A stretch of 64,000 bases of DNA from an uncultured Actinomycetes bacterium (GTDB lineage: Bacteria; Actinomycetota; UBA4738; HRBIN12), in NCBI GenBank assembly GCA_963708985.1, contig CAVPUQ010000002.1, positions 155,240 through 219,239 of the forward strand, read 5' to 3'. Made by a program: the position numbers and the translations under genes. Positions 1 through 64,000 of this stretch are shown piece after piece; within the stretch, counting starts at the first letter, position 1; every line of letters starts with the position of its first letter. The notes under the pieces were generated by a model, which saw only the letters and a program-made list of their open reading frames with translations, did not search any database and had not been told where the DNA came from.

Positions 1-340
1 CGCCGTCGTAGGGGCGCCCGACGACCTGAGCGATGTCGGCCGCCATGGCCTCGTCGCTGACCTCGTGGTTGGCGCTCTGGAAGCGGTTGTAGCAGGCGGC
101 GCAAGGCACCGCGACCGCGTCGAGCTTCATGTCGTCCTTGACCTTGACGAGCTCGTTGGCCGGCAGGGCAGCCGCCAGCAGACGGTTGGCGGAGTGGCCG
201 GCGGTGTTGCCGCAGCACTGCCAGCCGGGGATCTCGGCGAGGTCGACGTCGAGCTTGGCCATCGTGCCATCGAACGAGCTGTCGAGCTCCTTGGCGGTGC
301 TGTGGAGCGAGCAACCGGGGTAGTAGGCGAGCTTGGTCAT
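1..340 (-). CDS. hdrB: Heterodisulfide reductase subunit B (HdrB), N-terminal part; gene runs off the window edge
   Basis: Minus-strand translation from ATG at 340..338: MTKLAYYPGCSLHST...WQCCGNTAGH...PCAACYNRFQ. This is the CCG (cysteine-rich) domain signature of HdrB/GlcF. Its ATG overlaps the hdrC stop (ATGA). Confidence 0.8.
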   Translation of the reverse strand, partial: MTKLAYYPGCSLHSTAKELDSSFDGTMAKLDVDLAEIPGWQCCGNTAGHSANRLLAAALPANELVKVKDDMKLDAVAVPCAACYNRFQSANHEVSDEAMAADIAQVVGRPYDG

Positions 341-981
341 GACGTTCCGCCCACCTTCGGGGTTCCACCGGCAGCCGAGGCGCCGCTGGCGCCCGGCGCC
401 TTCCCGGCCGCCGCGATCTTGGCCTCGACGCGCCGCCGGGCCTCGACGCGCTCGGCCGCCCGGGACATGCGCTTCATCTGCCTGCGATCGCCGATCGCCG
501 GTAGCAGGCCGACCTTCCCCTTGGACAGCATCTTGATGCCGAGACCGGTGTAGCCGAGCGCGGCCTTGGGTCGCCTGAGCAGGTCGAGCACGACGAGCTC
601 GAGCTCATACAGGCGGCCCCAGCGCCTGAACGACCTGTAGTTGATGTCGAGGCTGCGCGCGAACGGCATGTCCCTACGTACCCGACCATCGTGGCGGGCG
701 ATGATCCGCAGCTCGTCCATGATCGAGGCGACGTCGATGCCCTGGGGGCAACGCGTGGTGCACGTCTCGCAGCCGGTGCACAGCCAGATGAACCTGCTGC
801 CGACCGACATGGCCTCGTCGCCGAGCTGCACGGCACGCATGACCTGAGCCGGATGGACGTCGGCGAACGGGGCCACCGGGCAGCCGGTGGAGCACTCCTT
901 GCACTGGTAGCACAGGTAGGGGTTCTCGCCCGATCCGGAGCGGATCCGTGCAGCGAGGGCGCCCGACAGGGTCTGGGTCAC
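337..981 (-). CDS. hdrC: Heterodisulfide reductase subunit C (HdrC), 2x[4Fe-4S] ferredoxin domain
   Basis: The ORF 337..1083 contains CYQCKECSTGCP and CTGCETCTTRCP. The likely start is GTG at about 981, preceded by GGAGGAGG. The longer ORF start would overlap the metF stop at 1017. Confidence 0.75.
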   Translation of the reverse strand: MTQTLSGALAARIRSGSGENPYLCYQCKECSTGCPVAPFADVHPAQVMRAVQLGDEAMSVGSRFIWLCTGCETCTTRCPQGIDVASIMDELRIIARHDGRVRRDMPFARSLDINYRSFRRWGRLYELELVVLDLLRRPKAALGYTGLGIKMLSKGKVGLLPAIGDRRQMKRMSRAAERVEARRRVEAKIAAAGKAPGASGASAAGGTPKVGGTS

Positions 982-1016
982 GTCCTCCTCCACTCGGTCA
1001 CGTTTCTCACTCCTTC

Positions 1017-1967
1017 TCAAGCGACCGCAGGGCGCGGCGTCAGTCCGGCGGCCTCGACGATCTCGGGAACGGCAGACTCCCACTCGATAGCCATGATGTG
1101 CACCCCTGCAACGCCCTCGACCTCGGCCAGCTCCTCGATCATCTCGACGGCGAGCTTCTTGCCTTCGGTCTGCTGCGCCTCACCCTTGTCCCTGCCGGCG
1201 ATGCGGTCGATGATCTCCTGCGGCACGTCCATGCCGGGCACCGACTTCTTCATGTAGTTGGCCATGCCGGCGCTCTTGATGGGCGTGATGCCGGCGAGGA
1301 TCTTGACCTCCTGGTGGAGTCCCAAGGCCCGCACCTCCTCCATCCACTGCTTGAACCTGGAGACGTTGAAGATGCACTGGGTCTGCACGAAGTCGGCGCC
1401 GGCTTCGACCTTCTTCTTGAGACGAAGGGCGCGGAACTCGAGCGGATCGCCGAAGGGGTTCTCTGCGCAGCCGATGAAGAGGGGAGGGGCAACGTCCATC
1501 TCCTCTCCGCACTGGAACCTCTTCTCATCGCGCATGTCCTTGTACATGCGGATCAGGCCGATCGAGTCAAGGTCGTGGACCCCCCGGGCCTTGGGGTGGT
1601 TCCCGAAGCTGATGTGGTCGCCCGTCAGGCAGAGGATGTTCTTCACGCCGAGCGTGGCGGCGCCGAGGATGTCGGCCTGCATGGCGAGCCGGTTGCGGTC
1701 GCGGCAGGTCATCTGCATGACCGCTTCGACGCCGCTCAGCTGCACCGTGTGAGCGGCGGCGAGCGAGCAGACGCGTACCACGGCCGTCTGGTTGTCCGTG
1801 ACGTTGGCGGCATCGACGTAGCCCCGGAGGAGCTCGGCCTTCTCTTCTATGACGCGGCCGTCTGCGCTCTTCGGCGGGCCGCACTCGCCGGTGACGGCGA
1901 ACGTGCCCGCCGAGAGGACCTTCTCGAGGTTGCTGCCCGCCTTCAGTGTCAGGAGATCGTCGCTCAT
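1017..1967 (-). CDS. metF: Methylenetetrahydrofolate reductase, MetF of the MetFV type
   Basis: 316 aa, MSDDLLTLKAGSNLEKVLSAG... with MTHFR TIM-barrel motifs (QTQCIFN, ILAGITPI). Same arrangement as the Moorella MetF that sits with MetV/HdrABC/MvhD. Its ATG overlaps the metV stop (ATGA). Confidence 0.85.
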   Translation of the reverse strand: MSDDLLTLKAGSNLEKVLSAGTFAVTGECGPPKSADGRVIEEKAELLRGYVDAANVTDNQTAVVRVCSLAAAHTVQLSGVEAVMQMTCRDRNRLAMQADILGAATLGVKNILCLTGDHISFGNHPKARGVHDLDSIGLIRMYKDMRDEKRFQCGEEMDVAPPLFIGCAENPFGDPLEFRALRLKKKVEAGADFVQTQCIFNVSRFKQWMEEVRALGLHQEVKILAGITPIKSAGMANYMKKSVPGMDVPQEIIDRIAGRDKGEAQQTEGKKLAVEMIEELAEVEGVAGVHIMAIEWESAVPEIVEAAGLTPRPAVA

Positions 1968-2647
1968 ACCGGCTTCGCTTCTTCGCGCACCATCTTCCGA
2001 GGACCACCGGAGCTGCTCTTGCTCCAGTCCTTGGGCGGACGGTACTGGAACATCAGCTCTTCACGGCCCTGCGCCTTCAGGCGCTCCCAGATCAGTGCCC
2101 AGGCGCACTCGATCTCCTCCCCGTCGGGGCCGACGACCTCGCAGAGTCCGGCGTGTGAGCCACCGCAGGGGCCGTTCATGAGGCTCTTGGAGCAGCGCAC
2201 CACCGGGCAGATGCCGGCGGTGAGTCCGATCACACAGTCGCCGCACGCAACGCAGCGCTCGAGCCACACCGCATGCTCCTGGGGCATGCCGAGCATGTTG
2301 GTGTTGACGGCCGGCATGACCAGCTTGGGGGCGAACTTCTCGGCCAGGGCCTGGATGCCGATACCGCACGCCATGCTGAGCACGAGCGGGAACTCGCCGA
2401 CCTTGTCGGCGATCGTGTCGAGGTACTCCCACTCGCACTGGCGGATGGCGGCCGTGTGCTCGACGGTGACCTCACGGCCTTCTTCCTTCGCCCTGATGCT
2501 GATCTCGGAGGCGAGGATCTCCGCCTCCTTCTCGCCCCCGGACATACAGATCGCGACACACGTGTCGCAGCCGGCGACCAGCACCCTGTCGTGCCCTTCG
2601 GTCATGGCGTAGATCTCGGCGAAGGGTTTGCGTTCCGCTGTGATCAT
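1964..2647 (-). CDS. metV: MetV, the zinc-ribbon small subunit of MetF-type MTHFR. In frame with the upstream mvhD, with no stop between them
   Basis: 227-aa segment MITAERKPFAEIYAMTEGHDRVLVAGCDTCVAICMSGGEKE...RCVACGDCV...CSKSLMNGPCGG. There is an internal ATG at 2647..2645 with an AGGAAGGA RBS. It is the C-terminal part of the continuous 1964..3262 reading frame. Confidence 0.75.
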   Translation of the reverse strand: MITAERKPFAEIYAMTEGHDRVLVAGCDTCVAICMSGGEKEAEILASEISIRAKEEGREVTVEHTAAIRQCEWEYLDTIADKVGEFPLVLSMACGIGIQALAEKFAPKLVMPAVNTNMLGMPQEHAVWLERCVACGDCVIGLTAGICPVVRCSKSLMNGPCGGSHAGLCEVVGPDGEEIECAWALIWERLKAQGREELMFQYRPPKDWSKSSSGGPRKMVREEAKPV

Positions 2648-3262
2648 CTCTTCGGTCCTTCCTGCACGGTGACCCCTGCGACGGACCCGCTGGGGGGTGT
2701 CGTCGGCACCCGCCGGGACGCCATCGGGCAGAGCGGCGTCACCCAGCCGGGCGCGCACGACCTCGGCCGGCTCGAAACCGTCCCGGGGCCGCACGGGGTT
2801 CGGCCCGAGGCGGCGGATGCGCTCGGTGAACTCGCGTGCCGTCCTGGCGAACTCCGGCCCCATGGCCGACGACATGTTGAACATCTCGACGCGCTGGGGA
2901 TCCATGCCCACTTCCTCGAGCAGCCTCTGCACGTGCCCCATCCGCTTGCGCGCCCAGAGGTTGCCCTCGAGGTAGTGGCACTGGCCTTCGAGGCATCCGG
3001 CGGCGTAGACGCCGTCGGCGCCGGCCTCGAGCGCCTTGAGCACGTGGATGACCTCGAGCTTGCCGGTGCAGGGCAGCTTGATCATGCGGATGTTGGTCGG
3101 GTACTGCAGGCGCATGCTTCCGGCGAGGTCGGCGGCCGCGTAGGCGCAGTAGTGACAGGCGAAGACGATGATCTCGGGTTCGAAGCCCTCGTTCGCCGGC
3201 AGCGCCGATCCGGTCGCCGGGTCGGCGAGGGTCGTCGTCGCCTGCCGTGCGTCGTCGGTCAT
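2648..3262 (-). CDS. mvhD: MvhD/FlxD-like [2Fe-2S] electron-transfer subunit. No stop codon before metV, so apparently translationally fused
   Basis: MTDDARQ...IIVFACHYCAYAAADLAGSMRLQYPTNIRMIKLPCTGKLEV...AAGCLEGQCHYLEGN...EFARTA is the canonical MvhD fold. The ATG at 3262..3260 overlaps the hdrA-like TGA. A Pro/Arg-rich 45-aa linker then runs straight into the MetV methionine. Confidence 0.75.
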
Positions 3263-6200
3263 CACACGTGAGCTCCCATGGTCAGCGCCTCTTCCTTCGC
3301 GAAGATCTGCACGTCCGTGTAGTGGTGCAGCTCGATCGCCTTGGCAGGGCATTCGCTGGCGCAGATGCCGCAACCCTGACAGGCCGCCGCCTCGATCGTG
3401 GCCTTCTTGGTGTCGGGCTCGATGATCGGCACGCCGTAGGGGCAGATCCGCACGCAGGTGAGGCAGGCGGCGCACTTGTCCTGGTCGACCTCCGCGACGA
3501 CGCCGCCGGCCGCGAGCGCCGGCTTGGCGAGGATCGCCGCGGCGCGACCGGCGGCGGCGTAGGCCTGCGAGATCGACTCCTCGATGCCCTTGGGATAGTG
3601 GGCCGAGCCGCACAGGAAGATGCCCTCGCTGGCGAAGTCGACCGGGCGCAGCTTGACGTGCGCCTCGAGGTAGAAGCCGTCGGCGGTGAGCGGCACCTTG
3701 AGCATCTTCGAGAGCTCCTCGTTCCCGTCGTTCGGGACCGTCGGGGTGGCCAGCACGAGCAGGTCGAGCGGCAGCCCGATGCGCTTGTTCAGGTACGGGT
3801 CTTTGAAGTCGACCTGGACGGAGCCGTTGGCGGTGACCAGCGGCCGGTCGCCGTTGTCGTAGCGCGTGAAGATGACGCCCAGCTCGCGGGCGCGGGTGTA
3901 GTACTCCTCGGTCAGGCCGGAGGTGCGGATCTCCTTGAACCACACGTAGACCGGTCGGTCGGGGTCCTGCTCCTTCAGGCGGATCGCGTTCTTGATGCTC
4001 TGCGCGCAGCAGGTCCGCGAGCAGTACGGCTTGTTCTCGTCGAGCGAGCCGGTGCACAGGATGAAGCCGACCGAGCCGGCCTGCTCGACCGCCGGGTCGT
4101 GGTCGGCGAGCAGCTTCTCGAGGTCCATGCCGGTGACGACCTTCTGGTTCGAGCCGAGACCGAAGAGCTCGGGGCGTTGCTCCTTCGCGCCGGTGGCGAC
4201 GATCACGACGCCGTGCTCGACGAGCATCCGCCTGCCGTCGTCGTCTTCGATCACGCTGGAGAAGTTGCCGATGAAGCCGTGGAAGTCGGTCAACAAGGCG
4301 CGGAGGTGCACCGTGACGTTGGGGTTGTCGACGACGCGCTTCACGAGCGCGGCGACGAACCCGGCGGGATCGCTGCCCCGGATGGTCCGGTCGAGCTCGA
4401 GCGCCCGTCCACCCAGCGTGTCGGTGCACTCCACGAGGTGCACCTCGTAGCCCATCTCTCCGAGCGCGGCAGCGGCCGTCATGCCCGAGATGCCGCCGCC
4501 CACGACGACGGCGGAGTGGGTGAGCGGCACATCGGTCTTGTAGAGGGGCTCGAGCTCGCGCGCCCGCGCCACGCTCATGCGGATCAGGTCCTTGGCCTTC
4601 TCGGTTGCCTTCTCGGGCTCGTCGCGGTGCACCCACGACGCCTGGTCGCGGATGTTGGCCATCTCGAACAGGAACGGGTTGAGGCCGGCCTCGCGCAGGG
4701 TGTCCTGGAAGATCGGCTCGTGCGTGCGCGGCGTGCAGCTCGCGACCACGACCCGGTTCAGGTCGTGCTCTTCGATCTTCTCCTTGATCAGCTTGAGCGA
4801 GTCGGAGGAACACGTGTACATCGTGTCGTCGGCGCAGACGACGCCGGGGAGCCCCATCGCGTAGTCGGCGGCGCCCTCGACGTCGATCACGCTCGCGATG
4901 TTGGAGCCGCAGTGGCACACGAAGACACCGACGCGCGGCTCTGCTCCGACGACCTGCTTCTCTGCCGGGTAGCGCTTGTCGACCGTCAGCGTGCCGCGCG
5001 CGTCGGCGAGGCCGGTCATCACCCGCGCCGCGGCGGCCGAGGCCTGGGCGACGGAGTCGGGGATGTCCTTGGGCTCGCTGAAGGGGCCGGCCACGAAGAC
5101 GCCGGGGCGTGAGGTGTCGAGCGGCTCGTACTCCTCGAGCTTGCAGAAGCCGTGGCGATTGAGCGCGATGCCCAGGGCGCCGGCGGCCTCCTGCGCCTTG
5201 CGCGAAGGCTCGAGGCCGACCGAGAGGACGACCATGTCGTATCGGTCGGTGTGCAGGGCGCCACCCGCGTCTTCCCAGGTGATCAGCGCATCGCCGGTCC
5301 CCGGGTCCTCCTTGATGGAGGAGGGCCGTGAACGCACGAACCTGACGCCCATGTCGAGGGCCCGCTGATAGAAGTCGTCGAACCCCTTGCCCATGGCACG
5401 CATGTCCATGAGGAAGACGGTCGGTTCGCAGTCGGGCTCGTGGTCGATGGTCAACATCGCCTGCTTGTTCGCGAACATGCAGCAGACGCTGGAGCAGTAC
5501 TCGTGCTCTTGATCGCGCGAGCCGACGCACTGGATGAAGGCGATGCTCTTGGGATGGCGGCCGTCGGATGGCCGCTTGACCTCGCCCTGGTTGGGACCGG
5601 ACGCCGAGAGCATCCTCTCGTACTCCAACGCCGAGAGGATGTTCGGGTACCGGCCGTAGCCGTACTCGCCCTGCCGGCTCGGGTCGTACGGGTCGAAGCC
5701 GGGGGCCAGCACGACGGCGCCCACATCGATCGTGATCTCTTCCTCTCGCTGGTCGAAAGCGATGGCATCGGCTTCGCAGACCACCTCGCAGACGCCGCAC
5801 ACGTCATGACTGAGACGTACGCAGGCGGCCGGGTCGATGACCGCAGTGTTGGGCACAGCCTGCGGGTAGGGGATGTAGACGGCCGGGCGGTCGTCGAGAC
5901 CCAGGTTGTACTCGTTCGCAAGCGGGATCCGCTCGTTCGGCGAGCTGAGCGGCGACACCTTCTTGCCGACGGGGCACACCTGGTCGCAGGCGCCGCAGGT
6001 CCAGCAGGCCTCGTTGTGCCGGCCGAACGGCGGCTCGAGCTTCTTGTTGGAGCCCCTGCCAGAGAAGCCGATCGCCGATCTGCCCATGCGTTCCTCGCAG
6101 ATGCGCACGCACAGACCGCAGTAGATGCAGTCATCGTTCTTCTTCGAGAAGCGCGGCTCCGTCACGCCGTATCCGGCCGCGATCCGCTGGATGACCTCCG

Positions 6201-6498
6201 AGTCGGGGCAGCGGGCCAGGAGGAGCTCGGATGTCACGCGCCGCGCTCGCATCACGCGGTCGCTGTCGGTGACCACGGTCATGCCGTCGAGCACCGGCAC
6301 GGAACACGAGGCCAGGAGACCGGGTGCACGGCCGGCCGTGCTGACCTCGACGACGCACAGCCGGCACGCGCCATATGGCGTCAGGGCCTTGTGGTCGCAG
6401 AGGGTCGGGATCCGGATGCCTTGCTGCTGGAGGGCGCGCAGCAGGTGGATGCCCCCCTCGACCTCGACCGGAGCACCGTTGATCGTCAGGCTCACCAT
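3262..6498 (-). CDS. hdrA: Large HdrA-like flavoprotein (1078 aa) with an N-terminal NuoG-like [2Fe-2S] domain and extra [4Fe-4S] domains. Appears to be a tandem or split HdrA architecture
   Basis: The start MVSLTINGAPVEV...CDHKALTPYGACRLC is a [2Fe-2S] domain, followed by CIYCGLCVRICE / CWTCGACDQVCP. Two HdrA CxGSRD...CSxxCC motifs are present (FIQCVGSRDQEHEYCSSVCC and ILCTGSLDENKPYCSRTCC). It also carries GVFVCHCGSNIASVIDVEG, an FAD Rossmann motif VVVGGGISGMTAAAALGEMGYEVHLVE, and a C-terminal 2x[4Fe-4S] domain. The ATG at 6498 overlaps the stop of the upstream gene. Confidence 0.8.
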   Translation of the reverse strand: MVSLTINGAPVEVEGGIHLLRALQQQGIRIPTLCDHKALTPYGACRLCVVEVSTAGRAPGLLASCSVPVLDGMTVVTDSDRVMRARRVTSELLLARCPDSEVIQRIAAGYGVTEPRFSKKNDDCIYCGLCVRICEERMGRSAIGFSGRGSNKKLEPPFGRHNEACWTCGACDQVCPVGKKVSPLSSPNERIPLANEYNLGLDDRPAVYIPYPQAVPNTAVIDPAACVRLSHDVCGVCEVVCEADAIAFDQREEEITIDVGAVVLAPGFDPYDPSRQGEYGYGRYPNILSALEYERMLSASGPNQGEVKRPSDGRHPKSIAFIQCVGSRDQEHEYCSSVCCMFANKQAMLTIDHEPDCEPTVFLMDMRAMGKGFDDFYQRALDMGVRFVRSRPSSIKEDPGTGDALITWEDAGGALHTDRYDMVVLSVGLEPSRKAQEAAGALGIALNRHGFCKLEEYEPLDTSRPGVFVAGPFSEPKDIPDSVAQASAAAARVMTGLADARGTLTVDKRYPAEKQVVGAEPRVGVFVCHCGSNIASVIDVEGAADYAMGLPGVVCADDTMYTCSSDSLKLIKEKIEEHDLNRVVVASCTPRTHEPIFQDTLREAGLNPFLFEMANIRDQASWVHRDEPEKATEKAKDLIRMSVARARELEPLYKTDVPLTHSAVVVGGGISGMTAAAALGEMGYEVHLVECTDTLGGRALELDRTIRGSDPAGFVAALVKRVVDNPNVTVHLRALLTDFHGFIGNFSSVIEDDDGRRMLVEHGVVIVATGAKEQRPELFGLGSNQKVVTGMDLEKLLADHDPAVEQAGSVGFILCTGSLDENKPYCSRTCCAQSIKNAIRLKEQDPDRPVYVWFKEIRTSGLTEEYYTRARELGVIFTRYDNGDRPLVTANGSVQVDFKDPYLNKRIGLPLDLLVLATPTVPNDGNEELSKMLKVPLTADGFYLEAHVKLRPVDFASEGIFLCGSAHYPKGIEESISQAYAAAGRAAAILAKPALAAGGVVAEVDQDKCAACLTCVRICPYGVPIIEPDTKKATIEAAACQGCGICASECPAKAIELHHYTDVQIFAKEEALTMGAHV

Positions 6499-8531
6499 CA
6501 GCGGTCCTCGCCCTTCTCGGTCCGTCCTGCTCCCGCCGCGCCTCGGTCCTGTCTCCACTCAGCCGCCGGGATCGGGACGGGCAGGGATTCCCACTCCTCG
6601 GCCTCTCTGCCCGTCAGCTTCAGCACGGCATCCAGCCTTGGAGGGCACACCTCGAAGCACTCGCCGCACTTGGTGCACAGATCAGCGTCGATCACGTGGA
6701 TCGACTTCCGTTCACCCCTGATGGCGCCGGCGGGGCACGCCTTGAGACAGAGACCGCAGCCCGGGCACCTGTCGGGGTCGATCGCGAACGTGAGGAGCGC
6801 CTTGCATGCCCTCGCAGGGCAGGCACCGTCGTTGATGTGGGCCTCATACTCATCGCGGAAGAAGCGGAGCGTTGAGAGCACGGGGTTGGGCAGCGTGGTG
6901 CCGAGTCCGCACATCGACGCGTCCTTGATCACCTCGCCGAGGTCCTCGAGCAGCTCGAGGTCGCCCGGTCGCCCCTCGCCTGCGGTGATCCGCGTGAGGA
7001 CCTCGAGGAGGGCGTCGCTGCCGTCCCGACAGGTGGTGCACTTGCCGCAGGACTCGTCGTTGGTGAACTGGACGAAGTACTTGGAGACGTCGACCATGCA
7101 CGTGTCTTCGTCCATGACGATCATGCCGCCTGAACCCATGATCGAGCCGGCTTCCCGGAGGCTCTCGTAGTCGACGGGCGAGTCGAAGTAGCTTGCCGGG
7201 ATGCAGCCGCCGGACGGACCCCCGGTCTGGACGGCCTTGAACTCCTTGCCGTCCGGGATCCCGCCGCCGACGTCCTCGACGATCTCGCGAAGGGTCATGC
7301 CCATGGGGACCTCGATCAGCCCGGAGTTCTGGATCTTGCCCACGAGCGAGAAGATCTTGGTGCCCTTGCTGGTCTCAGTGCCCGTTTCCGCGAACCGGCC
7401 GGCGCCGCCCGTGATGATCACTGGGACGTTGGCGAGCGTCTCGACGTTGTTGATGACCGTCGGCTTCCCCCATAGGCCGGACTGCACCGGGTAGGGTGGT
7501 CTTTGCCGCGGCTCCGGCGACCTGCCTTCGATCGAGCGGATCAGAGAGGTCTCCTCACCGCAGACGAACGCGCCCGAACCCTCACGGATCTCGACGTCGA
7601 GGCAGAAGCCCGAGCCGAGGATGTCCTCGCCGAGCAGCCCGTGCTCGCGGGCCTGCTCGATCGCCTTCTGTAGACGGACGATAGCGAGCGGATACTCGGT
7701 CCTCACGTAGGCGTAGCCCCGCGAGGCTCCGATGGCGTATGCCGCGATGGCCATGCCCTCGAGGACCGCATGCGGGTCGGACTCGAGGAGGCTGCGGTCC
7801 ATGTACGCGCCGGGGTCGCCCTCATCGCAGTTGGCGATGATGTACCTCGGCGTCGCCTCTTCGGCGCGGCACAGCTCCCACTTGATGGCCGTGGGGAACC
7901 CGGCGCCCCCACGTCCACGCAGACCCGCGCGGCGCACCTCGTCGATGACCTGTTCGGGCGTCATCGAGGTGACCGCCTTCGCGAGGCCTGCGTAGGCGTC
8001 ACGGGCGAGCGCGTGCTCGAAGACCTCCGGGTCGATGAGGCCCTTGTTGCGGAGCACGACCAGTCGCTGCTTGCTGAAGAACGGCAGGTCGGCGACGAGT
8101 GGCATGGTCGTGGCAACCACTTCCTTCTTCTTCGCCGACGCGTCCGCAGTTGCGCCGGCGACGTCGCCGATGCCGAGGGCGAGATCTTCGACCGCTCGTC
8201 CGCCAACGACGTGGTCGGCCACGATCTTCCGGGCGTCGTCGGCCGCAAGACCACCGTAGAGCGTCGGTGCCTCGCCCGGGACCACGACCGTGACCATCGG
8301 TTCACGCGAGCACAGCCCGGCGCACCCGGTCGTGATGATCTCGACGCCGCCTACCCCCGTCTCAGAGAGCTCGTCGGTGATCGCTGCGAGAACCTCGTTG
8401 GCTCCGGCTGCGCTGCCGCACGTGCCCATGTGGACGATGACCCTGGCGCGTAGGTCTCGTCCTTCGAGGGCAACCTGCCGCACCGCCTCCTCGCGTCGCC
8501 GATAGAGCTCCCGCACGGTGAGGGCGGCCAT
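6498..8531 (-). CDS. NADH-binding flavoprotein of the NuoF/HydB/HoxF/FlxA type (FMN, [2Fe-2S] thioredoxin-like N-domain, 2x[4Fe-4S] C-domain)
   Basis: 677 aa with HMGTCGSAAGANEV...TGCAGLCSREP (thioredoxin-like 2Fe-2S), GRGGAGFPT (NADH/FMN), ESCGKCTTCRDG (N3 cluster), and C-terminal CPGCGLCLKACP / CTKCGECFEVCP. Confidence 0.85.
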   Translation of the reverse strand: MAALTVRELYRRREEAVRQVALEGRDLRARVIVHMGTCGSAAGANEVLAAITDELSETGVGGVEIITTGCAGLCSREPMVTVVVPGEAPTLYGGLAADDARKIVADHVVGGRAVEDLALGIGDVAGATADASAKKKEVVATTMPLVADLPFFSKQRLVVLRNKGLIDPEVFEHALARDAYAGLAKAVTSMTPEQVIDEVRRAGLRGRGGAGFPTAIKWELCRAEEATPRYIIANCDEGDPGAYMDRSLLESDPHAVLEGMAIAAYAIGASRGYAYVRTEYPLAIVRLQKAIEQAREHGLLGEDILGSGFCLDVEIREGSGAFVCGEETSLIRSIEGRSPEPRQRPPYPVQSGLWGKPTVINNVETLANVPVIITGGAGRFAETGTETSKGTKIFSLVGKIQNSGLIEVPMGMTLREIVEDVGGGIPDGKEFKAVQTGGPSGGCIPASYFDSPVDYESLREAGSIMGSGGMIVMDEDTCMVDVSKYFVQFTNDESCGKCTTCRDGSDALLEVLTRITAGEGRPGDLELLEDLGEVIKDASMCGLGTTLPNPVLSTLRFFRDEYEAHINDGACPARACKALLTFAIDPDRCPGCGLCLKACPAGAIRGERKSIHVIDADLCTKCGECFEVCPPRLDAVLKLTGREAEEWESLPVPIPAAEWRQDRGAAGAGRTEKGEDR

Positions 8532-8532
8532 C

Positions 8533-9441
8533 TCAATCGCTCCCCCTGCAGGTCGCGACGATCCCTGGGATGTCCCTGGCTGTCGCCTTCCCGCAGACCT
8601 TGCCGTCCACCATGATGGCCGGGGCCAGGCCGCAGCACCCGATGCAGCGCACGGGCTTCAGCGTGAACAGCCGGTCGTCGGTAGTCTCGTCGGGGTTCAC
8701 CTCAAGGACATCGCTCAGCTTGTCCATCAGCCGCTGGCTCCCGCGCACGTAGCACGTGGTCCCCATGCAAACGCTGATCGTGTGCTTGCCACGCGGGGTG
8801 ATGCTGAACGAGGTGTAGAAGGTGGCGATGCGGTACAGATCGGTGAGCGGCTGGCCCGTGCGCAGCGCTACGTAGACGAGGACGTTCTCTGGGAAGTAGT
8901 TGTACTCGCGGTTGATCTCCTGAAGGATCGGCATCAGCGAGCCGGTCTGGTTGCGGTGGCTCGCCAGGATCTCGTCGACCCTATCTCGAACGGCTGGGTC
9001 GAGCTCCGGCTCTGTCACGGGGTTGAGCTGCACCCTGTTGTGGGTTGGGCAGGAAGTGGTGCACACGCCGCAGCCGGTGCACCTGTCCTCGTCGACATAG
9101 CGCGGTCGCTTCCGAAGGGTGACCTTGAAGTTGCCGACCCCCCCTTCGATGCGCGTCACTTCGGCGCCTGTGATGACGTCGACGTCCTTGTGTCGGCCGA
9201 CCTCGACCAGTTTGGGAGAGATCGTGCACATCGCGCAGTCGTTGGTGGGGAAGGTCTTGTCGAGTTGCGCCATATGGCCACCGAGGGCAGGCTGCTTCTC
9301 GACGAGGTAGACCTTGTACCCGCCCTCGGCGAGATCGAGTGCGCACTGGATACCCGCGACGCCGCCGCCGAGGACGAGCGCGGCCCCGGAGGGCTTGGCA
9401 GCGCCTTGCCGCCGTCCGGCCGGCGTCGGGGTCGGCATCAT
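8533..9441 (-). CDS. Fusion of the HdrA N-terminal FAD half-domain with a NuoE/HoxE-like [2Fe-2S] thioredoxin-like ferredoxin
   Basis: From ATGATG at 9441: ...[52 protein letters not shown]...[19 protein letters not shown] matches the HdrA N-terminus. It is followed by a NuoE-like segment [18 protein letters not shown]...[12 protein letters not shown]...CIGCCGLAP. The 446-aa ORF start is an upstream GC-rich extension. The real start overlaps the acsE stop (ATGA). Confidence 0.7.
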
Positions 9442-10388
9442 GCAGGTCCTTCCTGCCCGCCCGAGTGGAGGTACCCCTCGGCATAGATGACCTTGTTCAG
9501 CAGGATCTGCACGGTCTTCCACACCTCGAGCTGCTCGGCGTCGTCGAGGTCTACGTCGTCGATGGACGGCTCTTCCATGGCAGCGATGCGATCTGCGATC
9601 GCCACGTATAGCCTGCCGAGCGGCGTGGAGGCGTCGCGTGCCTCGACGACGCGGATCACCTCCATCAGCTCCTCCTCGAGGGGGTTGGCGATCATCATCT
9701 GCAGGCCCGCCCCCATGAGCATGGCGCAGTACACACGATTGATGAGCGGTCGGTCCGCGGAGGGAACCGCGTTCGAGACGTTGGACAGCCCCACCGAGAT
9801 CGCCGGTGGCGGATCCCAGGCCACCGGGACCGTTCGCACGGCTTCGATCGCCTCGGGGCAGTACTCCTGGCATCCCGAGACCGTGAGGACGAGGGGGTCG
9901 ATGATGAGATCCGACACCGGGAAGTCGATCTCGAGCATCCGGGGGATGAGCTTCTCGATGACGATGTTCACTCGCTCGTCGGCGGATACGGGGATCCCGC
10001 TCTTGCCCATCGTGAGGGCCACCAACCTGGCGTCGTAGCGCTTGGCGAGGAGGGGAACCTCCTCCAGGCGCTCCTCTTCGGCCGAGGTGGAGTTGATGAT
10101 CGGCTGTGCCTTGGTGATCGCCCGCAGCCCGGCCTCGATGCCGCGGATGTTGGTGCTGTCCAGGCTCAAGGGGACATCGACGGCCGCCTCGACGGTCCGC
10201 ACGATCCAGGGGAAGACCTCCTCCCAGTCCTTCTTGCGCGGTCCGAGGTTCAGGTCCAGCGCCTGGGCGCCCGCCTCGACCTGGGCGGCCGCGAGGTTCT
10301 GGAAGAAGGAAGCGTCGCGTTCCGCCAGTGCGGCCTTCACCTTCTCCGAAACGATGTGGATGTTCTCGCCGATCAGGTACATGGTCAT
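9438..10388 (-). CDS. acsE: Methyltetrahydrofolate:corrinoid/iron-sulfur protein methyltransferase (AcsE/MeTr)
   Basis: 316 aa, [11 protein letters not shown]...ALDLNLGP...LSLDSTN...LTMGKSGIP...GLSNVS. This is the pterin-binding TIM barrel of AcsE. Confidence 0.85.
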
Positions 10389-10394
10389 GTCCTC

Positions 10395-12302
10395 CTAGGT
10401 GATCGACGCCTCCACGGAAGGGAACCGCGAGAGATCCGTGTGCGGCAGGAACAGTGCCGAGGTGAAGGCCTCGTAGAACGAGTTGTCGGCTGACAGCTCG
10501 ATGTACGTCATCGCCGAGGCGATCCCGGCGACCGCGGCTCGCATCTCACGATCCAGCAGGGCGAGATACGCGCCCTTGACCGAGGTGTTCCCCAGGAACT
10601 CGAAACGCTCCCAGGGAAGATCGGGAAGCAGGCCGATGTCCACGGCCTTCTCGACGTTGATGTACTTGCCGAACGCCCCGCCGATCAGCACCCTTTCGAC
10701 GGAGCCGAGCTCGACGCCCACTCGGTCGGCAAGGACGTTGAAGCCCGCGTAGACCGCGGCCTTGGCCCTCAGCAGGTTGTCGATGTCCACCGCCGTGATG
10801 GTGATGTCATCGCCGTCCGCCGTGTCCTTCCCCCAGGCCACGACGTACTCGGCCCCGTGCTCGCCGCGCCGGACCCGTGGCGTTGGCAGGGTCTGATCGA
10901 TGTGCCCACCCTTGTCGACGATGCCGGTGAGGAACATCTCGGCGACGAGCGAGATCAACCCGCTCCCACAGATCCCGCGAGGCCGACCCTTCCCGATCAC
11001 CCGACAGGTCGGCTCGTAGGTCCGACCGTCGATCCACACCTCCTCGACGGCTCCGCGGGCCGCCCGCATGCCGTGCACCACGCCCGAGCCCTCGAAAGCG
11101 GGCCCCGCCGAGCAGGCGCACGACACGAGCCAGCTCGAGGACCCCAGGACCATCTCCCCGTTGGTGCCGATGTCGATGAACAGCGTGGTCTCGTCGGAGG
11201 ACCGCAGGCCTGAGGAGAGCACGCCGGCGCTGATATCCGCCCCTAGGTAGCTGGCGACCCCCGGCAGCAGGTCGACGGTTCCCTCCGGGCACATGCTGAT
11301 GCCCACGTCCCGGGCGGACAGGCAGGGCGGGTGGTTGATGGACGTGATGAACGGCTCGAGACGGATGCTCTCCGGAGGGATGCCGAGCAACAGGTGCATC
11401 ATCGTGCTGTTGCCGGCGACGACGGCCTTCACGATGGCGGTCGGCTCGACGTTCGCGCGGCGACACACCGCCTCGATCCGCTCGTTGATCGTCGCGAGGA
11501 CGAGCTCCCTCAGCTCCTCGCCGCCGTCTCCCTTGGTGGCGTAGATGATGCGGGAGATGATGTCCTCGCCCCGGGCGATCTGCTGGTTGTACTCGGACGA
11601 CTGGGCCATCACCTCCCCGGTGAGGAGATCCACCAGGCACACCGTGACCGTGGTCGTGCCGATGTCGATCGCGAGCCCACACAGCGGCTCCGAGGCTGCC
11701 GCCGCCGGGCCGATCGCGACGAGGCGAGCGGTGCCCGGCGGCTCGTCCGCGGTGTCGTAGGTGACAGCCACCTGCCAGTCGGAGGATCGGAGCATCCCGC
11801 CGAGCTCGCGGACCTGCGACAGCGACGCTCGGAGCCGGTCGGTGCCGGTCTCGCGGCGAAGCGCGGTGCACAGTCGCGCCCAGTCGTCGGTCTGGTCGTC
11901 CATCGACGGCCGGGGGAGGAGGAGAACGACCCTGCCGATCGTCTGCGCCTTGGCGGCGTCGTACCCGTCGGGCGCGACGATCTCCGGCGCGACGTGATCG
12001 GTCGTGAGCCGGCGCTCGATCTGCTCGACGGGCGGCACGACGACCGACACGTCACCCTCGACCACCGTCTGGCAGGCGAGGGCGTACCCGGCTTCCACGT
12101 CGGCCGCGGAGAGGCGGAGCACGCTCCGGCGCCGCACCCGACCCGATTCCACCCGCACGGCGCAACGCCCGCACCGTCCCTGCCCGCCGCAGGGTTGCTG
12201 GATGTCGAGCCCGAGCCGGCGAGCAGCTTCGACCAGCAGGGTCCCCGCCCGTACGGTGATGGGCTCGGCACGGTCGGCGAATCGGACGATGTGCTCGGCC
12301 AC
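10395..12302 (-). CDS. Corrinoid iron-sulfur protein reductive activase (RACo): [2Fe-2S] ferredoxin plus ASKHA ATPase
   Basis: 635 aa. The N-terminal plant-type ferredoxin reads [12 protein letters not shown]...ALACQT. The ASKHA domain shows [11 protein letters not shown] and FIDIGTNGE. Confidence 0.8.
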
Positions 12303-12316
12303 GGGGGCTCCTCAGA

Positions 12317-13678
12317 TCACGGTCGATCCTCCACCAGCACGGTCTTCATGTAGGCAGGCAGATCCACCGCTTCGCGGGGACCGACCATCACGTGCCAATC
12401 GGGCAGCTCTTCTTCGAGCTCGCCAGACAGGACGGCGACGTGCCCGGGAAGCACGATCTGTCGTCGATCGACCTTGTCAGCCACCCCGAACTCCTTGACG
12501 GCCTTGGCTATCGACTCCGCATCGAACTTGCCGGCTGCCCACGCCGTCAGCACGCTCATCCCCTCGGCATCGGTGACGAGCAGCCATGCGGGAAGGCCGG
12601 AACCCTCCACCTCGTTGGCGACGCTGAAGTACGTGATGCTGAAGTTCGTCGTGACCAGGAGTGGATCGCTCGGCTTCGGACCGTTGATCTCGTAGAGGGC
12701 GGGTTGCACCTGGATCGGTTGCTGCGGATCCGTGTAGAGGTTCTCGCGCAGGACCAGGAGCGGATACACGAGTTCGGGCGCGAAGACATCCAGCACCACG
12801 AATCCCGCGTACTTCGCGATCGCTTGCGTGGCGACGACGGAGACCATGGCCCGATCGATGGACCCGTCGACGAACCCGATCGTCGGATAGCCGAGCGGCC
12901 GGAAGTTCTTCAAGGCCAGGCGCCGGATCTGTGTCTGCAGCGCCAACGAAGCACCCATCCCCGTCGCCATCGGGCGGAGGACGATGTCCTCCACGCCCTT
13001 GCCCTTCAGCTGCTCGCTGAGGTCGGCGAGCTCGTCCAGGGTGCTGCCTGCGACGCTCAGGGCAGCGCCATGCTCGAGCGCCAGATCGGCCATCCGCTCC
13101 CAGTTCTGCTGGTCCGCACCGACGAGGAGCGGCTTCTCCCCATCGAGGATCGCCAGGCCGGCTCGAGGACATCCGGGTCCTCACCCACCAGCACCATCGG
13201 GAGATCGCTGACCCGCCGCACCGTACCCACCGCTCCAGCGAACCTCGCGGGATCACCGGAAGTGGATCCCACGGCGAACCCGTCGATCCCGAGCTCGACG
13301 CCGACGTAGTCGACGGTGTAGGCGTCCGCCCGCTTGACCTGCTCCTCGATCGCCGCCTCCTCGAGCGTGTCGGCGACGTCGATGAGGACACCCGGGCGGT
13401 TGACGAACGTCTTCTCGTGTCGGAAGAGCACCGTTTCGTTGCCGGCCTTGACCTGACGGCCCCTCCCCACCAGCTCGATCAGCCGGATCGGCGGAGCGGC
13501 CGATGCGGCGAGCTCCGTCTTGGACTCGTCCGTCACGTAGGGGCAGTCGCCCAGGTCGACCTGTTTGGCCGCCAGCTTCATGGCGAACGCGAGGCAGGTG
13601 GGGAATCCGCATTCCTTGCAGTTGGTCTGCGGGAGGAGCTTGTAGATCTGGATCCCTGAGAGTGCCGTTGGCCGTCAC
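12317..13678 (-). pseudogene. acsC: CoFeSP large subunit AcsC, broken by at least two frameshifts
   Basis: C-terminal ORF 12317..13093: GYPTIGFVDG..., LYTDPQQPIQV and a B12-binding-like tail. N-terminal ORF 13057..13581: CKECGFPTCLAFAMKLAAKQVDLGDCPYV, the [4Fe-4S] site. The N-terminus ...LSGIQIYKLLPQTNCKEC is out of frame with the only nearby start (GTG about 13678). A second shift sits at about 13155-13160, where a CCC/CC run splits ...DPDVLEPA from LAILDGEKPLLVGADQQNWERMADLA... Confidence 0.7.
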
Positions 13679-14646
13679 CTACCCCACTGTCATCAACTGG
13701 TCGAGGGCGGCCCGCACGCGGGTGAGGCTCTCCGGGTGGCGGAGCACGACGACATCCGCGCCCGCTTCGATCAGCGCCACGGCGGTAACGGTCTCCCAGT
13801 TCACCGCCCGCTCTCCCCAGTCACCCCACGCGTCCGGCACGCCCTGACCGACCTTCGCCTCTTTGGTCTTCCAGGCCTCGTAGCCGGGGTTCACCACCAT
13901 CGGGAGTTGGGTCATGGCATCCCCCTGGAGCGCGGCGAGCCGCAGTCGCTCCATGACCGAGTACCCGTACTCGATGCCGTAGCCGAGTGCGCCGGTGGTC
14001 GGATCCATCAGGATCCGCTCGCGCGGCAGGCCCATGTCGGTGATCAGGATGATGAGCTGCTTGGCCAGGTTGACGTCCATCGGGGTGCGGCCCATCACCA
14101 GGTGATCGTTGGCCATGGCGGCCGCGACGATGGTCCGGTAGTTGGTGTCTTCGCAGAGGCCCAGCACCAGCCGCTCACCCTTGGTGGCGTCGGCGACCGG
14201 GACGAGGAGCTCGTTGTCGACCTCCGCCTGCCCCGGTCCCACCACGATCAACGGGCAGCCCGGTGCTCTCGAGGACCTTCGTGACCGAGCGCACGGCGAG
14301 ATCGGGGCTGACGGGATCGCCGCCGGCGTCCTCGAGACCCAGCACGAGGACGATGAGGTCGGCCCCGGCCATCCGGCGGCCGCCGCCCAGCTGCCGGGGT
14401 CCTCGGCGCACCTCACCCCAGGCCTCCAGCAGCACCGCCGACCAGTCGTTCGGTCGGAGGGAAGCGATCTCCAGCGCGATGACGGGACGGTGTGGAGGCG
14501 TCTCCTCGAAGTGCAGGAAGGGAAGGGTGCGTCTCGCCCCCGATCGTGACGGTCGAGGTTCGCGTCCCACCATCCTGCGCCGTCGCTCCCAGCGTGACGA
14601 CCTTGACCGCACCCGGCCAGTCGTCCTTGGGGATCTCAATCGGCAC
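13679..14646 (-). pseudogene. acsD: CoFeSP small subunit AcsD, broken by about two frameshifts
   Basis: Start GTG at about 14646 after AGGAGG: (M)PIEIPKDDWPGAVKVVTLGATAQDGGTRTSTVTIGGETH... Shift at about 14523-14526 (G run), then ...LPFLHFEETPPHRPVIALEI...ADLIVLVLGLEDAGGDPVSPDLAVRSVTKVLESTGLPV. Shift at about 14235 (GTTG), then IVVGPGQAEVDNELL...GYGIEYGYSVMERLRLAALQGD...VVLRHPESLTRVRAALDQLMTVG. Confidence 0.7.
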
Positions 14647-14692
14647 GAAGGCCTCCTGCTGGTGCGGTCGCGCTCCGGTCCGGTCCGGCCGA

Positions 14693-16992
14693 TCAGAAGA
14701 TCGGCTCCATCGCGAGGGCCGGATGTTCGTGTTCCCCCGAGCCACGCCAGCAGCTCCTCGACCGTCGAGACCGACCGCTCGTCGGCGATACGATCGATCA
14801 GCACGGGATCGCCTTCGCGCTCGGCCACGGCCTTCAGCTCCTCGGCCATCGAGTCCTTCAGGAAGCTGCTCATCCAGACGACACGTCTGAAGCCGCCGTC
14901 GGCCGAGATGAACTTCGGGCTGGCCAGGTAGAACTTCCCGACGCCCATCACGCCGGGGGTCTGGATGCCGCCGCCGGCGAGTCCGGCCAGGGTGCTGAAG
15001 GTCATGCCCGCCGGGGTCATGCTGGTGTCCTCCCGGCTCACCACCATCACGCCGTTCGCCTCGGGGATCAGCATCACGATGCACTCGAAGCACCCGCATG
15101 CCGTCATCGGGTTCTCCATGATCGAGTACATCGCCACCTCGTCGACGACGCCGTGCGAGCCGACCTTGGCGTAGTCGTTGGTGCCCTCCCAGTAGCCCTT
15201 CGACGGGTCGAGCACCTTGCCGAGCTTGATCGGCTGGTTCGGCCCGGTCGGGTTGATGTTGAAGGAGGCCTTGCAGTCGAGCCAGTTGTAGGCCCCGCAC
15301 AGGCCCAGCCGCTCCGGGCTGATGATGCAGACGTGGTTCGGCGCGAACGACTGGCACAGGGTGCATGAGTAGAACTCGTCCACCGCCGTGTCGGTGAGGT
15401 CGGCGAGACGCTTGTTGCGGAAGTCGTAGGCGTCTCGCGCCTCATCGAGGCAGCTCCTTGAGCTTGTGCCGGATCCGTGTGGATCGTCACCTGCACCTTG
15501 TCGACGATGGCACCGAAGTCGGAGTGGAAACGGGCGTGCAGGATCTTGCCGAAGTGCTCCAGGGCGAATCCGGCGTCGGCCGCTTTCGTCGATACGCCGG
15601 ATCCACGCGATGTCGCGCTGACCGATGTGCTGGATACCCGGATGCGCCGTTCACGAAGTAGTGGATCTGGCGCTCGAGCACCGGCTCGAAGTCCTTCTCC
15701 ATCTGGCGGCCGGCGACCTCGACGACGATGCCCAGGTCCATGCTCGCCCTGCGGCTCCACGTCCGAGAAGTCGGGACCGATCACCTCGATCTGGCCGTCC
15801 GTGACCTCGTCGAGCTTGGCCATGCGCAGGTACTCGAAGGCAGCGCGAGCTCTTGCCGCCGAACTCGACCCGCATGTCGGTCTTGCGGACGACCTCGCCT
15901 TCGAAGGCGGAGCCGTAGGGCACCGGCACCGGTACGTCGGCGATGTGGACCTTCACGCCGCGCACCTCGATGCACTTCTGGACGAGACGCTCCGCCCGCT
16001 CGAGGTCGTCGACCCCCTCGATCTCGTTGAACGGCATGCTCACGACGTGCTCGTAGGTCGTCACGCCGGTCGGGAGGATCTGCGGGATCACGGTGTCGGC
16101 GATGACCGGGAACCCGAAGTTGATGGCGCCGGCCGCGGCGGCGTACTTCAGGTCGTCGACCTCGCCGAGCGCGAGCACGAAGGCGAAGACGCGATCCTTG
16201 TTGTAGAGCAGGATGTCTCGCGCCTGCCCGCCCTTCAGGCCGCCGAACGTCAGCGCCGAGCGGGTGGCGAACCCCAGGGCGTAGATGGCGCTGATGGTGT
16301 CGGTGCCGAACGGGACGGTGTAGGTGTCGTAACCGAGCTCGACCCCCTCTTCCATGAGCTGATGGATGATGCTGCGCCCGTTGACGTTGCCCGACAGGAA
16401 GGTCAGGATGTTGCGTTTCTGCAGCTCACGCACGATCCGCACGGCGACCTCGTTCGACTTGGCACAGCCGACGATGGCGGCGAATCCGGGCATGCGCGCG
16501 ATCGACGAGCTGGATGCCCCACGACCGAAGCTGGATGTCGTCGATGGCGCCGTTGAGGTGACCGTTCGAAGCCGCCTTCTCGGTCGCGTCGGCGTCGGGA
16601 CTGGTGAAGGCGGTGCCGCCCGCCAGCTCGAAGCCGGGCAAGACCTCCGGCTGCAGTCCGTCGACGTAGCGGATCGCTTCGATGGTCTCCGCGGCGAGCA
16701 AGGTTGCCATACCGCTGTCGAGGGTCTCGCCCAGGTACGGGGTCCACTGATGATCGGCGGGGAGAGGGTGGAGCAGGTCGCGGGCGTGGGCCAGCACTTC
16801 GGGGAGCTGCCCGAGCGTCTCGACCTCGATGCCCGTCATGCCCAGGATCACCGGAAGGTGATAGGCGGTGTTGGGGAACGCGACCGGGGTCTCGGCTCCC
16901 TTCTCGCCGAGGGCTCTGTCCAGCATGGCCTCGGCTTCCGAAACCAACGCGTTGGCTCCCCGGATGGCACGTGTGGCGATGTACCTGGACAT
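14693..16992 (-). pseudogene. acsB: Acetyl-CoA synthase (ACS, A-cluster subunit AcsB), broken by about 8 +1 frameshifts
   Basis: ATG at 16992 after AAGGGAGGG: MSRYIATRAIRGANALVSEAE...NTAYHLPVILGMTG. The remaining homologous segments sit in successive +1-shifted frames: MPGFAAIVGCAKSN..., MAKLDEVTDGQIEVIGPD, MDLGIVVEVAGRQMEKDFEPVLERQIHYF, GIQHIGQRDIAWIRR, ...GAIVDKVQVTIHTD, and the A-cluster region FYSCTLCQSFAPNHVCIISPERLGLCGA...ACGCFEC. The end ...EHEHPALAMEPIF with TGA at 14693..14695 lies in yet another frame. Confidence 0.75.
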
Positions 16993-17009
16993 GAGCGGCG
17001 TGCCCTCCC

Positions 17010-19046
17010 TTATGTCACGGTCCCGTAGATCGCCGACCGTCGCTCCGGCAACGGGAGTGCCTCGAGCTCTCGGGTGCGCGCATCTCCGCTCTTGCCGAAC
17101 CTGGTCGGGTCGTACGCGGGGAGCCCGAGCGCGGCTCGCTTGGCATCGATGTGCGCGAGGGTGCGAGCGATCATCTCGTCGGCGTCGGTGAGGAACTCGA
17201 GCTTGCCGCCGTAGAGCTCCTCCCAGCCACTGCTCATGTAGTCGGCGACCACCACGCTCTCGGGAACCTTCTCCGCCTTGCCTTCGACGGGGTTCGTGCC
17301 GCCCATGATCACGTAGGCCCCGGACGCCACGCAGTACGTGGCGATCGAGAGCGCCTTCTCGCTCATCCACTCCGGAGCGATGCCGACCGCCGGGATCTCG
17401 TCGATGTCGTCGCCCAAACCCCCCTCCGCCACCATCTGCGTGAGCACCGTCAGGATCCGCGTGTTGTCCACGCAGGACCCCATGTGGAGCACCGGCGGGA
17501 TCCCCACCGTTTCGCAGACCTCGCGGAGGCCCGGACCGACCCTGTCCAGGCCGGCGTCACCGACCAGGAAGCCGGCCTTCGCGTTGGCGATGGCGCTGCA
17601 GCCGGTCTCGACCACCAGCACGTCCTGCTGGAGCAGTGCGGAGGTGATGGCGGTGTGCATGGAATCGTGCTGGATGCGGGGGTTGGTGCACCCGACGATG
17701 GCGGCCACGCCCCGGATCCGACCGGCGATGATGGCGTCGTTGAGCGGGCGGAAGGACGCCCGGTACGCTCCGCCGAGCATGTAGTTGATGTACTCGTGGG
17801 AGAAGCCGGGGGTGAGCGTGTTGCGGTAGTCCGGGATGCGGGTCTCGCCTCGGTTCTGATAGTTGTCGATCGCGAACCGCAGGATCTCCTTGGCGATGCT
17901 CATCGCGCGGTGTTCGTCGAACTCCATGTGGGTGGCACCCTTGATCCTGACCTTCGGCGAGGTGGTCACGATCTTGGTGTGGAAGCGCTCCGCCAGGCTC
18001 ACCAGGGCCTGCATGATGCACTGCACGTCGACGACCATCGCTTCGATCGCTCCCGTGAGGATGGCCAGCTCCTGCTGCAGGAAGTTCCCGGCCGCGGGGA
18101 TCCCCTGTCGCATGAGGATCTCGTTCGCCGTGCAGCAGATGCCGGCCAGGTTGATACCCTCGGCGCCCGCGGCCTTCGCGTACTCGACGATCTCCGGATC
18201 CTGGCTGGCGGCGACGATCATCTCGCTCAGGGTCGGCTCGTGGCCGTGGACGACGACGTTGACCATGTCGTCCTTGAGCACGCCGAGGTTGGCCTCTCCC
18301 AGGAGGGGGGCAGGCGTTCCGAACAGGATGTCGGAGACGTCGGTCGCGATCATGCTGCCACCCCAGCCGTCTGCCAGCGCGGTGCGTATCGCGTGGTGCA
18401 GGATGTGACTGGCGTCCTGGTCGTCGCCCATGTGGGTGCGATGCAGGGCTTCGACGACCTCGCGGTCGATGCCCCGTGGGATGACGCCGCGTTCTTCCCA
18501 TAGCGTCCTGCGCTTCGGCGGGGCCAGCCGGATCGGTGCGATCTCGCCGCGCTGCTGCCCGAACTGCTCGAGGTAGAGGTCGGCGAGCTCGTCCGCGATC
18601 TCTTCGGGTGCACGCCCTTCGACGGCGATGCCGTACGCGCTCGCCACGGTGCGGAGCTTGGCGACGTCACGGATCGCGTACCCCTCCGTCTCTCCGTTGG
18701 CCACCGCCTTGAGCGTGAACGCCATGTCGCGCCCGTGGTCGGAGTGCGCCGCCGATCCTGCGGCCACGGATCGGATGAAGTTGCTCGACTGGATCGTGTC
18801 GATGGTCGCTCCGCAGATGCCCGTCGAGCCGTCCTTGGTCAGACGACAGGGGCCCATCCCACAGAGGCTGCAGCACATGCCAACCGCGCCGATACCGCAG
18901 GGAGTCAGGGCGTCCGCACGGCTGAAGGCCGTCGAAGCGCCGATCTCATCGGCGAAGGCCAGCATCACCTGGGCGGCAGGATCGACCGATGATTCCTGGG
19001 GACTGCGCCTTCCCTTCTGTGGGGAGGTCCCTTCCCGCTCGGCCAT
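17010..19046 (-). CDS. acsA: Carbon monoxide dehydrogenase catalytic subunit (Ni,Fe-CODH; AcsA/CooS)
   Basis: 678 aa, intact. The N-terminal D/B-cluster cysteines read CGIGAVGMCCSLCGMGPCRL. C-cluster region motifs: HGHEPTLSEM, GICCTANE, VVETGCSA, HMGSCVDN. Confidence 0.9.
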   Translation of the reverse strand: MAEREGTSPQKGRRSPQESSVDPAAQVMLAFADEIGASTAFSRADALTPCGIGAVGMCCSLCGMGPCRLTKDGSTGICGATIDTIQSSNFIRSVAAGSAAHSDHGRDMAFTLKAVANGETEGYAIRDVAKLRTVASAYGIAVEGRAPEEIADELADLYLEQFGQQRGEIAPIRLAPPKRRTLWEERGVIPRGIDREVVEALHRTHMGDDQDASHILHHAIRTALADGWGGSMIATDVSDILFGTPAPLLGEANLGVLKDDMVNVVVHGHEPTLSEMIVAASQDPEIVEYAKAAGAEGINLAGICCTANEILMRQGIPAAGNFLQQELAILTGAIEAMVVDVQCIMQALVSLAERFHTKIVTTSPKVRIKGATHMEFDEHRAMSIAKEILRFAIDNYQNRGETRIPDYRNTLTPGFSHEYINYMLGGAYRASFRPLNDAIIAGRIRGVAAIVGCTNPRIQHDSMHTAITSALLQQDVLVVETGCSAIANAKAGFLVGDAGLDRVGPGLREVCETVGIPPVLHMGSCVDNTRILTVLTQMVAEGGLGDDIDEIPAVGIAPEWMSEKALSIATYCVASGAYVIMGGTNPVEGKAEKVPESVVVADYMSSGWEELYGGKLEFLTDADEMIARTLAHIDAKRAALGLPAYDPTRFGKSGDARTRELEALPLPERRSAIYGTVT

Positions 19047-19058
19047 GGTGGCTCCCCC

Positions 19059-19451
19059 TCACTCCTCCGTCGTCTCGGTCGGCACCGTCCGGGGCGAGGC
19101 CGAAGCCTTCAGCTCTTGCCGGAAGGCGACAGCCGAACCGGACGGCGCGTTGCTCGTGGTGTGTCGTAGGTACCGTCCATCCGCGACCGTTCTGTCGGTC
19201 GCAGGTTCACCCGATTCCATCGGCACGGGTAGTGGGGAGAGGTATCCGGCCTCGTCGAGCTGCCGTCGGAGTTCCTCTGCCGACGTGTGCTCGGCGTCGA
19301 AGTCGATCTCGACGACACCGAAGGCGCTCGAGGCGTAGACGGCCTGCACCCCCGGCACGTCGTGAAGGATGCGCCGAACCTCCACCACGTGGTGGTCGGC
19401 ATACATAGCCGGGACGTCGATGATGACCGACGTCAACTCATCTCCCGTCAT
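19059..19451 (-). CDS. Small hypothetical protein with a ferredoxin-like (HMA-type beta-alpha-beta-beta-alpha-beta) fold. First gene of the CODH/ACS operon
   Basis: MTGDELTSVIIDVPAMYADHHVVEVRRILHDVPGVQAVYASSAFGVVEIDFDAEHTSAEELRRQLDEAGY, with the usual CxxC replaced by YADHH, then a low-complexity tail. An alternative start at 19490 is possible. Confidence 0.4.
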   Translation of the reverse strand: MTGDELTSVIIDVPAMYADHHVVEVRRILHDVPGVQAVYASSAFGVVEIDFDAEHTSAEELRRQLDEAGYLSPLPVPMESGEPATDRTVADGRYLRHTTSNAPSGSAVAFRQELKASASPRTVPTETTEE

Positions 19452-19783
19452 CGACCGATCCAGGCCGAGGCACACGTCGTCGCCCTGCACCCTGCCCGAC
19501 CCGGTTCCATTCCTACCCGGAAGGAACCACGTCTCCCTGTTCGCCCGGTACCGACGAAGGTGCCGGCCCGACAGGGCCGAATGGCCGTTCCGGCCCGGAC
19601 CGCCCGGCGGATCACCGATCTTTCCAGAACGGACGGAGACTTCGTAGCCTGCGGGAGCAGGGCCGGGAGCGAGGGTTGGCAGGCTCGACCTTGGGGCGTC
19701 GGAAGGCGTCGGAACGCCCGTCCCATCCGGGTGTCATCTCGCGGAGGGGACGCTGGCAGGTCGTCCCTGCTCGACGACGGCAC

Positions 19784-20080
19784 CTACTGAGCGGAGCCAT
19801 GCTCCTTGGCTTCCACGGCCTCGACGATCCGCGCTTGCGGGCTCGAGATGACCTTGCCCTGGACGCGCTCCCAGACGATCCGCATGGCAGCCAGCAAGGC
19901 CTCGGCCTCGCCGGGGGTGTCGAACTCGAGATCGATCATGACGTATCCCGGGTCGTCGATCGCCCGCAGGATCTGGTAGCTGCGCACCCCCGACCTCTCG
20001 CGGCCGACGGGGTCGCTGTCGAACGCCTGCTTCCAGGCGTCGTAGTCGTGGACCGGGTGCTCTATGCGGAGGACGGCCAT
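19784..20080 (-). CDS. Hypothetical small protein (about 99 aa), divergent from the tetR gene
   Basis: MAVLRIEHPVHDYDAWKQAFDSDPVGRERSGVRSYQILRAIDDPGYVMIDLEFDTPGEAEALLAAMRIVWERVQG... The longer ORF start at 20197 runs into the TetR operator region. Confidence 0.4.
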   Translation of the reverse strand: MAVLRIEHPVHDYDAWKQAFDSDPVGRERSGVRSYQILRAIDDPGYVMIDLEFDTPGEAEALLAAMRIVWERVQGKVISSPQARIVEAVEAKEHGSAQ

Positions 20081-20136
20081 CTCGACTCCTCTCTGAACGC
20101 GGCTCGGCGAGCCCTCGGCGGCCTGCCATCGCCTAT

Positions 20137-20180
20137 CCGATACAGTAAGACTGTAGCGGATAGGGTGGTACTGTAGCGGA
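20137..20180. promoter_or_regulatory. Candidate TetR operator: an imperfect 11-bp inverted repeat plus a direct repeat of CTGTAGCGGA
   Basis: ATCCGATACAG-TAAGA-CTGTAGCGGAT (one mismatch), followed by ...TACTGTAGCGGAATG immediately before the tetR start at 20181. Confidence 0.4.
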
Positions 20181-20825
20181 ATGTCGGAGGGTGTCAAGCG
20201 CCGCCCCTACGACTCGCCTCGTCGCCGCGACCAGGCGCGCGCGACCCGCCGCGCGATCCTGGAGACGGCCCGTGATCTGTTCGTGGAGGGCGGCTACGTC
20301 GCCACGACGGTCGAAACGATCGCGGCGCACGCGGGCGTCTCGGTCGAAACGGTCTACGCGACGTTCAGGAACAAGCGGTCGCTCCTCTCGGAGCTGATCG
20401 ACGTGTCCCTGGCGGGAGACGACGCTCCCGTGCCTGTGCTCGAGCGCGCGTGGGTGCAGGAGATGCGCGACGAGCCAGACACGCTTCGGCGGGTGCAGGT
20501 CCTCGCGAGGAACGGGCGCCTGATCCTCGAGCGCACGACCCCCCTCTACGACGTCCTCAGAAGCGCCGCATCCGCGGATCCGGAGATCGCGTCGCTGTGG
20601 GAGTCGAACAAGGCGCAACGATTCGCGGGCCAGAGCGAGCTGGTGCGCATCCTTATCGGGGACACGGGGCTGCGCGAGGGGTGGACGCTGGAGACGGGCG
20701 CCGACGTCCTCTTCGCGATCGGCAGCCCGGAGACCTTCCGGTTGCTGGTTATCGACCGTGGCTGGTCCGCCGATCGGTTCGAGCGCTGGTACGCCGACAC
20801 GCTGGCCTGCCTGTTGTTGGGGTGA
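20181..20825 (+). CDS. TetR/AcrR family transcriptional regulator
   Basis: 214 aa. The N-terminal HTH reads RATRRAILETARDLFVEGGYVATTVETIAAHAGVSVETVYATFRNKRSLL. Confidence 0.85.
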   Translation: MSEGVKRRPYDSPRRRDQARATRRAILETARDLFVEGGYVATTVETIAAHAGVSVETVYATFRNKRSLLSELIDVSLAGDDAPVPVLERAWVQEMRDEPDTLRRVQVLARNGRLILERTTPLYDVLRSAASADPEIASLWESNKAQRFAGQSELVRILIGDTGLREGWTLETGADVLFAIGSPETFRLLVIDRGWSADRFERWYADTLACLLLG

Positions 20826-20857
20826 AGGTCGGCAGAACGTAGCTCGCTGCGCATCTT

Positions 20858-20951
20858 CGCGGAGGCGGACGGGAATCGAACCCGCCTGCGAGCTCTCGCC
20901 CGCACACCGGTGTTGAAGACCGGGGGGCCCACCAGGCGCCCGGACGCCTCC
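20858..20951 (-). tRNA. selC: tRNA-Sec (selC), anticodon UCA
   Basis: Reverse complement: GGAGGCGT..CCGGT-CTTCAAC-ACCGG (anticodon stem-loop, anticodon TCA), a long variable arm TGTGCGGGCGAGAGCTCGCAGGC, T-arm GCGGGTTCGATTCCCGT, and a 3' acceptor CCGCCTCC pairing with 5' GGAGGCG (8/5-type). Confidence 0.75.
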
Positions 20952-20955
20952 GGAC

Positions 20956-21924
20956 TCAGCCTACCCGCACCCACGTCGAGCCCGCGTCCAGCCGCCGCAG
21001 CCCGAGTGCGAATGCGAGCTCGACCGCTCGGGCGAGCTCTGATGCGAGCGGCCGCCGGGCGATCTCGGGGAAGTCGCCGTTGTGCACGAGGCCCGCGGGC
21101 CGGTACTGGCCCATGAGGTTCAGGTACGTGTCGGGCCCGAGCTCGGTCGCGATCCACTCCAGGATCCGCTCGGTCTCGTCGAGCAACCCCGGCATGACGA
21201 GGTGTCGAAGCAGGACGCCGCGCACCGCGATGCCGTTCGCGTCGAGCTCGAGCGCGCCGACCTGGCGATGCATCTCCAGGATGGAACGTCGCGCGACCTC
21301 CGGGTAGTCCGGCCGGCGCAGGTACCGACGGGCGCGCTCGCGGCTCCACAGCTTGAGGTCGGGCATGTAGATGTCCACCACGCCGTCGAGCTGCGCCAGA
21401 CTCTCGGGCGCGTCGTACGCGCTCGTGTTGTAGACGATCGGAAGCCGCAGGCCGCCGGCGGCTGCGATCGCGAGGGCCTCGAGCAGCTGCGGCACCACGT
21501 GCTCGGGCGTGACCCAATTGACGTTGTGGCAGCCGCGGCTTTGGAGCTCAAGCATGAGCCCCGCCATCTCCTCGGCCGAGACCTCCACGCCCTCCACCTG
21601 CCAGGAGATGTCGAAGTTCTGGCAGAACACGCACCGCAGGTTGCACCCCGCGAGGAAGATCGTGCCGCTGCCGCGCCATCCCCGGAGCGGGTCCTCCTCG
21701 CCGCGGTGGGGGAAGTGCGAGGCGACGATCGCGCGACGCCCGATGTGACACACGGAGCGCTCGTCCAGGAGTCGATCGACGCGGCACGCACGAGGGCAGA
21801 CCCGGCACGTCGGACCGAGGAGCCCGAGGGCGCGCTCGGCCCGGCGCTCGAGCTCCCCCGAGCGGTGGAGCGCCACATAGGAGGGCTCGCGCGCACGGCA
21901 CTCACGGTCATCCGAGGCGACCAT
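20956..21924 (-). CDS. Radical SAM enzyme, AmmeMemoRadiSam-system / PflA-like family
   Basis: 322 aa: ...ALHRSGELERRAERA...CRVCPRACRVDRL...GSGTIFLAGCNLRCVFCQNFDIS... Confidence 0.65.
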   Translation of the reverse strand: MVASDDRECRAREPSYVALHRSGELERRAERALGLLGPTCRVCPRACRVDRLLDERSVCHIGRRAIVASHFPHRGEEDPLRGWRGSGTIFLAGCNLRCVFCQNFDISWQVEGVEVSAEEMAGLMLELQSRGCHNVNWVTPEHVVPQLLEALAIAAAGGLRLPIVYNTSAYDAPESLAQLDGVVDIYMPDLKLWSRERARRYLRRPDYPEVARRSILEMHRQVGALELDANGIAVRGVLLRHLVMPGLLDETERILEWIATELGPDTYLNLMGQYRPAGLVHNGDFPEIARRPLASELARAVELAFALGLRRLDAGSTWVRVG

Positions 21925-22069
21925 CGAGACTCCACGTCAAGGCTACGCTCATGATCCATCGCCTGGACCTGGCCGTCCCTTCAGGCGTCGCGTCCTTCTG
22001 AAGGTTGCCGCCTCGTGTGGCTCGGGCTAGGGTGTCTCTAGTCCGAGTCACACTAGTGTGGAGGTGCGC

Positions 22070-22618
22070 ATGCACGTCTCGAAGGTCGACGTGGTGGTCC
22101 TCGGCCTGCTCGCCGAGGAGCCGCTCTACGGGTACGACCTGCTCGAGCGGTTCCGCACGCGCAGCATGGGGTTCTGGGTCGAGGTGGGCAAGGCGTCGGT
22201 GTACCAGGCTCTTCACCGACTCGAGGAGCACGGCCTCGCGAGCGGCCGGCCACAAGAGGGGACCGAGGGCCCCGACCGCCGTGTCTACCGGGTCACCGCG
22301 TCCGGGCGCGCTCGGCTGCGCGCGGGCCTGCGCGAGCGATGCGCGGACGCCCGCCCGTACGAGACCGACGCGGCGCTCGCGCTCGGCTTCGTGCACCTGC
22401 TTCCGCTCGACGACGCACGCCGAGCCGTGGGCGAGCGCGAGATGGCCCTGTACGAGTGGCGCTCGACGATCGCCGGCGAGCGCGAGCGCGCCGCCTCGAA
22501 GCCGGGCGCCGCGGGCGCCGTCGCCCGCCGCATGCTCGAGCTCCAGGATGCCCTGGCCGAGACCGAGCAGCGCTGGCTCCAGGCGTTCGGGGACGATCTG
22601 CCGAAGCTCCGCGGCTGA
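22070..22618 (+). CDS. PadR family transcriptional regulator
   Basis: VVLGLLAEEPLYGYDLLERFRTRSMGFWVEVGKASVYQALHRLEEHGLASGR...RRVYRVTASGR is a PadR winged HTH. The start could be 22058 or 22070. Confidence 0.8.
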   Translation: MHVSKVDVVVLGLLAEEPLYGYDLLERFRTRSMGFWVEVGKASVYQALHRLEEHGLASGRPQEGTEGPDRRVYRVTASGRARLRAGLRERCADARPYETDAALALGFVHLLPLDDARRAVGEREMALYEWRSTIAGERERAASKPGAAGAVARRMLELQDALAETEQRWLQAFGDDLPKLRG

Positions 22619-22678
22619 GCGCAGGAGCGCGAGAAGTCCCTGGTGAAAGGCGAGGTCGGGTCGGTGCCGTGGCCTACC

Positions 22679-23494
22679 ATGGTCGGTGCGATGGAAGCTG
22701 CCTTCTTCGATCTGGACAAGACGATCATCTCGAAGTCCAGCTCGCTGGCCCTGTCCCGGCCGATGTACCGAGCCGGCATGGTCACTCGCGGGCAGCTGGT
22801 GCGCGGCGCGTACGCGCAGCTCGTCTACGCGCTCGTCGGCGCGGACGAGAAGAAGCTGGATCGGCTGAAGGAGGGCATGCTCGCGCTCACGAAGGGATGG
22901 GAGCGCGCCGAGGTCGAGCGCCTCGTCCGCGACGTGATCGTCGAGGTGATCGACCCGTACGTGTACCAGGAGGCCCTCGATCTGATGGCCCTGCACCGGC
23001 AGGAGCGGCGTCGGATCTACATCGTCAGCTCCTCGCCCGAGGAGGTGGTGCGCCCGCTCGCGCGTCACTTCGGCGTCTCGGGCGTGATCGCTACGCGCGC
23101 GAGGATCGAGGACGGCCGGTACACGGGTGAGCTCGAGTTCTACTGCGCCGGCGATGCCAAGGCCGACGCGATCCGTCAGCTCGCCGAGCGTGTAGGTGTC
23201 GATCTCCAGGGTTCCTACGCGTACTCGGACTCGATCAGCGATCTGCCGATGCTCGAGGCGGTCGGGCACCCCGTCGCGGTGAACCCCGACAAGGATCTCC
23301 GCAAGGAGGCCGAGACCCGCGAGTGGGATATCCGCGACTTCCGCCGCCCCGTGCGCCTGCGCACGCGCATCGCGCAGACGGCGACCCGGCCGAGGACCGT
23401 CACCGCCGGCGTCGTGGCCGCGACGGCCGCCGCCGGCATCCTGGCATGGGTGGTCGTCCGCTCGCGGCTCGGCCGGACGCCGCAGACGGCGTAG
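22679..23494 (+). CDS. HAD-IB family hydrolase (SerB-like phosphatase)
   Basis: AAFFDLDKTII..., ...YIVSSSPE..., ...CAGDAKADA...YAYSDSISDLPML are HAD motifs I to IV. The start is ambiguous (GTG 22643, ATG 22679 or ATG 22691). Confidence 0.75.
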   Translation: MVGAMEAAFFDLDKTIISKSSSLALSRPMYRAGMVTRGQLVRGAYAQLVYALVGADEKKLDRLKEGMLALTKGWERAEVERLVRDVIVEVIDPYVYQEALDLMALHRQERRRIYIVSSSPEEVVRPLARHFGVSGVIATRARIEDGRYTGELEFYCAGDAKADAIRQLAERVGVDLQGSYAYSDSISDLPMLEAVGHPVAVNPDKDLRKEAETREWDIRDFRRPVRLRTRIAQTATRPRTVTAGVVAATAAAGILAWVVVRSRLGRTPQTA

Positions 23495-23718
23495 GTCGCC
23501 GACGCGGAGGAAGCCGGCGCGTCCCGTTCGCGCGGATCGGCGCACGGGGGTACGATCGAAGTGCAGCCTACGGGCTGCCGCGAAGGGGGCAGAAACCCAC
23601 GCGCGTCCTGCCGCGGGAGGCATGCTCCGGGTTCGAAGGCCCTGCCCTCGACCCCGGGCAAAGTGCAGAGAGCGCATGTTCGCTGCTCCCTTCGCGCACG
23701 TCCGGCCCCGGGTGAGGC

Positions 23719-24954
23719 CTAAGCGGCGGGCGGCCGATGGTACTCGAAGTGCATGCCGTCGGGGCGCACGAAGGTGCCGCCCCATATGAACCCCCAGCGC
23801 TCGAAGACCTCGACCATCCGGGGATCTTGGTCCGGCGGGGCGCCGAACGGGTTGCTGGGGACGTTCAGGTCGAACGCGACGCCCCACGTGTGGTGGCTGA
23901 TCGACTGCGTGGGGTCGCGGTTCGCGAAGCGTCGCGCGTAACACCCTGCGTACGAGTCGATCGTGTCCCCGAGGCCGAGTTCGAGGATCTCGCGGACGGC
24001 GCCTCGGAGCTGTGGGAAGAGCGCGACGTTGCACGTGACCTTGCCGAGGAGCGGCACTCGCTCGGTCGCGATGTGTGTGGTCTCCCAGTCCGGGTCGATC
24101 TCGAGGTAGCCGGGGCGGCCCTGCGCCGGCCGGGCCGCGAACTCGCCGAAGAGCGCCTTCAGCTCGATGGGGGGAAGGACCGCATCGCCCTGGCGGAAGT
24201 ACGGCGTCTCGCCGGGCGAGCGGATCTGGACCGGTAGGTCGCGCGGCAGGGCCGAGCGCAACATCTTCGCCAACCGTCGCTCGGTCGGCTCACCCTCGGG
24301 TTGCACGAGCGCGTAGCGGTCGTGCGTGACGCCGAGCGTGCGTCCCACGTCTCGCGCGACGAGGAGCTCGTGCGCGCCGACCAGCTCGTCGGGCCAGACC
24401 GCCGCGACCTCGACCCGAACGTCGCCGAACTCGAGCATGGCCCCCGGACCGAGGCCGCGGAGGCGCGCGCTCGACTCGCCGAGCACGCCGAGCCCGTTCG
24501 CGAGGTCCGCGAGCGCCCCGCGCTCGGCGGGCGGTACGAACGGCTCGTACTCAGACGGATGCACCGCGGCCACCTCGAGCGGGATCGCGAACCCGCGGGG
24601 CGGGTCGTCGACGACCTCACCGGCGCTCGAGAGCGACCGAGTGAGCCACACGACGTCGCTCTTCACCACGACGGCGCGTCGGATGCCATCGAGCGCGGTC
24701 GATCGCGCTCGGAAGCCGCCGGGAAGCCCTCCGGGCGTCCACGCGAGGAAGGTTCCGGGCTCGGCGGGAGCGGTGAGGGGCACCGGGCCGCCACCCGGGA
24801 ACGCCGGGCTCGTCTGCGCGGGGGCATCCGACAGGAGGGCGAGCGTCACGCTCGCACCGACCAGGAGGCCGCCGATACCTGCGGCGAGGATGACGACCGC
24901 CCGCGTGACGGCTTCGGTCCCGGCCTCGGCGGCAACCGCCGTGGAATGTCTCAC
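23719..24954 (-). CDS. Membrane-anchored peptidase M15 (VanY-like D-Ala-D-Ala carboxypeptidase domain)
   Basis: The C-terminus reads SYAGCYARRFANRDPTQSISHHTWGVAFDLN...WGFIWGG...DGMHFEY. There is an N-terminal TM helix, VVILAAGIGGLLVGASVTLALL. The likely GTG start at 24954 overlaps the anti-sigma stop. The 637-aa ORF start is a GC-rich run-on. Confidence 0.7.
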   Translation of the reverse strand: MRHSTAVAAEAGTEAVTRAVVILAAGIGGLLVGASVTLALLSDAPAQTSPAFPGGGPVPLTAPAEPGTFLAWTPGGLPGGFRARSTALDGIRRAVVVKSDVVWLTRSLSSAGEVVDDPPRGFAIPLEVAAVHPSEYEPFVPPAERGALADLANGLGVLGESSARLRGLGPGAMLEFGDVRVEVAAVWPDELVGAHELLVARDVGRTLGVTHDRYALVQPEGEPTERRLAKMLRSALPRDLPVQIRSPGETPYFRQGDAVLPPIELKALFGEFAARPAQGRPGYLEIDPDWETTHIATERVPLLGKVTCNVALFPQLRGAVREILELGLGDTIDSYAGCYARRFANRDPTQSISHHTWGVAFDLNVPSNPFGAPPDQDPRMVEVFERWGFIWGGTFVRPDGMHFEYHRPPAA

Positions 24955-26903
24955 GGCGTCGGACCCGGCACGGGGCCGAGCGATGTCGCGACCGCGACGA
25001 GATCCGTGAGCTCCAGCCCGGGGGCCTCCACGGAGACGTAGAGCCCGTCCTCGATCCACTCGAGACGTGCCGCCTCGCGCGTGTAGCGTGCCTGGACACC
25101 ACGAACCTCGACGGTCTCCTGCGGCGTGGCGGTGGCGGGCGGCAGCTCCTCGGCTGGTTCGAGGTGCACGCGGATCGCGCCCCCGCCGAGCGCGATGTCT
25201 TCGTCCTGGAAGTACACGGTCACGCCGACGACGGAGCCCATGCGGAGCAGCTCGACCGCCGCGAGCGCCGAGCCCTCGGGGACCGACCGCGGCAGGAGGA
25301 GTTCGAAGGGGGCGGCCGCCGCAGCGTCCGCGAGCGTGACGCGCTCGACCGTACCCTCGGGCGTCTCCCGAACGCGCCAGGCGTCGGGGAGGGACAGGCC
25401 CGTCACGGGGAGCGAGGAGGCCACGCGGAGCAGGGCATCGCGCGACAGGTTGGTCTCGAGGTACATATCGGTGTCGTCGGTGTGGATCGACAGCCGCCGA
25501 CCGTGGTCCTCGGTCGCCGGCTCGTAGTAGGCGACGCCGCCGCCCGCGAGCACGACCTCCTGCGGGTGCGGTCCGATCGGCCCGAGCAACGCGTGGCCCT
25601 GCCACGAGCGCGACTCGCCGACCTTCAGCCACTGCATGCCGCGCGTGTACGCGAGCACCGTGTCACCGGCCTTGCCTTCGGGCTCGGCGGGAAGGACGAC
25701 CTGGTAGAGCGACAGCCCGTCCACCAGAGCGGGCTCGAGGGGCGCGTACCCTGCCTCGCGCTCCACCGCGTCGAAGGGGACGGCGGTCGCACCCTGGTCG
25801 AGCGGGCCCTCGGTCTGGGGCACGGCGAAGGCTGAGGCGGGAGGTGCGGACCCGCTCACGGCGAGCACCTCGACCTCGAAGATCGGGCGAGCGCGCGGCC
25901 GTTCGTCCGGCAGGCCGAAGCGGAGCTCCCACTGGTCGCGCTCGGGCCCACCGGCCGGGGAGACCGACCACTTCAACGGGGACCAGGTCGCGGCATCCAG
26001 CCACACCTCGACGCGGTCGTTCGGGAAGAACGGTCGCCACGTGCCGCCGAGATCCAGGAACGGGAACAGCGGCGTCGCGCGCTCGAAGGGCATCTCGAGC
26101 ACGACCGCGTCTCGGCCCAACAGGGAGTCCGGTCCGACCACCCGGACGCCGTCGGTGGCCGAGAGCGTGGTGACCGGCAGCACCAGGTCCGTCGGTGCGG
26201 GTGCGCTCGAGGAGAAGGGCGTTCGGTTCGTGATGAGGGTCTCGGTGGGCGGGCAACCCGTCGTCGGGCATGGGGAGGGGGCCGAGTCGTACCAGGTGGA
26301 GCCGTCCACGACGAGCCGGAGGTCCGTCGGCGTGTACGCGTCCGATGGGTACATGGTGTGGTCGGTCACGTCGAGGCGGAAGCGCTCGGGCGCCCGGAAC
26401 CACACCTCCATCGACAGGTCGCGGCGGGGGACGTCGGGCGCGAGGTTGCGTTCGACGATCGAGTAGGTGGCGCGATAGGCGTCTAGGTGCGCCGCCGCCG
26501 CCGCCACGCCCTCGGCAACGTCGAGGGCCGTCGCCGTGCGCTCGCGGTTCCACGGCCCGACCAGGACCGAGCCGACGATCACACCCACGACGCCGGCGGT
26601 GACGGCGGGCGCGAGACGCGGGATGAGTGCCCGGCGCGGGACCGGCGCGCGGAGCGCTCGCACGCGGGCAGGCATGGGTCGGGCCTCTGCCTCGACCGCG
26701 ATCATGATCGGCTCGACCAGGTCGGGGACGGCCGGCGCGAGGCCGATCCGCGCGTGCTCGCGGAGGCGGTAGGCGCCGGCCTCGAACGCTCGGCAGGCGG
26801 CGCAGGTCTGGAGATGCTGGTCGAGCGCGTGCTCGACGTGGCGCGAGAGGTGCTCGCCGTCCATGCGCTCGGATAGCGCCCGGCGGACGCGATCACAGTT
26901 CAC
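24951..26903 (-). CDS. Anti-sigma factor (zf-HC2) with a TM helix and a large extracytoplasmic domain
   Basis: MNCDRVRRALSERMDGEHLSRHVEHALDQHLQTCAACRAFEAG... is a zinc-finger anti-sigma N-domain. The hydrophobic helix is APAVTAGVVGVIVGSVLVG. It lies directly downstream of an ECF sigma gene and overlaps it. Confidence 0.8.
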   Translation of the reverse strand: MNCDRVRRALSERMDGEHLSRHVEHALDQHLQTCAACRAFEAGAYRLREHARIGLAPAVPDLVEPIMIAVEAEARPMPARVRALRAPVPRRALIPRLAPAVTAGVVGVIVGSVLVGPWNRERTATALDVAEGVAAAAAHLDAYRATYSIVERNLAPDVPRRDLSMEVWFRAPERFRLDVTDHTMYPSDAYTPTDLRLVVDGSTWYDSAPSPCPTTGCPPTETLITNRTPFSSSAPAPTDLVLPVTTLSATDGVRVVGPDSLLGRDAVVLEMPFERATPLFPFLDLGGTWRPFFPNDRVEVWLDAATWSPLKWSVSPAGGPERDQWELRFGLPDERPRARPIFEVEVLAVSGSAPPASAFAVPQTEGPLDQGATAVPFDAVEREAGYAPLEPALVDGLSLYQVVLPAEPEGKAGDTVLAYTRGMQWLKVGESRSWQGHALLGPIGPHPQEVVLAGGGVAYYEPATEDHGRRLSIHTDDTDMYLETNLSRDALLRVASSLPVTGLSLPDAWRVRETPEGTVERVTLADAAAAAPFELLLPRSVPEGSALAAVELLRMGSVVGVTVYFQDEDIALGGGAIRVHLEPAEELPPATATPQETVEVRGVQARYTREAARLEWIEDGLYVSVEAPGLELTDLVAVATSLGPVPGPTP

Positions 26904-27456
26904 CGGCGTCCTCCTCCACGGCCAGGGCGCCCATCATCGCGGCGCGGGCTCGGTGCATGCGGCTCTTCACGGTGCCGACGCGCACGTGCAGGACATCGGC
27001 GGCCTCCTGATAGGACAGGCCGAAGACCTCGATGAGCAGGAAGGGCTCGCGATGGTCCTCGGACACGGCCGCGAGCGCGGTCTGGATCTCCAGGCGCGTG
27101 ATCGGGTCGGGCGGTCCGATCGGCTCGGGCGCTCGGAGCGCGCGATCTTCCTGGCTCTTGCGGGAGCGGATGATGTCGAGCGCGCAGTTGCGCGCGATGC
27201 GGAACAGCCACGAGGTGAACCGTGAGTCGCCTCGGAAGGTGGGGAGGAAGCGGTAGGCGCGGATGAAGGCCTCCTGGGTCGCGTCCTCGGCGAGGGCCCG
27301 GTCACGGGTGTACGAGTAGGTGAACCGCCACAGGTCGGCTTGGTAGGTGCGGACGAGATCTTCGAACGCGCCCAGGTCGCCCTCGCGGGCGCGGGCGAGC
27401 GTGCGGGGGTCGGGGTCGTGCACCAGGTCCCTCTCGCTACGGCCGGCCAAGACCAA
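26893..27456 (-). CDS. ECF (sigma-70 family) RNA polymerase sigma factor
   Basis: 187 aa: EDLVRTYQADLWRFTYSYTRDRALAEDATQEAFIRAYR (region 2) and YQEAADVLHVRVGTVKSRMHRAR (region 4). Confidence 0.85.
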   Translation of the reverse strand: MVLAGRSERDLVHDPDPRTLARAREGDLGAFEDLVRTYQADLWRFTYSYTRDRALAEDATQEAFIRAYRFLPTFRGDSRFTSWLFRIARNCALDIIRSRKSQEDRALRAPEPIGPPDPITRLEIQTALAAVSEDHREPFLLIEVFGLSYQEAADVLHVRVGTVKSRMHRARAAMMGALAVEEDAGEL

Positions 27457-27544
27457 GCGTATCCCTGTGGCTCCGGGGAAGGGACCGGCCGAAGGGCTGG
27501 CAGGTTCCGCCTGGGCGGCCCGGCGGGCCGCCTGTTCTGGTGGC

Positions 27545-28915
27545 TCAGGCCCTGGTCAGGGCCCCGATGAGCTCGTCCCATGCCTCCAGGTAGGCGTCCA
27601 CGTCGGCGTCGGTGCCGGGCACCGGCACGACCGGGCCGGCGCCGACGATCGCCTCCCAGACGCCCCGGTTCGCGAGCCAGATCCGGATCAGGCGCACGAG
27701 CGTCCCGTCGGAGCACGCGCGCGCCTCCTCCGCGTTTCGGACGGGCGTGGGCCGGAACGTGTAGCCGGAGCGTGGGCCCATGTGGTGGATGTGCCAGGAC
27801 AGGCCGACGCGCTCGACGCCGGCGCGCATCTCCTCGGCCAGCCGGGCGCCGAGGCGCTGGGTGCTCGCGTAGGCGTCGGGGGTCAGGACCTCGAACATGA
27901 CCGCACGGGCGGCGGCCATCGAGAGCGCGTTCGCGAACAGCGTGCCGCCCGTCGCGACGACGCCCACGCGGCCGCCCTCCTCGTCCCTGCCCTGCTCGAG
28001 CACCCGAGCGACCTCCGCGGTCATGCCCCACGCGCCGAAGGGCACCCCGCCGGCGATCGACTTGCCGATCGTGATGAGGTCGGGTTGCAGGCTCCACTGG
28101 CGCGTGAGGCCTCCGGCGCCGACGACCTGCGTGTGGGTCTCGTCCAGCGCGAGGAGCGTGCCGGTGTCGCGCGTGATCCGGCGCAGGGCCTCGTGGAAGC
28201 CGGGCTCGGGCAGGATCAGGCCGTTGTTGTTCGTGAGGGCGGGCTCGGTGAGGACCACCGCGACGTCGCGAGGCTCGAGCGCGGCCGCGAGCGCCTCGGG
28301 GTCGTTGAAGCGCACGACCTTGGTGCGGGTGGTGACGCCGGCCGGCAGGCCGGTCTCCTCGGGCACCAGGTTGCCGTCGGCGTCGAGCTCGACCAGCGCC
28401 TCGTCGAAGTGGCCGTGGTACTTGCCGTCGAACATGAGGACCTTGTCGCGTCCGGTGAACACGCGCGAGACGCGGATCGCCTCGGTGTTCGCCTGGCTGG
28501 CCGAGAGCGTGTACTGCCACATCGGCAGGCCGTAGCGACGGCCGAGCTCCTCGGAGACCGCGATCGCATCCTCGGTCGGCAGCAGGAACTGGTTGCCGGC
28601 GGCGATGCGCTCGGAGACCGCGCGCACGAGCGGCTCCGGCGCGTAGCCGCAGAACATCGACATGTCCGCGATGTTGAAGTCCGAGAAGGTCCGGCTGTCG
28701 GCGCATGTGAAGCGCGAGCCCGTGCCCTCGGCCGCCCAGAGCGGGTCGTGGTGGTACGAGCCGCGGAACCAGGACATCGGCACGCCGTTCGGCATGACGG
28801 CTGTGCCGCGCTGGCGCAGCTCGACGCAGCGGGGGTGCTCGGCGTGGAAGCGAGCGTCCTCGCGCTCCTTCAGCTCGAGCACGAGTGCGCGGTCGACGGT
28901 GGGGGAGCCGGTCAC
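27545..28915 (-). CDS. Class III pyridoxal-phosphate aminotransferase (GSA aminomutase-like)
   Basis: 456 aa: ...VLMFDGKYHGHFDE..., ...LALDETHT..., GKSIAGGVP (lysine motif). Confidence 0.8.
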   Translation of the reverse strand: MTGSPTVDRALVLELKEREDARFHAEHPRCVELRQRGTAVMPNGVPMSWFRGSYHHDPLWAAEGTGSRFTCADSRTFSDFNIADMSMFCGYAPEPLVRAVSERIAAGNQFLLPTEDAIAVSEELGRRYGLPMWQYTLSASQANTEAIRVSRVFTGRDKVLMFDGKYHGHFDEALVELDADGNLVPEETGLPAGVTTRTKVVRFNDPEALAAALEPRDVAVVLTEPALTNNNGLILPEPGFHEALRRITRDTGTLLALDETHTQVVGAGGLTRQWSLQPDLITIGKSIAGGVPFGAWGMTAEVARVLEQGRDEEGGRVGVVATGGTLFANALSMAAARAVMFEVLTPDAYASTQRLGARLAEEMRAGVERVGLSWHIHHMGPRSGYTFRPTPVRNAEEARACSDGTLVRLIRIWLANRGVWEAIVGAGPVVPVPGTDADVDAYLEAWDELIGALTRA

Positions 28916-28953
28916 GGCGCGAGTCTATCGGCGGGCGGGCCCGGCGGCGGGCG

Positions 28954-29238
28954 CTACTGGGCCCGCGCCGACGGGTGCTCGAGGCGCTCGGCGAGGCGCT
29001 CGGCACGCTCGGCGGCCTCGCTCGGCCGGCCCGCCGTGACGGCGCCCATGATCCCGAGCAGCTCGCTCTCGACGCGCGAGGAGATGCGCCCGGTGCCCCG
29101 CGCGACCAGCCCGTCGAGGCGCCGGATCGCCTGCTCGAGACGCCGCAGCGGCTGCTGGGCGACCTCGTCCTGGACCTCCCGCACGACCAGCCGGTGGTCC
29201 TGGCGCCACGCCTCGAGGTCGAGGATCCGTCCCACGCC
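28954..29238 (-). CDS. Small hypothetical protein (about 94 aa), possibly spurious
   Basis: VGRILDLEAWRQDHRLVVREVQDEVAQQPLRRLEQAIRRLDGLVARGTGR... lies in the divergent region between the aminotransferase and the tad locus. There is no homology support. Confidence 0.2.
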   Translation of the reverse strand, partial: GVGRILDLEAWRQDHRLVVREVQDEVAQQPLRRLEQAIRRLDGLVARGTGRISSRVESELLGIMGAVTAGRPSEAAERAERLAERLEHPSARAQ

Positions 29239-29529
29239 TCGAATCGTAGACCGGGGGTCCGACACACCCGTGGAGGTTGGCCGAGGAACCGGATGGGTTC
29301 CGGTCGCGTCGTCCCCCGCGACGTGCTCCCGTGCCGCCGAGTGGCGGACCATGCCATCGGGCGGAGGCTTCCCCCGGTCCGAGCCAGAACCCGTCACTTC
29401 GGGGATGGTCTTGTCGAGGCCCTCCGCGTAGTGTCCGCCCCACGCGACGGTGACGTCGCACCCCCTCGTTCCTCTCCCCGACTTCCCCGGTCGTGTCGGC
29501 GCTTCCCCATGGCGTGGAGCGAGGTCCGG

Positions 29530-30585
29530 ATGGAGATGGCGAGGATCGTGCTCGGGCTCGAGGAGCACGATGTCGCGGAGGAGGTCATGCACTTCCTCGA
29601 CCGCACGGGTCGTGCCCGGGTCGTGGCAACGGCCGCCGACGACCAGCAACTCGTCCAGGCCGTGCGACAGCTCGATCCGGACGCGGTGGTCGCCTCGACG
29701 GGCCTCGTGACCGATCGCCTCGATGGGCGCCCCTTGCTGGCGCTCGAGACCGCCGAGTCGATCCGGAGCCTCCGTGTGGCGATCAGGTTCGGCGCTGCCG
29801 GGTACTTCATCTGGCCGCGCGAGCGCGAGGCGCTCGCGGCCGCCGCGTCCCGGTCGCGCCGAGCGGCGGATCTCGCGCCGGGAGCGCCGGTCGTCGCCGT
29901 GCTCGGCGCGACGGGTGGTGCGGGCGCGACCTTCGTCGCGATCCATCTCGCCGCGGCGATCGCCCGGCGGTCGATCGACGGTGCCCTCGTCGATCTGGAC
30001 GTCGCGTTCGCGGGACTGACCGGCCCGCTCGGGGCGCCAACGACGGAGGTAAGGACGGCCGAGGACCTAGCGGCATCCGGGGGCGACCTCGCTCCCGAGC
30101 AGGTGCGCGAGTCGCTCTGGCGTCATCCCGAAGGCTTCGGGGCTCTGCTGTCGCCCGGGCGGGTCGATCTCGACCTCGGTCCCGTCGTGTACGGGCGTGC
30201 GATCGCGGCCTTGCGGCAGGCCGTGTCGTTCGTGGTGCTCCACGTCCCGCGTGAGATCGGGCCGCTCACGCGGATGGCCCTCACGGCCGCCGACCCTGTG
30301 CTGCTGGTGACGCGGCTCGACGTTGCGTCGTTCAGGGACGCCCGGCGCGTCATCGATGCGACCGGCGTGGAGGAACGGGTCCGGATCGTCGTGAATCGCG
30401 CCGCCCGCGCCGAGATCACACCCGCCGACGTCGAGCGCGTCTTCGGGCGACCCGCCCTCGCGGTGATCCCGTCGGACCGTCGCGTTCGTGGCGCGCAGGA
30501 TCGAGGTGCGATCCTCCCTCGGCGCGGGAGGATCGGACGCGAGCTCGATCGGCTCGCGCGGGTACTCCTGGAGGGAGCTTCGTGA
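29530..30585 (+). CDS. Pilus assembly ATPase CpaE/TadZ (Ssd-like), receiver-like N-domain plus ParA/MinD-type P-loop domain
   Basis: MEMARIVLGLEEHDVAEEVMHFLDR... (REC-like), VVAVLGATGGAGATFVAIHLAAAIA (deviant Walker A). Its stop overlaps the cpaF GTG. Confidence 0.75.
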   Translation: MEMARIVLGLEEHDVAEEVMHFLDRTGRARVVATAADDQQLVQAVRQLDPDAVVASTGLVTDRLDGRPLLALETAESIRSLRVAIRFGAAGYFIWPREREALAAAASRSRRAADLAPGAPVVAVLGATGGAGATFVAIHLAAAIARRSIDGALVDLDVAFAGLTGPLGAPTTEVRTAEDLAASGGDLAPEQVRESLWRHPEGFGALLSPGRVDLDLGPVVYGRAIAALRQAVSFVVLHVPREIGPLTRMALTAADPVLLVTRLDVASFRDARRVIDATGVEERVRIVVNRAARAEITPADVERVFGRPALAVIPSDRRVRGAQDRGAILPRRGRIGRELDRLARVLLEGAS

Positions 30586-31875
30586 GGGCCGACGCACTCG
30601 CCGAGGTTCGTCGCGGTCTGCACGAGCGCCTGCTTCGACGCGTCGACGCCGACGAGCTCGCACGGGTCTCGCGCGCCGAGCGCCGTGTCCGGGTCCGCGA
30701 GGAGGCGCTCCAGATCCTTCGCGACGAGGGGCACATCCTTCCCCAAGGCGCGCTCACGCGGGTCGTGAATGACGTTTCGGATGCGGTCGTCGGGCTGGGG
30801 CCCATCGAGTTCCTGCTCAAGGACCCCGAGATCACCGAGGTGATGGTGAACGGGCCCGACGACGTCTACGTGGAGCGGAAGGGGCGGATCGAGAAGGTGG
30901 TGGGCCGTCTGTTTGAGGGGGAGGAGGCGGTCTTCCACGTGATCGAGCGCATCGTGGCCCCGCTCGGCCTTCGGGTCGATGGGTCGTCACCTTGGGTGGA
31001 CGCGCGACTGCCGGATGGCTCGCGGGTGCATGCGATCGTTCCGCCCCTTTCGCTCTGCGGCCCAGTCCTCAACGTCCGCAAGTTCGCGGCCGTGGGGATC
31101 ACGCCACAGGCTCTCGTTGCCAACGGCACGCTCGGCCCGCGCATGCTCGGGTTCCTCAGCGCGTGCGTGCGCGGGCGGGCGAACATCGTGATCTCGGGCG
31201 GCACGAGCTCGGGCAAGACGACCCTGCTCGGCGTCCTCACGTCGTTCGTGCCCACGGGCGAGAGGATCGTCACGATCGAGGATGCCGCGGAGCTCCGGAT
31301 CGCCAAGCCGCACGTGATCGGTCTGGAGTCCCGGCCGCCGAACGTCGAGGGACGGGGCGAGGTCACGGTTCGAGACCTCGTGCGCAACGCGCTACGGATG
31401 CGCCCGGACCGGATCGTGGTCGGTGAGGTCCGAGGTGGAGAGGCGCTGGACATGCTCCAGGCGATGAACACCGGCCACGACGGCTCGCTGTCGACGGCGC
31501 ACGCGAACTCGGCCCGCCACCTGCTCTGGCGGCTCGAGACGATGGCGCTGATGTCGGACGTCGTACTTCCGGTCGAGCATGTCCGAAAGCAGGTCGGGGC
31601 AGCGGTCGACGTCGTGGTGCACATGGCCAGGCTCCGAGACGGACGGCGGGTCGTCTTCGAGGTCGCCACGGTGGACGGGGTCCGTGACGGGGAGCCCGTC
31701 CTGACCGGCGTCTTCGGGTTCGTTCCACGACTCGGAACGGGCGGCAGGTTCATGTGCAGCGGTCAAGAGCCCGAGCTCGCGGCGACGCTCCGAGCGCGCG
31801 GCGAGCACGTTCCGGAGGCATGGTTCGCCTCCGGCCCCGATCTCGCGACATCGGCGGAGGGGGTGCGTCGGTGGC
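30582..31875 (+). CDS. cpaF: Tad pilus secretion ATPase CpaF/TadA. The 3' end runs on because of an apparent G-run insertion
   Basis: VMVNGPDDVYVERKG..., ISGGTSSGKTTLL (Walker A), IVTIEDAAEL, MRPDRIVVGEVRGGEA, MNTGHDGSLSTAHAN. In the given sequence the frame continues into tadB. Removing one G at about 31855-31859 restores TGA at about 31873. Confidence 0.75.
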
Positions 31876-32612
31876 GGCTGAGGTCGCGGCCGTCTTGGCC
31901 ACCGGTGCGGTCATGTTCGCGGGTCTCGCGGGCGGTTCCGAGCGCCGGCGTTCCGTGCTGGCCGCCATCGGTCTCACCGGTGCGGTCCAGACGGGGAACG
32001 TCACCGTCCGGAGGCGGTCGGCGGCGCGAAGTGCTCTCGACCGGGTCGCGCGCTGGCGAGCGGCCCGACGCACGGACCTGCTCGAGGGTCAGCTCGCCGA
32101 CGCGATCTCGGCGATCGCGGCCGGTTCACGTGCGGGCATGTCCCTGCCGCAGGCGGTCGCGCTCGCGGCCGAGCAGGTGTCGGAGCCGTTGGGTGGCTCG
32201 CTCAGGGCAGTCGTCGACGGGGCACGGCTCGGGGTCGCCGCTCGAAGAGGCGCTCGATGGATGGGTGGCTGCGATCACGGTGCCGGATGTTCGTCTCGTG
32301 GCGGGTGTCCTCCGACTGCACCGCCGGGCCGGCGGCGCGCTGGCGCCGGTCCTCGAGGGCCTCGCGCGCACGCTCCGTGAGCGGCGGGCGGCCGTGCGAG
32401 AGGTTCGCTCGCTGACCGCGCAGGCTCGGTTGTCCGGCGCGATCCTCGGCCTGCTGCCGATCGGCTTCTTCGGGTTCCTTTGGCTCACCTCGAGCCGTGA
32501 CATGGCGATCGCCGTCGGCTCCCCGCTCGGGCGAACCGCCATCGCAGGTGGGCTCGTGCTTCAAGCCGCCGCGTTCGTGTGGATCCGCCGACTCCTGCGG
32601 GTCGAGCCGTGA
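31862..32612 (+). pseudogene. tadB: Tad pilus inner-membrane protein TadB, with a +1 frameshift at about 32240
   Basis: The N-part is in one frame (VAAEVAAVLATGAVMFAGLAGG...LLEGQLADAISAIAAGSRAGMSLPQAVALAAEQVSEPLGGSLRAVVDGARLG). The C-part is in the cpaF frame (SPLEEALDGWVAAITVPDVRLVAGVLRLHRRAGGALAPVLEGLARTLRERRA...). The junction is CTCGGGGTCG. Confidence 0.65.
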
Positions 32613-33445
32613 CCCCGCCCGTGTCGGCGGCCCTCCTGGCCTCGGCGGCCGCCGTGTTCCTGGTCGCCGCGGCCGCCGGCGGCGTCGAACACGACCCGCT
32701 CGGCCAGATCGCTGCCCGAGGGCGAACCTCCGGCCCGCGCGTGTGGACCTTGGACAGGATCGGGTCCGTTCCTTGGCTGCGCAGGATGGCCGGTGCCGAA
32801 CGCATCGAGAGCTTGCTCGCGGCCGCCGGCTGGGAGCGGACGGTCGCCGAGGTGGCGGGCCTCAAGTGGCTCGCGTTCGCCGCCGCTTTCGCCGGAGCCT
32901 TGGCACTGCCCGGCCCCGCGGTGCTGGGCCCCGCGCTCGGCGCCGCCGCGTTCCGGGGTCCGGACATCCTCCTCGCACGGGTCGCGAAGCGCCGACGCCT
33001 GCGGGCGGATCGCGAGCTCCCGCTGTTCCTCGACCTGCTCGCGGCCGCGTCGACCGCCGGCTGGACGGGCCAGCTCGCCGTGCGGCACGCGACCGATGCG
33101 ACCGAAGGTCCGCTCGCCGAGGAACTCGCGACGGCGCTCCACCGGACGGATCTCGGTGGGCGGTGGAACGACGAGCTCGCCGCCGCCGCCGAGCGGCTGG
33201 ATCTGCCGGACCTGCGGCGGATGGCCGCGCTGCTCGCGCGCAGCGGGGCGATCGGCTCTTCGCTTTCCGACACGTTGACGGACCTCGCCCGCGAGAGCCG
33301 TGAGGCGCGCCGGACGCTCGTCGCCGAGCGCGCTCGCAAGGCTCCCGTGAAGATGCTGTTCCCGCTCGTGTTCCTCGTCCTCCCCGCCTTCCTCCTCCTC
33401 ACCGTGGTCCCGGTCCTCGTGACCACGCTGCGCTCGATCCGCTGA
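32609..33445 (+). CDS. tadC: Tad pilus inner-membrane protein TadC (T2SS-F domain)
   Basis: GTG overlaps the tadB stop (GTGA). ...LPLFLDLLAAASTAGWTGQLAVRHA...ELATALHRTDLGGRWNDEL..., C-terminal TM LFPLVFLVLPAFLLLTVVPVLV. Confidence 0.75.
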   Translation: MTPPVSAALLASAAAVFLVAAAAGGVEHDPLGQIAARGRTSGPRVWTLDRIGSVPWLRRMAGAERIESLLAAAGWERTVAEVAGLKWLAFAAAFAGALALPGPAVLGPALGAAAFRGPDILLARVAKRRRLRADRELPLFLDLLAAASTAGWTGQLAVRHATDATEGPLAEELATALHRTDLGGRWNDELAAAAERLDLPDLRRMAALLARSGAIGSSLSDTLTDLARESREARRTLVAERARKAPVKMLFPLVFLVLPAFLLLTVVPVLVTTLRSIR

Positions 33446-33459
33446 GAGGAGGTGAACCG

Positions 33460-33654
33460 GTGTTGCTTTCCTGGTACGTACGCTTACGTGTCCGTCTGAC
33501 ACAGGAGCTCGGGCAGACCACCGCCGAGTACGCGCTCGTGATCCTCGCGGCTGCTGCGGTCGCGGTGGTGCTCATCGCCTGGGCTCGCTCGTCGGGCAAG
33601 CTCCCGGCGTTCTTCGACAACATCATCGATCAGGTGGCGGGCAGTGCCGCGTAG
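33460..33654 (+). CDS. flp: Flp/Fap family pilin
   Basis: 64 aa. AGGAGGTGA RBS then GTG. ...LTQELGQTTAEYALVILAAAAVAVVLIAW has the Flp G/xTAxEY processing motif and a hydrophobic stem. Confidence 0.8.
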   Translation: MLLSWYVRLRVRLTQELGQTTAEYALVILAAAAVAVVLIAWARSSGKLPAFFDNIIDQVAGSAA

Positions 33655-34033
33655 GGCCGAGCGCGAGGACGGCTCCGCCGTCGTCGAGTTCGCGCTGCTC
33701 TTGCCGGTCCTGTTCCTCGTCCTGCTCGCGGCCGTTCAGGTCGGGCTGCTCGCGAGGGATCAGCTGCTGCTCACGCACGCCGCGCGCGCCGGGGCGCGCG
33801 AGGCTGCCGTCTCTGTGGACGATGAGCGGGTGCGGCAGGTCACGCTCGAGGCCGCGCCTGGACTCGATCCGGCTCGCGTGGACGTCGGTGTGGTGCGGGA
33901 GGGCGCTCAGGGAGCGCCGGTGACCGTCGACGTCCGCTACCGAGCCGTGACCGCCGGTCCGCTCGCGGGATGGCTGGTGCCCGAGGTGGTCGATCTTCGC
34001 GCGACCGCGTCCATGCGACAGGAGGTCGGGTGA
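33644..34033 (+). CDS. TadE/TadG-like pseudopilin
   Basis: ...EDGSAVVEFALLLPVLFLVLLAAVQVGLL... is the TadE N-terminal motif. Confidence 0.7.
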   Translation: MPRRAEREDGSAVVEFALLLPVLFLVLLAAVQVGLLARDQLLLTHAARAGAREAAVSVDDERVRQVTLEAAPGLDPARVDVGVVREGAQGAPVTVDVRYRAVTAGPLAGWLVPEVVDLRATASMRQEVG

Positions 34034-34407
34034 TCGATCCCCACCATGACGACGGGTCGGTTTCGCTCGTCGTCGTGGGCATCCTCGTCGCCGTGATGGT
34101 GCTCGCGCTCGGCGCGGCCGACCTCGCGCGCGTGCTCGTCGTGGCGGCGAAGGCGCAGACCGCGGCGGATGCTGCCGCGCTCGCCGCGGCACAGAGCCTC
34201 GCGATCACGAGCGACGTCGACCCATCGCAGGCCGCGAGCGATCTTGCCGTCCGGAACGGCGGACGGGTGCGCTCCTGCGTGTGCGAACCCGGGACGTTCG
34301 AGGCTCGGGTCGAGGTCGAGGCCCCGGTGGGACGGCTGTTCCTGTCGCCCGACGACCTCGTCGTGACGGCCCACGCGAGGGCGATCGTCGAGGTCCCCGC
34401 GCCCTGA
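34030..34407 (+). CDS. TadE-like / Rv3655c-like pilus-associated membrane protein
   Basis: GTG after GGAGGTCGG. VIDPHHDDGSVSLVVVGILVAVMVLALGAADLARVLVVAAKAQTAADAAALAAAQS... Confidence 0.55.
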   Translation: MIDPHHDDGSVSLVVVGILVAVMVLALGAADLARVLVVAAKAQTAADAAALAAAQSLAITSDVDPSQAASDLAVRNGGRVRSCVCEPGTFEARVEVEAPVGRLFLSPDDLVVTAHARAIVEVPAP

Positions 34408-34437
34408 GGGCCCGTTCCCGCTCAAGTCGGAGGCCAG

Positions 34438-34857
34438 GTGTACGATGCCTCAACCATGGCGACCGGTAGGGACAGCGGGATGAAGCCGAAGGGGCGGCGG
34501 GCGGTGCTCGCCACCGTCGACTACACGCTTGCCAAGCGCGCCCTCCTGAACGAGGTCCGTACCGGCATGACCTCGTGGACCGACGTGTGCGACGCGCACC
34601 CGGAGCTGATGCGCGCCGCGATCCACGTGGGGGAGTCCTCGCGCCGCGACTGCCCGGTCTGCTCGAAGACCAAGCTCCGCCTGGTCACCTACGTCTACGG
34701 CGACGGTCTGCGCGAGGAGAACGGCCGGGTCTGGCCTCTCGACGTGGGTCTGTCGATGGCTGCCGACCGCCCCGGCTCTTGGTGCTACGTGGTCGAGGTC
34801 TGCGTCGAGTGCCAGTGGAACCACCTGTCCGAGGCCTTCGTGGCCCGGGCCGTCTGA
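34438..34857 (+). CDS. DUF5318-like conserved actinobacterial protein (Rv0049-like, next to ponA1)
   Basis: ...CPVCSKTKLRLVTYVYGD...GSWCYVVEVCVECQWNHL is a four-Cys signature. It sits immediately upstream of a class A PBP, as in mycobacterial Rv0049-ponA1. Confidence 0.55.
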   Translation: MYDASTMATGRDSGMKPKGRRAVLATVDYTLAKRALLNEVRTGMTSWTDVCDAHPELMRAAIHVGESSRRDCPVCSKTKLRLVTYVYGDGLREENGRVWPLDVGLSMAADRPGSWCYVVEVCVECQWNHLSEAFVARAV

Positions 34858-34938
34858 CGCGTCTCCACGGGAACGCAACAGGTTCGTGCGCCGTCTTGCC
34901 TTGGGAAACCGCAGGTCACCGGTAGGATCGGAAGCGTC

Positions 34939-37161
34939 TTGGTGGTGAAGTCCGCAGCCCGCAGGCCCGCGAACCGTCGCAAGCACGCCGCCCGCAAGGA
35001 TACGAAGCGCAAGCCCGGGATCAAGGGCTGGCTCAAGAGGTGGTGGTGGGCGTTCGTCGCCGTGCCCCTCCTCGGCGTCCTGGGCGTGCTCGGGACCCTC
35101 TACTACCTGTACACGCAGCTCGAGCTGCCCTCGACCCCGCCGCCGCTGCAGACCACCTACGTCTACGATCGTGACGGGAACCTCCTGACGACGCTGCACG
35201 CTAGCGTCGACCGCACGATCGTGCCGCTCGACCAGATGCCGAGGAGCCTGCGCAACGCGGTCATCGCGGCCGAGGACAAGGGCTTCTACGAGCATCCGGG
35301 CATCGACCCGCTCGGGATCGTTCGCGCCGCGTGGACCGACCTCATCGCGGGCGAGACCGTGCAGGGCGGCTCGACCATCACTCAGCAGGTCGTGAAGAAC
35401 GTCTACGCGGGCACGTACCAAGCCGACCCCGAGACCGGGCAGCAGGTCTACACCGTCCCGCCGAGGACCTTCGGCCAGAAGATCCGCGAGTCGCTGCTGG
35501 CCATGAAGGTCGAGCAGGAGTTCACGAAGGACGAGATCCTCGCGACCTACCTGAACACCGTCTACTTCGGCCACGGCGCGTACGGCGTCCAGGCGGCCGC
35601 CCAGACCTACTGGAGCAAGGACTCGAGCGAGCTGACGGCCCTCGAGTCCGCCACCCTGGCCGGCCTGATCCCGAGCCCGAGCCTCTTCGACCCGATCGAC
35701 TACCCGGAGGACGCGAAGACCCGTCGCAACTACGTGCTCGACCGCATGGTGGCGGCCGGCTACCTGCTGGCCGACCGCGCCGAGGTCCTGAAGGGCAAGG
35801 ACGTCCGCACCGACCAGCTCGCGAACGCCGACGACTTCCCCCGCAAGCTCGGCTACTTCCTGGACTACACGCGTCGCTCGCTGATCGCTCAATGGGGCGA
35901 GGCGACCGTGTTCGGCGGGGGTCTCCAGGTGACGACGACCCTGGATCGCCAGATGCAGGCGTTCGCCCAGGAGGCCGTCGCGAACCGGTTGCCCGATCCG
36001 GCCGATCCGGAGGCCGCGCTCGTCGCGATCGACCCGAGGACGGGCGGCGTGCTCGCGATGGTGGGCGGTAGCAACTGGGACCGCTCGCAGGTGAACCTCG
36101 CGACCGGCGACGGGGGGACCGGCCGCCAGGCGGGCTCGGCGTTCAAGCCGTTCACGCTGGTCGCCGCGATGGAGGACAAGATCAGCCTGAACTCTCGGTG
36201 GAGCGGACCCGGGTCGATCACGATCCCCGACCGGCGCTGCTACACGGACGGCGCCCCGTGGGAGCTGTCGAACGCGAGCGATTCCGAGGCCGGAACCTTC
36301 ACGCTCACGCAGGCGACCACGCACTCGGTGAACACGGTCTTCGCGCAGCTCGTGACGGTCGTCGGGCCTGAAGCGGTGGTCGACGTGGCGCACCGGATGG
36401 GGATCACCTCGGATCTCGACCCCGTGTGCTCGATCACGCTCGGCACGCAGGAGGTCACGCCGCTCGAGATGACCGACGCCTATGCGACGCTCGCCGCGCG
36501 AGGGTGGCGCCACCGTGCGACCCCGCTCGCCGAGGTCGCCGATCCGAGCGGTGAGGTCCGCCTTCGGATCAACGAGCGCGGTCGCCAGGTCCTCGCCCAG
36601 AACGATGCCGACCTCGCCACGTACGCGCTCCAGACGGTCGTGACGAGTGGGACCGGTACGAACGCGCAGATCGGGCGACCGGTCGCCGGCAAGACCGGGA
36701 CCACGCAGCAGTACGTCGACGCCTGGTTCTGCGGGTACACGCCACAGCTCGCCGCCTGCGTCTGGGTCGGCTACCCCGAGGGCCAGATCCCGCTCGTGAA
36801 CGTCGAGGGCTACTCGGCGGTCTTCGGCGGCACGATCCCCGCCCTGATCTGGCACGACTTCATGCTGAAGGCCATGGAGGGCAAGCCGATCCAGGACTTC
36901 CACGAGCCCTCGTTCGAGGGCTACACGGGCGGCCCGCCGACGCCGCCGCCCTCGACGCCCTCCCCCTCGCCCGAGCCGACCGGGCCCACCGGCCCCACCG
37001 CGCCGACCGGCCCCACCGCGCCGACGGGCCCCACCGCGCCGACCGGGCCTACGGGCCCGACCGGGCCCACCGGAGGCACGGGACCGCCGACCGGACCGAC
37101 CGGCGGCACGGGGCCGCCAGTGCCCAAGCCCACGACACGGGTCGAACCGGCGAGCGGGTGA
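34939..37161 (+). CDS. ponA: Class A penicillin-binding protein (transglycosylase + transpeptidase) with a C-terminal Pro/Thr/Gly-rich repeat tail
   Basis: 740 aa. The GT51 domain reads [44 protein letters not shown]. The TP domain reads GSAFKPF, SNAS, KTGTTQ. There is one N-terminal TM helix. Confidence 0.9.
36980..37110 (+). repeat. Tandem (PTG/PTA)n coding repeat at the PBP C-terminus
   Basis: [48 protein letters not shown] is encoded by near-identical 9-nt units (ccgaccggc/ccgacgggc/cccaccggc). Confidence 0.8.
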
Positions 37162-37165
37162 GGTC

Positions 37166-39349
37166 CTACGAGACCTCGGAGACCGAGAACTCGCGCGCGG
37201 CCGGCAGGGCGTCGAGCGGGAGCGTCGCCATCACGGTCGTGCCCTTGCCCAGCGTCGAGTGCACCATGAAGGTCCCGTTCGCGAGCTCGACGCGCTCGCG
37301 CATCGAGGCGAGGCCGACGCGACCCATCTGGAGGTACTCGCGAGCCTTCGCCGAGTCGAACCCCACGCCGTCGTCCGTGATCTCGAGCCGCAGCTGCCTG
37401 CCGACGGCTTCGACGGTGAGGGCCACGCGCGTCGCCTCGGCGTGCTTGCTGGAGTTCGAGAGCGCCTCCTGGACGATGCGGTAGGCGAGCGTCTCGAGGT
37501 CCTGCGGGATCTCGGCGGTGCCGATGCCGATGAACTCCGTCTCGACCCCGTAGTCGGTCCCGTACTTGGCGAGCGTCTCGCGGAGCGCCGGGGTGAGGCC
37601 GCGCTCCTCGAGCAGCGGCGGACGGAGCCCCGACATCAGGCGCCGGAGGTTGTCCGCCTCCTCCGAGAGCTCCCTGCGGACCTTCGAGAGGATCTCGGTC
37701 CCCTCCTCGAGCTCGCCGGCCCGGAGCATCAGCAGGACGGCCTCGAGCGACAACGACGCGGCTGAGACCCCCTGGACCGGTCCATCGTGGAGGTCGCGGG
37801 CGATGCGGTTGCGCTCGTTCTCGATCGCGGCGTTCGTCCGCCTCATGATCCGGGTGCGGTCCTCGTCGCGGTCCTGCAGGAACTTGAAGAGCGAGCGGAT
37901 CGTCTGGTCGGCCACTCGAGAAGCCGTGACGTCGCGCACGAGGAGGAGGCGACGGGGCGGGTCGCTCGGGACGTCCGACGTCCTCGACTCGAGGTAGAAC
38001 GCGTTGCTCTCGCGTCGCAGGGTCCCTTGACCGGCCTGCGGCATCGTCGCGAAGGATTCATCGGCGTCGATCGAGGCCGCGAGCGCCGCCCACGGTTGCC
38101 CCTCGACGATGCTGCGAGGCAGGTCGATCATGCGACAGAATGCCTCGTTCGCGCGGACGATCGTGTTCTTGTGGTCGAGCTCGACGATGCCGTCGACGGC
38201 GGACTCGAACACCGTGCGCAGACGCTCCTCGGACTCCTGCAAGGTCTCGTTCGCACGCTGTAGGCGAGCGAGCGCCTTGTCGGTCTCGCGCAGGGCGACC
38301 TCCTTCTGGTCGAGGGCATCTTGCGCTTCCCGCGTGGCGGTCGTCCCGCGCACCTGGTTCACGAGGATCCGAAGCGCGATCGCCACGGCGAGCACGGCGA
38401 TCAACGCGGCGCCTTGGCTCGACCTGAGGTGTCCGGTGGTCTCGGCCCAGGCGACGAGTGCGAGTGCCGCGCACGCCGTCGTGACCGACAGCGTGGTGAG
38501 GAGCGCTCGCCCGTACCGGGTAGGCGATGTCGTCCGCTCGCCCACGCCGTGCCGGGGGATCACGTTCACGAGGAGCGCCAGCAGGAGCGGGGCCAGGACG
38601 AGCGGCAGTTCCGCGGAGGGGTTCCCCTGCTCGTAGACGCCCTCGACCGATCCCTCGGCGAAGACGAGGACCCCTGCCGCGAGGGCTCCGACCCCGAGCA
38701 GCTGGCCGACGTGCGCTTTCGTCGGGAGCCAGAGCGAGAGGGCGGCATAGGCGCCGAGGGCGGACGCGACCATGAGCGCGGCCACCCAGCTCCAGACCGC
38801 CTCCGAGGTGGTTGCGCCGACCGGTCGCAGGAACAGGTAGAGGGCACTGCCGACCGAGACCGAGATGAGCGCCACGTCCGCCACGATCTCGTGGCGGTCC
38901 GGGGCAGGCAGGTGCTCCCGGTACTCGATCCCCGCGGGGACGAGGAACAGGAAGCACACGAGCAAGAAGGCCTCGCCGTACGTGCCCGGCTTCGCCACGG
39001 GGTCGGCGACGTCGTGGTACCAGAAGAGGCCGGCGATCAAGCCCAATCCGAGGATCGCGATGGCGAGCCAGCGGGTGGAGCGCCATGCCTCGGGGTACCG
39101 CAGGCGGCTGAACGCCGCCACCGCCGAGAGCAGGGCCGAGCACGCCAGGACCGCGGAGCCGAGGCCGTTCGTCGAGCGCAGGACGTCGTCCCCGAGCAGA
39201 TACGTGGCGACCGCCGCGGCCGCGGCGATCAAGAGCAGGGTCGGGACGAGGGGGGCGTGCTGGCGCTGGTGGGCGGCGGCCATCAGGCTCCCATCATGCC
39301 CGAGCGCCGGGGGTGACTCCATCACCCGGTCTGGGTCTGCATCGGGCAC
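37166..39349 (-). CDS. Multi-pass membrane sensor histidine kinase (HisKA_3 / NarL-type) with PAS and coiled-coil regions
   Basis: 727 aa with 8 or more N-terminal TM helices. The PAS-like segment reads RTVFESAVDGIVELD. The H-box reads RIARDLHDGPVQGVSAASLSL. The HATPase region reads ...TDDGVGF...GLASMRERVELANG. Confidence 0.85.
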   Translation of the reverse strand: MPDADPDRVMESPPALGHDGSLMAAAHQRQHAPLVPTLLLIAAAAAVATYLLGDDVLRSTNGLGSAVLACSALLSAVAAFSRLRYPEAWRSTRWLAIAILGLGLIAGLFWYHDVADPVAKPGTYGEAFLLVCFLFLVPAGIEYREHLPAPDRHEIVADVALISVSVGSALYLFLRPVGATTSEAVWSWVAALMVASALGAYAALSLWLPTKAHVGQLLGVGALAAGVLVFAEGSVEGVYEQGNPSAELPLVLAPLLLALLVNVIPRHGVGERTTSPTRYGRALLTTLSVTTACAALALVAWAETTGHLRSSQGAALIAVLAVAIALRILVNQVRGTTATREAQDALDQKEVALRETDKALARLQRANETLQESEERLRTVFESAVDGIVELDHKNTIVRANEAFCRMIDLPRSIVEGQPWAALAASIDADESFATMPQAGQGTLRRESNAFYLESRTSDVPSDPPRRLLLVRDVTASRVADQTIRSLFKFLQDRDEDRTRIMRRTNAAIENERNRIARDLHDGPVQGVSAASLSLEAVLLMLRAGELEEGTEILSKVRRELSEEADNLRRLMSGLRPPLLEERGLTPALRETLAKYGTDYGVETEFIGIGTAEIPQDLETLAYRIVQEALSNSSKHAEATRVALTVEAVGRQLRLEITDDGVGFDSAKAREYLQMGRVGLASMRERVELANGTFMVHSTLGKGTTVMATLPLDALPAAREFSVSEVS

Positions 39350-39405
39350 GTCGGCGTAGGCCGGCTGGGGGAGGCGGGGGAGGGAGTGCTGGGCTGGGAG
39401 GGCGG

Positions 39406-40044
39406 CTACTCGATGAGCCGGCGGCGGAGCGCCTCGGCCACCGCGGCGGTGCGATCGGACGCGCCGAGCTTCTCGAAGATGTGCTCGAGGTGCGTCTTCA
39501 CGGTGTCCGGTGAGATGTACAGGCGCTCGGCGATGTCGCGGTTCGTGTGACCGAACGCGAGGAGCTGCAGCACCTCGATCTCGCGGGCGGTCAGGGTCTC
39601 GGCCTTGCGATCCTTCTCCTTCGCCTGGCTGAGCTCCTCGGCGAGAGCGACCACGAGCTGGGGGTCGATCACCATGTTGCCGCCGGCGACGAGGCGCACC
39701 GTCTGGATCAGGTGCTCGGCGTCCCGAGCCTTCAGCACGTATCCGCGGGCTCCCGAGCGCACGGCCTCGACGACGAACTGCCGGTCGTCATAGGCGGTGA
39801 GCATGATGACCCCGACCTTCGGGTACTGGTCTCGGATCAGCCTGGCGGCCTCGAGGCCATCCATCTCGGGCATCCGGATGTCCACGAGGGCGATCTCCGG
39901 ATCCTCGGCAGCCACGAGGTCGAGCAGCTCCTTCCCGTTCGAAGCCTCGCCGACGACCTCGATGCCCTCGGCCATGTCGAGGTAGCGCCGGAGACCCTGC
40001 CGTACCAGGGAATGGTCGTCCGCGATGGCTACTCGGATCGTCAC
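39406..40044 (-). CDS. NarL/LuxR family response regulator
   Basis: MTIRVAIADDHSLVRQGL...VDIRMPEMDG (REC); C-terminal LTAREIEVLQLLAFGHTNRDIAERLYISPDTVKTHLEHIFEKLG (LuxR HTH). Confidence 0.9.
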   Translation of the reverse strand: MTIRVAIADDHSLVRQGLRRYLDMAEGIEVVGEASNGKELLDLVAAEDPEIALVDIRMPEMDGLEAARLIRDQYPKVGVIMLTAYDDRQFVVEAVRSGARGYVLKARDAEHLIQTVRLVAGGNMVIDPQLVVALAEELSQAKEKDRKAETLTAREIEVLQLLAFGHTNRDIAERLYISPDTVKTHLEHIFEKLGASDRTAAVAEALRRRLIE

Positions 40045-40107
40045 CCGTCGCTCCCTTACTCCGTGGGCCGCTGTGCGGAACCCATCCTATATGTCGGCGC
40101 GTAGGCG

Positions 40108-41316
40108 TCAGAAGATGTAGTACCAGTTCACGAAGAGGGGCACGAGCAGACCGAGCCCCGCCGCCCCCACCGCGGCCACCGCCCAGCGGGGGACGCGCCA
40201 CCGTCCGAGCACCTCGGCCATCACCCAGAAGGCCGGGAACATGGGAAGGACGAACCTCGGCATCGACATCAGAGGTCGATCCTGGAAGATGAACGAGAGC
40301 GGCGTGAGGAGTCCGCTCCACAGGAAGACGCGGAAGGCCCACCGGTACCTGGTCAGGGCGAGCACCGAGGCCGCGAGCACCGGCAGGACGAGCAGCCAGT
40401 CGATCAGCCAGTACGAGCCGTTGGTGTTCCCGACGTAGCGGAAGGCCGCCTTGGTGCCCTGGACCAGCGTGCTCCACGGCCACGCGAACACGCGCTCCCA
40501 GTTCACCTGTTGGTGGATCGGCGCGAGCCAGTCGCCGGTCTTCGCCTGCCAGAACAGGAGGTACGCGAGCGTCCCAAGACCCGTCGCGAGCGCGGCCCAG
40601 ATCCCGCGGAACGGTGGCCGGTCACCCTCGCGCCACTGCTGGATGGCCTCGACGAGGAGCGCCGCGCCAACGACGACGCCGATGTTGCGGGTGAGTGCCG
40701 CGCCGAAGCCCGCCGTGGCCGCGAGCGGCCACCGGCCACGTCGCGCAGCCCACAGTGCGGTGACGGCGAGCAGCAAGAAGACCGGCTCGCTGTAGGGCGC
40801 GAACCAGAAGAACGCCGTTGGGAACACGCAGAGCAGGATCACCGTTGTGCGCGCGACCGCATCCGAGATCTCCACGCGGGTGAGGTCGTACAGGACCGTG
40901 AGGGCGCCGAGCAGCGCCGCGTTCGAGACCAGCAGGGCCGCGGCCAAAGGCCGTCCGCCGAGCACGACCGACACGAACCTGGTGAGGAGCGGATACAGGG
41001 GGAAGAAGGCGGCGCTGCCGTCGGCGGCCCGGTAGCCCTGGTCGGCGATCCGTAGGAACCAGAGCGCGTCGAACCGCTCCCACACCGTGAACAGGTTGTG
41101 CCAGCCGGGGTCCGGGAGCGTGTGTGCCGGCCAGCCCGGCACCGAGACGGGGTCGAGCGGCGGGAACAGCCCCGGCGAGAGCAGTCCGAGCACGAAGAGC
41201 CCGACCCGCACGCCGAGGAACACCTTCACGGCGAAGACGAACCCCGTCCGGAGCGAGGAGCGCGTGCCCGGGCTCCGAGGTGTTTGCGCCCCCGAGGTCC
41301 CGGCGGCCGTGCTCAC
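40108..41316 (-). CDS. Integral membrane glycosyltransferase (GT-C fold, DUF2029/GT87-like mannosyltransferase family)
   Basis: About 402 aa with 10 or more TM helices. GTG at 41316 overlaps the upstream stop (GTGA). The 822-aa ORF start is a run-on. Confidence 0.6.
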   Translation of the reverse strand: MSTAAGTSGAQTPRSPGTRSSLRTGFVFAVKVFLGVRVGLFVLGLLSPGLFPPLDPVSVPGWPAHTLPDPGWHNLFTVWERFDALWFLRIADQGYRAADGSAAFFPLYPLLTRFVSVVLGGRPLAAALLVSNAALLGALTVLYDLTRVEISDAVARTTVILLCVFPTAFFWFAPYSEPVFLLLAVTALWAARRGRWPLAATAGFGAALTRNIGVVVGAALLVEAIQQWREGDRPPFRGIWAALATGLGTLAYLLFWQAKTGDWLAPIHQQVNWERVFAWPWSTLVQGTKAAFRYVGNTNGSYWLIDWLLVLPVLAASVLALTRYRWAFRVFLWSGLLTPLSFIFQDRPLMSMPRFVLPMFPAFWVMAEVLGRWRVPRWAVAAVGAAGLGLLVPLFVNWYYIF

Positions 41317-42527
41317 GCGGGGACCGGGTCGGCCTCGGCGGGGGAGGGCCGCAGGTCGCGCTGCGGCCTCCGCACCCACTCGACGAGGCACCACACGAGC
41401 ACGGCGGCCCGGACGAGCACCGCGACCTGGAACGCGTCGATGGGCAGGCCGCCGAACCCGCCGAGTTGGCCGAACCACGAGAAACGGGTGACGAACACCG
41501 CGGTGTCGGCGACCGAGAAGGCGACGAACGCGCTTGGCGAGGGAAGGACGAGCGCGAACCAGGGCAGGAGCCACAGCCCGTACTGCGGCGAGTAGACCTT
41601 GTTCGTGAGCAGGAACAGCAGCAGGATCGGCAGTCCGAGCGTCCAGCGCGCGAAGTTGGGTTCGCGCCGGCGCTTGAGCCACCAGACGAACGCGCTCGAC
41701 GCGACGAACAGGACGAGCGAGGCGACGTTGATGAGCCGGGTCGGCTCGCAGTGCAGCTCGCCGGTGATCCGGTGGCAGGCGATGAACCACAGGCTGTCCC
41801 AATCCGCGGGGCGCTCGGAGTTGAATGCGAAGAACCGCCACCATGACGAGGGCGCGGCGAGCGCGAAGGGAGCGTTGACGGCCAACCAGGTGCCGATCGA
41901 CGCCCATGCAAGGTGGATGCCGCCGTCGGGGTCGCGCTCGCGGAACCGCCCCGCCACGAACGGGATGACGAGCAGCGCCGGATAGAGCTTCGCCGCGGCC
42001 CCGAGTCCGAGGAGCACGCCGGATGCGACGTGTTGTCGGCGAAGGTAGGCGAGCGTGGCGGCCGTGGCGAACGCGACCGCGACGAGGTCCCAGTTCATGA
42101 AGGCGTAGACCGCGAGTGTCGGCGCGAGCGCGAAGTACAGCGCCCGGGCACCGACGAGCAGGTAGAGGCAGAGAGCGGTCACGAACGCCGCGAGCGCCAG
42201 GAGCACGACGTTCGCGGCGAAGAAGCCGGCCACGCCGTCGGATACCCACGCCGCCACGCGCATGGTGTACATGGACAGGACGGGGTACTCGTCGCACTGA
42301 CCGTCGCTCTCCACGCAGGCGTCGAGGTAGGGGAGTCGGTCGCCGGTCAGCTGCTCGGTCCCCAGGAGCGGGACGATGTCCGAGTAGCACAGTCGGGTGT
42401 ACTGGCGGCCGTTGCCCCAGTCCCCGCTCGCGCAGGGTGCCTTCACCGCGAGGCCGAGGGCGAGCGTCGCCGTGAGGCACGTGAGGAGGACCCCGAGCCC
42501 GATCCGACGCCGCGCCTGTTCGCTCAC
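41313..42527 (-). CDS. Integral membrane glycosyltransferase (DUF2029/GT87-like, PimE-like), paralogous neighbour
   Basis: ...CASGDWGNGRQYTRLCYSDIVPLLGTEQLTGDRLPYLDACVESDGQCDEYPVLSMYTMR... plus multiple TM helices. The start is uncertain (GTG about 42527 or an upstream ATG). Confidence 0.55.
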   Translation of the reverse strand: MSEQARRRIGLGVLLTCLTATLALGLAVKAPCASGDWGNGRQYTRLCYSDIVPLLGTEQLTGDRLPYLDACVESDGQCDEYPVLSMYTMRVAAWVSDGVAGFFAANVVLLALAAFVTALCLYLLVGARALYFALAPTLAVYAFMNWDLVAVAFATAATLAYLRRQHVASGVLLGLGAAAKLYPALLVIPFVAGRFRERDPDGGIHLAWASIGTWLAVNAPFALAAPSSWWRFFAFNSERPADWDSLWFIACHRITGELHCEPTRLINVASLVLFVASSAFVWWLKRRREPNFARWTLGLPILLLFLLTNKVYSPQYGLWLLPWFALVLPSPSAFVAFSVADTAVFVTRFSWFGQLGGFGGLPIDAFQVAVLVRAAVLVWCLVEWVRRPQRDLRPSPAEADPVPA

Positions 42528-42792
42528 CGGCCGGATTCTCGCATCGGCGGCGAGCGGAGCAGGGATGTCCGAGCACCGGTCACCCAACCTGGACGTGAAG
42601 CGGGGCCGCCGAGGGGGAGGCGGCCCCACCATCACCTCCCGGCGGCGGGCTCTCCGACCGCCTTCCGGGAAACGAGCGGTGCCGAGGCCCCGCCCGCTGT
42701 TCTCATGCCGTCCACCTACGTTTCGGTCCGAGGGGCGCGTGGCCTGAGCGGGCGGCGAGAAGATTCCGAGCCGCCTGCCCTTGGGTAGTCCC

Positions 42793-43699
42793 TCACTCGG
42801 GACGGGGTGGCAGGGTGATGCGGACGACGGTGCCGGGTCCGATGTCATCCTCGGTTCCTGGGCGATCCTCGATCTCGATCTCTCCGCCCTGACCGAGCAC
42901 GTGAGCGCGCGCGACGAACAGCCCCACGCCCGCGCCGGGCGTCTTCTCGTAGCCGGGGGGGCGCCACGTGACGCCGCGCCGGACCACCTCGAGGCGACGG
43001 TCGAGGGGAACACCCGGACCCGTGGTCCGCGACCTCCACCACGGCCGAGCGGTCCTCGGCGCGGAACGCGCGCACCTCGATCGGCGCGTCGGGCGGGGAG
43101 AACCGCGACGCGTTGTCGACGATGGCCGCGAGCGCCTCGCCGAGCCGCAGGCGGTCGACGCGCACGTGGAGGTCGGGTTCGACTTCCACCCGGAGCGGAT
43201 GCTCGCCGTGGGGGACCTGGGCCGCGGCCTCCTCGACGAGCGCCCCCAGGTCCTCATCGCGCAGGTCGTATCGGAGTCCGTCGGCCTCGATCCGGAGCGC
43301 CATCGAGATCTGCTCGACGGCACGGCGCAGCCGCGAAGACTCTTCGTCGATGAGCACGAAGAACGCCGCGCGGTCCTCGTCGGTCATCTCGGCTGCACCG
43401 CGCAGCCCGGACGCCGAGAGCGACCGGAGGGACAGGAGCGGGCCGCGGAGCTCCTCGGCGATGTGCTCGGCGGTCGCGGCGCGCTCGAGGGCCGGGTCGA
43501 CGACCCTCCGCGAGACCGCCCACACCGCCCCCACGACCACGGTCAAACCGAAGCACGCCGCGGCGAGCAACACCCACGTGTCCACGCCACCGCCGCCGCT
43601 CGGGTCCGCCAGGGCGGCGCCGAGGAGGAGCGCCGTGGCCGACGCGGAGACGATCGTCATCACGATCGACCACCGCCGTAGCCGTGCGCGCTCGCCCAC
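42793..43699 (-). pseudogene. Sensor histidine kinase with 2 TM helices and a C-terminal HATPase domain; frameshift at a GGG run near 43030
   Basis: Frame 1 reads ...AVVEVADHG(SGCS...). Frame 2 reads (RTTGP)GVPLDRRLEVVRRGVTWRPPGYEKTPGAGVGLFVARAHVLGQGGEIEIEDRPG...TVVRITLP. The joined sequence ADHGPGVPLD is a canonical G1/G2 box. The H-box-like AEELRGPLLSL lacks the expected His. Confidence 0.6.
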
Positions 43700-43736
43700 G
43701 GCCGGAGTCTATGGCCGTCGGCGTGCGGCGGGGCGG

Positions 43737-44525
43737 TCAGTCGTACGTGTGGTCGCCGTCGGGGAACGTGCCCGCCTGGACATCGGCGGCGAAGGCGCGG
43801 GCCGCCTCCGTGATGGTCCCGCGGAGGTCCGCGTATGCCCTCGCGAACTTGGGGAGGCGTTCGCTCACGCCGAGTAGGTCCGTGATGACGAGCACCTGCG
43901 CGTCGCACGCCGGGCCGGCGCCGATCCCGATCGTCGGGATCGGCATCGCCGCCGTGATCTCGCGCGCGAGCTCGGCGGGGACTCCCTCGAGCACGAGCGA
44001 GAACGCGCCCGCCTTGGCGATGGCGTGCGCCTGATCAGCGATCCGGCGCGCCGCCTCCTCGCCACGGCCTTGGACGCGGTAGCCACCCATCCCGTGGACC
44101 GACTGCGGGGTGAGACCGACGTGTCCCATGACCGGGATGCCGAGCTCGACGAGCCGGTTCGTGAGCTCGAGCTGCGGGCCCTCGAGCTTGACGGCGTGGG
44201 CGCCGCCCTCCTTGAGGAACCGCCCCGCGTTACGGATCCCCTCCTCGATCGAGACCTGGTACGAGAGGAAGGGCATGTCGCCGACCACCATGGCGGAGCG
44301 GGCGCCGCGGGCCACCGCCCGCGAGTGGTGGAGCATCTCCTCCATGGTCACGGGCAGCGTCGTCTCGTAGCCGAGGACGTTGTTGGCCAGGGAGTCGCCG
44401 ACGAGCAGCACGGGGATACCCGCCTCGTCGAGGATCCGCGCGGTCGGGAAGTCGTACGCGGTGAGCATCGCGAAGCGCCTGCCCTCCGCCTTCCACGCGC
44501 GCAGGTCGTGGATCGTCACCGTCAT
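43737..44525 (-). CDS. panB: 3-methyl-2-oxobutanoate hydroxymethyltransferase (ketopantoate hydroxymethyltransferase)
   Basis: 262 aa: ...FAMLTAYDFPTARILDEAGIPVLLVGDSLANNVLGYETTLPVTMEEMLHH...VKLEGP... Confidence 0.9.
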   Translation of the reverse strand: MTVTIHDLRAWKAEGRRFAMLTAYDFPTARILDEAGIPVLLVGDSLANNVLGYETTLPVTMEEMLHHSRAVARGARSAMVVGDMPFLSYQVSIEEGIRNAGRFLKEGGAHAVKLEGPQLELTNRLVELGIPVMGHVGLTPQSVHGMGGYRVQGRGEEAARRIADQAHAIAKAGAFSLVLEGVPAELAREITAAMPIPTIGIGAGPACDAQVLVITDLLGVSERLPKFARAYADLRGTITEAARAFAADVQAGTFPDGDHTYD

Positions 44526-44746
44526 GTCGCTCGCGCCTCCTTCATCGAGTGCACGGCAATACGCCCGAGCAGTCTACCCCGGAGCCTCGGATCGGCCGGC
44601 GACCGCGGTCGAGCCTGGTTCGGGTGCTCGGGTGTCGGACCCGGGTGCTAGGGTCGGCCTCGAGAGCAGCCGGTACACTCTGGAGGCCTACCCAGCATCC
44701 TGCTCCCCCTCGGAGGGGGGCCGTCCAGACCAGAGGAGGTGGGGAA

Positions 44747-45040
44747 CTGAGGCTGTACGAGGTCATGCTCATCCTGCCCGCGGAGGCCGACGAGTCGGTC
44801 GTCGGGCAGGCGGTCGAGCGCATCACCAAGGTCGTGGCCGATGGCGGTGGCGCCGTCGGCAACATCGACCGGTGGGGGCGCAGGCGGCTCGCGTTCGAGA
44901 TCGCCAAGCAGAACGAGGGCTACTACGTCGTGGTCGACTTCACGGCGGAGCCCGCGGTGATCAGGGAGCTCGAGCGCACGCTGCATCTCGCAGACGAGGT
45001 GTTGCGATTCAAGGTCGTCGTGAAGGGCGCGGCGGCCTAG
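44747..45040 (+). CDS. rpsF: 30S ribosomal protein S6, apparently with a non-canonical CTG start
   Basis: (L)RLYEVMLILPAEADESVVGQAVERITKVVADGGGAVGNIDRWGRRRLAFEIAKQNEGYYVVV... The homologous Met position is a CTG codon 7 nt after AGGAGG. No in-frame ATG, GTG or TTG is available upstream. Confidence 0.7.
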   Translation: MRLYEVMLILPAEADESVVGQAVERITKVVADGGGAVGNIDRWGRRRLAFEIAKQNEGYYVVVDFTAEPAVIRELERTLHLADEVLRFKVVVKGAAA

Positions 45041-45102
45041 GCAGCCTTCCCCCTTCCCGGGCTCACGCCATCACCCGGGAAGCGGCTTGCGATCGGAAGG
45101 TG

Positions 45103-45546
45103 ATGGAAGTGGCGAGCGACAACCAGATCATCATCGTCGGCAACCTGACGGACGACCCCGAGCTGCGGTACACGCCGAACGGCGCGGCCGTGGTGAAGTT
45201 CCGCGTCGCCGTGAACCGTCGCTACAAGGACGAGGCGGGGAACTGGAAGGATGGAGAGACGTCCTACTTCACCGTCAACGGCTGGCGGAGCCTGGCCGAG
45301 AACGTCGCCGAGTCCCTCACGCGGGGAACGCGCGTCGTCGTGGCCGGCCGCCTCCAGATGCGTTCCTGGGAAACCCAAGAGGGCGACAAGCGGACGGTGG
45401 TCGAGATCGAGGCCGACGAGGTCGGACCCAGCCTGCGATGGGCTACCGCGAAGGTCGAGCGGCAGGGTCGCTCGAGCGAATGGTCCGCGCCGGCTACGGT
45501 TGGCGCCCCGATGGCAGACGAGGAGACACCACTGGATGCCAACTAA
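45103..45546 (+). CDS. ssb: Single-stranded DNA-binding protein
   Basis: [107 protein letters not shown]... Confidence 0.9.
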
Positions 45547-45808
45547 GGCGAAGAAGAGACCCGCCAAGAAGGAGAAGGAAGACAAGGCCTGGCAGAAGAA
45601 GACCAAGCGCAAGATCTGCATCTTCTGCAAGGACCGGGTCGAATCCGTGGATTACAAAGACATAGGGACGCTGCGCAAGTTCGTGTCCGAACGGGGTAAG
45701 ATCCGCGCGCGCCGCGTCAGTGGCAACTGCTCGCAGCACCAGCGCGACGTGGCCACTGCTGTCAAGAACGCCCGCGAGATGGCGCTGCTACCCTTCTCGG
45801 CCCGATGA
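45536..45808 (+). CDS. rpsR: 30S ribosomal protein S18
   Basis: [86 protein letters not shown]. Confidence 0.9.
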
Positions 45809-46257
45809 AGATCATCCTCCAGAAGTCCGTCGACAAGCTCGGTCACCCCGGCGATATCGTCGAGGTTGCCGATGGGTACGCGCGCAACTACCTGATGCCT
45901 CGAGGTCTGGCGGTCAAGGCGACGCGCGGCGGTGTGAAGCACATCGACAGTCTCAGGCGGGCGCACGCGGTGCGCGTGAACGCGGCGAAGGCGGAGGCTG
46001 AGCAGGTCGCCTCACGGCTCGCCTCCACGCCCATCAAGGTCGCGGCTCACGCCGGCGAGGAGGGCAAGCTCTTCGGCAGCGTGACCGCGAACGACATCGC
46101 CGAGGCGATCGACCGGCAGACCGGCGTGCGGGTGGACCGGCACGACGTTCACCTCGACGAGCCGATCCGCTCGGTCGGTGCCCACGAGGTTCGCGTGCAC
46201 CTGTTCCCCGAGGTCGATCCGGTTCTCACGATCGAGGTCGAGCCCTCGGAGCGATAA
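45805..46257 (+). CDS. rplI: 50S ribosomal protein L9
   Basis: [40 protein letters not shown]... Its ATG overlaps the rpsR stop (ATGA). Confidence 0.9.
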
Positions 46258-46762
46258 CCGCTCCAGCACCGGCCCCGGTCGCGCCGCGTGCGTGGCCGGG
46301 GCTGTCGTGTGTCCGCGGTGGTTCTGTGCGGGCCTTGCGTGGGCGCGCCGGAGGTCGGGCCCTCGCCCGAGCTGCTCGGTCCGCTTGGCTCGGTAGGCTC
46401 CGCGAGCGCTTTCCGCGGCCTCGACGACGCTCGGGCGAGACCCCTCCCCGCGCGCCACCCACGCTCCGCCCACCCCACCACCGGGCCGCTCCCACACCAC
46501 TGCCCCTCGCACGACCCCCGCGCCTCGACGACCCGACCCACGGACACCCTCCGCCTGAATCACAGGCGTGTCATTCCCCCGTGATACACACGTTTCCACA
46601 GGGTTCTCCACATGGGGAGATCGCAGGTGGGAGGCGGTGTGACAAGGAATCTGAGCTCGCGACCTGCGGCGGAGGAAACCCACCGCGTTTTCCGATGCCG
46701 ACGGACCATGCCGAGGTCTAGCGTTCCGACGCCGGGGGGATGGATAGAGGGGGTGGGGTTCG

Positions 46763-48118
46763 GTGGTGCGCGCGCCTGAGGAGGTCCGGCGGATCCGGCC
46801 GGATCGGGTGCCGCCCCACAACCTTGAGGCCGAGGAGTCGGTGCTCGGCTCGATGATGCTCTCGGCCGAGGCGATCGCCGACGTCGTCGAGCTCATCCGG
46901 CCGGAGGACTTCTACCGCTCGGCCAACGGCAAGATCTTCGAGACCCTCCGGTCGCTGTACGCGCGGGGTGACCCGGTCGATGCGATCACCGCGGTCGAGG
47001 AGCTCCGCCGGCGCGGGATGCTCGAGGAGGTCGGCGGGCACCTGTACATCCACGAGCTCGTCGAGCAGGTGCCGACCCCTGCCGCGGCGGGCAACTACGC
47101 GAAGATCGTCTCCGAGCACGCGCTGCTGCGGCGGTTGATCTCGGCGGCGGCCGACATCATGGAGATGGGCTACTCAGCGCCCGAGGACCCCGAGCATGTC
47201 GCCGACGAGGCCGAGCAGCGGATCTACGACGTGGCCCGCCGTGACGAGAAGGACCAGATCGCCACGCTCCGCGAGCTCGTCGACCAGGCGATCTTGGACC
47301 TCGAGCACATCCAGAACCGTGCATCGGCCTTCGCCGGCTTGCCCACCGGGTTCCGGGATGTCGACCAGTTGCTCTCGGGACTGCAGCCCGGGAACCTCAT
47401 CGTGGTCGCGGCTCGTCCCGGCGTCGGCAAGTCCTCGTTCGTCACGAACCTCGCGCGCAACGTGGCGGTCGATCACGCCACCCCGGTCGGGATGTTCTCG
47501 CTCGAGATGTCGCGCTGGGAGATCGGCATGCGCCTGCTCTGCGCCGAGGCCCGCGTGCCGTGGGACGCGATCCGGAACAAGCGGGTCGGCGCCGAGCACT
47601 GGGCCAGCATCGCGCAGGCCGCCGAGGCGCTGCACGACGCACCCCTCACGATCGTGGACTCGGGCAACGTGACGATCGTGGACATCCGCGCGAAGGCCCG
47701 ACGGCTCGCGACCAGGCGCAGTGGTCTCGGCCTGATCATCGTCGACTACCTCCAGCTGATGTCGCACCACCGCCGTGTCGACAACCGGCAGCAGGAGATC
47801 GCCGAGATCAGCCGGAGCCTGAAGCTGCTGGCCAAGGAGCTATCCATCCCGGTCATCGCGGTCTCTCAGCTGAACCGCGACCCGGAGCGCCGGCAGGACA
47901 AGCGGCCGCAGCTGTCGGACCTGCGCGAGTCCGGTGCGATCGAGCAGGACGCCGACGTGGTCATGTTCATCCACCGTGATGACACCGATCGCGAGAAGAA
48001 GGGCACCGCGGAGCTCATCGTCGCCAAGCACCGCAACGGCCCGACCGACAGCGTGCTTCTCACGTTCCTGCCGACCCTCACGCAGTTCCGCAACTACACG
48101 CCCCAGGCGGCCCCCTGA
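46763..48118 (+). CDS. dnaB: Replicative DNA helicase DnaB
   Basis: 451 aa: PHNLEAEESVLGSMMLS..., GLPTGFRDVDQLLSGLQPGNLIVVAARPGVGKSSFV (Walker A), IIVDYLQLM, SQLNRDPERRQDKRPQLSDLRESGAIEQDADVVMFIHRDD. No intein. Confidence 0.9.
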   Translation: MVRAPEEVRRIRPDRVPPHNLEAEESVLGSMMLSAEAIADVVELIRPEDFYRSANGKIFETLRSLYARGDPVDAITAVEELRRRGMLEEVGGHLYIHELVEQVPTPAAAGNYAKIVSEHALLRRLISAAADIMEMGYSAPEDPEHVADEAEQRIYDVARRDEKDQIATLRELVDQAILDLEHIQNRASAFAGLPTGFRDVDQLLSGLQPGNLIVVAARPGVGKSSFVTNLARNVAVDHATPVGMFSLEMSRWEIGMRLLCAEARVPWDAIRNKRVGAEHWASIAQAAEALHDAPLTIVDSGNVTIVDIRAKARRLATRRSGLGLIIVDYLQLMSHHRRVDNRQQEIAEISRSLKLLAKELSIPVIAVSQLNRDPERRQDKRPQLSDLRESGAIEQDADVVMFIHRDDTDREKKGTAELIVAKHRNGPTDSVLLTFLPTLTQFRNYTPQAAP

Positions 48119-48128
48119 GGCTTCGGAC

Positions 48129-49805
48129 CTACGGCGACGAGGCGGGTACGAGCACGTCCCGATCGAGCTCCGATCGCTTGAAGATGCCGATCGCGCCCCG
48201 CAGGCCGACCGTCATCACGATGTTGTAGAGGAACGCGGCGAGCGCAGCCAGGAGCAGCGCTCCCGAGATCCCCGCCAGGATCATGTACGGCAGGTACTCG
48301 CCGTCGGAGTAGATAGTCCGCCTGAGCATGCCCTGCAAGCCGGCCATCCCCATGAACGCTCCCATGCCGATGCCGCCGGTCAGGTGCGCCCAGAAGTGGA
48401 ACGTCGCGAGCCGCTGGCTGTAGAGCTTCGCCCCGTTCGTGAGCATGGGCAGCATCAGGTAGACGGCCGAGTAGAGCGTCATCGTGAGTCCGATCAAGAT
48501 CGCGACGTGCACGTGCGGTCCAACCACCCACTGCGTGTTGTGGAGGATCCGGTTCAGCCCGATGTCGGCCTGCAGGATTCCGGCCGGCACGGCGAGCGCG
48601 AACCCGAGCAGGCCGCCCAGCAGGAACTTCAGGGGATTCGTCATCTTCAGCGGCCGGACGCTCCACAGGGTCGCGAGCGTGATGAAGAACGCGAGGCCCT
48701 GCGTGATGAGCTCGAACGCGGTGACCATCTCGCCGGAGACGATCTTCAGCATCTCGGGCTGCGCCTGGTCCGAGAGCAAGTGGTGGGACCAGACCGTCCA
48801 CGACACCACGAGCTCGACGGCCAGCGCCGCCCGGGCCCAGTTCTGCATGAAGACGGGCTTGCCCGTGATCAGGCTCGCGAGCAGGTACCAGGTGCCCGCG
48901 ACGAACACCAAGACGAGGCCGTCGGCGATCAGGTCCAGGCCCCACCAGAACCAGTTCTTGTACAGGAGGGCGTCCACGGCCGAATCCCGCAGGCTGACGC
49001 CGAACAGCTCGGCCACCATGTAGACGAGGATGAGGACGCCCGTGAACAGGATGACCGTGGTGTTGAGAGCCATGTCCACGCTTCCCCTCGCGATGGCCGC
49101 GACCGGGAGGGGGACGAGGTGGTCCTTCCGGTCCTCGCGCCGGCGGAACAGGTTCGCGAGGCCGGTGAATCCCAGAGCCGATGCCAGCAGCCTCCCGGTG
49201 GGTTGGCGCTCCTGGCCGGGTGGCGTGTACGTGATCGTCTTGAAGACGTTCAGGACGAACATGGCGGTGCCCACCATCACGATCGCGATCCCTGAGATGA
49301 AGATCGCGCCGCCGAGCGGCCGGAACTGCGTGAAGTCGGCCGGCAGCGGCCAGTACAGCGTGTACAGCGGCGCGTAGTGCGTCAGGAAGCCGTCGGACCA
49401 GAAGACGAACGTGCCGATCGTGATGCACCAGAAGGTCCACGTCGCCACTCGGAAGCTCCAGAGCGGCTTCTTCATGAGGTACGGGACGAGGAACGAGAAC
49501 GCGCCGATCACGAGCATGTACGTCGAACCGAAGATCCCGACGAGTGGGTGGGCCGTCAGGATCCCGAAGTACTGGCGGGTGCCGATGAACGAGATGGGCT
49601 CGATCGCGTAGATCCGCATGATCATGCCTTCGATCGCCGCGAAGCCGTAGTAGACGAGACCCACGACCACGAACCGGAGCGTGAGCTTCTGCATCGGCGT
49701 GAGGGTCCGCGGCTTGAAGGCGTCTTCATTCCCCCGGAGGAGGGTCTGGGAGAAGGTCATGGTTCGACGAGTCGCGACGCTCTGGGTGTCGGACATCTCG
49801 GTCAT
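48129..49805 (-). CDS. Heme-copper oxidase subunit I family protein (558 aa)
   Basis: 12 or more TM helices with conserved His pairs: VWSHHLLSDQ (the HH CuB ligands), VGPHVHVAILIG and FHFWAHLTGG (helix X His). Its ATG overlaps the subunit II stop (ATGA). The 1030-aa track ORF is a run-on through upstream DNA. Confidence 0.7.
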   Translation of the reverse strand: MTEMSDTQSVATRRTMTFSQTLLRGNEDAFKPRTLTPMQKLTLRFVVVGLVYYGFAAIEGMIMRIYAIEPISFIGTRQYFGILTAHPLVGIFGSTYMLVIGAFSFLVPYLMKKPLWSFRVATWTFWCITIGTFVFWSDGFLTHYAPLYTLYWPLPADFTQFRPLGGAIFISGIAIVMVGTAMFVLNVFKTITYTPPGQERQPTGRLLASALGFTGLANLFRRREDRKDHLVPLPVAAIARGSVDMALNTTVILFTGVLILVYMVAELFGVSLRDSAVDALLYKNWFWWGLDLIADGLVLVFVAGTWYLLASLITGKPVFMQNWARAALAVELVVSWTVWSHHLLSDQAQPEMLKIVSGEMVTAFELITQGLAFFITLATLWSVRPLKMTNPLKFLLGGLLGFALAVPAGILQADIGLNRILHNTQWVVGPHVHVAILIGLTMTLYSAVYLMLPMLTNGAKLYSQRLATFHFWAHLTGGIGMGAFMGMAGLQGMLRRTIYSDGEYLPYMILAGISGALLLAALAAFLYNIVMTVGLRGAIGIFKRSELDRDVLVPASSP

Positions 49806-50362
49806 GCCTCCCCGGTGCATCCGGACACGCGGACGGCGTCCTCGACGACCATGTCGTAGCCCTCCGGCCCCGAGTACTCGGTCGAGCGGATCGAGTACGT
49901 GCCGTTCTCGCCGAACTCCCACAGAAGGTCGTTCCGGTGGCCTGGGATGACCTGCATCTGGAAGAGCATCGAATCGTTCTGGCGGAACAGACCGAACCCG
50001 TAGGTCAGGTCCGCGGACGAAACGTCGAACAGCACCTTGTCGTTGCAGTCGATCAGAAGCTGCTCCGTCGGCAGCCGGAACTCGTGGTCCGCGACGCCGA
50101 TCTCGAAGACCTTGTCGGCCTGGGTGTCGGCGCGATGCAGGTCGAGCGGCGACCACGGGATCGTGTTGTAGGTGATGATGTGGAGCGATACCCCCGTGAT
50201 CGCGAGGAAGCCTACGAACGCGTAGAAGACCCCCGGGCGCACGCGGGCCGGTCCCTCCTGCGTCACTCGATATGCGAACCAGGCGACGACGAGGATGATC
50301 ACGAGCGCGTACAGGGTGTAGACGATCGTCTGTCCCCACAGGACGGTGTTGGAGTCGACCAT
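49802..50362 (-). CDS. Heme-copper oxidase subunit II-like protein (2 TM helices plus cupredoxin-like domain) lacking the CuA Cys/His motif
   Basis: MVDSNTVLWGQTIVYTLYALVIILVVAWFAYRV...VFYAFVGFLAITGV...HEFRLP...MQVIPGHRND... There is no CxExCGxxH. Confidence 0.6.
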   Translation of the reverse strand: MVDSNTVLWGQTIVYTLYALVIILVVAWFAYRVTQEGPARVRPGVFYAFVGFLAITGVSLHIITYNTIPWSPLDLHRADTQADKVFEIGVADHEFRLPTEQLLIDCNDKVLFDVSSADLTYGFGLFRQNDSMLFQMQVIPGHRNDLLWEFGENGTYSIRSTEYSGPEGYDMVVEDAVRVSGCTGEA

Positions 50363-50567
50363 CGCCAGACCTCACCCCCTTCAGGGTTGGCGATCCTCCC
50401 GGGCTGCCCGCCGCGGCCCGCTCTCCTGATGAGGAGCGTGCACCGTTCGGACTTCGAGCCGACGCTAGGGAAGGGCTTCGCCCGTCGGCAAGGCTGGAGG
50501 GCCCGAGGCTCAGGGTCCGAAGGCCCCCGCGGGGTCGGTCGGCGCACGTCGCGTACCCTGGCGGGCC

Positions 50568-51260
50568 GTGAGCACGGACCGCCGACGATTCCGCACGATC
50601 GCGCAGCGGCTGGAGCGTGCGTTCGGACCGCTCGAGGCTCCTCGCGCGACCGACCCCCTCGACGAGCTGATCTGGACGGTGCTGTCGCAGCACACCAGCG
50701 ACCCGAACGCCGAGCGCGCCTTCCACGCGCTCCGCGCTGCCTTCCCGACCTGGGATCAGGTCGTCGCCGAGGATCCCGCGGCGGTGGCCGACGTGATCCG
50801 ATCGGGAGGGCTCGCGAACACGAAGGCCGTCCGGATCCAGGGGATCCTGCGCGAGATCGCCGAGCGCGAGGGCGGGTACGACCTGTCCGCGCTCCGAGAT
50901 CTCGATGACGCCGAGGCGCGCGGCTATCTCACGTCGCTCGCTGGTGTCGGACCGAAGACGGCCGCCGTCGTGCTGGCGTTCGCGCTCGGCCGCGATGCGA
51001 TCCCCGTCGACACGCATGTACACCGGGTCTCGCGCCGCCTCGGGCTGATCCCGCCGAAGGCTTCGGCGGGCAAGGCCCACGACCTGCTCGCCGAGGCGGT
51101 GCCCGACGAGCTGAAGACCCCGCTGCACGTGGGGTTGATCCGGCTCGGGCGCGAGATCTGCAAGGCCCCGGCGCCGCGGTGCGAGGACTGCCCGCTCGCC
51201 GACCTGTGCCCGACGGCACACACGGTGCTCGGGTTCACCCCTCGGCGGGGGCGACGCTGA
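50568..51260 (+). CDS. nth: Endonuclease III (HhH-GPD base-excision DNA glycosylase with [4Fe-4S])
   Basis: ...[37 protein letters not shown]..., C-terminal [17 protein letters not shown]. Confidence 0.85.
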   Translation: [230 protein letters not shown]

Positions 51261-52069
51261 TGGTGTCTGACGCCGAGCTCGCCGAGGCTGTTCGCGCCGA
51301 CCTCGTGACGATGATGACGCTCCTGCACGGCCCCCCGATCGGCGAGGTGGAGGTTGGGACCGATGCGATCTGGTTCCGGACGGGGGAACCCTCTCCGTAC
51401 TCGAACGGCGTCCTGCACGCCACTCTCCGCAGGAACGACCTGGACGCCGCGATCGAGCGCCGGCTCGAGCCCTTCAAAGCCCGAGACCTGCCCATGATGT
51501 GGTGGCGATTCGTGCCGCCGGAGAGCTCGGGCCTCGGCGTGGACGCGGCGCTTCGTCGGCACGGGCTCGCACTCGATGCTGACCGACCCGGCTTCGGGAT
51601 GGAGCTCGTGGATCTGCGCGTGCCGGACGCGCCGGCCGAGGTCGCGGTTGCGCGGGTACGTGACACCGCGGCGTTCCCCGAATGGGTGCAGGTCGTCAGC
51701 AGCGCGTTCGATGATCCCGCATTCGCAGAGCGCCCATCCGTGGAGGCGTTCCGGTTGCTCGGTTTCGGCGACGACGCGCCGTTCCGCCACTTCGTGTGTC
51801 GCGTCGAGAGACTTGCCGTCGGCTCGGCCACGCTGTCTCTCGGCGCCGGCGCCGGCGTCGCGGGACTCGGGAACATCGCTGTCGTGCCCGCGTGGCGTCG
51901 CCGCGGGATCGGCGCGACCGTAGCCGCGACGGCGTTGCTCGAGGCTCGAGCGCTGGGTCTTCGCGTGGCGGCACTGTCGGCCGATCCGGCCGGGGAGGGG
52001 CTCTACATCAAGCTGGGGTTCCGAGAGGTCTCCCGCCACCGCACCTACATCTGGTCCCCAGAGCCCTGA
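51259..52069 (+). CDS. GNAT family N-acetyltransferase
   Basis: The C-terminal acetyl-CoA motif reads NIAVVPAWRRRGIGATVAATALLEARALG...GEGLYIKLGF. Its ATG overlaps the nth stop (TGATG). Confidence 0.7.
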
Positions 52070-52274
52070 AGGCGGCAGGCGGGCCGCCATCGAGACCGCC
52101 AACCCGGAGGCCGGGCACGACCTGCTGTGCGTGTCGGGCCTTGCTCCACGACCCACGACGGGTAGCGGATTTCCTACCAGCAGGGTATGGTTATTGCTTG
52201 CCCTTGGCAGGGTATGGCGGGGTGGGCGCTTGGTGCGATCTTCGGAAGCCCGCCGCAGTAGAAAGGGAGGGCGT

Positions 52275-53657
52275 ATGAAGTTGCATCCCGTAGTGCGCGG
52301 AGGACCGCGTCGCGCGGTCGCCGCCGCAGGGGGTTCGATCCTGACCGTCGTGCTCGTGGTGGGCCTGATGGTCGTTCCGGCTTCCGCGACGACGTTCTCC
52401 AACACCGGTTCGATCGCGATCCCGGCGACGGGGACCAGCGGGATCGCCAACCCCTACCCGTCGGCGATCTCGGTCTCCGGGCTGAGCGGCACCATCACCG
52501 ACGTGAACGTCACCTTGACCGGCTACTCGCACTCCTTCCCCTCGGACGTCGATGTGCTGCTGGCCGGTCCCGGGAACCAGACCACCGTGCTGATGGCCGA
52601 CACGTGCGGAGGCGCCCCCGGCGTCCTCAACCGTACCCTCGTGTTCGACCAAGCCGCGAGCGGAGTGCTCCCGAACACCGCTGCCGGTTGCCTCTCGGGC
52701 ACCTACAGGCCGACCATCCAACCCGGCGGCGCCTTCAGCGGGATCGGCCCTGCCCCTGCGGGTCCCTACGGCACGACCCTCTCGGTCTTCAACGGGACCT
52801 CGCCGAACGGCACGTGGAACCTGTGGGTGTTCGACGACGCCGGGGCAGATGTCGGTTCGATCAGCGGTGGCTGGAGCCTGGACATCACGACGAACGGGCC
52901 GACCATCACCTCGTTCGCGCCGACCAGCGGAGGTCCCGGCACGTCGGTCGTCATCACCGGCACGAACTTCGCCGCTCCGGCGACCGCCGCCTTCGGTGGG
53001 GTCGCGTCGACCTCGGTCGTCGTGGACTCCCCGACACAGATCACCGCGACCGTCCCGGCCAGCGCGATAACCGGGCCGATCACCGTGACCGTGCCGACCG
53101 GGACCGCGAGCAGCACGACCAGCTTCACGTTCATCGCACCAGCGCCGACGATCACCTCGTTCAGTCCCACCAGCGGGACCCCCGGCACCTCGGTGGCGAT
53201 CATCGGGACCAACCTCAGCGGGCCGACGAACGTCGCGTTCGGCGGCGTGAACGCGACCCTGTTCACGCCGGTCTCCGCGACGCAGGTGAACGCGACGGTC
53301 CCGGACGGTGCCGTCACGGGTCCGATCTCGGTGGTGACGCCAGCGGGCACCGCGACCAGCGCGACCAGCTTCACGGTGATCGCGCCCGAGCACTCGAGGA
53401 CCGTCACGCTCAACGTCAACGCCAAGGGGACGAAGGTGAAGGGCAAGGTGACGGTGGGCGACGGGTTCAGCGCATGTGCGTCGGCGGTCGCCGTCAAGGT
53501 CAAGAGACCAGGACCTGACGCCAACGTGACCACCAGTTCTGGAGGGAAATACTCTACGAGTGCCTCCGGGTCCGGCAAGTACGTGGCGATCGCGAAGCGG
53601 TTCACGCTCCCATCCGGGGATGTGTGTCTGAAGGCCAAGGCGAAGGTGCGCGTCTAG
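52275..53657 (+). CDS. Secreted protein: signal peptide, proprotein-convertase P-domain, three IPT/TIG repeats and a Lys-rich C-terminal domain
   Basis: MKLHPVVRGG...LTVVLVVGLMVVPASA (signal peptide). The P-domain reads GTITDVNVTLTGYSHSFPSDVDVLLAGPGNQTTVLM...GTWNLWVFDDAGADVGSISGGWSL. Three PTITSF(A/S)PTSG.PGTSV.I.GTN repeats follow. Confidence 0.75.
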   Translation: MKLHPVVRGGPRRAVAAAGGSILTVVLVVGLMVVPASATTFSNTGSIAIPATGTSGIANPYPSAISVSGLSGTITDVNVTLTGYSHSFPSDVDVLLAGPGNQTTVLMADTCGGAPGVLNRTLVFDQAASGVLPNTAAGCLSGTYRPTIQPGGAFSGIGPAPAGPYGTTLSVFNGTSPNGTWNLWVFDDAGADVGSISGGWSLDITTNGPTITSFAPTSGGPGTSVVITGTNFAAPATAAFGGVASTSVVVDSPTQITATVPASAITGPITVTVPTGTASSTTSFTFIAPAPTITSFSPTSGTPGTSVAIIGTNLSGPTNVAFGGVNATLFTPVSATQVNATVPDGAVTGPISVVTPAGTATSATSFTVIAPEHSRTVTLNVNAKGTKVKGKVTVGDGFSACASAVAVKVKRPGPDANVTTSSGGKYSTSASGSGKYVAIAKRFTLPSGDVCLKAKAKVRV

Positions 53658-53855
53658 AAGCCGCGTAGAGAAGCTAGAGAGAGCGCGAAGAAGGGGAGCC
53701 GCCGCTCGGCGGCTCCCCTTCTCGTTGCCTGCCAAGGCCCCGTCTGTCGGGAACGGGGTTCCGGGGGAGAGGATCGACCCCTCGACCAATGGATCGACGG
53801 TCCCGGAGGAGACGTCCACGGACGTCTGCACACGTCCGCGCGGGGGACACCTCAG

Positions 53856-53926
53856 AGCGGGCGAGGGGAATCGGACCCCCGTTTCAAGCTTGGGAAGCTT
53901 GCGTTCTACCATTGAACCACGCCCGC
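53856..53926 (-). tRNA. tRNA-Gly (anticodon CCC)
   Basis: Reverse complement: GCGGGCG-TG-GTTCAATGGTAGAAC-G-CAAGC-TTCCCAA-GCTTG-AAAC-GGGGGTCCGATTCCCCT-CGCCCGC-T. All stems pair canonically. The anticodon loop is TT-CCC-AA. Confidence 0.85.
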
Positions 53927-54025
53927 GTGGCCCGGCCGCGGGGACGACCGGACCCACAGTCTAGCGAGCGACGCGTGTTCCGCGCATGCGGTCCGCTCCG
54001 TCCGACCTGTTAGCCTGCCGCTCCC

Positions 54026-55069
54026 ATGGACCAGCACGATCTGTGGCCGCAGGTCCTGTCCCGGCTGGCTTCGCACGGGTCGCTCTCCGCCGACGAAGCG
54101 GCCGAGGTCATGCGGCGGATCATGACCGGGGACGCGACGCCCGGGCAGATCGGCGGGTTCCTCATGGCTCTTCGAACCAAGGGCGAGACCGTGGACGAGG
54201 TCGAGGGGCTCGTGCGGACGATGCTCGAGTTCGCGACGCCCGGTCCGCACCGCCCGAGCCCGTCGTCGACGTCGTCGGCACCGGCGGCGACCGAAGCGGG
54301 ACCTTCAACATCTCGACGGTCTCGGCGATCGTGGTCGCGGGCGCCGGTGTCCCCGTCGCCAAGCACGGGAACCGCGCCGCCAGCTCGCGACTGCGGCTCG
54401 GCCGACGTGCTCGAGGCGCTCGGCGTGCGGATCGACCTCGACGCGGCGGGGGTCGAGCGGTGCCTGACGGAGGTCCGCATCGCGTTCCTGTTCGCTCCCG
54501 CGTTCCATCCGTCGATGGCGCATGCGGGGCCCGTTCGTCGCGAGCTGCGGGTACCGACGGTCTTCAACTTCCTCGGGCCCCTGTGCAATCCGGCGCAGCC
54601 GTTCGCGCAGGCGGTCGGAGTATCCGATGCCCGGATGCTGCCGCTCATGGCCGAGGTGCTCGCGCGGCGCCGGGTTCGCGCGAAGCTGTTCCGGGGGCAG
54701 GACGGTCTGGACGAGCTCACGACGACTGGCATCTCGGCCGTGTACGACGTCCGTGATGGCGAGGTGCGCGAGACGCACGTCGATCCCGCGGACCTTGGAC
54801 TGTCGCGAGCCGAGCGTGGACGACCTACGGGGAGGGGATGCGAGGACGAGGCCGCGAGCATCGCGCGAGCGATCCTCGAGGGCGGGCGGGGTCCGCGACG
54901 CGACGTCGTTCTGCTGAACGCGGGCGCGGCGCTCGAGGTCGCCGGCGTGGCGAGCTCGATCGCCGAGGGCATGACGCTCGCCGCGCGTTCGATCGACGAC
55001 GGGGCGGCCGCCGCCGTGCTCGAGCGTTGGATCGCGGTCTCGCGCGAAGGGGTGGCTCGCGGACGATGA
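54026..55069 (+). pseudogene. trpD: Anthranilate phosphoribosyltransferase with two apparent frameshifts (about 54245 and about 54390)
   Basis: Frame A: [70 protein letters not shown]. Frame B: [42 protein letters not shown]. Frame A again: [24 protein letters not shown]...[33 protein letters not shown]... Confidence 0.7.
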
Positions 55070-55643
55070 TCCTGTCGGACGCCACCATCCTCGAGGAGAT
55101 CGCTGCGGGGCGCATCGTGATCGACCCCTTCGACGAGACGTGCGTCCAGCCGTCCTCCATCGACCTCCACGTCGACTCGCAGTTCCGCGTCTTCGCGAAC
55201 TCTCGTTACCCGTATATCGACGTGCGGCGTGAGATGCCGGATCTCACCGAGCTCGTGGAGGTCGGGCCGGCGAGCCCTTCATCCTGCATCCCGGCGAGTT
55301 CGTGCTCGGCTCGACGCTCGAGCGCGTCGCGATCCCGGACGACATGGTCGCGCGGCTCGAGGGCAAGTCGATCGCTTGGATCGGCTCGGCCTGCTGATCC
55401 ATTCAACCGCGGGCTACGTGGACCCCGGCTGGGACGGCTACCTGACGCTCGAGCTGTCGAACGTCGCGAACCTGCCCATCACGATCTACCCGGGTATGAA
55501 GATCGGGCAGATCTCGTTCTTCCGGCTCTCGAGCCCGGCCGCCCACCCCTACGGGTCGAGGGCGACCCACAGCAAGTACCAGGGACAGCGCGGACCTACG
55601 GCGAGTCGGTTCTTCGAGGAGTTCCTGCGCTCGGAGGGCAGCT
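55066..55643 (+). pseudogene. dcd: dCTP deaminase with two apparent frameshifts (about 55265 and about 55365)
   Basis: [43 protein letters not shown]...VEVGP, then [33 protein letters not shown], then [49 protein letters not shown], in three frames. Its ATG overlaps the trpD stop. Confidence 0.7.
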
Positions 55644-55955
55644 AGTCTCAGGCGGAGGGGTCGTCGGGCCCGGGTGCGGGCTCTGGGTCTCCGAGGGTTG
55701 GAGCGCGCGCAGCCGCTCGAGCAGTTGACCCGCGCTCGTCTCCAGAGCTGGCGGCAGCGCTCGGTCCTTCTCGGCCTCGGCGCTGGCCTCGACGGGAACC
55801 CTGCCTCGAGCGGCGCGGGTCTCCTGGCGCCGCCGCTCCGACATCGCCTTCAGGCTCCGGTACCAGTTGTCCTCGTAGGCGCTCTCGTCGCTCGAGCGGA
55901 CCCATCGGATTCGGACCGCTCGTCGTCCGTCCTGCGGAACATCGTCCTCTCCCCG

Positions 55956-56660
55956 CTAGCGCTTCGAGCCGGGCACGCTCGCGCGCCCCCCGAAGTCCAA
56001 GGTCGGAAGCCCAGGTCCGATCCCCATCGACACTGCGGCCATCGCCGCTTGCGTCCGGTTCGTGACACCCAACTTGCGGAAGATGGCCGCCAGGTGGGCT
56101 TTCACGGTCTTCTCCGACAGGAAGAGCGCTCGCGAGATGTCGCGGTTGCTCTTGCCCTCCGCGAGCAGCGCGAGGATGTCCGTCTCGCGCTGGGTGAGCG
56201 AGCTCGACGGACGGAGCGAGGCTCGCCCGTTCTCGGGTGCGCCGCCGTCGATCGACTCGAATAGGTTCTGGATCACGCGACGGGGACAGCACGTTGCCGC
56301 CGCCCGACATCGCGACCTTGATGGCCTGCTCGAGGTCTTCGGGCGTCGCGTCCTTCAGCATGTACCCTGCGGCGCCTTCAGCGAGGGCACGGCGCACGTA
56401 GTGGGCATGATCGAACGACGTCAGCATGATGACCGGGACGTCGGGCCAGCGCTGCTTCATCTCGTGTAGCAGCTCCAGGCCGTCCGAGTCGGGCATCCGG
56501 ACGTCCACCAGGGCCACGTCGACCTCGGTCGAGTCCATCACGTGCAGCGCCTCGGAGGCATTGCCGGACTTCCAAGACCTCGGCCTGCGTGAAGCACTCC
56601 CGAACCACGTGACCCATCCCGCGGCGCACCAATGCGTGGTCGTCGACGATCAGGATCCTC
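55956..56660 (-). pseudogene. NarL/LuxR family response regulator with two apparent frameshifts
   Basis: GTG at 56660 after AAGGAG: VRILIVDDHALVRRGMGHVV. Shift, then ...VDVALVDVRMPDSDGLELLHEMKQRWPDVPVIMLTSFDHAHYVRRALAEGAAGYMLKD. Shift, then ...LTQRETDILALLAEGKSNRDISRALFLSEKTVKAHLAAIFRKLGV. Confidence 0.65.
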
Positions 56661-57343
56661 ACGGCTGTTCTCCTTGCTTGTGGACGGGCAGCCGGGCGAC
56701 CACCCGCGTTCCCGATACCGGGCGCGGACTCGACGTCGAGCCTGCCGCCCTGTTCCGCCACTCGACGGCGCATCATCTCGAGGCCGAGATGTCCGTTCGA
56801 CACGCAGGTGGAGGCCGGCTCGAAGCCTCGGCCATGATCCTCGACGCACACCTCGAGCGCTTCCTCCGTCGCGGCCACGCGCACCTGCACCGCGTGCGAC
56901 GCTGAGTGCTTCGCAGCGTTCGCCACGCCCTCGCGGATCACGGCCGAGGCCGCCTCCAGCACGCGGTCCGGCACGGAATGCAGGTCGCCCTCGATCTCCC
57001 ACGTAGCGGGCAGCTGCCAGCGCTCCATGACACCGCGAACCAGATCGTCGAGGCGATCGGCCCCGCGTGGTTCCTCCGGCGACATCGTTGCGAGCATGTC
57101 GCGGATCTCGTCGAGCGCCTTGCGGAGCTCTGCCGCGGCACGCTCGAGCACGTCCTTGGTCGCGGCCGGATCGGACTCGACCTGCCGTGCGAGCCACTCG
57201 AGCTCGAGGACGGATGCCGTGACGACCTGGGTGAGCCCATCGTGGACCGCGTACGCGAGACGGGTGCGCTCGAGGGCCACCGGATCCACGGGAGCAACCT
57301 CTCCGAGATCGGGCGGCTCGGTCAGCACGGTCATCGTCTCCAC
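56657..57343 (-). CDS. Cytoplasmic sensor histidine kinase (HisKA_3 + HATPase); terminal frameshift at a GGG run at about 56680
   Basis: ...RLAYAVHDGLTQVVTASVLELEW (H-box), ...REGVANAAKHSASHAVQV...VEDHGRGF...GHLGLEMMRRRVAEQGGRLDVESAPGIG. The corrected tail reads TRVVARLPVHKQGEQP-TGA, which overlaps the RR GTG. Confidence 0.7.
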
Positions 57344-57575
57344 GCCTCGTCCTTCACGTCTCGTCCTTCGACACGCTGGCGTGTCGTCTGTCGCTTGGCC
57401 CGATTCCCGTCCGGTCGGCGTCGGCCGATGGTCGGTCCTGGGCCCGATCGGTCTAGTTCATCCTTTCGGTCGGTTCCCCGGTCGGCTTGAACTCAACGGG
57501 CCACGACATCGGCCGAAGGGCTGGATGCGACCCTCGAGCTTCGGAGACCTTCGTGCCGAGGAGCGGGGCTGGGTG

Positions 57576-59598
57576 CTAGCGGGTGGGCACGGCGGGCGGT
57601 CGGTCCGCCCCCACCGAGCGGGCAAGGATCTGGGCGACGTCGAGCACCTCGGTCGCGTCGCCGCGGGCCCGGTGGCCGTCGTCGAGCATGATCAGGCAGT
57701 ACGGGCAGGCGACGCCGACCGTGTCTACCCCGGTCGAAGCTGCCTCGTCGGCCCGTTCCTGGTTGATCCGCTTGCCGATCCGCTCCTCCATCCACATCCG
57801 GGCACCACCCGCCCCGCAACACAGAGCGCGCTCACCGTGGCGGGGCATCTCGACCGTCCGGACGCCGGGAACGCGCTCGAGCAATGCCCGGGGTTCCCGG
57901 AAGATGCCGTTGTGTCGGCCGAGGTAGCAGGGGTCGTGGTACGCGAGCAGCGCGTCCGACCTGCTCCACGGGCTGCAGGCGCCCCTCCTGCACGAGCCGC
58001 GCCAGGAGCTCCGTGTGGTGCAGGACCTCGAAACCCCCACCGTACTGCGGGTACTCGTTGCGGAGCGTGTTGAAGCAGTGCGGGCAGTTCGCGACGATGG
58101 TGGTGACCCCGGCGCCGCTCAGGGTTGCGACGTTCTGCTCGGCGAGGGTCTGGAACAGGTACTCGTTGCCCATCCGCCGGGCAGGGTCTCCCGTGCAGAG
58201 CTCGCGCGGGCCGAGGATCGCGAACGAGACCCCCGCCGTCGCAAGGATCCTCGCGAGCGCTTGAGTGATCTTCTTGGCTCGGTCGTCGAAAGAGCCGGCG
58301 CATCCCACCCAATACAGGACCTCCGGTGGGTCGTCGCCTTCGGTGAGCACGCGGACGTCGAGCCCGTCGGCCCACGCGGCACGTGTCGACTGCGGCATCC
58401 CCCACGGGTTGTTCGTGTTCTCGAGATTGCGCAGCAACGCTCCCGCCTCTTGCGGGAAGCGCGACTCACCCATCACGAGGTTGCGACGCAGGTCAACGAT
58501 CGTGTCGACGTGCTCGATGTCCACCGGGCACTCCTGCATGCAGGCCCCGCACGTCGTGCACGCCCACACGACCTCCTCTGCGACGACGTTCGGCACCAGC
58601 GGGGTCGCCTCGTAGGGCTCTCCGCGTCCCCGGGCGACCAAGATCGCCGGGCCCTCCGCGAAGAGCTGGTCGCGGAGGTCCATGACGAGCAGCTTGGGCG
58701 AGAGCGGCTTACCCGTGTTCCAGGCGGGGCACGCGCTCTGGCACCGCCCGCACTCGGTGCAGGAGTAGAGGTCGAGCAGCTCCTTGCGCGTGAGGTCGGT
58801 GATGGTCGCAGCCCCGAGGGATTGCTCCCCGGCCTCGAGGGCTTCCATGCTGATCGGCAGCGGCGTCAGGGCTCCTCGCGGCTTCGTGCTCGCGAAGAAC
58901 ACGTTGATGAAGCTCGTGGCGACGTGCAGGTGCTTCGAGTAGGTGAGGAACACGAGGAACCCGAAGACCAGCATCAGGTGTGCCCACAGGAACACCTGCT
59001 CGAGTGCGAATAGCCACGTCTCGGACATGTCCTCGAACGGCTGCGCGAACAGGTTCGACACCGGGGTCCATGCGACCGACGACTCGTTGATGCCCTGCGC
59101 GATCCGCATGCCGTTCGCGAGGAACAACGTGAGGACGACCCAGCCGATCCAAACCAAGATCCTGTACGCCTCGCGTGTGTGGCTCCCGACGAAGCGCTCG
59201 GGGCGCTGGATGAGCCGGATCCACAGGGCCATCGCGAGGCCGACCGCGACGAGCCCCGCGAAGAGGTCCTGGACGAGCCCAAGCCAGGCTGTGCGTCCCA
59301 CCCAGGGGAGCGCGAAGTCCGGGGCGATGACCTGACCCGCCGCTTCCGCGATGGTGGTGAGCAGGACCAGGAAGCCCCAGAAGATCAAGGCGTGCATCAG
59401 CCCAGGCACGAAGCGCTGGAAGAGCTTGCGCTGGCCGAGCACGTGGGAGCCCTCACGGGCAAGGCGTCTCGGCAGGTCACCCGACCGGTCCACCGGCCGC
59501 CCGAGCGCGTTCAGCTGGCCGAGCAGCCGAGCGCGGCGGGCGAACAGGCCGCCGGTCAGCAGGACGATCACCGCCAGGGCGCCGGCACGCACGATCAT
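57576..59598 (-). pseudogene. Membrane-bound HdrED/DsrMK-like fusion: NarI-type heme-b membrane domain, 2x[4Fe-4S] ferredoxin and two CCG domains. Frameshift at about 57990
   Basis: 6 N-terminal TM helices with conserved His (FWGFLVLL..., WAHLMLVFG). The ferredoxin domain reads CTECGRCQSACP and CTTCGACMQECP. CCG domain 1 reads YWVGCAGSFD...CTGD...ANCPHC. Shift, then CCG domain 2 reads AYHDPCYLGRHNG...CCGAGG...CPYC. Confidence 0.65.
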
Positions 59599-59775
59599 CG
59601 GGCGCGAGTCTAGCCGGTCCCCTCGACCGGCGCTGCGAGGACGGAACGGGGGTCCGGGAGCCAGAGTTGATAGTCAGACACTCAAGTTTTATCCTGTCTC
59701 CAGACTGAGAGAGCGGGCCGGGTCCAGACTCGAGAGAGCGGGCCGGGTGGAGAGCGAGAGCTGAGGAGGAAGTCG

Positions 59776-61631
<1,856 letters not shown>

Positions 61632-61632
<1 letters not shown>

Positions 61633-62088
61633 TGAGGGACACGATCGTTCGCTGGGATCCATTCCGTGACCTTGTCTCGATCCAGGACGAGCTGAACCGG
61701 CTCTTCGGCCGGACGTATGCCGGGGTCGAGCCCACCCGCCCGACGGCGACGGGCAGCTGGATGCCGTCGATGGACGTCTACGAGAGTGAGGACAAGATCG
61801 TCGCAACCGTCGATCTCCCGGGCATCGAGCCCGACCAGGTCGAGGTCGCCGTCGAGGACTCGACGCTCACGATCAGCGGTTCGCGTGAGTTCTCCTCCGA
61901 AGTGAAGGAGGAGAACTTCCACCGGGTCGAGCGGCGGTACGGCTCGTTCAGCCGCGCCATCTCCCTCCCGCAGACCGCGGATACCGACAAGGTCGAGGCC
62001 CACTTCGACAAGGGCGTCCTCGACCGTCGAGGTGCCGAAGGTCGAGAGGGCGAAGCCGAAGAAGATCCAGATCAAGGCGGAGGCATGA
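61632..62088 (+). pseudogene. Hsp20/alpha-crystallin small heat-shock protein; frameshift at about 62020
   Basis: MRDTIVRWDPFRDLVSIQDELNRLF...WMPSMDVYESEDKIVATVDLPGIEPDQVEVAVEDSTLTISGSRE...RRYGSFSRAISLP...KVEAHFDKGVLD. The canonical C-terminus VPKVERAKPKKIQIKAEA-TGA is in the +1 frame. Confidence 0.7.
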
Positions 62089-62699
62089 CGGACAAGCACC
62101 CGCGCAAGGACCAGGAACCGCAGGCGCGGCCGAAGGTCCGGATCGTCGACAAGCGACGGTTCCGCGAGTCGGGCCCGTCCCCGGAGGGGGAGATCGCCCC
62201 CTCCGGGGAGCCCCGTCCCGAGCTGCCGCCGGAGACGACGGCCGACCTGGAGGACGAGCTCACGCAGGCGCAGCGCCAGGCCGAGGAGTACCGCGACCAC
62301 CTCCAGCGTCTGCAGGCCGAGTTCGACAACTACCGGAAACGAGTGCTGAAGGAGCAGACCCGGGCGGTGGAGATGGCCGCCCAGCCGGCGGTGCTTCGGC
62401 TGCTCGAGGTCCTGGACGACTTCGACCTCGCGCTCATGGCGGCCGAGCAGCAACCCGACTTCGAGAAGTTCCACAAGGGCGTCGAGCTCGTGTACGCGAA
62501 GCTCGCCGACGCGCTGCGCGCCGAAGGCGTCGAGCGCATCGAGGCCGAGGGTAGGCCGTTCGACCCCATCGAGCACGAGGCCCTGATGCAGACCGGCGGC
62601 GGCGAGGGTGAGCCGCACGTCGCCGAGGTGTTCCGCCAGGGTTACCGCCTGAAAGGCAGCGTCATCCGCCCCGCCAGCGTCCGCGTCGAACGGTCGTAG
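62085..62699 (+). CDS. grpE: Nucleotide exchange factor GrpE
   Basis: 204 aa: ...EYRDHLQRLQAEFDNYRKRVLKEQ..., ...PFDPIEHEALMQ... Its ATG overlaps the hsp20 stop (ATGA). Confidence 0.85.
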   Translation: MTDKHPRKDQEPQARPKVRIVDKRRFRESGPSPEGEIAPSGEPRPELPPETTADLEDELTQAQRQAEEYRDHLQRLQAEFDNYRKRVLKEQTRAVEMAAQPAVLRLLEVLDDFDLALMAAEQQPDFEKFHKGVELVYAKLADALRAEGVERIEAEGRPFDPIEHEALMQTGGGEGEPHVAEVFRQGYRLKGSVIRPASVRVERS

Positions 62700-62710
62700 G
62701 AGAGGGCGCG

Positions 62711-63870
62711 TGAACGGCGACGTCAAGCGCGAGTGGTTCGAGAAGGACTTCTACCAGATCCTCGGTGTGGCGAAGAACGCCACGCACGCCGAGATCAAGA
62801 AGGCCTACCGCAAGCTCGCGCAGAGGTATCACCCGGACGCGAACCCCGGGAGCAAGGAGGCCGAAGATCGGTTCAAGGAGATCTCGGCCGCCTACGACGT
62901 CGTCGGCGACGAGGAGAAGCGCAGGCGTTACGACCAGGTGCGTGACATGGCCGCATCGGGCTACGGCGGCGGGATGCAGGGCGGGGGGTTCCCAGGCGGC
63001 GCCCGGGTCCGGTTCGAGGACATGGGCGACATCGGCGACATCGGCGATCTGTTCGGCGGGTTGTTCGGCGGAGGTCGACGCGGGCGGACTCGCTCGAGCG
63101 TGCGCCGTGGCGCCGACCTCGAGACCGACGTGACCGTCACGTTCGAGGACGCGATGGCCGGTACCGCGGTACCAGTGAAGATCCAGGGACGGGCGCCGTG
63201 CTCGACATGCGGCGGCAGCGGCGCCGCACCCGGCTCGAGCCCTGTGACGTGCCCGCAGTGCGGCGGACGTGGCGAGATCAGCGTGAACCAGGGTTTCTTC
63301 CAGATGGAGCAGCCGTGTCCGCGCTGCAACGGGACCGGCCGTGCCGTCGAGCAGGCGTGCCCGACCTGTCGCGGGATGGGCTCGGAGCGCCGGACCCGTA
63401 GCTTCCAGGTCAAGATACCCGCCGGCGTGAAGGACGGCGCCCGGGTCAAGCTCGCGGGACGCGGCGAGCCCGGGCCGGCGGGCGCGCCTTCCGGTGACCT
63501 GTACGTGCGGGTGCACGTGCGATCGCATCCGTTCTTCGGGCGCAGAGGCAACGACCTGACCGTCCAGGTCCCGGTCACGTACACGGAAGCGGCGCTGGGC
63601 GCGAACATCGAGGTGCCGACGCTCGACGGTGCGATCACGATGAAGGTGCCGGCGGGGACCCCCTCGGGCAAGACGTTCCGCCTGAAGGGCAAGGGTGCGC
63701 CCCGCAAAGGCGGTGCCGGGGACATGCTCGTGACCGTCGGCGTGGAGGTCCCCACGAAGCTCTCGAAGGGGGAACGCGAGCTCTTGCGACAGCTGAAGGA
63801 GGCCGAGACCGCGGTCGCCCCGACGTCGTCTCGGCGTGGAGGCGTGAGGACGTGGACGAGCGACGAGACG
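62711..63870 (+). CDS. dnaJ: Molecular chaperone DnaJ. No in-frame stop in the given sequence, so the 3' end is uncertain
   Basis: GTG start. The J-domain reads DFYQILGVAKNATHAEIKKAYRKLAQRYHPDAN. A G/F-rich region follows, then four CxxCxGxG zinc-finger repeats (CSTCGGSG, CPQCGGRG, CPRCNGTG, CPTCRGMG) and the C-terminal beta domains. The frame reads on into hspR. Confidence 0.75.
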
Positions 63871-63933
63871 CGAGCCGAGGAGCGGGCCGAGGAGACGGAG
63901 CTCGGGCTGGGGTTCCCCAGGAGGAGCGTGCGG

Positions 63934-64000
63934 TGTACATCATCAGCGTCGCCGCGGAGCTCGCCGGTGTGCATCCGCAAACGCTGCGTATCTACGAGCG
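63934..64000 (+). CDS. hspR: HspR (MerR family heat-shock repressor), N-terminus only; gene runs off the window edge
   Basis: AGGAGGAG RBS then GTG. VYIISVAAELAGVHPQTLRIYE is the MerR-type HTH typical of HspR downstream of dnaJ. Confidence 0.6.

Follow-up and report, generated by a model that had tools for sequence, protein, structure and literature searches.

In the window, the 64,000-nt stretch of DNA analysed here, GC3 frame analysis places every gene in positions 1 to ~19000 on the minus strand, and profile searches with Pfam and NCBIfam, from which the domain assignments derive, identify from acsE (9438-10388) downwards genes for an HdrA N-fragment-NuoE fusion, a NuoF-like protein, a 1078-aa protein, MvhD, MetV, MetF, HdrC and HdrB (Table 1). 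This operon is translationally coupled: junctions within the cluster are either overlaps of 1-4 nt or gaps of at most 35 nt, with 4 nt shared by the acsE stop and the ATG of the fusion gene, by the metV stop and the metF start, and by the hdrC stop and the hdrB start, and no minus-strand terminator-like site was found inside the cluster. Two related contigs, 89% and 76% identical, show the same gene order. A sequence-only reading of this DNA had placed the genes of an Hdr-type methylene-THF reductase (MTHFR) directly downstream of acsE on the same strand, which is correct (the end at 9441 being exact), and the families it had named (HdrA, NuoE, NuoF, MvhD, MetV, MetF, HdrC and HdrB) were matched in the domain searches of the ORFs. 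Its view that the organism is actinobacterial agrees with the name Thermoleophilia on proteins sharing 90% clusters with those of the window; the operon is located downstream of acetyl-CoA synthase genes in a Thermoleophilia-like actinobacterium.

Table 1. Features of the reductase operon and of the Wood-Ljungdahl genes upstream of it.
Feature	Position	Strand	Evidence
HdrB, first 113 aa (CCG domain), runs off window start	1..340	-	CCG 3.1e-09
HdrC, 2x[4Fe-4S]	337..981	-	CoB_CoM_SS_C 4.5e-17; Fer4_17 8.4e-11
MetF, methylene-THF reductase catalytic flavoprotein, 316 aa	1017..1967	-	MTHFR 3.8e-45
MetV, small Cys-rich subunit of MetFV-type MTHFR	1964..2647	-	DUF5981 2.6e-31
MvhD-type [2Fe-2S] adaptor	2648..3262	-	FlpD 1.6e-50; VhuD 7.2e-44
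NuoG-like + double HdrA subunit, 1078 aa	3262..6498	-	HdrA2 1.8e-251, 3 stretches; Fer2_4 4.7e-18; Fer4; HoxU/NuoG matches
NuoF/HydB (BfuB)-type FMN/NAD(H) subunit, 677 aa	6498..8531	-	Complex1_51K 1.5e-48; NADH_4Fe-4S 4.3e-32; nuoF_fam 1.3e-143
HdrA N-fragment-NuoE fusion, 302 aa	8533..9441	-	HdrA2 2.4e-49; 2Fe-2S_thioredx 3.3e-44
acsE, methyl-THF:corrinoid/FeS-protein methyltransferase	9438..10388	-	Pterin_bind 1.6e-17; NF005719 1.9e-65
RACo	10395-12302	-	L081 proteins (tblastn); Pfam-annotated L081 gene calls
acsC	~12317-13680	-	frameshifted; L081 proteins (tblastn)
acsD	~13679-14646	-	frameshifted; L081 proteins (tblastn)
acsB	~14739-16992	-	frameshifted; L081 proteins (tblastn)
CODH	17010-19046	-	Prismane 4e-156

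The Wood-Ljungdahl genes upstream (10395 to 19046) form one strand-continuous cluster with the operon, and AcsE is 89% identical to that of the relative L081. Since acsB, acsC and acsD are broken by frameshifts in this assembly, the integrity of the pathway in this genome is not certain. A further irregularity, an apparent MvhD-MetV fusion on which the sequence-only reading was silent, arises where mvhD continues in frame into metV to give one ORF (1964-3262). It is probably a 1-nt indel artefact: MetV can start at an ATG of its own (2647), with GGAAGGA ahead of it, and shares 97% identity with the 227-aa MetV that L081 encodes separately; in L081, MvhD likewise is a separate gene (204 aa). 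In the PDB, MvhD matches MvhD chains (1e-31 to 1e-36) and MetF matches MTHFRs (1e-13 to 1e-16). HdrC, starting with GTG at either 981 or 993, carries the cluster motifs C24-C34 and C68-C78, and a full 287-aa HdrB occupies the hdrB position in the relative L083.

The claim that one of the NuoE/NuoF-type subunits is fused to an HdrA fragment is borne out, within a single gene, for the NuoE-type one. Residues 20-135 of its product correspond to positions 141-257 of the HdrA2 profile and to HdrA 141-258 in the PDB (1e-41 to 1e-46), and the N-terminal 135 aa represent the start of the HdrA thioredoxin-reductase-like FAD domain with (i) its GxGxxG motif, (ii) the redox pair C69xxC72, and (iii) the first Cys motif (C121-C131) of the inserted ferredoxin domain. 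The C-terminal half (155-298, NuoE/HoxE-type in the profile searches) is a NuoE/HydC (BfuC)-type [2Fe-2S] domain with C225, C230, C266 and C270, and its top PDB matches are Bfu subunits (7t2r_C, 8a6t_C, 7q4v_C). The cysteines of the fusion protein are invariant in a 25-sequence alignment, its mean column identity is 74%, and the CxxC pair looks functional because its second Cys is replaced by TGA, putatively selenocysteine, in homologues from Desulfobacterota.

The remainder of this HdrA unit resides on the 1078-aa subunit, for which neither the NuoG-like domain fused to HdrA nor the presence of two HdrA units had been noticed in the sequence-only reading. Residues 1-180 constitute a NuoG/HoxU (BfuA N-terminus)-like [2Fe-2S] plus 2x[4Fe-4S] domain (best match the NuoG-like 9mqx_A, 2e-39). 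The rest of HdrA unit 1 (~185-505) follows with the second motif of the inserted ferredoxin domain (C226-C241), the cluster motif C324/335/339/340 and Lys345, and then HdrA unit 2 (520-1078), which has an N-terminal cluster domain, C815/826/830/831, Lys836 and a C-terminal 2x[4Fe-4S] domain, its FAD domain being devoid of both CxxC and an inserted ferredoxin domain. Consistently, residues 164-445, 520-748 and 921-1071 align with 245-511, 3-232 and 496-648 of M. thermolithotrophicus HdrA (5odc_A). As the inserted ferredoxin domain of unit 1 is divided between two polypeptides, its clusters would need to be shared by both. Through the two fusions, HdrA N-fragment-NuoE and NuoG-like-HdrA, the NuoE/F/G module belongs with HdrA rather than with the catalytic subunit of some remote FDH or hydrogenase, a link stronger than synteny; the earlier claim of an NAD(H)/flavin module within an Hdr-type MTHFR operon of a Wood-Ljungdahl cluster is upheld.

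The type of this module is indicated by the NuoF-like subunit, which begins with a Trx-like domain with three conserved Cys, continues with a [4Fe-4S] motif (C495/498/501/541) and the pair C571/C576, and ends in a 2x[4Fe-4S] ferredoxin domain (C589-C629); non-bifurcating homologues are devoid of both terminal domains, and we applied the published Bfu hallmark criteria (PMC11829005). Its nine best PDB relatives are all Bfu enzymes (612-734 bits), non-bifurcating NuoF from the PDB scores at most 400 bits against it, and all Cys in residues 149-629 are conserved in the alignment with 9bov_B. A complex I-like module was rejected on the basis of these best solved relatives. Judged by sequence, the NuoE/F/G parts are thus of the HydABC/Bfu type, that is, coupled to both NAD(H) and ferredoxin, and the Flx-like module favoured earlier was likewise rejected; the right comparator is BamDEFGHI. 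As a net reaction, the earlier prediction of NADH and reduced ferredoxin as co-substrates for CH2-THF reduction would be energetically wasteful. All Bfu cores characterised so far use ferredoxin alongside NAD(P)(H), and reduced ferredoxin may likewise enter at the Bfu module here; if it does and HdrA reduces the same pool, ferredoxin drops out of the balance and no energy is conserved.

Most likely, though with evenly balanced confidence, the eight genes encode one soluble multi-flavin, multi-FeS complex, that is, an Hdr-type methylene-THF reductase with an NAD(H) site from a HydBC/Bfu-type module grafted into its HdrA subunit. If the path follows the one seen by cryo-EM in class II benzoyl-CoA reductase (BCRII), the FMN bound to the NuoF-like subunit would oxidize NADH. 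The electrons would then run along the FeS centres of the HdrA-fused NuoG-like domain, enter the ferredoxin domain at the C-terminus of HdrA unit 2 and pass via the MvhD [2Fe-2S] cluster to the FAD of HdrA unit 1, the split unit keeping the CxxC pair and a flavin-adjacent lysine. Pair bifurcation is proposed for this FAD, although both HdrA units keep Lys and cluster motif, so that the bifurcating flavin is not assignable from sequence alone. The neighbouring [4Fe-4S] cluster would take up the high-potential electron and hand it on through HdrC/HdrB and then MetV, so that CH2-THF (-200 mV) would be reduced at the MetF flavin, and the low-potential one would leave via the inserted ferredoxin domain to ferredoxin. 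The predicted function is hence most likely 2 NADH + CH2-THF + Fd(ox) <-> 2 NAD+ + CH3-THF + Fd(red), which would be reversible because it is near equilibrium; the complex could then also run towards CH3-THF oxidation, serving methyl-oxidising metabolism or a reversed Wood-Ljungdahl pathway.

The C-terminal 2x[4Fe-4S] domain of the NuoF-like subunit, which binds ferredoxin and is essential for bifurcation in HydABC (PMC11829005), would also suit a full BCRII-like tandem, which we regard as unlikely though worth weighing. Here the Bfu core would confurcate NADH and reduced ferredoxin to electrons of ~-400 mV, to be re-bifurcated at the HdrA FAD, with CH2-THF (-200 mV) as high-potential acceptor and a ~-600 mV electron passed not to the bulk pool but, for example, to a dedicated low-potential ferredoxin or directly to the co-transcribed CODH/ACS (CO2 to CO). 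BCRII has exactly such modules in series, and in the window the genes share a strand-continuous cluster with CODH/ACS; in L083, however, the operon does not adjoin CODH/ACS. Moreover, the acceptor for the ~-600 mV electron is hypothetical, bulk ferredoxin is generally considered sufficient for CO2 reduction at CODH, and on stoichiometric grounds the tandem is futile with a single ferredoxin pool. If both modules share ferredoxin, the net reaction is exactly that of a non-bifurcating NADH:methylene-THF oxidoreductase, in which FMN would feed MetFV via a wire of FeS clusters and flavins (HdrA, MvhD, HdrCB). The MTHFR of Acetobacterium woodii, non-bifurcating with its NADH site on RnfC2 (PMC8515935; PMC5861303), is a precedent for such wiring; some HydABC and HdrABC homologues are non-bifurcating as well (PMC5861303), and the NuoF-like subunit gives weak NCBIfam matches to rnfC models. 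Yet we consider this quite improbable: the high conservation of the cassette, as in the fusion protein, and the retention of ~3,000 residues of bifurcation-type machinery, including CxxC (Sec in some lineages), Lys, ferredoxin domains and the Bfu C-terminal domain, are hard to explain if it is idle.

The distribution of the four-gene Bfu-HdrA-MvhD cassette bears on whether one complex is formed at all. The cassette is widespread and in most lineages occurs without metFV, so that it is not MTHFR-specific and could be an independent enzyme; in most phyla it adjoins [NiFe]-hydrogenase genes, and it is found next to a MvhAG-like hydrogenase plus a QmoC-like protein. The possibility raised earlier, that the NuoE/NuoF-like proteins belong to a hydrogenase or FDH family with partners elsewhere, hence holds in part for the family (among 19 representative genomes, at least 10 have MvhAG-like [NiFe]-hydrogenase genes next to the cassette) and fails at this locus, with no hydrogenase or FDH homologue across the 64 kb. 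It would accord with these patterns if two enzymes were co-transcribed, a self-standing NAD(H)/ferredoxin oxidoreductase (Bfu-HdrA-MvhD) and a separate ferredoxin-dependent MTHFR (MetFV with or without HdrCB) of the kind found in Clostridium ljungdahlii, whose MetFV alone is active with reduced ferredoxin (PMC8515935). In L014 and L018, indeed, a separate Moorella-like Hdr-MvhD-MetVF-HdrC set adjoins the cassette. The window, however, encodes a single HdrA-type protein and a single MvhD, with overlapping codons around metVF, which have hdrA-mvhD on one side and hdrCB on the other; L081 and L083 keep this order, which is also present in L006 and in Hakuba Actinobacteria (PMC7325909). HdrCB would, moreover, be orphaned without an HdrA partner, and we hold two enzymes to be very unlikely. 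One complex, in turn, is favoured by the tight operon, the gene fusions, the interleaving of metVF, the Bfu hallmarks, and the Moorella and BCRII precedents.

Among studied systems, the closest analogue is the BamDEFGHI chassis of BCRII, in which a HydBC-type input, BamI, the fused HdrA dimer BamE, BamF (MvhD-like) and BamD (HdrBC-like) are united in one complex, TrxR1 with CxxC pair and Lys holds the bifurcating FAD, and 68% of the BamGHI clusters become reduced with NADH as sole reductant (bioRxiv 10.64898/2026.04.10.717634). In the window, a chassis of this kind is joined to a Moorella-type MetFV-HdrCB-MvhD set. The six-subunit MTHFR complex of Moorella has been purified, its HdrA holds 2 FAD, and the reaction proposed for it (reaction 21: 2 NADH + CH2-THF + Fd?) has a standard free energy change of ~-5 kJ/mol (PMC5861303); it did not, however, reduce ferredoxin in vitro (PMC8515935, PMC5861303). 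The idea of an NADH module joined to metFV is not new, since Yi et al. 2021 had already pointed to NuoEFG-metFV clusters as a so far unstudied reductase, the 'X type' (PMC8515935), and the enzyme predicted here could reveal how methylene-THF reduction is energetically coupled in CO2 fixation.

The domain content of the reading frames downstream of acsE identifies this locus as an Hdr-type methylene-THF reductase (MTHFR) operon in which a NAD(H)/ferredoxin module of the Bfu type (the HydABC-type bifurcating family) is grafted into a tandem HdrA. Codon-position GC content (GC3 phase) places all real genes from 1 to ~19,000 on the minus strand, which rules out a plus-strand reading and, along with the Pfam and NCBIfam identities, bears out the gene cluster described in the sequence-only reading. 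Eight packed reading frames follow acsE (see the table), either overlapping by 1-4 nt or separated by gaps of at most 35 nt; a promoter and terminator scan, otherwise uninformative, found no minus-strand terminator-like site inside the cluster, and an Rfam scan found no RNA element in the operon. Co-members of the 90% clusters to which the window proteins belong carry the name Thermoleophilia. A formate dehydrogenase or hydrogenase partner of the NuoE/NuoF-like proteins, which the sequence-only reading had named as grounds for rejecting its own assignment, was not found in the window when all of its ORFs were searched with phmmer. What stands of that interpretation is the Hdr-type MTHFR operon with its NAD(H) module, while the Flx-type identity of the module and the wording that made ferredoxin a co-substrate are given up here.

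Features of the MTHFR operon, segments of its two HdrA units and further loci of the window
Feature	Position	Strand	Assignment or remark	Basis
HdrB	first 113 residues		gene leaves the window	Pfam + NCBIfam
HdrC				Pfam + NCBIfam
MetF				Pfam + NCBIfam
MvhD + MetV	1964-3262	-	single 432-aa frame	Pfam + NCBIfam
HdrA protein, 1078 aa (large subunit)				Pfam + NCBIfam
Large subunit, segment of unit 1	residues ~185-505		HdrA residues ~259-570	alignment to 5odc_A
Large subunit, segment of unit 2	residues 520-748		HdrA residues 3-232	alignment to 5odc_A
Large subunit, segment of unit 2	residues 921-1071		HdrA residues 496-648	alignment to 5odc_A
NuoF-type FMN/NAD(H) subunit, 677 aa			additional N-terminal Trx-like domain and C-terminal 2x[4Fe-4S]	Pfam + NCBIfam
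Fusion protein, 302 aa	8533-9441	-	residues 20-135, HdrA profile 141-257; residues 155-298, NuoE/HoxE-type [2Fe-2S]	Pfam + NCBIfam
Fusion protein, segment of unit 1	residues 20-133		HdrA residues 145-258	alignment to 5odc_A
acsE	9438-10388	-	precedes the eight frames	
RACo, acsC, acsD, acsB, CODH		-	upstream Wood-Ljungdahl genes, same strand	
acsC, acsD, acsB	12317-16992	-	region rich in indels	comparison with L081
tRNA-Sec gene	20859-20951	-	anticodon TCA; just upstream of the Wood-Ljungdahl cluster	
Heme-copper oxidase subunit I homologue	48129-49820	-	COX1, 2e-55	
HdrD-like protein, 588 aa	57832-59598	-	2x[4Fe-4S] + CCG	
GrpE, apparently fused to HSP20/alpha-crystallin	61629-62699	+	HSP20 50-131, GrpE 203-353	

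The NuoF-like subunit (Complex1_51K, 1.5e-48; NADH_4Fe-4S, 4.3e-32) carries the FMN/NAD(H) site of BfuB and the B1 [4Fe-4S] cluster, with C495/498/501/541 aligned with 9bov_B. Its nine best solved relatives are all Bfu enzymes (612-734 bits; among the best are NfnABC, StnABC, NiFe-Bfu, three HydABC and WOR-Bfu), whereas the best non-Bfu match scores 399 bits and the non-bifurcating FDH and complex I homologues reach at most 400 bits. The subunit likewise exhibits (i) an N-terminal Trx-like domain (residues 31-117 aligned with 9bov_B 3-87), in which only three Cys (C38, C70, C74; putative B5 site, [2Fe-2S] or Zn) are conserved across the family of the four-gene cassette (fusion, NuoF, NuoG-HdrA and MvhD), (ii) C571 and C576, conserved with 9bov_B (putative B2 site), and (iii) the C-terminal 2x[4Fe-4S] B3/B4 (Fer4 at 582-633; C589-C629 conserved relative to 9bov_B). 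The latter binds ferredoxin in BfuB and is essential in T. kivui HydABC, and the non-bifurcating NuoF homologues lack both this pair of clusters and the N-terminal Trx-like domain (PMC11829005). The NuoE half of the fusion protein (2Fe-2S_thioredx, 3.3e-44) has its best matches among HydC/BfuC chains and retains the C1 [2Fe-2S] site with C225, C230, C266 and C270 invariant. Similarity to solved structures and the extra domains thus exclude that NuoEF is a dehydrogenase of the complex I or Flx kind, and argue for a Bfu-type NAD(H)/ferredoxin core. The Flx-like comparison drawn initially is not sustained, the NADH subunit being of the Complex1_51K/NuoF type; Pfam and NCBIfam detected no FNR-like domain of the FlxA type in the operon genes, and the neighbours of the module are acsE and hdrA/mvhD/metVF, and not genes of a complex I membrane or Q module (nuoA-D, H-N).

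The large subunit begins with a NuoG/HoxU-like region ([2Fe-2S] + 2x[4Fe-4S]; best solved match 9mqx_A, a 247-aa NuoG-like chain). The segment map onto Methanothermococcus HdrA (5odc_A), which served as reference, then reveals two HdrA units: unit 1, split between the fusion protein and the large subunit, and unit 2, residing entirely in the large subunit. The inserted ferredoxin domain of unit 1 is interrupted directly behind its first Cys motif, and in the gene order this gap is filled by NuoE, NuoF and the NuoG-like domain. The N-terminal and C-terminal HdrA domains are missing from unit 1 and present in unit 2, which has neither an inserted ferredoxin domain nor the CxxC pair (IRGSDPAG there). 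Neither protomer has the full HdrA domain set, every accessory domain being present once per pair. The motif C-x10-C-x3-CC-x4-K is kept in both, that is, in unit 1 with GGGVAG (in the fusion protein), C324/335/339/340 and K345 (HMMER-aligned), and in unit 2 with GGGISG, C815/826/830/831 and K836 (by motif only, the stretch having been left unaligned by HMMER). A TrxR-like FAD domain, the adjacent [4Fe-4S] motif and the Lys, as expected for an HdrA-type bifurcating flavoprotein, are thus all found. The Lys beside flavin N5 is presumably K409 in M. thermolithotrophicus HdrA, a position occupied by Lys in the 5odc_A alignment. In BamE, the HdrA subunit of class II benzoyl-CoA reductase (BCRII), this residue is Lys280, and the TrxR1 pair near the bifurcating FAD is Cys59-Cys62 (bioRxiv 10.64898/2026.04.10.717634). 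Here the CxxC redox pair is confined to unit 1 (C69xxC72 of the fusion protein, invariant in the family). It is argued to be functional because its second Cys is encoded by TGA, as a putative selenocysteine, in Desulfobacterota homologues (L016 at 10169 and L021 at 9877, loci of Desulfatiglandales/Desulfobacterales), in which the HdrA fragment (~140 aa) forms an ORF of its own, unfused to NuoE. As judged from sequence, HdrA of the window is an asymmetric fused dimer like BamE and not a canonical HdrA. The operon genes of the window showed no in-frame TGA; as a separate observation, the window does encode a tRNA-Sec.

Two peculiarities of the sequence require comment. Relative to L081, a related contig that keeps the operon (88.6% identity overall), acsC, acsD and acsB show ~18 single-base indels, mostly insertions and mostly outside homopolymers, and one 2-nt insertion, with normal substitutions (85-90% identity). 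This pattern points to assembly or sequencing error more than to old pseudogenes, or else the acetyl-CoA synthase genes have begun to decay very recently. Between 1 and 12,300, by comparison with the same contig, there is only one frame-changing indel, an extra base in a C6 run at ~2697 in the poorly conserved MvhD tail, which puts mvhD in frame with metV and yields the 432-aa ORF. In L081 the two genes are separate with a 4-nt overlap, and the 14 members listed of the 132 in the 90% cluster are all unfused and MvhD- or MetV-sized. The single extra base, the separate genes of L081 and the unfused cluster members speak against a genuine conserved MvhD-MetV fusion, and since the 14 other members listed are unfused, the fusion is probably artefactual. 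As side observations, the genome that encodes CODH/ACS also encodes a heme-copper oxidase subunit I homologue, and the window contains an HdrD-like protein with an N-terminal region of ~270 aa lacking a domain assignment, its gene being divergent from the adjoining dnaK-grpE-dnaJ; the GrpE gene of the window appears to carry an N-terminal HSP20/alpha-crystallin domain.

The family of the fusion protein is large and strongly conserved. It has 5563 matches at E <=1e-10; among the best 120, nearly all are ~290-310 aa long with 58-93% identity and at least 92% query coverage, and the mean column identity is 74%. L081 (89% identity) reads acsB-acsD-acsC-RACo-acsE-fusion-NuoF-HdrA-MvhD-MetV-MetF. 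A second related contig, L083 (76% identity), reads fusion-NuoF-HdrA-MvhD-MetV-MetF-HdrC-HdrB, and is located away from acsE, next to an mtbB-like gene that contains an in-frame TAG: at 7038-8417 (-), ~1.6 kb upstream of the MTHFR operon, two adjacent Dimeth_Pyl ORFs share one frame and are split only by this codon, the hallmark of a pyrrolysine-type dimethylamine methyltransferase, and hint at a methylotrophic context. The four-gene cassette with a full-length fusion gene was found in at least 19 representative genomes (the family counts of this genome scan being lower bounds) from Acidobacteriota, Ignavibacteriota, Desulfobacterota, Firmicutes, Spirochaetota, Planctomycetota, Latescibacterota, Fibrobacterota, Cloacimonadota and archaea. 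At least 10 of these 19 have it next to MvhAG-like [NiFe]-hydrogenase genes, often along with a QmoC-like membrane protein. Among the representative genomes listed, L006 (a Desulfobacteraceae MAG) alone has metV-metF directly behind the cassette, and L014 and L018 have a separate Moorella-like set next to it. The window fusion protein shares 59-72% identity with the hydrogenase-linked versions versus 48-54% with the other MetFV-linked ones; because it is nearer to the former, MetFV was probably recruited to the cassette more than once.

The hydrogenase-linked loci are L001-L005, L007, L010, L018, L019 and L084-L086. The QmoC-like partner (~390 aa) combines an HdrC-type FeS domain with a NarI-like membrane domain, small DRTGG/CBS/HATPase/PHP genes are often present as well, and together these genes seem to encode a hydrogenase-Hdr-Bfu complex that is widespread, particularly in Acidobacteriota, and apparently uncharacterised. 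In L007, L008, L010 and L013 (e.g., L013 11314-14382), the NuoF-like subunit of the cassette is ~1025 aa long and ends in a GltD/NfnB-like domain (Fer4_20 + Pyr_redox_2), pointing to an additional NAD(P)H site.

The gene fusions make the Bfu module and HdrA of the window one physical unit. We infer that MetFV and HdrCB join this unit because their genes are interleaved and translationally coupled with the others, because this order is conserved and because Moorella offers a precedent. A mechanistic template is provided by the cryo-EM study of BCRII (April 2026), in which electrons pass from BamGH (NADH + reduced ferredoxin) via BamI, the C-terminal clusters of BamE and BamF to the bifurcating FAD, and from there on a high-potential branch via BamD to ETF and on a low-potential branch via the inserted ferredoxin domain to BamBC; the bifurcating FAD resides in the first unit of BamE (Cys59-Cys62 and a flavin-adjacent Lys), the second is structural, and NADH alone reduced 68% of the BamGHI clusters (bioRxiv 10.64898/2026.04.10.717634). 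Mapped onto this scheme, CH2-THF (-200 mV) would take the high-potential branch and ferredoxin the low-potential branch. NADH alone would feed the chain, with HdrA unit 1 as the single coupling site, and the net reaction would be 2 NADH + CH2-THF + Fd(ox) <-> 2 NAD+ + CH3-THF + Fd(red). Alternatively, two bifurcation modules could operate in series, with the low-potential branch leading to an acceptor other than the shared ferredoxin pool. Our own stoichiometric calculation indicates that double bifurcation with a single ferredoxin pool is unproductive in either direction, as ferredoxin cancels: if Bfu confurcated NADH and Fd(red) while HdrA reduced the same pool, the net reaction would involve NADH and CH2-THF with nothing conserved, and likewise in reverse. 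The original proposal of NADH plus reduced ferredoxin as co-substrates is, by the same check, energetically unattractive as a net reaction. With about even confidence, we favour the scheme fed by NADH alone over the serial arrangement. It appears improbable that the operon represents a second natural example, after BCRII, of two bifurcation modules in series, in which exergonic CH2-THF reduction would lift electrons of NADH and ferredoxin to ~-600 mV for an acceptor of its own, the co-transcribed CODH/ACS being the most attractive candidate; if so, the Wood-Ljungdahl pathway would have its most exergonic step coupled directly to its most endergonic one.

The MTHFR of Moorella thermoacetica, MetFV-HdrABC-MvhD (Mock et al. 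2014), represents the '6S type' or type IV. When purified, it oxidises NADH and reduces CH2-THF with viologen, and its HdrA contains 2 FAD (PMC5861303). The arrangement of the window has been flagged in the literature and never characterised. Yi et al. 2021 (PMC8515935) found metFV preceded by NuoEFG homologues in Dethiosulfatarculus sandiegensis, Desulfobacterales and Chloroflexi, named this unstudied arrangement 'X type' and speculated that it is bifurcating; Merino et al. 2020 (PMC7325909) described hdrA-mvhD-metVF-hdrCB in Hakuba Actinobacteria with no mention of NuoEF; and Schut et al. 2022 (PMC9304861) presented Bam-Bfu as the Bfu enzyme containing HdrA with no mention of methylene-THF. 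No redox step of the Wood-Ljungdahl pathway is more exergonic than that of MTHFR, and since 2014 the question whether and how Hdr-type enzymes conserve energy at it has turned on the second acceptor of the Moorella enzyme. A NAD(H)- and ferredoxin-binding module that is gene-fused into HdrA therefore names the likely redox partners, and the fused variant offers a defined target for production in a heterologous host, enzyme assays and cryo-EM. Moreover, the chassis of Bfu and tandem HdrA, reported in 2026 as unique to BCRII, where its authors considered two bifurcation modules in one complex not previously reported (bioRxiv 10.64898/2026.04.10.717634), here emerges as a widespread exchangeable cassette that also associates with [NiFe]-hydrogenases and MetFV, which bears on the modular assembly of energy-coupling machinery in anaerobes.

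Compared from descriptions and not by sequence alignment, the operon resembles the Moorella MTHFR in that (i) all six component families are encoded (hdrB being only partly visible in the window), (ii) mvhD, metV and metF are adjacent and the genes adjoin acsE in a Wood-Ljungdahl cluster, and (iii) HdrA has two FAD-binding units, matching the 2 FAD of Moorella HdrA (PMC5861303). However, the NADH site is assigned to HdrA in Moorella (PMC8515935), whereas a separate HydB/NuoF-type FMN subunit is present here along with NuoE- and NuoG-like parts, and the N-terminal 135 aa of the split unit 1 are joined to NuoE. The composition thus differs from the Moorella hexamer because of the additional NuoF-type NAD(H) site. 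With the HydABC/Bfu family the operon shares NuoF- and NuoE-like parts that are nearest to solved BfuB and BfuC and have extra cofactor sites of the family, those of B5 and B2 being putative, but it lacks a catalytic BfuA domain and has instead a short BfuA-like N-terminus fused to HdrA. With the 'X type' it shares a NuoE/F/G-like module directly upstream of metV-metF, and the X-type arrangement of L006 is built from the same fusion/NuoF/HdrA/MvhD cassette; HdrA, MvhD and HdrCB, however, are not mentioned by Yi et al. 2021 (PMC8515935). The window operon moreover adds hdrC-hdrB, and its host is actinobacterial. Ramos et al. in 2015 reportedly described FlxA as an FNR-like FAD/NAD(P) protein and not a NuoF homologue. 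FlxABCD-HdrABC of Desulfovibrio likewise combines a NADH-linked module (FlxA being a predicted NADH dehydrogenase; PMC4759654) with HdrABC and the MvhD-like FlxD, but the NADH subunit here is of the Complex1_51K/NuoF type, and no tie between Flx and MetFV is known. RnfC2-MetFV of Acetobacterium woodii (3S type) also pairs MetFV with a separate subunit bearing a NADH site, yet it lacks HdrA, MvhD and HdrBC and is not bifurcating, RnfC2 being a MetV-RnfC fusion.

By analogy, the closest functional counterpart appears to be the BamDEFGHI chassis of BCRII from Geobacter metallireducens, the only other enzyme described with both types of bifurcation module, again compared from its description and not by alignment. 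The two have in common a HydBC-type module (BamGH), a NuoG-like FeS subunit (BamI), a fused HdrA dimer whose first unit has the CxxC pair and the Lys at FAD (BamE), an MvhD-like adaptor (BamF) and an HdrBC-like output (BamD). They differ in that (i) HdrC and HdrB are separate here while BamD is fused, (ii) BamG, BamI and BamE are encoded by separate genes in place of the NuoE-HdrA fragment and NuoG-HdrA fusions, (iii) MvhD here is without selenocysteine, and (iv) the acceptor potential is -200 mV here versus -622 mV (benzoyl-CoA) and ETF. Most importantly, the output is MetFV and not the tungsten enzyme BamBC: Pfam and NCBIfam found no AOR-family domain (BamB tungsten-pterin subunit) in any operon gene, and MetV/MetF occupy the variable position. 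Hence, because BamB/AOR is missing, the operon would work like the Bam chassis without being a member of BCRII.

Follow-up and report, generated by a model that had tools for sequence, protein, structure and literature searches.

The window, that is, the whole 64,000-nt stretch of DNA analysed, carries on its minus strand a Wood-Ljungdahl operon in which a tandem hdrA gene is interrupted by a three-gene nuoE-nuoF-nuoG' module, in the order cooS-acsB-CFeSP-RACo-acsE-[hdrA'nuoE]-nuoF-[nuoG'hdrA'']-mvhD-metV-metF-hdrC-hdrB (Table 1). This layout is real and assembled from known parts. The locus would encode, with a probability of about 0.6 for enzyme identity and reaction scheme taken together, a Moorella-like (type IV, Hdr-type) methylene-THF reductase built on a BamE-like tandem HdrA. 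The split HdrA, the NuoE fusion at 8533..9441 and the tandem body at 3262..6498 reported by the initial annotation all hold at these coordinates, on the minus strand.

Table 1. Features of the hdrA-nuo locus and its operon, in window positions.
Feature	Position	Strand	Description
Upstream genes, operon-mates on the shared strand	9438..19046	-	cooS/acsA 17010-19046, then acsB
Two corrinoid Fe-S protein genes, RACo, acsE	RACo 10395-12302; acsE 9438-10388	-	upstream part of the operon
Protein C, hdrA'::nuoE	9441..8533	-	302 aa
Protein C residues 19-110			TrxR-like domain 1, first part; GxGxxG, TFPTNDC69AMC72
Protein C residues 115-133			inserted ferredoxin domain, Cys motif 1; C121, C124, C127, C131
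Protein C residues ~140-298			NuoE/HydC-type, [2Fe-2S] site C225, C230, C266, C270
Protein B, NuoF of HydB/Bfu type	6498..8531	-	677 aa
Protein A, nuoG'::hdrA''	6498..3262	-	1078 aa
Protein A residues 1-180	5959..6498	-	NuoG/BamI-like head; Fer2_4 (E 5e-18) and 2x[4Fe-4S] domain
Protein A residues 181-510	4969..5958	-	remaining inserted ferredoxin domain and remaining TrxR-like domain 1
Protein A residues 511-650	4549..4968	-	copy-2 HdrA N-terminal (MvhD-like) domain; aligns to HdrA 3-140
Protein A residues 651-985	3544..4548	-	TrxR-like domain 2; complete GxGxxG
Protein A residues 986-1078	3262..3543	-	C-terminal 2x[4Fe-4S] ferredoxin domain
mvhD	2644..3262	-	FlpD domain, residues 31-153
metV	1964..2647	-	PF12225; 227 aa counted from MITAERKPF
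metF	1017..1967	-	PF02219, E 4e-45; 316 aa
hdrC-like gene	337..981	-	2x CxxCxxCxxxCP; Fer4_17/Fer4_8; TIGR03290 E 4.5e-17
hdrB-like gene	1..340	-	MTKLAYYPGCSL...CCG; truncated by the window start

Protein C matches HdrA 145-258 of PDB 5ODC_A over its residues 19-133 (E 3e-41), which hold the GxGxxG FAD fold, and NuoE/PF01257 over residues 155-298 (E 3e-44). The HdrA piece fused to NuoE had been taken for the N-terminal half of HdrA; it is HdrA indeed, but lacks the HdrA N-terminal domain and comprises the first part of a TrxR-like domain together with half of the inserted ferredoxin domain. The cysteines of motif 1, NDCxxC and the NuoE site are invariant in 32 homologues.

Protein A, whose start may be the ATG at 6498 and whose counterpart in a relative is one residue longer, matches HdrA overall with E 2e-171, its residues 164-445, 520-748 and 921-1071 corresponding to HdrA 245-511, 3-232 and 496-648. 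The extra NuoG-type module recognized at its N terminus carries the [2Fe-2S] ligands C34, C45, C48 and C65 and two [4Fe-4S] sets (C124/127/130/134 and C165/168/171/175), and the best solved-structure match of residues 3-179 is 9mqx_A (E 2e-39). Cys motif 2 of the inserted ferredoxin domain (C226, C234, C237, C241) follows. Both previously noted CxGS(R/L)D...CSxxCC motifs are present as [4Fe-4S] sites, in TrxR-like domain 1 (C324/C335/C339/C340, with the flavin signature E294/K345) and in TrxR-like domain 2 (C815/C826/C830/C831; E794/K836); the latter contains neither NDCxxC nor an inserted ferredoxin domain. The peptide GVFVCHCGSNI, read at first as the ferredoxin insert, belongs instead to the copy-2 N-terminal domain, which supplies C528, C530, C563 and C588. 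In HdrA the partner copy contributes Cys197 to complete the cluster of this domain (PMC9012536); here, by analogy, C69 of protein C presumably fills this role. All Fe-S cysteines of protein A are conserved in 100% of 24 sequences. The E/K signature, a criterion for bifurcating flavins taken from PMC9430772, is conserved in 100% of them in copy 1 and in 96%/83% in copy 2.

From its N terminus, protein B has a thioredoxin-like [2Fe-2S] domain, then an FMN/NADH core and the NADH_4Fe-4S cluster, and it ends in a 2x[4Fe-4S] ferredoxin-like domain (PF01512, 1.5e-48; PF10589, 4e-32; Fer4 at residues 582-630). Its residues 28-630 align near full-length to the HydB-type proteins 7t2r_B and 7q4v_B, and also to 9mqx_B.

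Residues 10-133 of protein C and 163-1065 of protein A are collinear with unsplit ~1000-aa tandem HdrAs (43-63% identity) of the BamE/Moorella type; the protein C part aligns to residues 1-124 of the unsplit protein. End-to-end alignment to a single ordinary HdrA had been named as the sign of an artefact; both pieces do align to unsplit proteins, but these are the tandem HdrAs. As the sequence shows, the tandem HdrA is a pseudo-heterodimer; its copy 1 has no N-terminal domain but does carry the inserted ferredoxin domain and the NDCxxC cysteines. The cut falls directly after Cys motif 1 of the copy-1 inserted ferredoxin domain and is filled by nuoE-nuoF-nuoG'. Because it lies within copy 1, two polypeptides must jointly build the FAD site of this copy as well as each of the two [4Fe-4S] clusters of the inserted ferredoxin domain. 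NuoE and the NuoG head are both tethered to this domain, and in HydABC-type and BamGHI structures the N-terminal helix bundle of NuoE contacts the NuoG head. Such covalent tethering is evidence of proximity, not of an electron route.

The window does contain probable indels, namely frame changes in acsB and the CFeSP genes and, in a homopolymer, a 1-nt difference through which mvhD and metV are merged; thus, the assembly may be prone to errors, or the pathway damaged. Nevertheless, an ordinary hdrA misassembled beside unrelated nuo genes, or a decaying pseudogene, is refuted as the origin of the split, with a residual likelihood close to nil. The three ORFs recur on an independent JGI contig of a relative with lengths of 302, 677 and 1079 aa (87-90% identity; 89% for protein C), every ligand cysteine is conserved and GC3 is 0.9. 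The same fusions recur in dozens of genomes: hdrA'::nuoE is a single ORF in 24 of 27 species-level loci and nuoG'::hdrA'' in all 22, the loci spanning, by record title, about 12 phyla, archaea included. The search for homologues with the same split, proposed in the initial annotation, also returned 3,067 protein clusters at E<=1e-60, a level taken to require that both halves match. The conservation of nuoE-nuoF-nuoG' between the two HdrA pieces indicates that the split is biological. Thousands of database genes with this layout are annotated merely as "NuoE", and neither chimera scores above the cut-off of any NCBIfam model, which agrees with the earlier view that the arrangement is not a standard HdrA, HdrA2 or Flx. 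The layout was not found described at this level in the searched literature; Appel et al. 2021 (BBA 1862:148379) may already do so.

The ATG of hdrA'::nuoE overlaps the acsE stop codon, and the cooS-to-acsE gene order is identical in the relative L084. Downstream, mvhD runs in frame into metV within the window because a G6/C6 run at 2686-2704 differs by 1 nt from that of a close relative; mvhD and metV are probably distinct genes overlapping at an ATGA, as at the metF-metV junction. MetV is 97% identical to that of L084. The hdrC-like gene has a probable GTG start at 981, preceded by GGAGG, and its stop codon overlaps the hdrB ATG, so that from metV through metF and hdrC to hdrB start and stop codons overlap or nearly so. 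The same operon is present in L084 and in a second relative, L083, where a full-length hdrB orthologue (287 aa, CCG domain) follows metF-hdrC; both CCG Cys sets are found in this complete protein and only the first in the truncated copy of the window. In L083 a dimethylamine methyltransferase gene adjoins the cluster. The initial annotation had passed over the mvhD, metV, metF, hdrC and hdrB genes downstream, which are those that identify the enzyme.

The presence of these five genes in the operon points to a Moorella-type methylene-THF reductase, which would comprise the subunits [HdrA'-NuoE], NuoF, [NuoG'-HdrA''], MvhD, MetV, MetF, HdrC and HdrB. In this complex HydB-type NuoEFG would substitute for the GltD NAD(P)H domain of Moorella-type HdrA in the same ferredoxin domain, swapping electrons between NAD(H), possibly ferredoxin at the C-terminal domain of NuoF, and the copy-1 flavin, through the NuoG clusters, the inserted-ferredoxin clusters and the N-domain cluster. 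One flavin arm, the C-terminal ferredoxin domain and MvhD, would lead to MetV-MetF and the methylene-/methyl-THF couple, and the other, via the TrxR-domain cluster, to HdrC-HdrB and a high-potential partner (menaquinone or thiol/disulfide). The likeliest net reaction would be reversible: 2 methyl-THF + NAD+ + acceptor(ox) <-> 2 methylene-THF + NADH + acceptor(red). Its oxidative direction would be a bifurcation of methyl-THF electrons and its reductive direction a confurcation of NADH with a high-potential donor. Members of the Desulfobacterales, in which the X type gene arrangement discussed below is reported to be common, oxidise acetyl-CoA via the reverse pathway. The reaction scheme given above has been proposed for the Moorella type IV enzyme (PMC13391211) and considered for Sporomusa.

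All these electron paths are predicted by homology, the arms being assigned as described for BamE in the BCRII cryo-EM structure, where copy 1 holds the hub flavin; as the E/K signature is kept at both sites, either flavin may be the hub here. The C-terminal ferredoxin domain and MvhD co-vary with the MetVF partner, sharing 55-65% identity with MetVF-linked relatives vs 30-50% with Mvh-linked ones, whose cassettes have a full-length QmoC-like membrane subunit in place of HdrCB. The top-scoring match of the L083 HdrB is the menaquinol-linked SdhE anchor. Relatives of variant (ii) carry a ~500-aa GltD/NfnB-like domain between both Cys motifs of the same ferredoxin domain.

It is unlikely that the enzyme performs classical NADH bifurcation (2 NADH + methylene-THF + Fd(ox) -> 2 NAD+ + methyl-THF + Fd(red)), with NADH at NuoF as mid-potential donor, methylene-THF as high-potential acceptor, ferredoxin bound at the NuoF C terminus as low-potential acceptor, and HdrBC in a structural or regulatory role. 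This was the original proposal for the Moorella enzyme, a NuoEFG-MetFV 'X type' was suspected by Yi et al. to be electron-bifurcating (PMC8515935), and NuoF here holds every domain of the ferredoxin-reducing HydB type. The Moorella complex, however, neither used ferredoxin as acceptor nor showed NADH-dependent methylene-THF reduction; the operon retains hdrC and hdrB, with both CCG Cys sets in the complete L083 HdrB, and homology places the NADH module on the low-potential arm and MetVF on the MvhD arm, the donor side.

The HydB type to which NuoF belongs is bifurcating and interacts with ferredoxin, so that ferredoxin and a second coupling site may join the reaction and alter its stoichiometry. 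In another reading, two bifurcation sites would operate one after the other, like those of class II benzoyl-CoA reductase but connected via the ferredoxin arm: in the oxidative direction, low-potential electrons of the HdrA flavin would be re-split at the NuoF FMN onto NAD+ and ferredoxin, at a cost met by a quinone-level acceptor at HdrBC, and in reverse NADH and reduced ferredoxin would be confurcated. The HydB-type NuoF/NuoE core is intact, BCRII couples such a core and a tandem HdrA in one complex, and the fusion sets both modules side by side. Serial sites are nonetheless somewhat less probable still than classical bifurcation. The thermodynamics are tight: with NADH and ferredoxin averaging ~-400 mV and methyl-THF at -200 mV (calculated from quoted potentials), a third couple near 0 mV would be required, a potential higher than the -74 mV of menaquinone. 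Moreover, in the variant (ii) relatives a plain GltD NAD(P)H domain serves the same purpose, which suggests that ferredoxin is not essential. A complex with no energy coupling at all is very improbable; some HdrA-containing complexes are thought to be non-bifurcating and BamE copy 2 is structural, but the E/K signature of bifurcating flavins does not vary in copy 1, conservation extends to three separate redox arms, with four flavins and ~17 Fe-S clusters predicted, and a single RnfC-like or MetF-only solution would be enough for a plain wire.

The coupling of an NADH dehydrogenase to the bifurcating flavin, initially presented as possibly new, is borne out insofar as the module is covalently tied to an HdrA flavoprotein; its parts are known from BamEFGHI, the Moorella enzyme and the X type. 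The building blocks are shared with BamDEFGHI of class II benzoyl-CoA reductase (Geobacter metallireducens; Desulfosarcina): tandem HdrA corresponds to BamE, the MvhD-like adaptor to BamF, NuoE to BamG, HydB-type NuoF to BamH, the small NuoG head with one [2Fe-2S] and two [4Fe-4S] clusters to BamI, and the HdrBC-like subunit to BamD. Residues 163-1071 of protein A are 43% identical to a Desulfosarcina variabilis BamE-like protein encoded in BamE-F-G-H-I gene order. All Bam subunits are separate genes in the order E-F-G-H-I, whereas here NuoE and the NuoG head are fused to HdrA pieces. In Bam, BamGHI feeds the C-terminal ferredoxin/BamF arm, which means that the module position is not fixed in the family, and the tungsten enzyme BamBC is supplied by the inserted ferredoxin domain. 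At the present locus it is NuoEFG that is attached to this inserted domain, and MetVF sits on the MvhD arm.

With HydABC/Bfu the locus shares the HydB N-terminal [2Fe-2S] and C-terminal 2x[4Fe-4S] domains of NuoF and a HydC-like NuoE, and with Bam/Wor-type BfuA the reduced cluster set of the NuoG head. Here, unlike in HydABC/Bfu, the BfuA and BfuC counterparts are both joined to part of a different bifurcating flavoprotein, and the 'third substrate' would be the HdrA flavin; a type with BfuA/BfuC fused to HdrA fragments does not appear in the text or one supplement of the Bfu classification. The tandem/fused HdrAs of ANME (Chadwick et al. 2022, PMC9012536) show the same complementary loss of Cys197 and the N-terminal domain, and in HdrA9-11 the ferredoxin domain contains an inserted NfnB-like flavoprotein of the NAD(P)H type. 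The ANME insert, however, is a single domain without gene fission, unlike the three-gene module of the window, and the copy order of fused HdrA3/4 is reversed.

The locus also closely resembles Moorella thermoacetica MetFV-HdrABC-MvhD, also called type IV, Hdr-type or '6S' methylene-THF reductase. Common to both are metV, metF, mvhD, hdrA, hdrB and hdrC in or adjoining the acs cluster; a fused double HdrA with the ferredoxin domain in the first copy and, in the insert-free second copy, an N-domain and a C-terminal ferredoxin domain; E and K in both copies; and an NAD(P)H-oxidising element in the copy-1 ferredoxin domain. The Moorella HdrA, described with a GltD NAD(P)H domain inserted in its ferredoxin domain (PMC9430772), is a single 1487-aa chain. 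That GltD domain (FAD, NAD(P)H, [4Fe-4S]) is absent here, where NuoE, FMN-bearing HydB-type NuoF and the NuoG head split hdrA into two chimeric genes, about 30 residues upstream of the GltD site in the same domain; the gene order differs as well, hdrCB following metF. The layout also matches the gene arrangement of the X type methylene-THF reductase of Dethiosulfatarculus sandiegensis, in which genes for NuoEFG homologues immediately precede metFV (Yi et al. 2021, PMC8515935), and the two are probably equivalent. The text of that study does not mention HdrA fragments, MvhD or HdrBC; it describes the X type as widespread in Desulfobacterales and Chloroflexi, unstudied and suspected to be bifurcating, and a Desulfobacteraceae locus (L009) has the layout of the window.

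The operon region has a G+C content of 66–69%, and all relevant genes are carried by the minus strand. The initial annotation described an HdrA split between a NuoE fusion and a NuoG-type fusion, and domain and PDB matches bear this out. Residues 19–133 of protein C, the HdrA'-NuoE chimera, correspond to residues 145–258 of Methanothermococcus HdrA (5ODC_A, E 3e-41; 8rvu_a, E 6e-46) and comprise the start of the TrxR-like FAD fold, the NDCxxC element and motif 1 (CxxCxxCxxxCP) of the inserted ferredoxin domain. They are followed by a NuoE/HydC-type [2Fe-2S] domain (residues 155–298; PF01257, E 3e-44), whose cysteines are invariant among homologues. Two labels needed correction: the NuoE-fused piece, initially taken for the N-terminal Rossmann half, is actually the beginning of the TrxR-like domain with half of the inserted ferredoxin domain, and the VCHCG element, assigned to the ferredoxin insert, belongs to the HdrA N-terminal domain.

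Coordinates of the features discussed, in the window and in comparison loci (L numbers)
Feature	Locus	Coordinates	Strand	Product or evidence
Protein C, HdrA'-NuoE chimera	window	9441..8533	-	302 aa
Protein B, NuoF	window	8531..6498	-	677 aa
Protein A, NuoG'-HdrA'' chimera	window	6498..3262	-	1078 aa
mvhD	window	downstream of protein A	-	FlpD, E 2e-50
metV	window	downstream of protein A	-	PF12225, E 3e-31
metF	window	downstream of protein A	-	PF02219, E 4e-45
mvhD and metV read as one ORF	window	1964-3262	-	432 aa
G6/C6 run	window	2686-2704		1-nt difference
hdrC-like gene	window	337..981	-	Fe-S domains of HdrC type (Pfam)
hdrB-like gene, start only, runs off window	window	downstream of hdrC	-	MTKLAYYPGCSL...CCG; L083 orthologue
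Frame change, acsB	window	~16500	-	against L084
Frame changes, small CFeSP gene	window	~14500-14650	-	against L084
Frame change, large CFeSP gene	window	~13150	-	against L084
Haem-copper oxidase ORF	window	48129-51221	-	1030 aa, subunit I domain
HdrD/DsrK-like protein	window	57832-59598	-	588 aa, CCG and 2x[4Fe-4S]
GrpE ORF	window	61629-62699	+	N-terminal HSP20 domain
hdrB	L083	18837-19700		
Dimethylamine methyltransferase gene	L083	7038-8417	-	Dimeth_Pyl
hdrA' as separate ORF	L021	9965-10984		~125 aa
hdrA' as separate ORF	L026	9649-10638		~125 aa
hdrA' as separate ORF	L059	5727-6687		~125 aa
In-frame TGA in NDCxxC	L053	~10160		TFPTNDCxM*ILSPK
In-frame TGA in NDCxxC	L058	~10170		TFPTNDCxM*ILSPK
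mvh-qmoC-like-hdrA cassette	L004	5397-16524		
Gap from nuoF to nuoG'::hdrA''	L001/L002	10881-15742		putative regulators

Protein B is a HydB-type NuoF whose residues 28–630 align to 7t2r_B, 7q4v_B, 9n5u_B and 9mqx_B, the B subunits of solved NAD/ferredoxin-dependent enzymes. Respiratory NuoF lacks the N-terminal thioredoxin-like and the C-terminal 2x[4Fe-4S] domains, whereas the alignment of protein B spans both. All elements of a HydBC/Bfu-type core are present: the N-terminal [2Fe-2S] cluster, the FMN/NADH site, the N3-type cluster, the C-terminal 2x[4Fe-4S] domain and the NuoE [2Fe-2S] cluster. Protein A begins with a NuoG-type head, consisting of Fer2_4 and a two-cluster ferredoxin-like domain, with the 247-aa chain 9mqx_A as the closest solved structure (E 2e-39); identification of 9mqx with BamGHI of class II benzoyl-CoA reductase (BCRII) was dropped, other PDB codes being given in the BCRII preprint. 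The remainder matches HdrA in three stretches (residues 164–445 to HdrA 245–511, 520–748 to 3–232, and 921–1071 to 496–648). All Fe-S cysteines of protein A are 100% conserved (24 sequences), and the E/K signature of bifurcating flavins is kept at both flavin sites (E294/K345, 100%; E794/K836, 96% and 83%).

The canonical methanogen HdrA (NF041778/5ODC type), a single chain of ~650 aa scoring above cut-off, is not what these genes encode: protein A reaches 624 bits with NF041778 (cut-off 1400) in three rearranged stretches and protein C 119 bits, the canonical elements being distributed across two copies and two polypeptides. No NCBIfam model exceeded its cut-off for protein C or protein A. 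Residues 10–133 of protein C and 163–1065 of protein A are, instead, collinear with single unsplit proteins of ~1000 aa, with identities of 63% and 45%, respectively, to that of an Archaeoglobi locus (L033) and 64% and 43% to that of Desulfosarcina variabilis (L058); an unsplit Desulfobacteraceae protein (L053) is the third collinear reference. The alignments of the two chimeras overlap only at the first ferredoxin motif. These references are fused double HdrAs, in which copy 1 opens with the TrxR fold, carries NDCxxC and the inserted ferredoxin domain and is devoid of the N-terminal domain. Complementarity of the copies in double HdrAs was described for ANME and Moorella (PMC9012536) and for BamE of BCRII (bioRxiv 10.64898/2026.04.10.717634). 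Proteins C and A together have the copy layout of this BamE/Moorella type, not on a single polypeptide but as two ORFs with nuoE-nuoF-nuoG' between them; at three loci the tandem HdrA is broken into additional pieces. In L053 and L058 an in-frame TGA, probably a selenocysteine codon, occupies the second Cys of NDCxxC, and the solved HdrA 9sfi_A has an X at the matching position of the protein C alignment.

End-to-end alignment of both pieces to one ordinary HdrA had been expected to expose the split as a sequencing or assembly artefact. The pieces do align to single HdrAs, but these are of the unsplit tandem type, and the split is no artefact. In L084, an independent JGI contig, proteins C, B and A are 89%, 90% and 87% identical to those of the window and the gene order is the same, acsB-CFeSP-RACo-acsE-C(302)-B(677)-A(1079)-mvhD-metV-metF. 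A scan with one genome per species found hdrA' beside nuoE at 27 loci, in 24 of them as a single ORF, and the NuoG head forms one ORF with the remaining HdrA in 22 of the 22 loci with data. Judged by their record titles, the 27 loci span Acidobacteriota, Desulfobacterota, Ignavibacteriota, Bacillota, Cloacimonadota, Latescibacterota, Fibrobacterota, Spirochaetota, Planctomycetota, Altiarchaeales and another archaeon; the window derives from a Thermoleophilia-like actinobacterium. All 120 best protein-search matches have the fused ~295-aa architecture, and the search returned 3,067 protein clusters at E<=1e-60, a level that should be out of reach for either half alone (half-matches, ~140–170 bits). 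The match to L084, the fused loci and the number of clusters exclude an artefact or pseudogene. Database entries that name these proteins call them 'NuoE' or 'NAD(P)H-dependent oxidoreductase subunit E'; the exceptions are a single 'HndA' and a single 'hypothetical protein'.

Frame differences do occur elsewhere in the operon. Relative to L084, acsB and both genes of the corrinoid Fe-S protein (CFeSP) show frame changes, with segments 76–92% identical to the intact L084 genes lying in 2–3 frames, which may reflect either consensus errors or decay of the CODH/ACS genes. In the window, the genes for proteins C, B and A are intact, and so are RACo, acsE and the nearby hdr/nuo and met genes, metV and metF included; alignments to L084 are full-length for C, B, A and metV, and the L084 contig stops just inside metF. 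The single ORF covering mvhD and metV could be read as an MvhD::MetV fusion. GC1 and GC3 of its linker are atypical, the two genes are separate and ATGA-overlapping both in L084 and in L083 (a relative with a protein C 76% identical to that of the window), and a 1-nt difference in a homopolymer run sets mvhD in frame with metV; the fusion was set aside as a probable indel. The differences in acsB, CFeSP and mvhD-metV look like consensus indels.

The genes nuoE, nuoF and the NuoG head are placed directly behind motif 1. Protein A then continues with an ordinary HdrA segment that follows motif 1 (NEYNLG...YPQAVP) and with motif 2 (C226-x7-C-x2-C-x3-C241). Since the NuoG head already has a motif pair of its own (C124–C134 and C165–C175; Pfam Fer4_7, residues 124–178), the only partner left for motif 2 of protein A is motif 1 on protein C, and therefore the inserted-ferredoxin clusters and the copy-1 FAD site would each be shared by two polypeptides. 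Motif counting and eight invariant cysteines thus predict that both clusters and the copy-1 FAD site are assembled from two chains. At three Desulfobacterota loci (L021, L026 and L059) hdrA' is a separate ORF unfused to nuoE, so the copy-1 flavin domain can form from a separate fragment.

Upstream of the chimeras are cooS, acsB, the CFeSP genes, RACo and acsE; metV, metF, mvhD, hdrA, hdrB and hdrC, the gene set of type IV (Hdr-type) methylene-tetrahydrofolate (THF) reductases (MTHFR), are co-located and co-directional. An earlier impression that an HdrBC-like partner is absent was overturned by hdrC and the start of hdrB, found behind metF at the window edge; in L083 both genes are complete at this place (hdrC, 182 aa; hdrB, 287 aa, CCG). 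The subunit set is that of the MetFV-HdrABC-MvhD ('type IV', '6S') methylene-THF reductase of Moorella thermoacetica. Judging from gene content and domain structure, the locus encodes an Hdr-type methylene-THF reductase built on a split tandem HdrA, a reading to which we assign a probability of about 0.9. Elsewhere in the window are a haem-copper oxidase subunit I domain, so that the organism may respire oxygen despite its Wood-Ljungdahl operon, an HdrD/DsrK-like protein and a GrpE ORF bearing an HSP20 domain.

In the 1487-aa HdrA of Moorella, an extra TrxR-like domain beside an additional ferredoxin domain is broken up by a GltD domain with binding sites for FAD, NAD(P)H and [4Fe-4S] (PMC9430772). 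Neither Pfam nor alignment to the unsplit HdrAs revealed a GltD/NfnB-like segment in protein C or A. Many relatives (for example L035, L029 and L080) carry a GltD/NfnB-like insert of ~500 aa just before motif 2, while the form present in the window is devoid of GltD and has NuoE-NuoF-NuoG' ~30 residues earlier. As both insert in the same ferredoxin domain, they are alternative attachments of an NAD(P)H-oxidising flavoprotein. In Dethiosulfatarculus sandiegensis, Yi et al. (PMC8515935) reported homologues of NuoEFG encoded upstream of metFV and noted them as an unstudied 'X type' of MTHFR common in Desulfobacterales and Chloroflexi. In the window NuoEFG homologues are directly upstream of metV-metF, a layout shared by the Desulfobacteraceae locus L009; by the published definition, the window most probably holds an actinobacterial example of the X type. 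Between acsE and hdrB there are no genes for a FlxA-type flavoprotein or FlxBC, as expected for FlxABCD-HdrABC, and Pfam finds in this interval only NuoE/F/G-type, HdrA, FlpD, MetV, MetF and HdrC-type Fe-S domains.

Comparison of the fetched loci shows that three arms of the tandem HdrA core vary. The MvhD arm is associated with MetVF or with the MvhAG [NiFe]-hydrogenase; the ferredoxin-domain arm carries nothing, a GltD insert or nested NuoEFG; and the third arm is HdrC and HdrB in MetVF-linked loci or, in both variants of Mvh-linked loci, a 389-aa protein encoded directly upstream of hdrA. This protein, with an HdrC-like Fe-S domain and several membrane helices, aligns with QmoC along its whole length (NF038018, E 9e-50, below cut-off). 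Mainly in Acidobacteriota, it is part of a compact cassette mvhG-mvhA-(hycI)-qmoC-like-hdrA-mvhD, where hdrA is tandem with nested NuoEFG or a GltD insert (L001–L008, L010, L028–L030, L032, L034, L036, L040 and L049). From its composition, this cassette may encode an Mvh-type hydrogenase that is membrane-linked and coupled to NAD(P), of which no description was found in the literature searched. Bam-like loci have separate genes for NuoE, NuoF and the NuoG head behind mvhD, in the order BamE-F-G-H-I. Many Mvh-linked cassettes have an additional 127-aa paralogue of the NuoF N-terminal domain ahead of nuoF, and a gap of 2.6–4 kb between nuoF and nuoG'::hdrA'' contains putative regulators (DRTGG, CBS-HATPase, PHP and HATPase); besides L001/L002, similar gaps occur in L003, L006, L008, L011 and L024.

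The segments of the window enzyme differ in their nearest relatives. The C-terminal ferredoxin domain and MvhD are 55–65% identical to MetVF-linked versus 30–50% to Mvh-linked relatives and, together with MetVF, are nearest to Chloroflexi clusters of the GltD type; for NuoE, NuoF and the NuoG head, the highest identities are to Mvh-linked cassettes (64–69%). Nested, GltD-type and unsplit forms are intermixed in a rough neighbour-joining tree of HdrA bodies, built without bootstrap, where the nested L005/L007 and the GltD-type L040, L029, L030, L032 and L034 of Acidobacteriota are close neighbours. A single origin of the nested variant is not supported by this tree; the mosaic look of the segment identities and the tree, which has no support values, suggest that the NAD(P)H module may have been exchanged repeatedly.

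According to the cryo-EM study of BCRII (bioRxiv 10.64898/2026.04.10.717634), the bifurcating FAD of BamE is that of copy 1 (Lys280), the input arm consists of the C-terminal ferredoxin domain and the MvhD-like BamF, the high-potential output leads from the TrxR-domain cluster to the HdrBC-like BamD, and the low-potential output from the N-domain cluster to the inserted ferredoxin clusters. By analogy, MetVF would occupy the MvhD arm in the window, with HdrCB as the high-potential and NuoEFG as the low-potential arm. Contact between the N-terminal helix bundle of NuoE and the NuoG head is seen in structures of the HydABC type and of BamGHI; here NuoE and the NuoG head are both tethered to one ferredoxin domain through spacers of only ~10–15 residues. 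Such tethering would be geometrically self-consistent and would bring the final NuoG-head cluster beside the split ferredoxin domain.

With potentials of -200 mV for methyl-/methylene-THF, -320 mV for NAD and -74 mV for menaquinone, oxidation of methyl-THF could be bifurcated uphill to NAD+ and downhill to menaquinone, and NADH and menaquinol would be confurcated in the reductive direction. This scheme was recently proposed for the Moorella enzyme (PMC13391211) and considered for Sporomusa too, and the topology of the window and the potentials fit it; by this analogy, the reversible reaction is put forward tentatively. There are hints in line with it. HdrB of L083 scores better with the SdhE anchor of 8-methylmenaquinol:fumarate reductase (E 2e-50) than with CoB-CoM HdrB (E 1e-42), both below cut-off, and in Mvh-linked cassettes the QmoC-like subunit stands at the equivalent place. 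A dimethylamine methyltransferase gene adjoins the L083 cluster and may point to methyl-group oxidation as a physiological context; its two called pieces (343 + 107 aa) are what an in-frame pyrrolysine UAG would be expected to give. The HydB type to which NuoF belongs interacts with ferredoxin, so ferredoxin may take part, as may a second coupling site. It seems unlikely that the chimeras as a whole represent a hitherto unrecognised and very widespread 'double-engine' class of redox machines, with a HydBC-type FMN core hard-wired to the low-potential arm of the HdrA FAD, interchangeable MetVF and MvhAG donor arms (the latter in Acidobacteriota and others), interchangeable HdrBC and QmoC-like high-potential arms, and wiring unlike that of benzoyl-CoA reductase. 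If this were so, methyl-THF oxidation (-200 mV) in this organism could deliver NADH, and even reduced ferredoxin, paid for by a quinone-level acceptor, and the old question of how the methyl branch runs in reverse would be addressed.

Published work already covers the parts, the logic of tandem HdrA, the insertion of GltD or NfnB into the ferredoxin domain, the joint occurrence of HydBC-type with HdrA-type modules in BCRII, and the arrangement of NuoEFG genes with metFV. The literature searched contained no explicit description of HdrA-NuoE and NuoG-HdrA chimeras in this arrangement, and no mention of their insertion in the ferredoxin domain that also receives GltD or of a cassette serving Mvh-type hydrogenases with a QmoC-like subunit across many phyla. 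For Hdr-type methylene-THF reductases, the second substrate and the routes taken by the electrons have been a question since 2014, and the fusion is natural 'Rosetta-stone' evidence: it suggests that the NADH-oxidising module docks on the copy-1 ferredoxin domain, the site of the Moorella GltD insert. With MetVF on the MvhD arm and HdrBC on the third arm, the contact map turns an open mechanistic question into a three-arm wiring diagram testable in any cultured X-type carrier. The annotation gap concerns thousands of genes in at least 12 phyla, often beside Mvh-type hydrogenases and a QmoC-like subunit; being annotated solely as 'NuoE' or 'subunit E', they cause reconstructions to miss an HdrA-based, probably energy-coupling enzyme. 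The coupling of HydBC-type and HdrA-type modules found here would be a second way of joining them, unlike that of benzoyl-CoA reductase, where the homologous NuoEFG module is on another arm than that proposed for the window.

Follow-up and report, generated by a model that had tools for sequence, protein, structure and literature searches.

Clustered single-base frameshifts in the acetyl-CoA synthase genes of an uncultured actinobacterial genome probably reflect consensus errors in the assembly

True pseudogenes that arise through reductive evolution, as in Mycobacterium leprae, carry nonsense mutations, deletions of varied size, relaxed dN/dS and losses of conserved residues, and indel mutation in bacteria is usually biased towards deletions. 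Programmed frameshifting of the prfB type and homopolymer phase variation each involve one conserved site, marked by a defined motif or a long repeat tract. Reading frames are also broken by technical errors: indel-driven frameshifts are the characteristic error of metagenome-assembled genomes (MAGs) from long reads, especially below about 40x coverage (PMC9262707). Gene fragmentation by such indels, from Nanopore or PacBio reads, has been measured by IDEEL and repaired by tools such as proovframe (PMC9262707; bioRxiv 10.1101/2021.08.23.457338; PMC13087279). In addition, long-read metagenome contigs contain kilobase regions without read support, and these zero-coverage regions have been reported at tens per 100 Mbp (PMC13087279).

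The stretch of DNA analysed here (64,000 nt, hereafter the window) belongs to an uncultured, Actinomycetota-like genome of roughly 69% GC. An earlier note on this DNA had described a frameshift hotspot in acsB, acsD and acsC, and had left the choice between a local assembly or consensus problem and a very recent inactivation of the acetyl-CoA synthase (ACS) and corrinoid iron-sulfur protein (CoFeSP) module. Our comparisons favour the former, on account of the unrelated genes that are also hit, the indel spectrum and the undamaged state of the repaired genes. With a probability of about 0.88, as judged from sequence evidence, the frameshifts in acsB-acsD-acsC are consensus errors in the deposited assembly and not mutations of the organism; errors are preferred over ACS decay because a second patch and scattered shifts break unrelated housekeeping genes in the window.

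The gene order acsA-acsB-acsD-acsC-RACo-acsE agrees with that in the relatives L001-L003 and L081-L086, and all of the 66+ related loci examined have single intact ORFs in the same order. The flanking genes are unbroken in the window as well, as had been claimed for acsA, RACo, hdrA and the nuoF-like gene. A single tblastn HSP spans residues 1-677 of AcsA, acsA has no window-specific indel in the DNA alignment, and its exact protein is present in the public protein collection. RACo and acsE are each full length in one HSP, as are hdrA, FlpD, DUF5981, MTHFR and Fer4, and the nuoF product is an exact member of a 677-aa protein cluster. No window-specific shifts were found in acsA, RACo, acsE, nuoF or hdrA.

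In the acs genes, indels of a length not divisible by three were placed by frameshift-aware protein-to-DNA alignment against three intact relatives, combined with a six-sequence DNA alignment. Frameshift-aware alignment was used because plain tblastn under-counts the shifts: it bridged acsB between 16496 and 14739, and likewise trpD, as a single HSP. The alignments revealed 14 window-specific 1-nt indels between 13166 and 16500, namely 12 gains and two losses (Table 1), of which eight lie in acsB, four in acsD and two in acsC; the six-sequence DNA alignment contained no window-specific indels of greater length in this patch. Earlier counts of about eight in acsB and two in acsC hold, but that of about two in acsD has to be raised to four. 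All 11 sites mapped previously were recovered within about 20 nt; the pair at 14408 and 14378 had been missed, and the gain at 13669 had been given no coordinate. In line with these shifts, the Pfam CdhC and ACS_CODH_B_C matches of acsB are spread across frames, and the FeS and CdhD matches of acsC fall in two different frames. Without both extra bases, the acsB segment at 15450..15465 reads PAQLKELLDEAR in the alignment, where relative L085 has PARLEELLGEAR. The patch begins 490 nt within acsB and finishes 830 nt short of the end of acsC. Since it starts inside one gene and stops inside another, it tracks a physical stretch of DNA and not the boundaries of genes or functions.

Table 1. Genes, patches and single-base indels in the window. 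Positions of indels in the acs genes are good to ± a few nt; gains (+) and losses (-) are relative to intact relatives.
Feature	Position	Strand	Remarks
acsA (CODH catalytic subunit, 678 aa)	17010..19046	-	Intact; Pfam Prismane match
acsB (acetyl-CoA synthase)	14693..16992	-	763 aa after taking out 8 inserted bases; fragmented as deposited
acsD (CoFeSP small subunit, about 323 aa)	13679..14655	-	Events +1, +1, -1, +1
acsC (CoFeSP large subunit, about 446 aa)	12317..13678	-	+1 at 13669, -1 at 13166
RACo (CoFeSP reductive activase, 635 aa)	10395..12302	-	Intact; sole difference an in-frame 3-nt deletion at 11701
Putative error patch 1	13166..16500		3,335 nt; 14 single-base indels (12 gains, 2 losses); 4.2 per kb
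acsB +1	16500	-	GAT[C]GCGCGC, plus a substitution against GAT-GGN-CGC of relatives
acsB +1	15842	-	TGC TTC to TGCCTTC
acsB +1	15746	-	CAGGG-GAGC to CAGGGCGAGC; no run extension
acsB +1	15636	-	GG to GGG within TCCGGGTATC
acsB +1	15595	-	ATCCGGCGTATCG
acsB, two separate +1 (~15465, ~15450)	15450..15465	-	CAAG and TGCCTC
acsB +1	14739	-	G5 run, CTCGGGGGAA; sole patch 1 event in a run ≥4
acsD +1	14533	-	GAGACGC against GA-ACGC
acsD +1 and -1	14408 (+1), 14378 (-1)	-	30-nt frame excursion
acsD +1	14255	-	CC to CCC
acsC +1	13669	-	A to AA, between GTG at 13678 and the acsC body, just past the start region
acsC -1	13166	-	G lost from CTG CGG, mid-gene
Putative error patch 2	54241..57963		3,723 nt; about 14 single-base indels
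trpD		+	+1 at 54241, 54255, 54389, 54811; +2 at 54847
dcd		+	-1 at 55272; +1 at 55371 and 55380
Kinase/regulator		-	-1 at 57346; +1 at 56710, 56568, 56280
Fer4/CCG protein		-	+1 at 57963
tadB, isolated +1	~32235	+	T2SSF profile positions 3-47 and 44-123 in different frames
Histidine kinase, isolated +1	~43000	-	HATPase_c profile positions 2-55 and 43-110 in different frames
hsp20, isolated +1	62022	+	Artificial 356-aa Hsp20-GrpE ORF

The shifts are not confined to acsB, acsD and acsC, as had been supposed, nor does the hotspot appear special to ACS genes, since the same lesions occur in unrelated ones. A second patch of about 14 shifts, alike in size and indel density to the first, was delineated from Pfam domains lying across frames, from comparison with the intact relative L091 by tblastn and frameshift-aware alignment, and from DNA alignment. 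Further single shifts lie in tadB, in a histidine kinase gene and in hsp20, and probably also in dnaJ at ~63809. The tadB shift makes an artificial cpaF-tadB ORF at 30582-32612, and in place of the Hsp20-GrpE ORF the relative has separate genes, for products of 151 and 203 aa. Composition-based frame maps (GC3, Viterbi) were treated as indicative, especially at 29-32 kb; because they are too noisy, frameshift calls outside the acs region were made from homology and Pfam profiles. Conserved genes of any function are thus found broken by single-base indels, as is expected of a long-read artefact.

Over all events, gains outnumber losses 28 to 4 (binomial P = 2e-5), each event being 1 nt, and this bias is common to patch 1, patch 2 and the isolated events. 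The shifts are clustered far beyond chance: the densest 3.4 kb holds 14 events, whereas 100,000 simulated trials gave 5.3 on average and never more than 12. Runs of at least four identical nucleotides are as dense within the patches (7.5 per kb) as in the clean flank (7.4 per kb), and homopolymer richness was dropped as the cause of the hotspot. The description of nearly all shifts as lying at G/C homopolymers or CGCG repeats did not survive alignment either, as only one of the 14 events of patch 1 (G5 at 14739) falls in a run of at least four, and most sites have runs of 1-3 nt or no run extension. The events are not focused in long homopolymers, where the errors of long-read assemblies would be sought. 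With most events outside such runs, the pattern departs from the one classically left by Nanopore or 454 sequencing, which counts against reading the shifts as artefacts.

Two other causes were considered and set aside. The AcsB, AcsC and AcsD proteins of relatives match one locus only in the 64-kb window of the 503-kb contig, which leaves no second paralogous acs copy there that could have collapsed with the first. Selenocysteine recoding, suggested by a nearby tRNA-Sec, is irrelevant, the disruptions being frame changes and not in-frame TGA codons. Gene-by-gene dS against L084 and L085, which resolves poorly at such distance, showed no divergence step at the patch borders of the kind left by a chimeric strain.

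The sequence context also bears on whether full-length proteins might still be made from the shifted genes by programmed recoding, that is, by +1 ribosomal frameshifting or transcriptional slippage. The conservation of all segments and the nearly uniform +1 direction would fit such a mechanism. The sites, however, share no common slippery motif, hungry or stop codon or long A/T run, eight of them in one gene would reduce the yield to a negligible level, and no relative changes frame at any of the sites. We regard recoding as having practically no chance of being the explanation.

Repaired AcsB has exactly the canonical length of 763 aa and covers 100% of its 763-aa homologues; among about 8000 homologues, the best shares 91% identity with it. 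It carries the family architecture of CODH_A_N, CdhC and ACS_CODH_B_C, as seen from Pfam matches on the fragments and from homologues of the repaired protein that carry PF18537, PF03598 and PF19436. It contains CTLCQSFAPNHVCIISPERLGLCG and ACGCFEC, which we take to be the A-cluster ligands (CxxC...C...C and Cys-Gly-Cys), and repaired AcsC contains CKECGFPTC...C, presumably the N-terminal [4Fe-4S] motif. At columns conserved in at least 98% of sequences, AcsB has one deviation, sited at a shift point, and the median among 117 homologues is also one. Substitution errors should likewise be present in patches of raw-read quality, and AcsB shows almost none, which counts against an artefact; by our rough estimate, only two or three would be expected at its conserved columns.

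The alternative left by the earlier note, a genuine and very recent inactivation in which a real burst of frameshifts turned acsB, acsD and acsC into young pseudogenes, can be weighed against this state of the coding sequence. The dN/dS of the repaired segments, proposed earlier as a check since it should be relaxed in a pseudogene, is 0.087-0.158 for acsB, 0.18-0.22 for acsD and 0.19-0.26 for acsC, which agrees with the 0.09-0.38 of pairs of intact relatives and the 0.10-0.20 of acsA and RACo on the flanks. Neither relaxed selection nor the loss of conserved residues is therefore apparent, given dN/dS of 0.09-0.26 and the one AcsB deviation. The frameshift-aware alignment contained no internal stops in the repaired acs genes, so that, with 28 gains and four losses all of 1 nt, the mixture of nonsense codons, indels of varied size and deletion bias typical of pseudogenes is not seen. 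Longer indels and conserved-site replacements are likewise absent, and the 12:2 gain bias of patch 1 is opposite to the usual bacterial deletion bias.

The same disrupted allele was not found in independent genomes or assemblies. The truncated products (AcsB pieces of 188 and 402 aa, AcsC pieces of 174 and 258 aa, and a 588-aa CCG protein) are all singletons on one 503,239-bp contig in a collection of about 15 billion proteins, in which no other assembly has these alleles. None of the closest homologues of AcsB, at ≤91% identity, is broken. The nearest relatives reach ≤82% identity for AcsA in a genome scan and ≤91% for AcsB in a protein search, and protein-cluster members ≤95% for AcsA and NuoF; at these distances, all comparisons are between species and none within one.

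For inactivation speaks that the indels stand in the deposited record and not just in the window, and that repeated hits in one operon resemble neutral decay after a first knockout. Indels could moreover be relatively frequent if repair in Actinomycetota leaves indel loops; to our knowledge, MutS/MutL are missing from these bacteria, and such loops escape correction by their NucS system. However, the patch disregards gene boundaries, and acsA, RACo and acsE, which would then be equally useless, are unhit over more than 5 kb. Through a like patch and isolated hits, trpD, dcd, hsp20 and probably dnaJ would be disabled too, and a free-living cell would not lose all of these at once. Considering the unrelaxed dN/dS, the lack of nonsense codons, the 28:4 excess of gains and the hits in trpD, dcd, hsp20 and grpE, we consider inactivation very unlikely.

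The two patches, similar in extent (3.3 and 3.7 kb), density and spectrum, and with few substitutions relative to indels, could also be imagined as tracts of localised mutagenesis, real clustered insertions left where error-prone repair or gap-filling by a +1-slippage-prone polymerase extended over about 3.5 kb. Yet no bacterial process known to us would insert single nucleotides, and nothing else, at about 0.4% across kilobases, a cell freshly without trpD, dcd and ACS would have to dominate its population to be assembled, and the isolated events elsewhere share the +1 bias, which suggests a technical cause acting over the whole contig. Such mutagenesis seems exceedingly improbable. It is highly improbable, too, that the indels are real in the form of two ~3.5 kb +1 tracts from some unknown, localised and insertion-prone DNA synthesis in an actinobacterium lacking mismatch repair; were it true, the organism would have been caught just after disabling its Wood-Ljungdahl ACS module and several housekeeping genes.

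If the frameshifts are consensus errors, the contig would have been built from long, indel-prone reads; its length of 503,239 bp suggests such a source. The indels, their clustering and spectrum, their occurrence in unrelated genes and the undamaged repaired coding sequence are observed, whereas the platform and the reason why correction failed locally are inferred. Correction would have left about 0.07 single-base indels per kb in most of the contig, while two stretches, one of about 3.3 kb and one of about 3.7 kb, may have retained about 4 per kb, a level that we take to be close to that of raw reads. Either stretch would be about as long as one read or one polishing gap. Few or no reads might have aligned there during polishing, our guess being a local drop in coverage, a segment contributed by a minority strain or a failure to place short reads. 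Any such cause is conjectural, as two dense patches per 64 kb are far more than published counts of zero-coverage regions would predict. With the frameshifts read as consensus errors, the organism would have an intact, functional acsABDC-RACo-acsE Wood-Ljungdahl module.

The value of this case is practical. Read at face value, the MAG would be annotated as being without acetyl-CoA synthase, CoFeSP, trpD and dcd, and such an annotation would lead to the false inference that the Wood-Ljungdahl pathway of this lineage is incomplete or decaying. Public protein collections already contain the truncated proteins, as well as the artificial Hsp20-GrpE and CpaF-TadB fusion ORFs. Errors in long-read MAGs can evidently clump strongly at the kilobase scale, and because of this clumping, a quality score averaged over a whole genome can mask stretches of unusable sequence.

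Compared with known systems, the locus resembles bacterial pseudogene clusters such as those of Mycobacterium leprae in having multiple frameshifts in adjacent genes of one pathway, but it lacks their nonsense mutations, varied deletions, relaxed dN/dS and residue losses. It shares with programmed +1 frameshifting of the prfB type and with homopolymer phase variation a +1 change inside a conserved gene, although here there are 14 unconserved, motif-less sites. It also resembles the fragmentation of long-read MAGs: conserved genes are split by single-base indels whatever their functional class, the contig is very long and comes from an uncultured genome, and removal of the indels gives proteins of canonical length. 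It differs from the usual form of this fragmentation in that the indels form two clumps of about 3.5 kb, where they are about 55-60 times as frequent as in the background; gains exceed losses 7:1, and most events lie outside long homopolymers. Zero-coverage regions are found at tens per 100 Mbp, in contrast to two patches per 64 kb here, but the patches may be similar to them in being kilobase stretches with poor read backing in otherwise good contigs (PMC13087279), a likeness that would explain a local failure of polishing.

In our estimation (probability about 0.88), the frameshifts in acsB, acsD and acsC are an assembly artefact and not a biological hotspot; they are also not peculiar to the ACS genes. 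They exist in the sequence and are well localised. The Pfam domains of AcsB, AcsD and AcsC are spread over different reading frames, and frameshift-tolerant protein-to-DNA alignment, queried with the same three proteins from each of three relatives, returned the same seven events in acsB with all three references, concordant events of +1, +1, -1 and +1 in acsD, and a concordant -1 event in acsC. On comparison with closer relatives, one +2 event in acsB proved to be two separate +1 insertions, at ~15465 and ~15450. Alignment of the DNA at 10395-19046 to that of five relatives, from which all indels unique to the window were listed, placed single-base gains at 16500, 15842, 15746, 15636, 15595, 14739, 14533, 14408, 14255 and 13669, a 2-nt gain at 15454 corresponding to the pair of acsB insertions, and losses at 14378 and 13166. 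Beyond the events within 13166-16500, this alignment showed just two window-specific indels: RACo lacks 3 nt in frame, and the variable spacer between acsB and acsD differs by 1 nt. The eleven shift positions named in an earlier note were all recovered; the 14408/14378 pair had been missed there, and the insertion in the acsC start region had been left unplaced. The flanking genes are intact, as the same note had stated for acsA, RACo, hdrA and the nuoF-like gene: acsA, RACo and acsE each gave one full-length HSP in tblastn, likewise hdrA, FlpD, DUF5981, MTHFR and Fer4, and nuoF falls in a cluster of 677-aa proteins.

The affected genes lie in a Wood-Ljungdahl cluster within a window of ~69% GC. 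The core order acsA-acsB-acsD-acsC-RACo-acsE is common to the window and its relatives, which are loci from uncultured Acidimicrobiia/Actinomycetota genomes and metagenome contigs with intact ORFs (acsA 678, acsB 763, acsD 321-326, acsC 446, RACo 636 and acsE 307-314 aa).

Positions of the Wood-Ljungdahl genes and of the isolated frameshifts in the window
Feature	Position (nt)	Strand	Remark
Wood-Ljungdahl cluster		minus	Pfam and tblastn homology to relatives
acsA	17010-19046	minus	
acsB	16992 to ~14693	minus	
acsD	~14655-13679	minus	
acsC	~13678-12317	minus	
RACo	12302-10395	minus	
acsE	10388-9438	minus	
NuoE-like gene		minus	downstream of acsE, before nuoF-like
nuoF-like	8531-6498	minus	
hdrA-like	~6500-3262	minus	
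FlpD, DUF5981, MTHFR, Fer4 and CCG proteins		minus	downstream of hdrA-like
tadB +1	~32235		isolated; artificial CpaF-TadB ORF 30582-32612, 676 aa
histidine kinase +1	~43000		isolated
hsp20 +1	62022		isolated; artificial Hsp20-GrpE ORF 61629-62699, 356 aa

At 3262-9441, acsE is followed by the NuoE-like and NuoF-like genes and then by the hdrA-like gene (~1080 aa), a layout unlike that of the closest relatives (L082-L085), in which acsA is preceded by a 1479-1493-aa HdrA/GltD-like fusion and acsE is followed by two cooC (CbiA) genes and DUF166. FlpD and DUF5981 form one unbroken 433-codon ORF in the window (1964-3265, minus strand), with the last ~15 FlpD residues unaligned, whereas they are separate genes in all relatives (4-nt overlap or 31 nt apart); this ORF could be a natural fusion or reflect a further indel near 2650-2690. 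Within the Wood-Ljungdahl/hdr neighbourhood, a tRNA-Sec gene (anticodon TCA; 20859-20951, minus strand) is flanked by a CCG-domain gene and a DUF3786-like gene, so the contig may encode selenoproteins with in-frame TGA, either close by or elsewhere.

The shifts had been thought to be confined to acsB, acsD and acsC, but a second patch and isolated +1 shifts in tadB, a histidine kinase gene and hsp20 were found. A gene map based on codon usage resolved most of the window into normally bounded genes and failed at 12.3-17.0 kb and at 54-58 kb. In the latter region, Pfam placed positions 3-45 of the Glycos_transf_3 profile of TrpD in one frame and Glycos_trans_3N with positions 46-252 in another, and split dCTP deaminase likewise (profile positions 1-65 versus 101-152). 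The receiver and GerE domains of a response regulator were not in the same frame, and the second CCG domain of a Fer4/CCG protein was out of frame. A close metagenome relative whose DnaK is 95.8% identical to that of the window has intact ORFs across this region. Frameshift-aware and DNA alignments gave ~14 single-base events (12 gains and 2 losses) at 54241-57963, affecting trpD, dcd, a HisKA_3 kinase with a LuxR-type regulator, and a 670-aa Fer4/CCG oxidoreductase. This patch matches the one in the acs genes in size, density and spectrum. A further isolated +1 shift is probably present in dnaJ (~63809). In a relative, the hsp20 and grpE counterparts are separate (151 and 203 aa). The natural stop of cpaF is apparently absent, so one more shift may lie near 31.8 kb. 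In the spacer upstream of dnaK, a 42-nt insertion relative to the same metagenome relative (59714-59755) duplicates a CCCGGCCCGCTCTCTC-like motif and may be a repeat in a heat-shock promoter/operator region.

At least 32 events occur in 64 kb, 28 of them inside two intervals totalling 7.06 kb (binomial P ~4e-23). The patches hold 4.2 and 3.8 events per kb, against 0.07 per kb in the rest of the window, and the most events in any 3.4 kb was 14 (simulation mean 5.3, maximum 12; 100,000 trials). Every event is 1 nt long, and gains outnumber losses by 28:4 (P = 2e-5). Composition does not explain the clustering, because runs of at least four identical bases are equally dense in both patches (7.5 per kb) and in the clean 9 kb downstream (7.4 per kb). 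The earlier claim that G/C homopolymers or CGCG repeats account for nearly all shift sites is only weakly true: a single event of the acs patch lies inside a run of at least four, and several inserted bases differ from both neighbours. A tract of insertion-prone DNA synthesis in the organism, for which we know of no precedent, is highly improbable. Programmed recoding can in practice be dismissed, since the sites have no shared motif and the alignments show a shift in none of the relatives at any of them.

After computational removal of the frame-shifting bases, the genes bear no mark of decay. Repaired AcsB has exactly the length of its homologues (763 aa), aligns over 100% of that length and shares 91% identity with the best match. 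Cysteine motifs, which we take to be metal-binding in AcsB and AcsC, are kept in the repaired proteins, and no internal stop codon occurs in any repaired gene. Among alignment columns with at least 98% conservation, AcsB deviates in one, located at a shift site with ambiguous base placement (median 1, maximum 7 among 117 homologues). Nei-Gojobori dN/dS values of the repaired genes (acsB 0.087-0.158, acsD 0.18-0.22, acsC 0.19-0.26) are indistinguishable from those between intact relatives (0.09-0.38) and from flanking acsA (0.10-0.15) and RACo (0.16-0.20). The relaxation expected of a pseudogene, which the earlier note had proposed as a test, is thus not seen; this result, indels aside, argues against a pseudogene of any age; acsB, acsD and acsC are not decaying. 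Of the two causes proposed earlier, assembly or consensus error is favoured by the damage to non-ACS genes and the otherwise undamaged coding sequence. Real, recent inactivation of the ACS genes is unlikely: it would require 14 independent insertions within 3.3 kb and not one nonsense or conserved-site substitution, a gain bias opposite to the deletion bias usual in bacteria, the sparing of acsA, RACo and acsE, although these would be no less dispensable, and the loss at the same time of trpD, dcd and chaperone genes.

Of 66 related loci, 60 have ATG at the acsC initiation position; the six closest to the window (L081-L086) have ACG there, as does the window itself (13666-13668, minus strand). 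These six come from independent ENA, JGI, NCBI and Logan assemblies and carry a strong AGGAGA Shine-Dalgarno sequence upstream of the ACG. From the acsD stop up to the ACG they contain no in-frame ATG, GTG or TTG, and gene callers therefore begin acsC 23-29 codons downstream, which would cost three of the four N-terminal [4Fe-4S] cysteines. The ACG is a possible near-cognate start codon of acsC, conserved across these loci.

The shifts belong to the deposited assembly, since the window's intact proteins and truncated pieces (AcsB 188 and 402 aa, AcsC 174 and 258 aa, and a 588-aa CCG protein) were found letter for letter in a collection of ~15 billion proteins. Every such piece traces to one 503,239-bp contig in NCBI and ENA, the frameshifted pieces are singletons or sole full-length cluster members, and no independent assembly in that collection carries the shifts. 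Residual consensus error in an assembly from indel-prone long reads would fit the half-megabase length of a contig whose organism is uncultured, the sparse background of lone single-base indels in genes of every kind, two ~3.5-kb patches with ~0.4% indels that are indifferent to gene boundaries, the uniform gain bias and otherwise undamaged coding sequence. Since each patch is about one read long, it is plausible that the contig segment derives from a minority-variant read that few other reads matched at the polishing step; a drop in local depth, or unplaceable short reads, would have the same effect. Until reads contradict it, the organism is best regarded as possessing an intact ACS/CoFeSP module, and the acs patch and 54-58 kb need repair or flagging ahead of metabolic inference. 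A second practical lesson is that long-read MAG errors can fall in dense clumps. Kilobase regions without read support are documented within long-read metagenome contigs (PMC13087279). Frameshifts are a known weak point of long-read MAGs, notably at low depth (PMC9262707; proovframe preprint), and those in the window are likewise single-base indels in genes of every kind.
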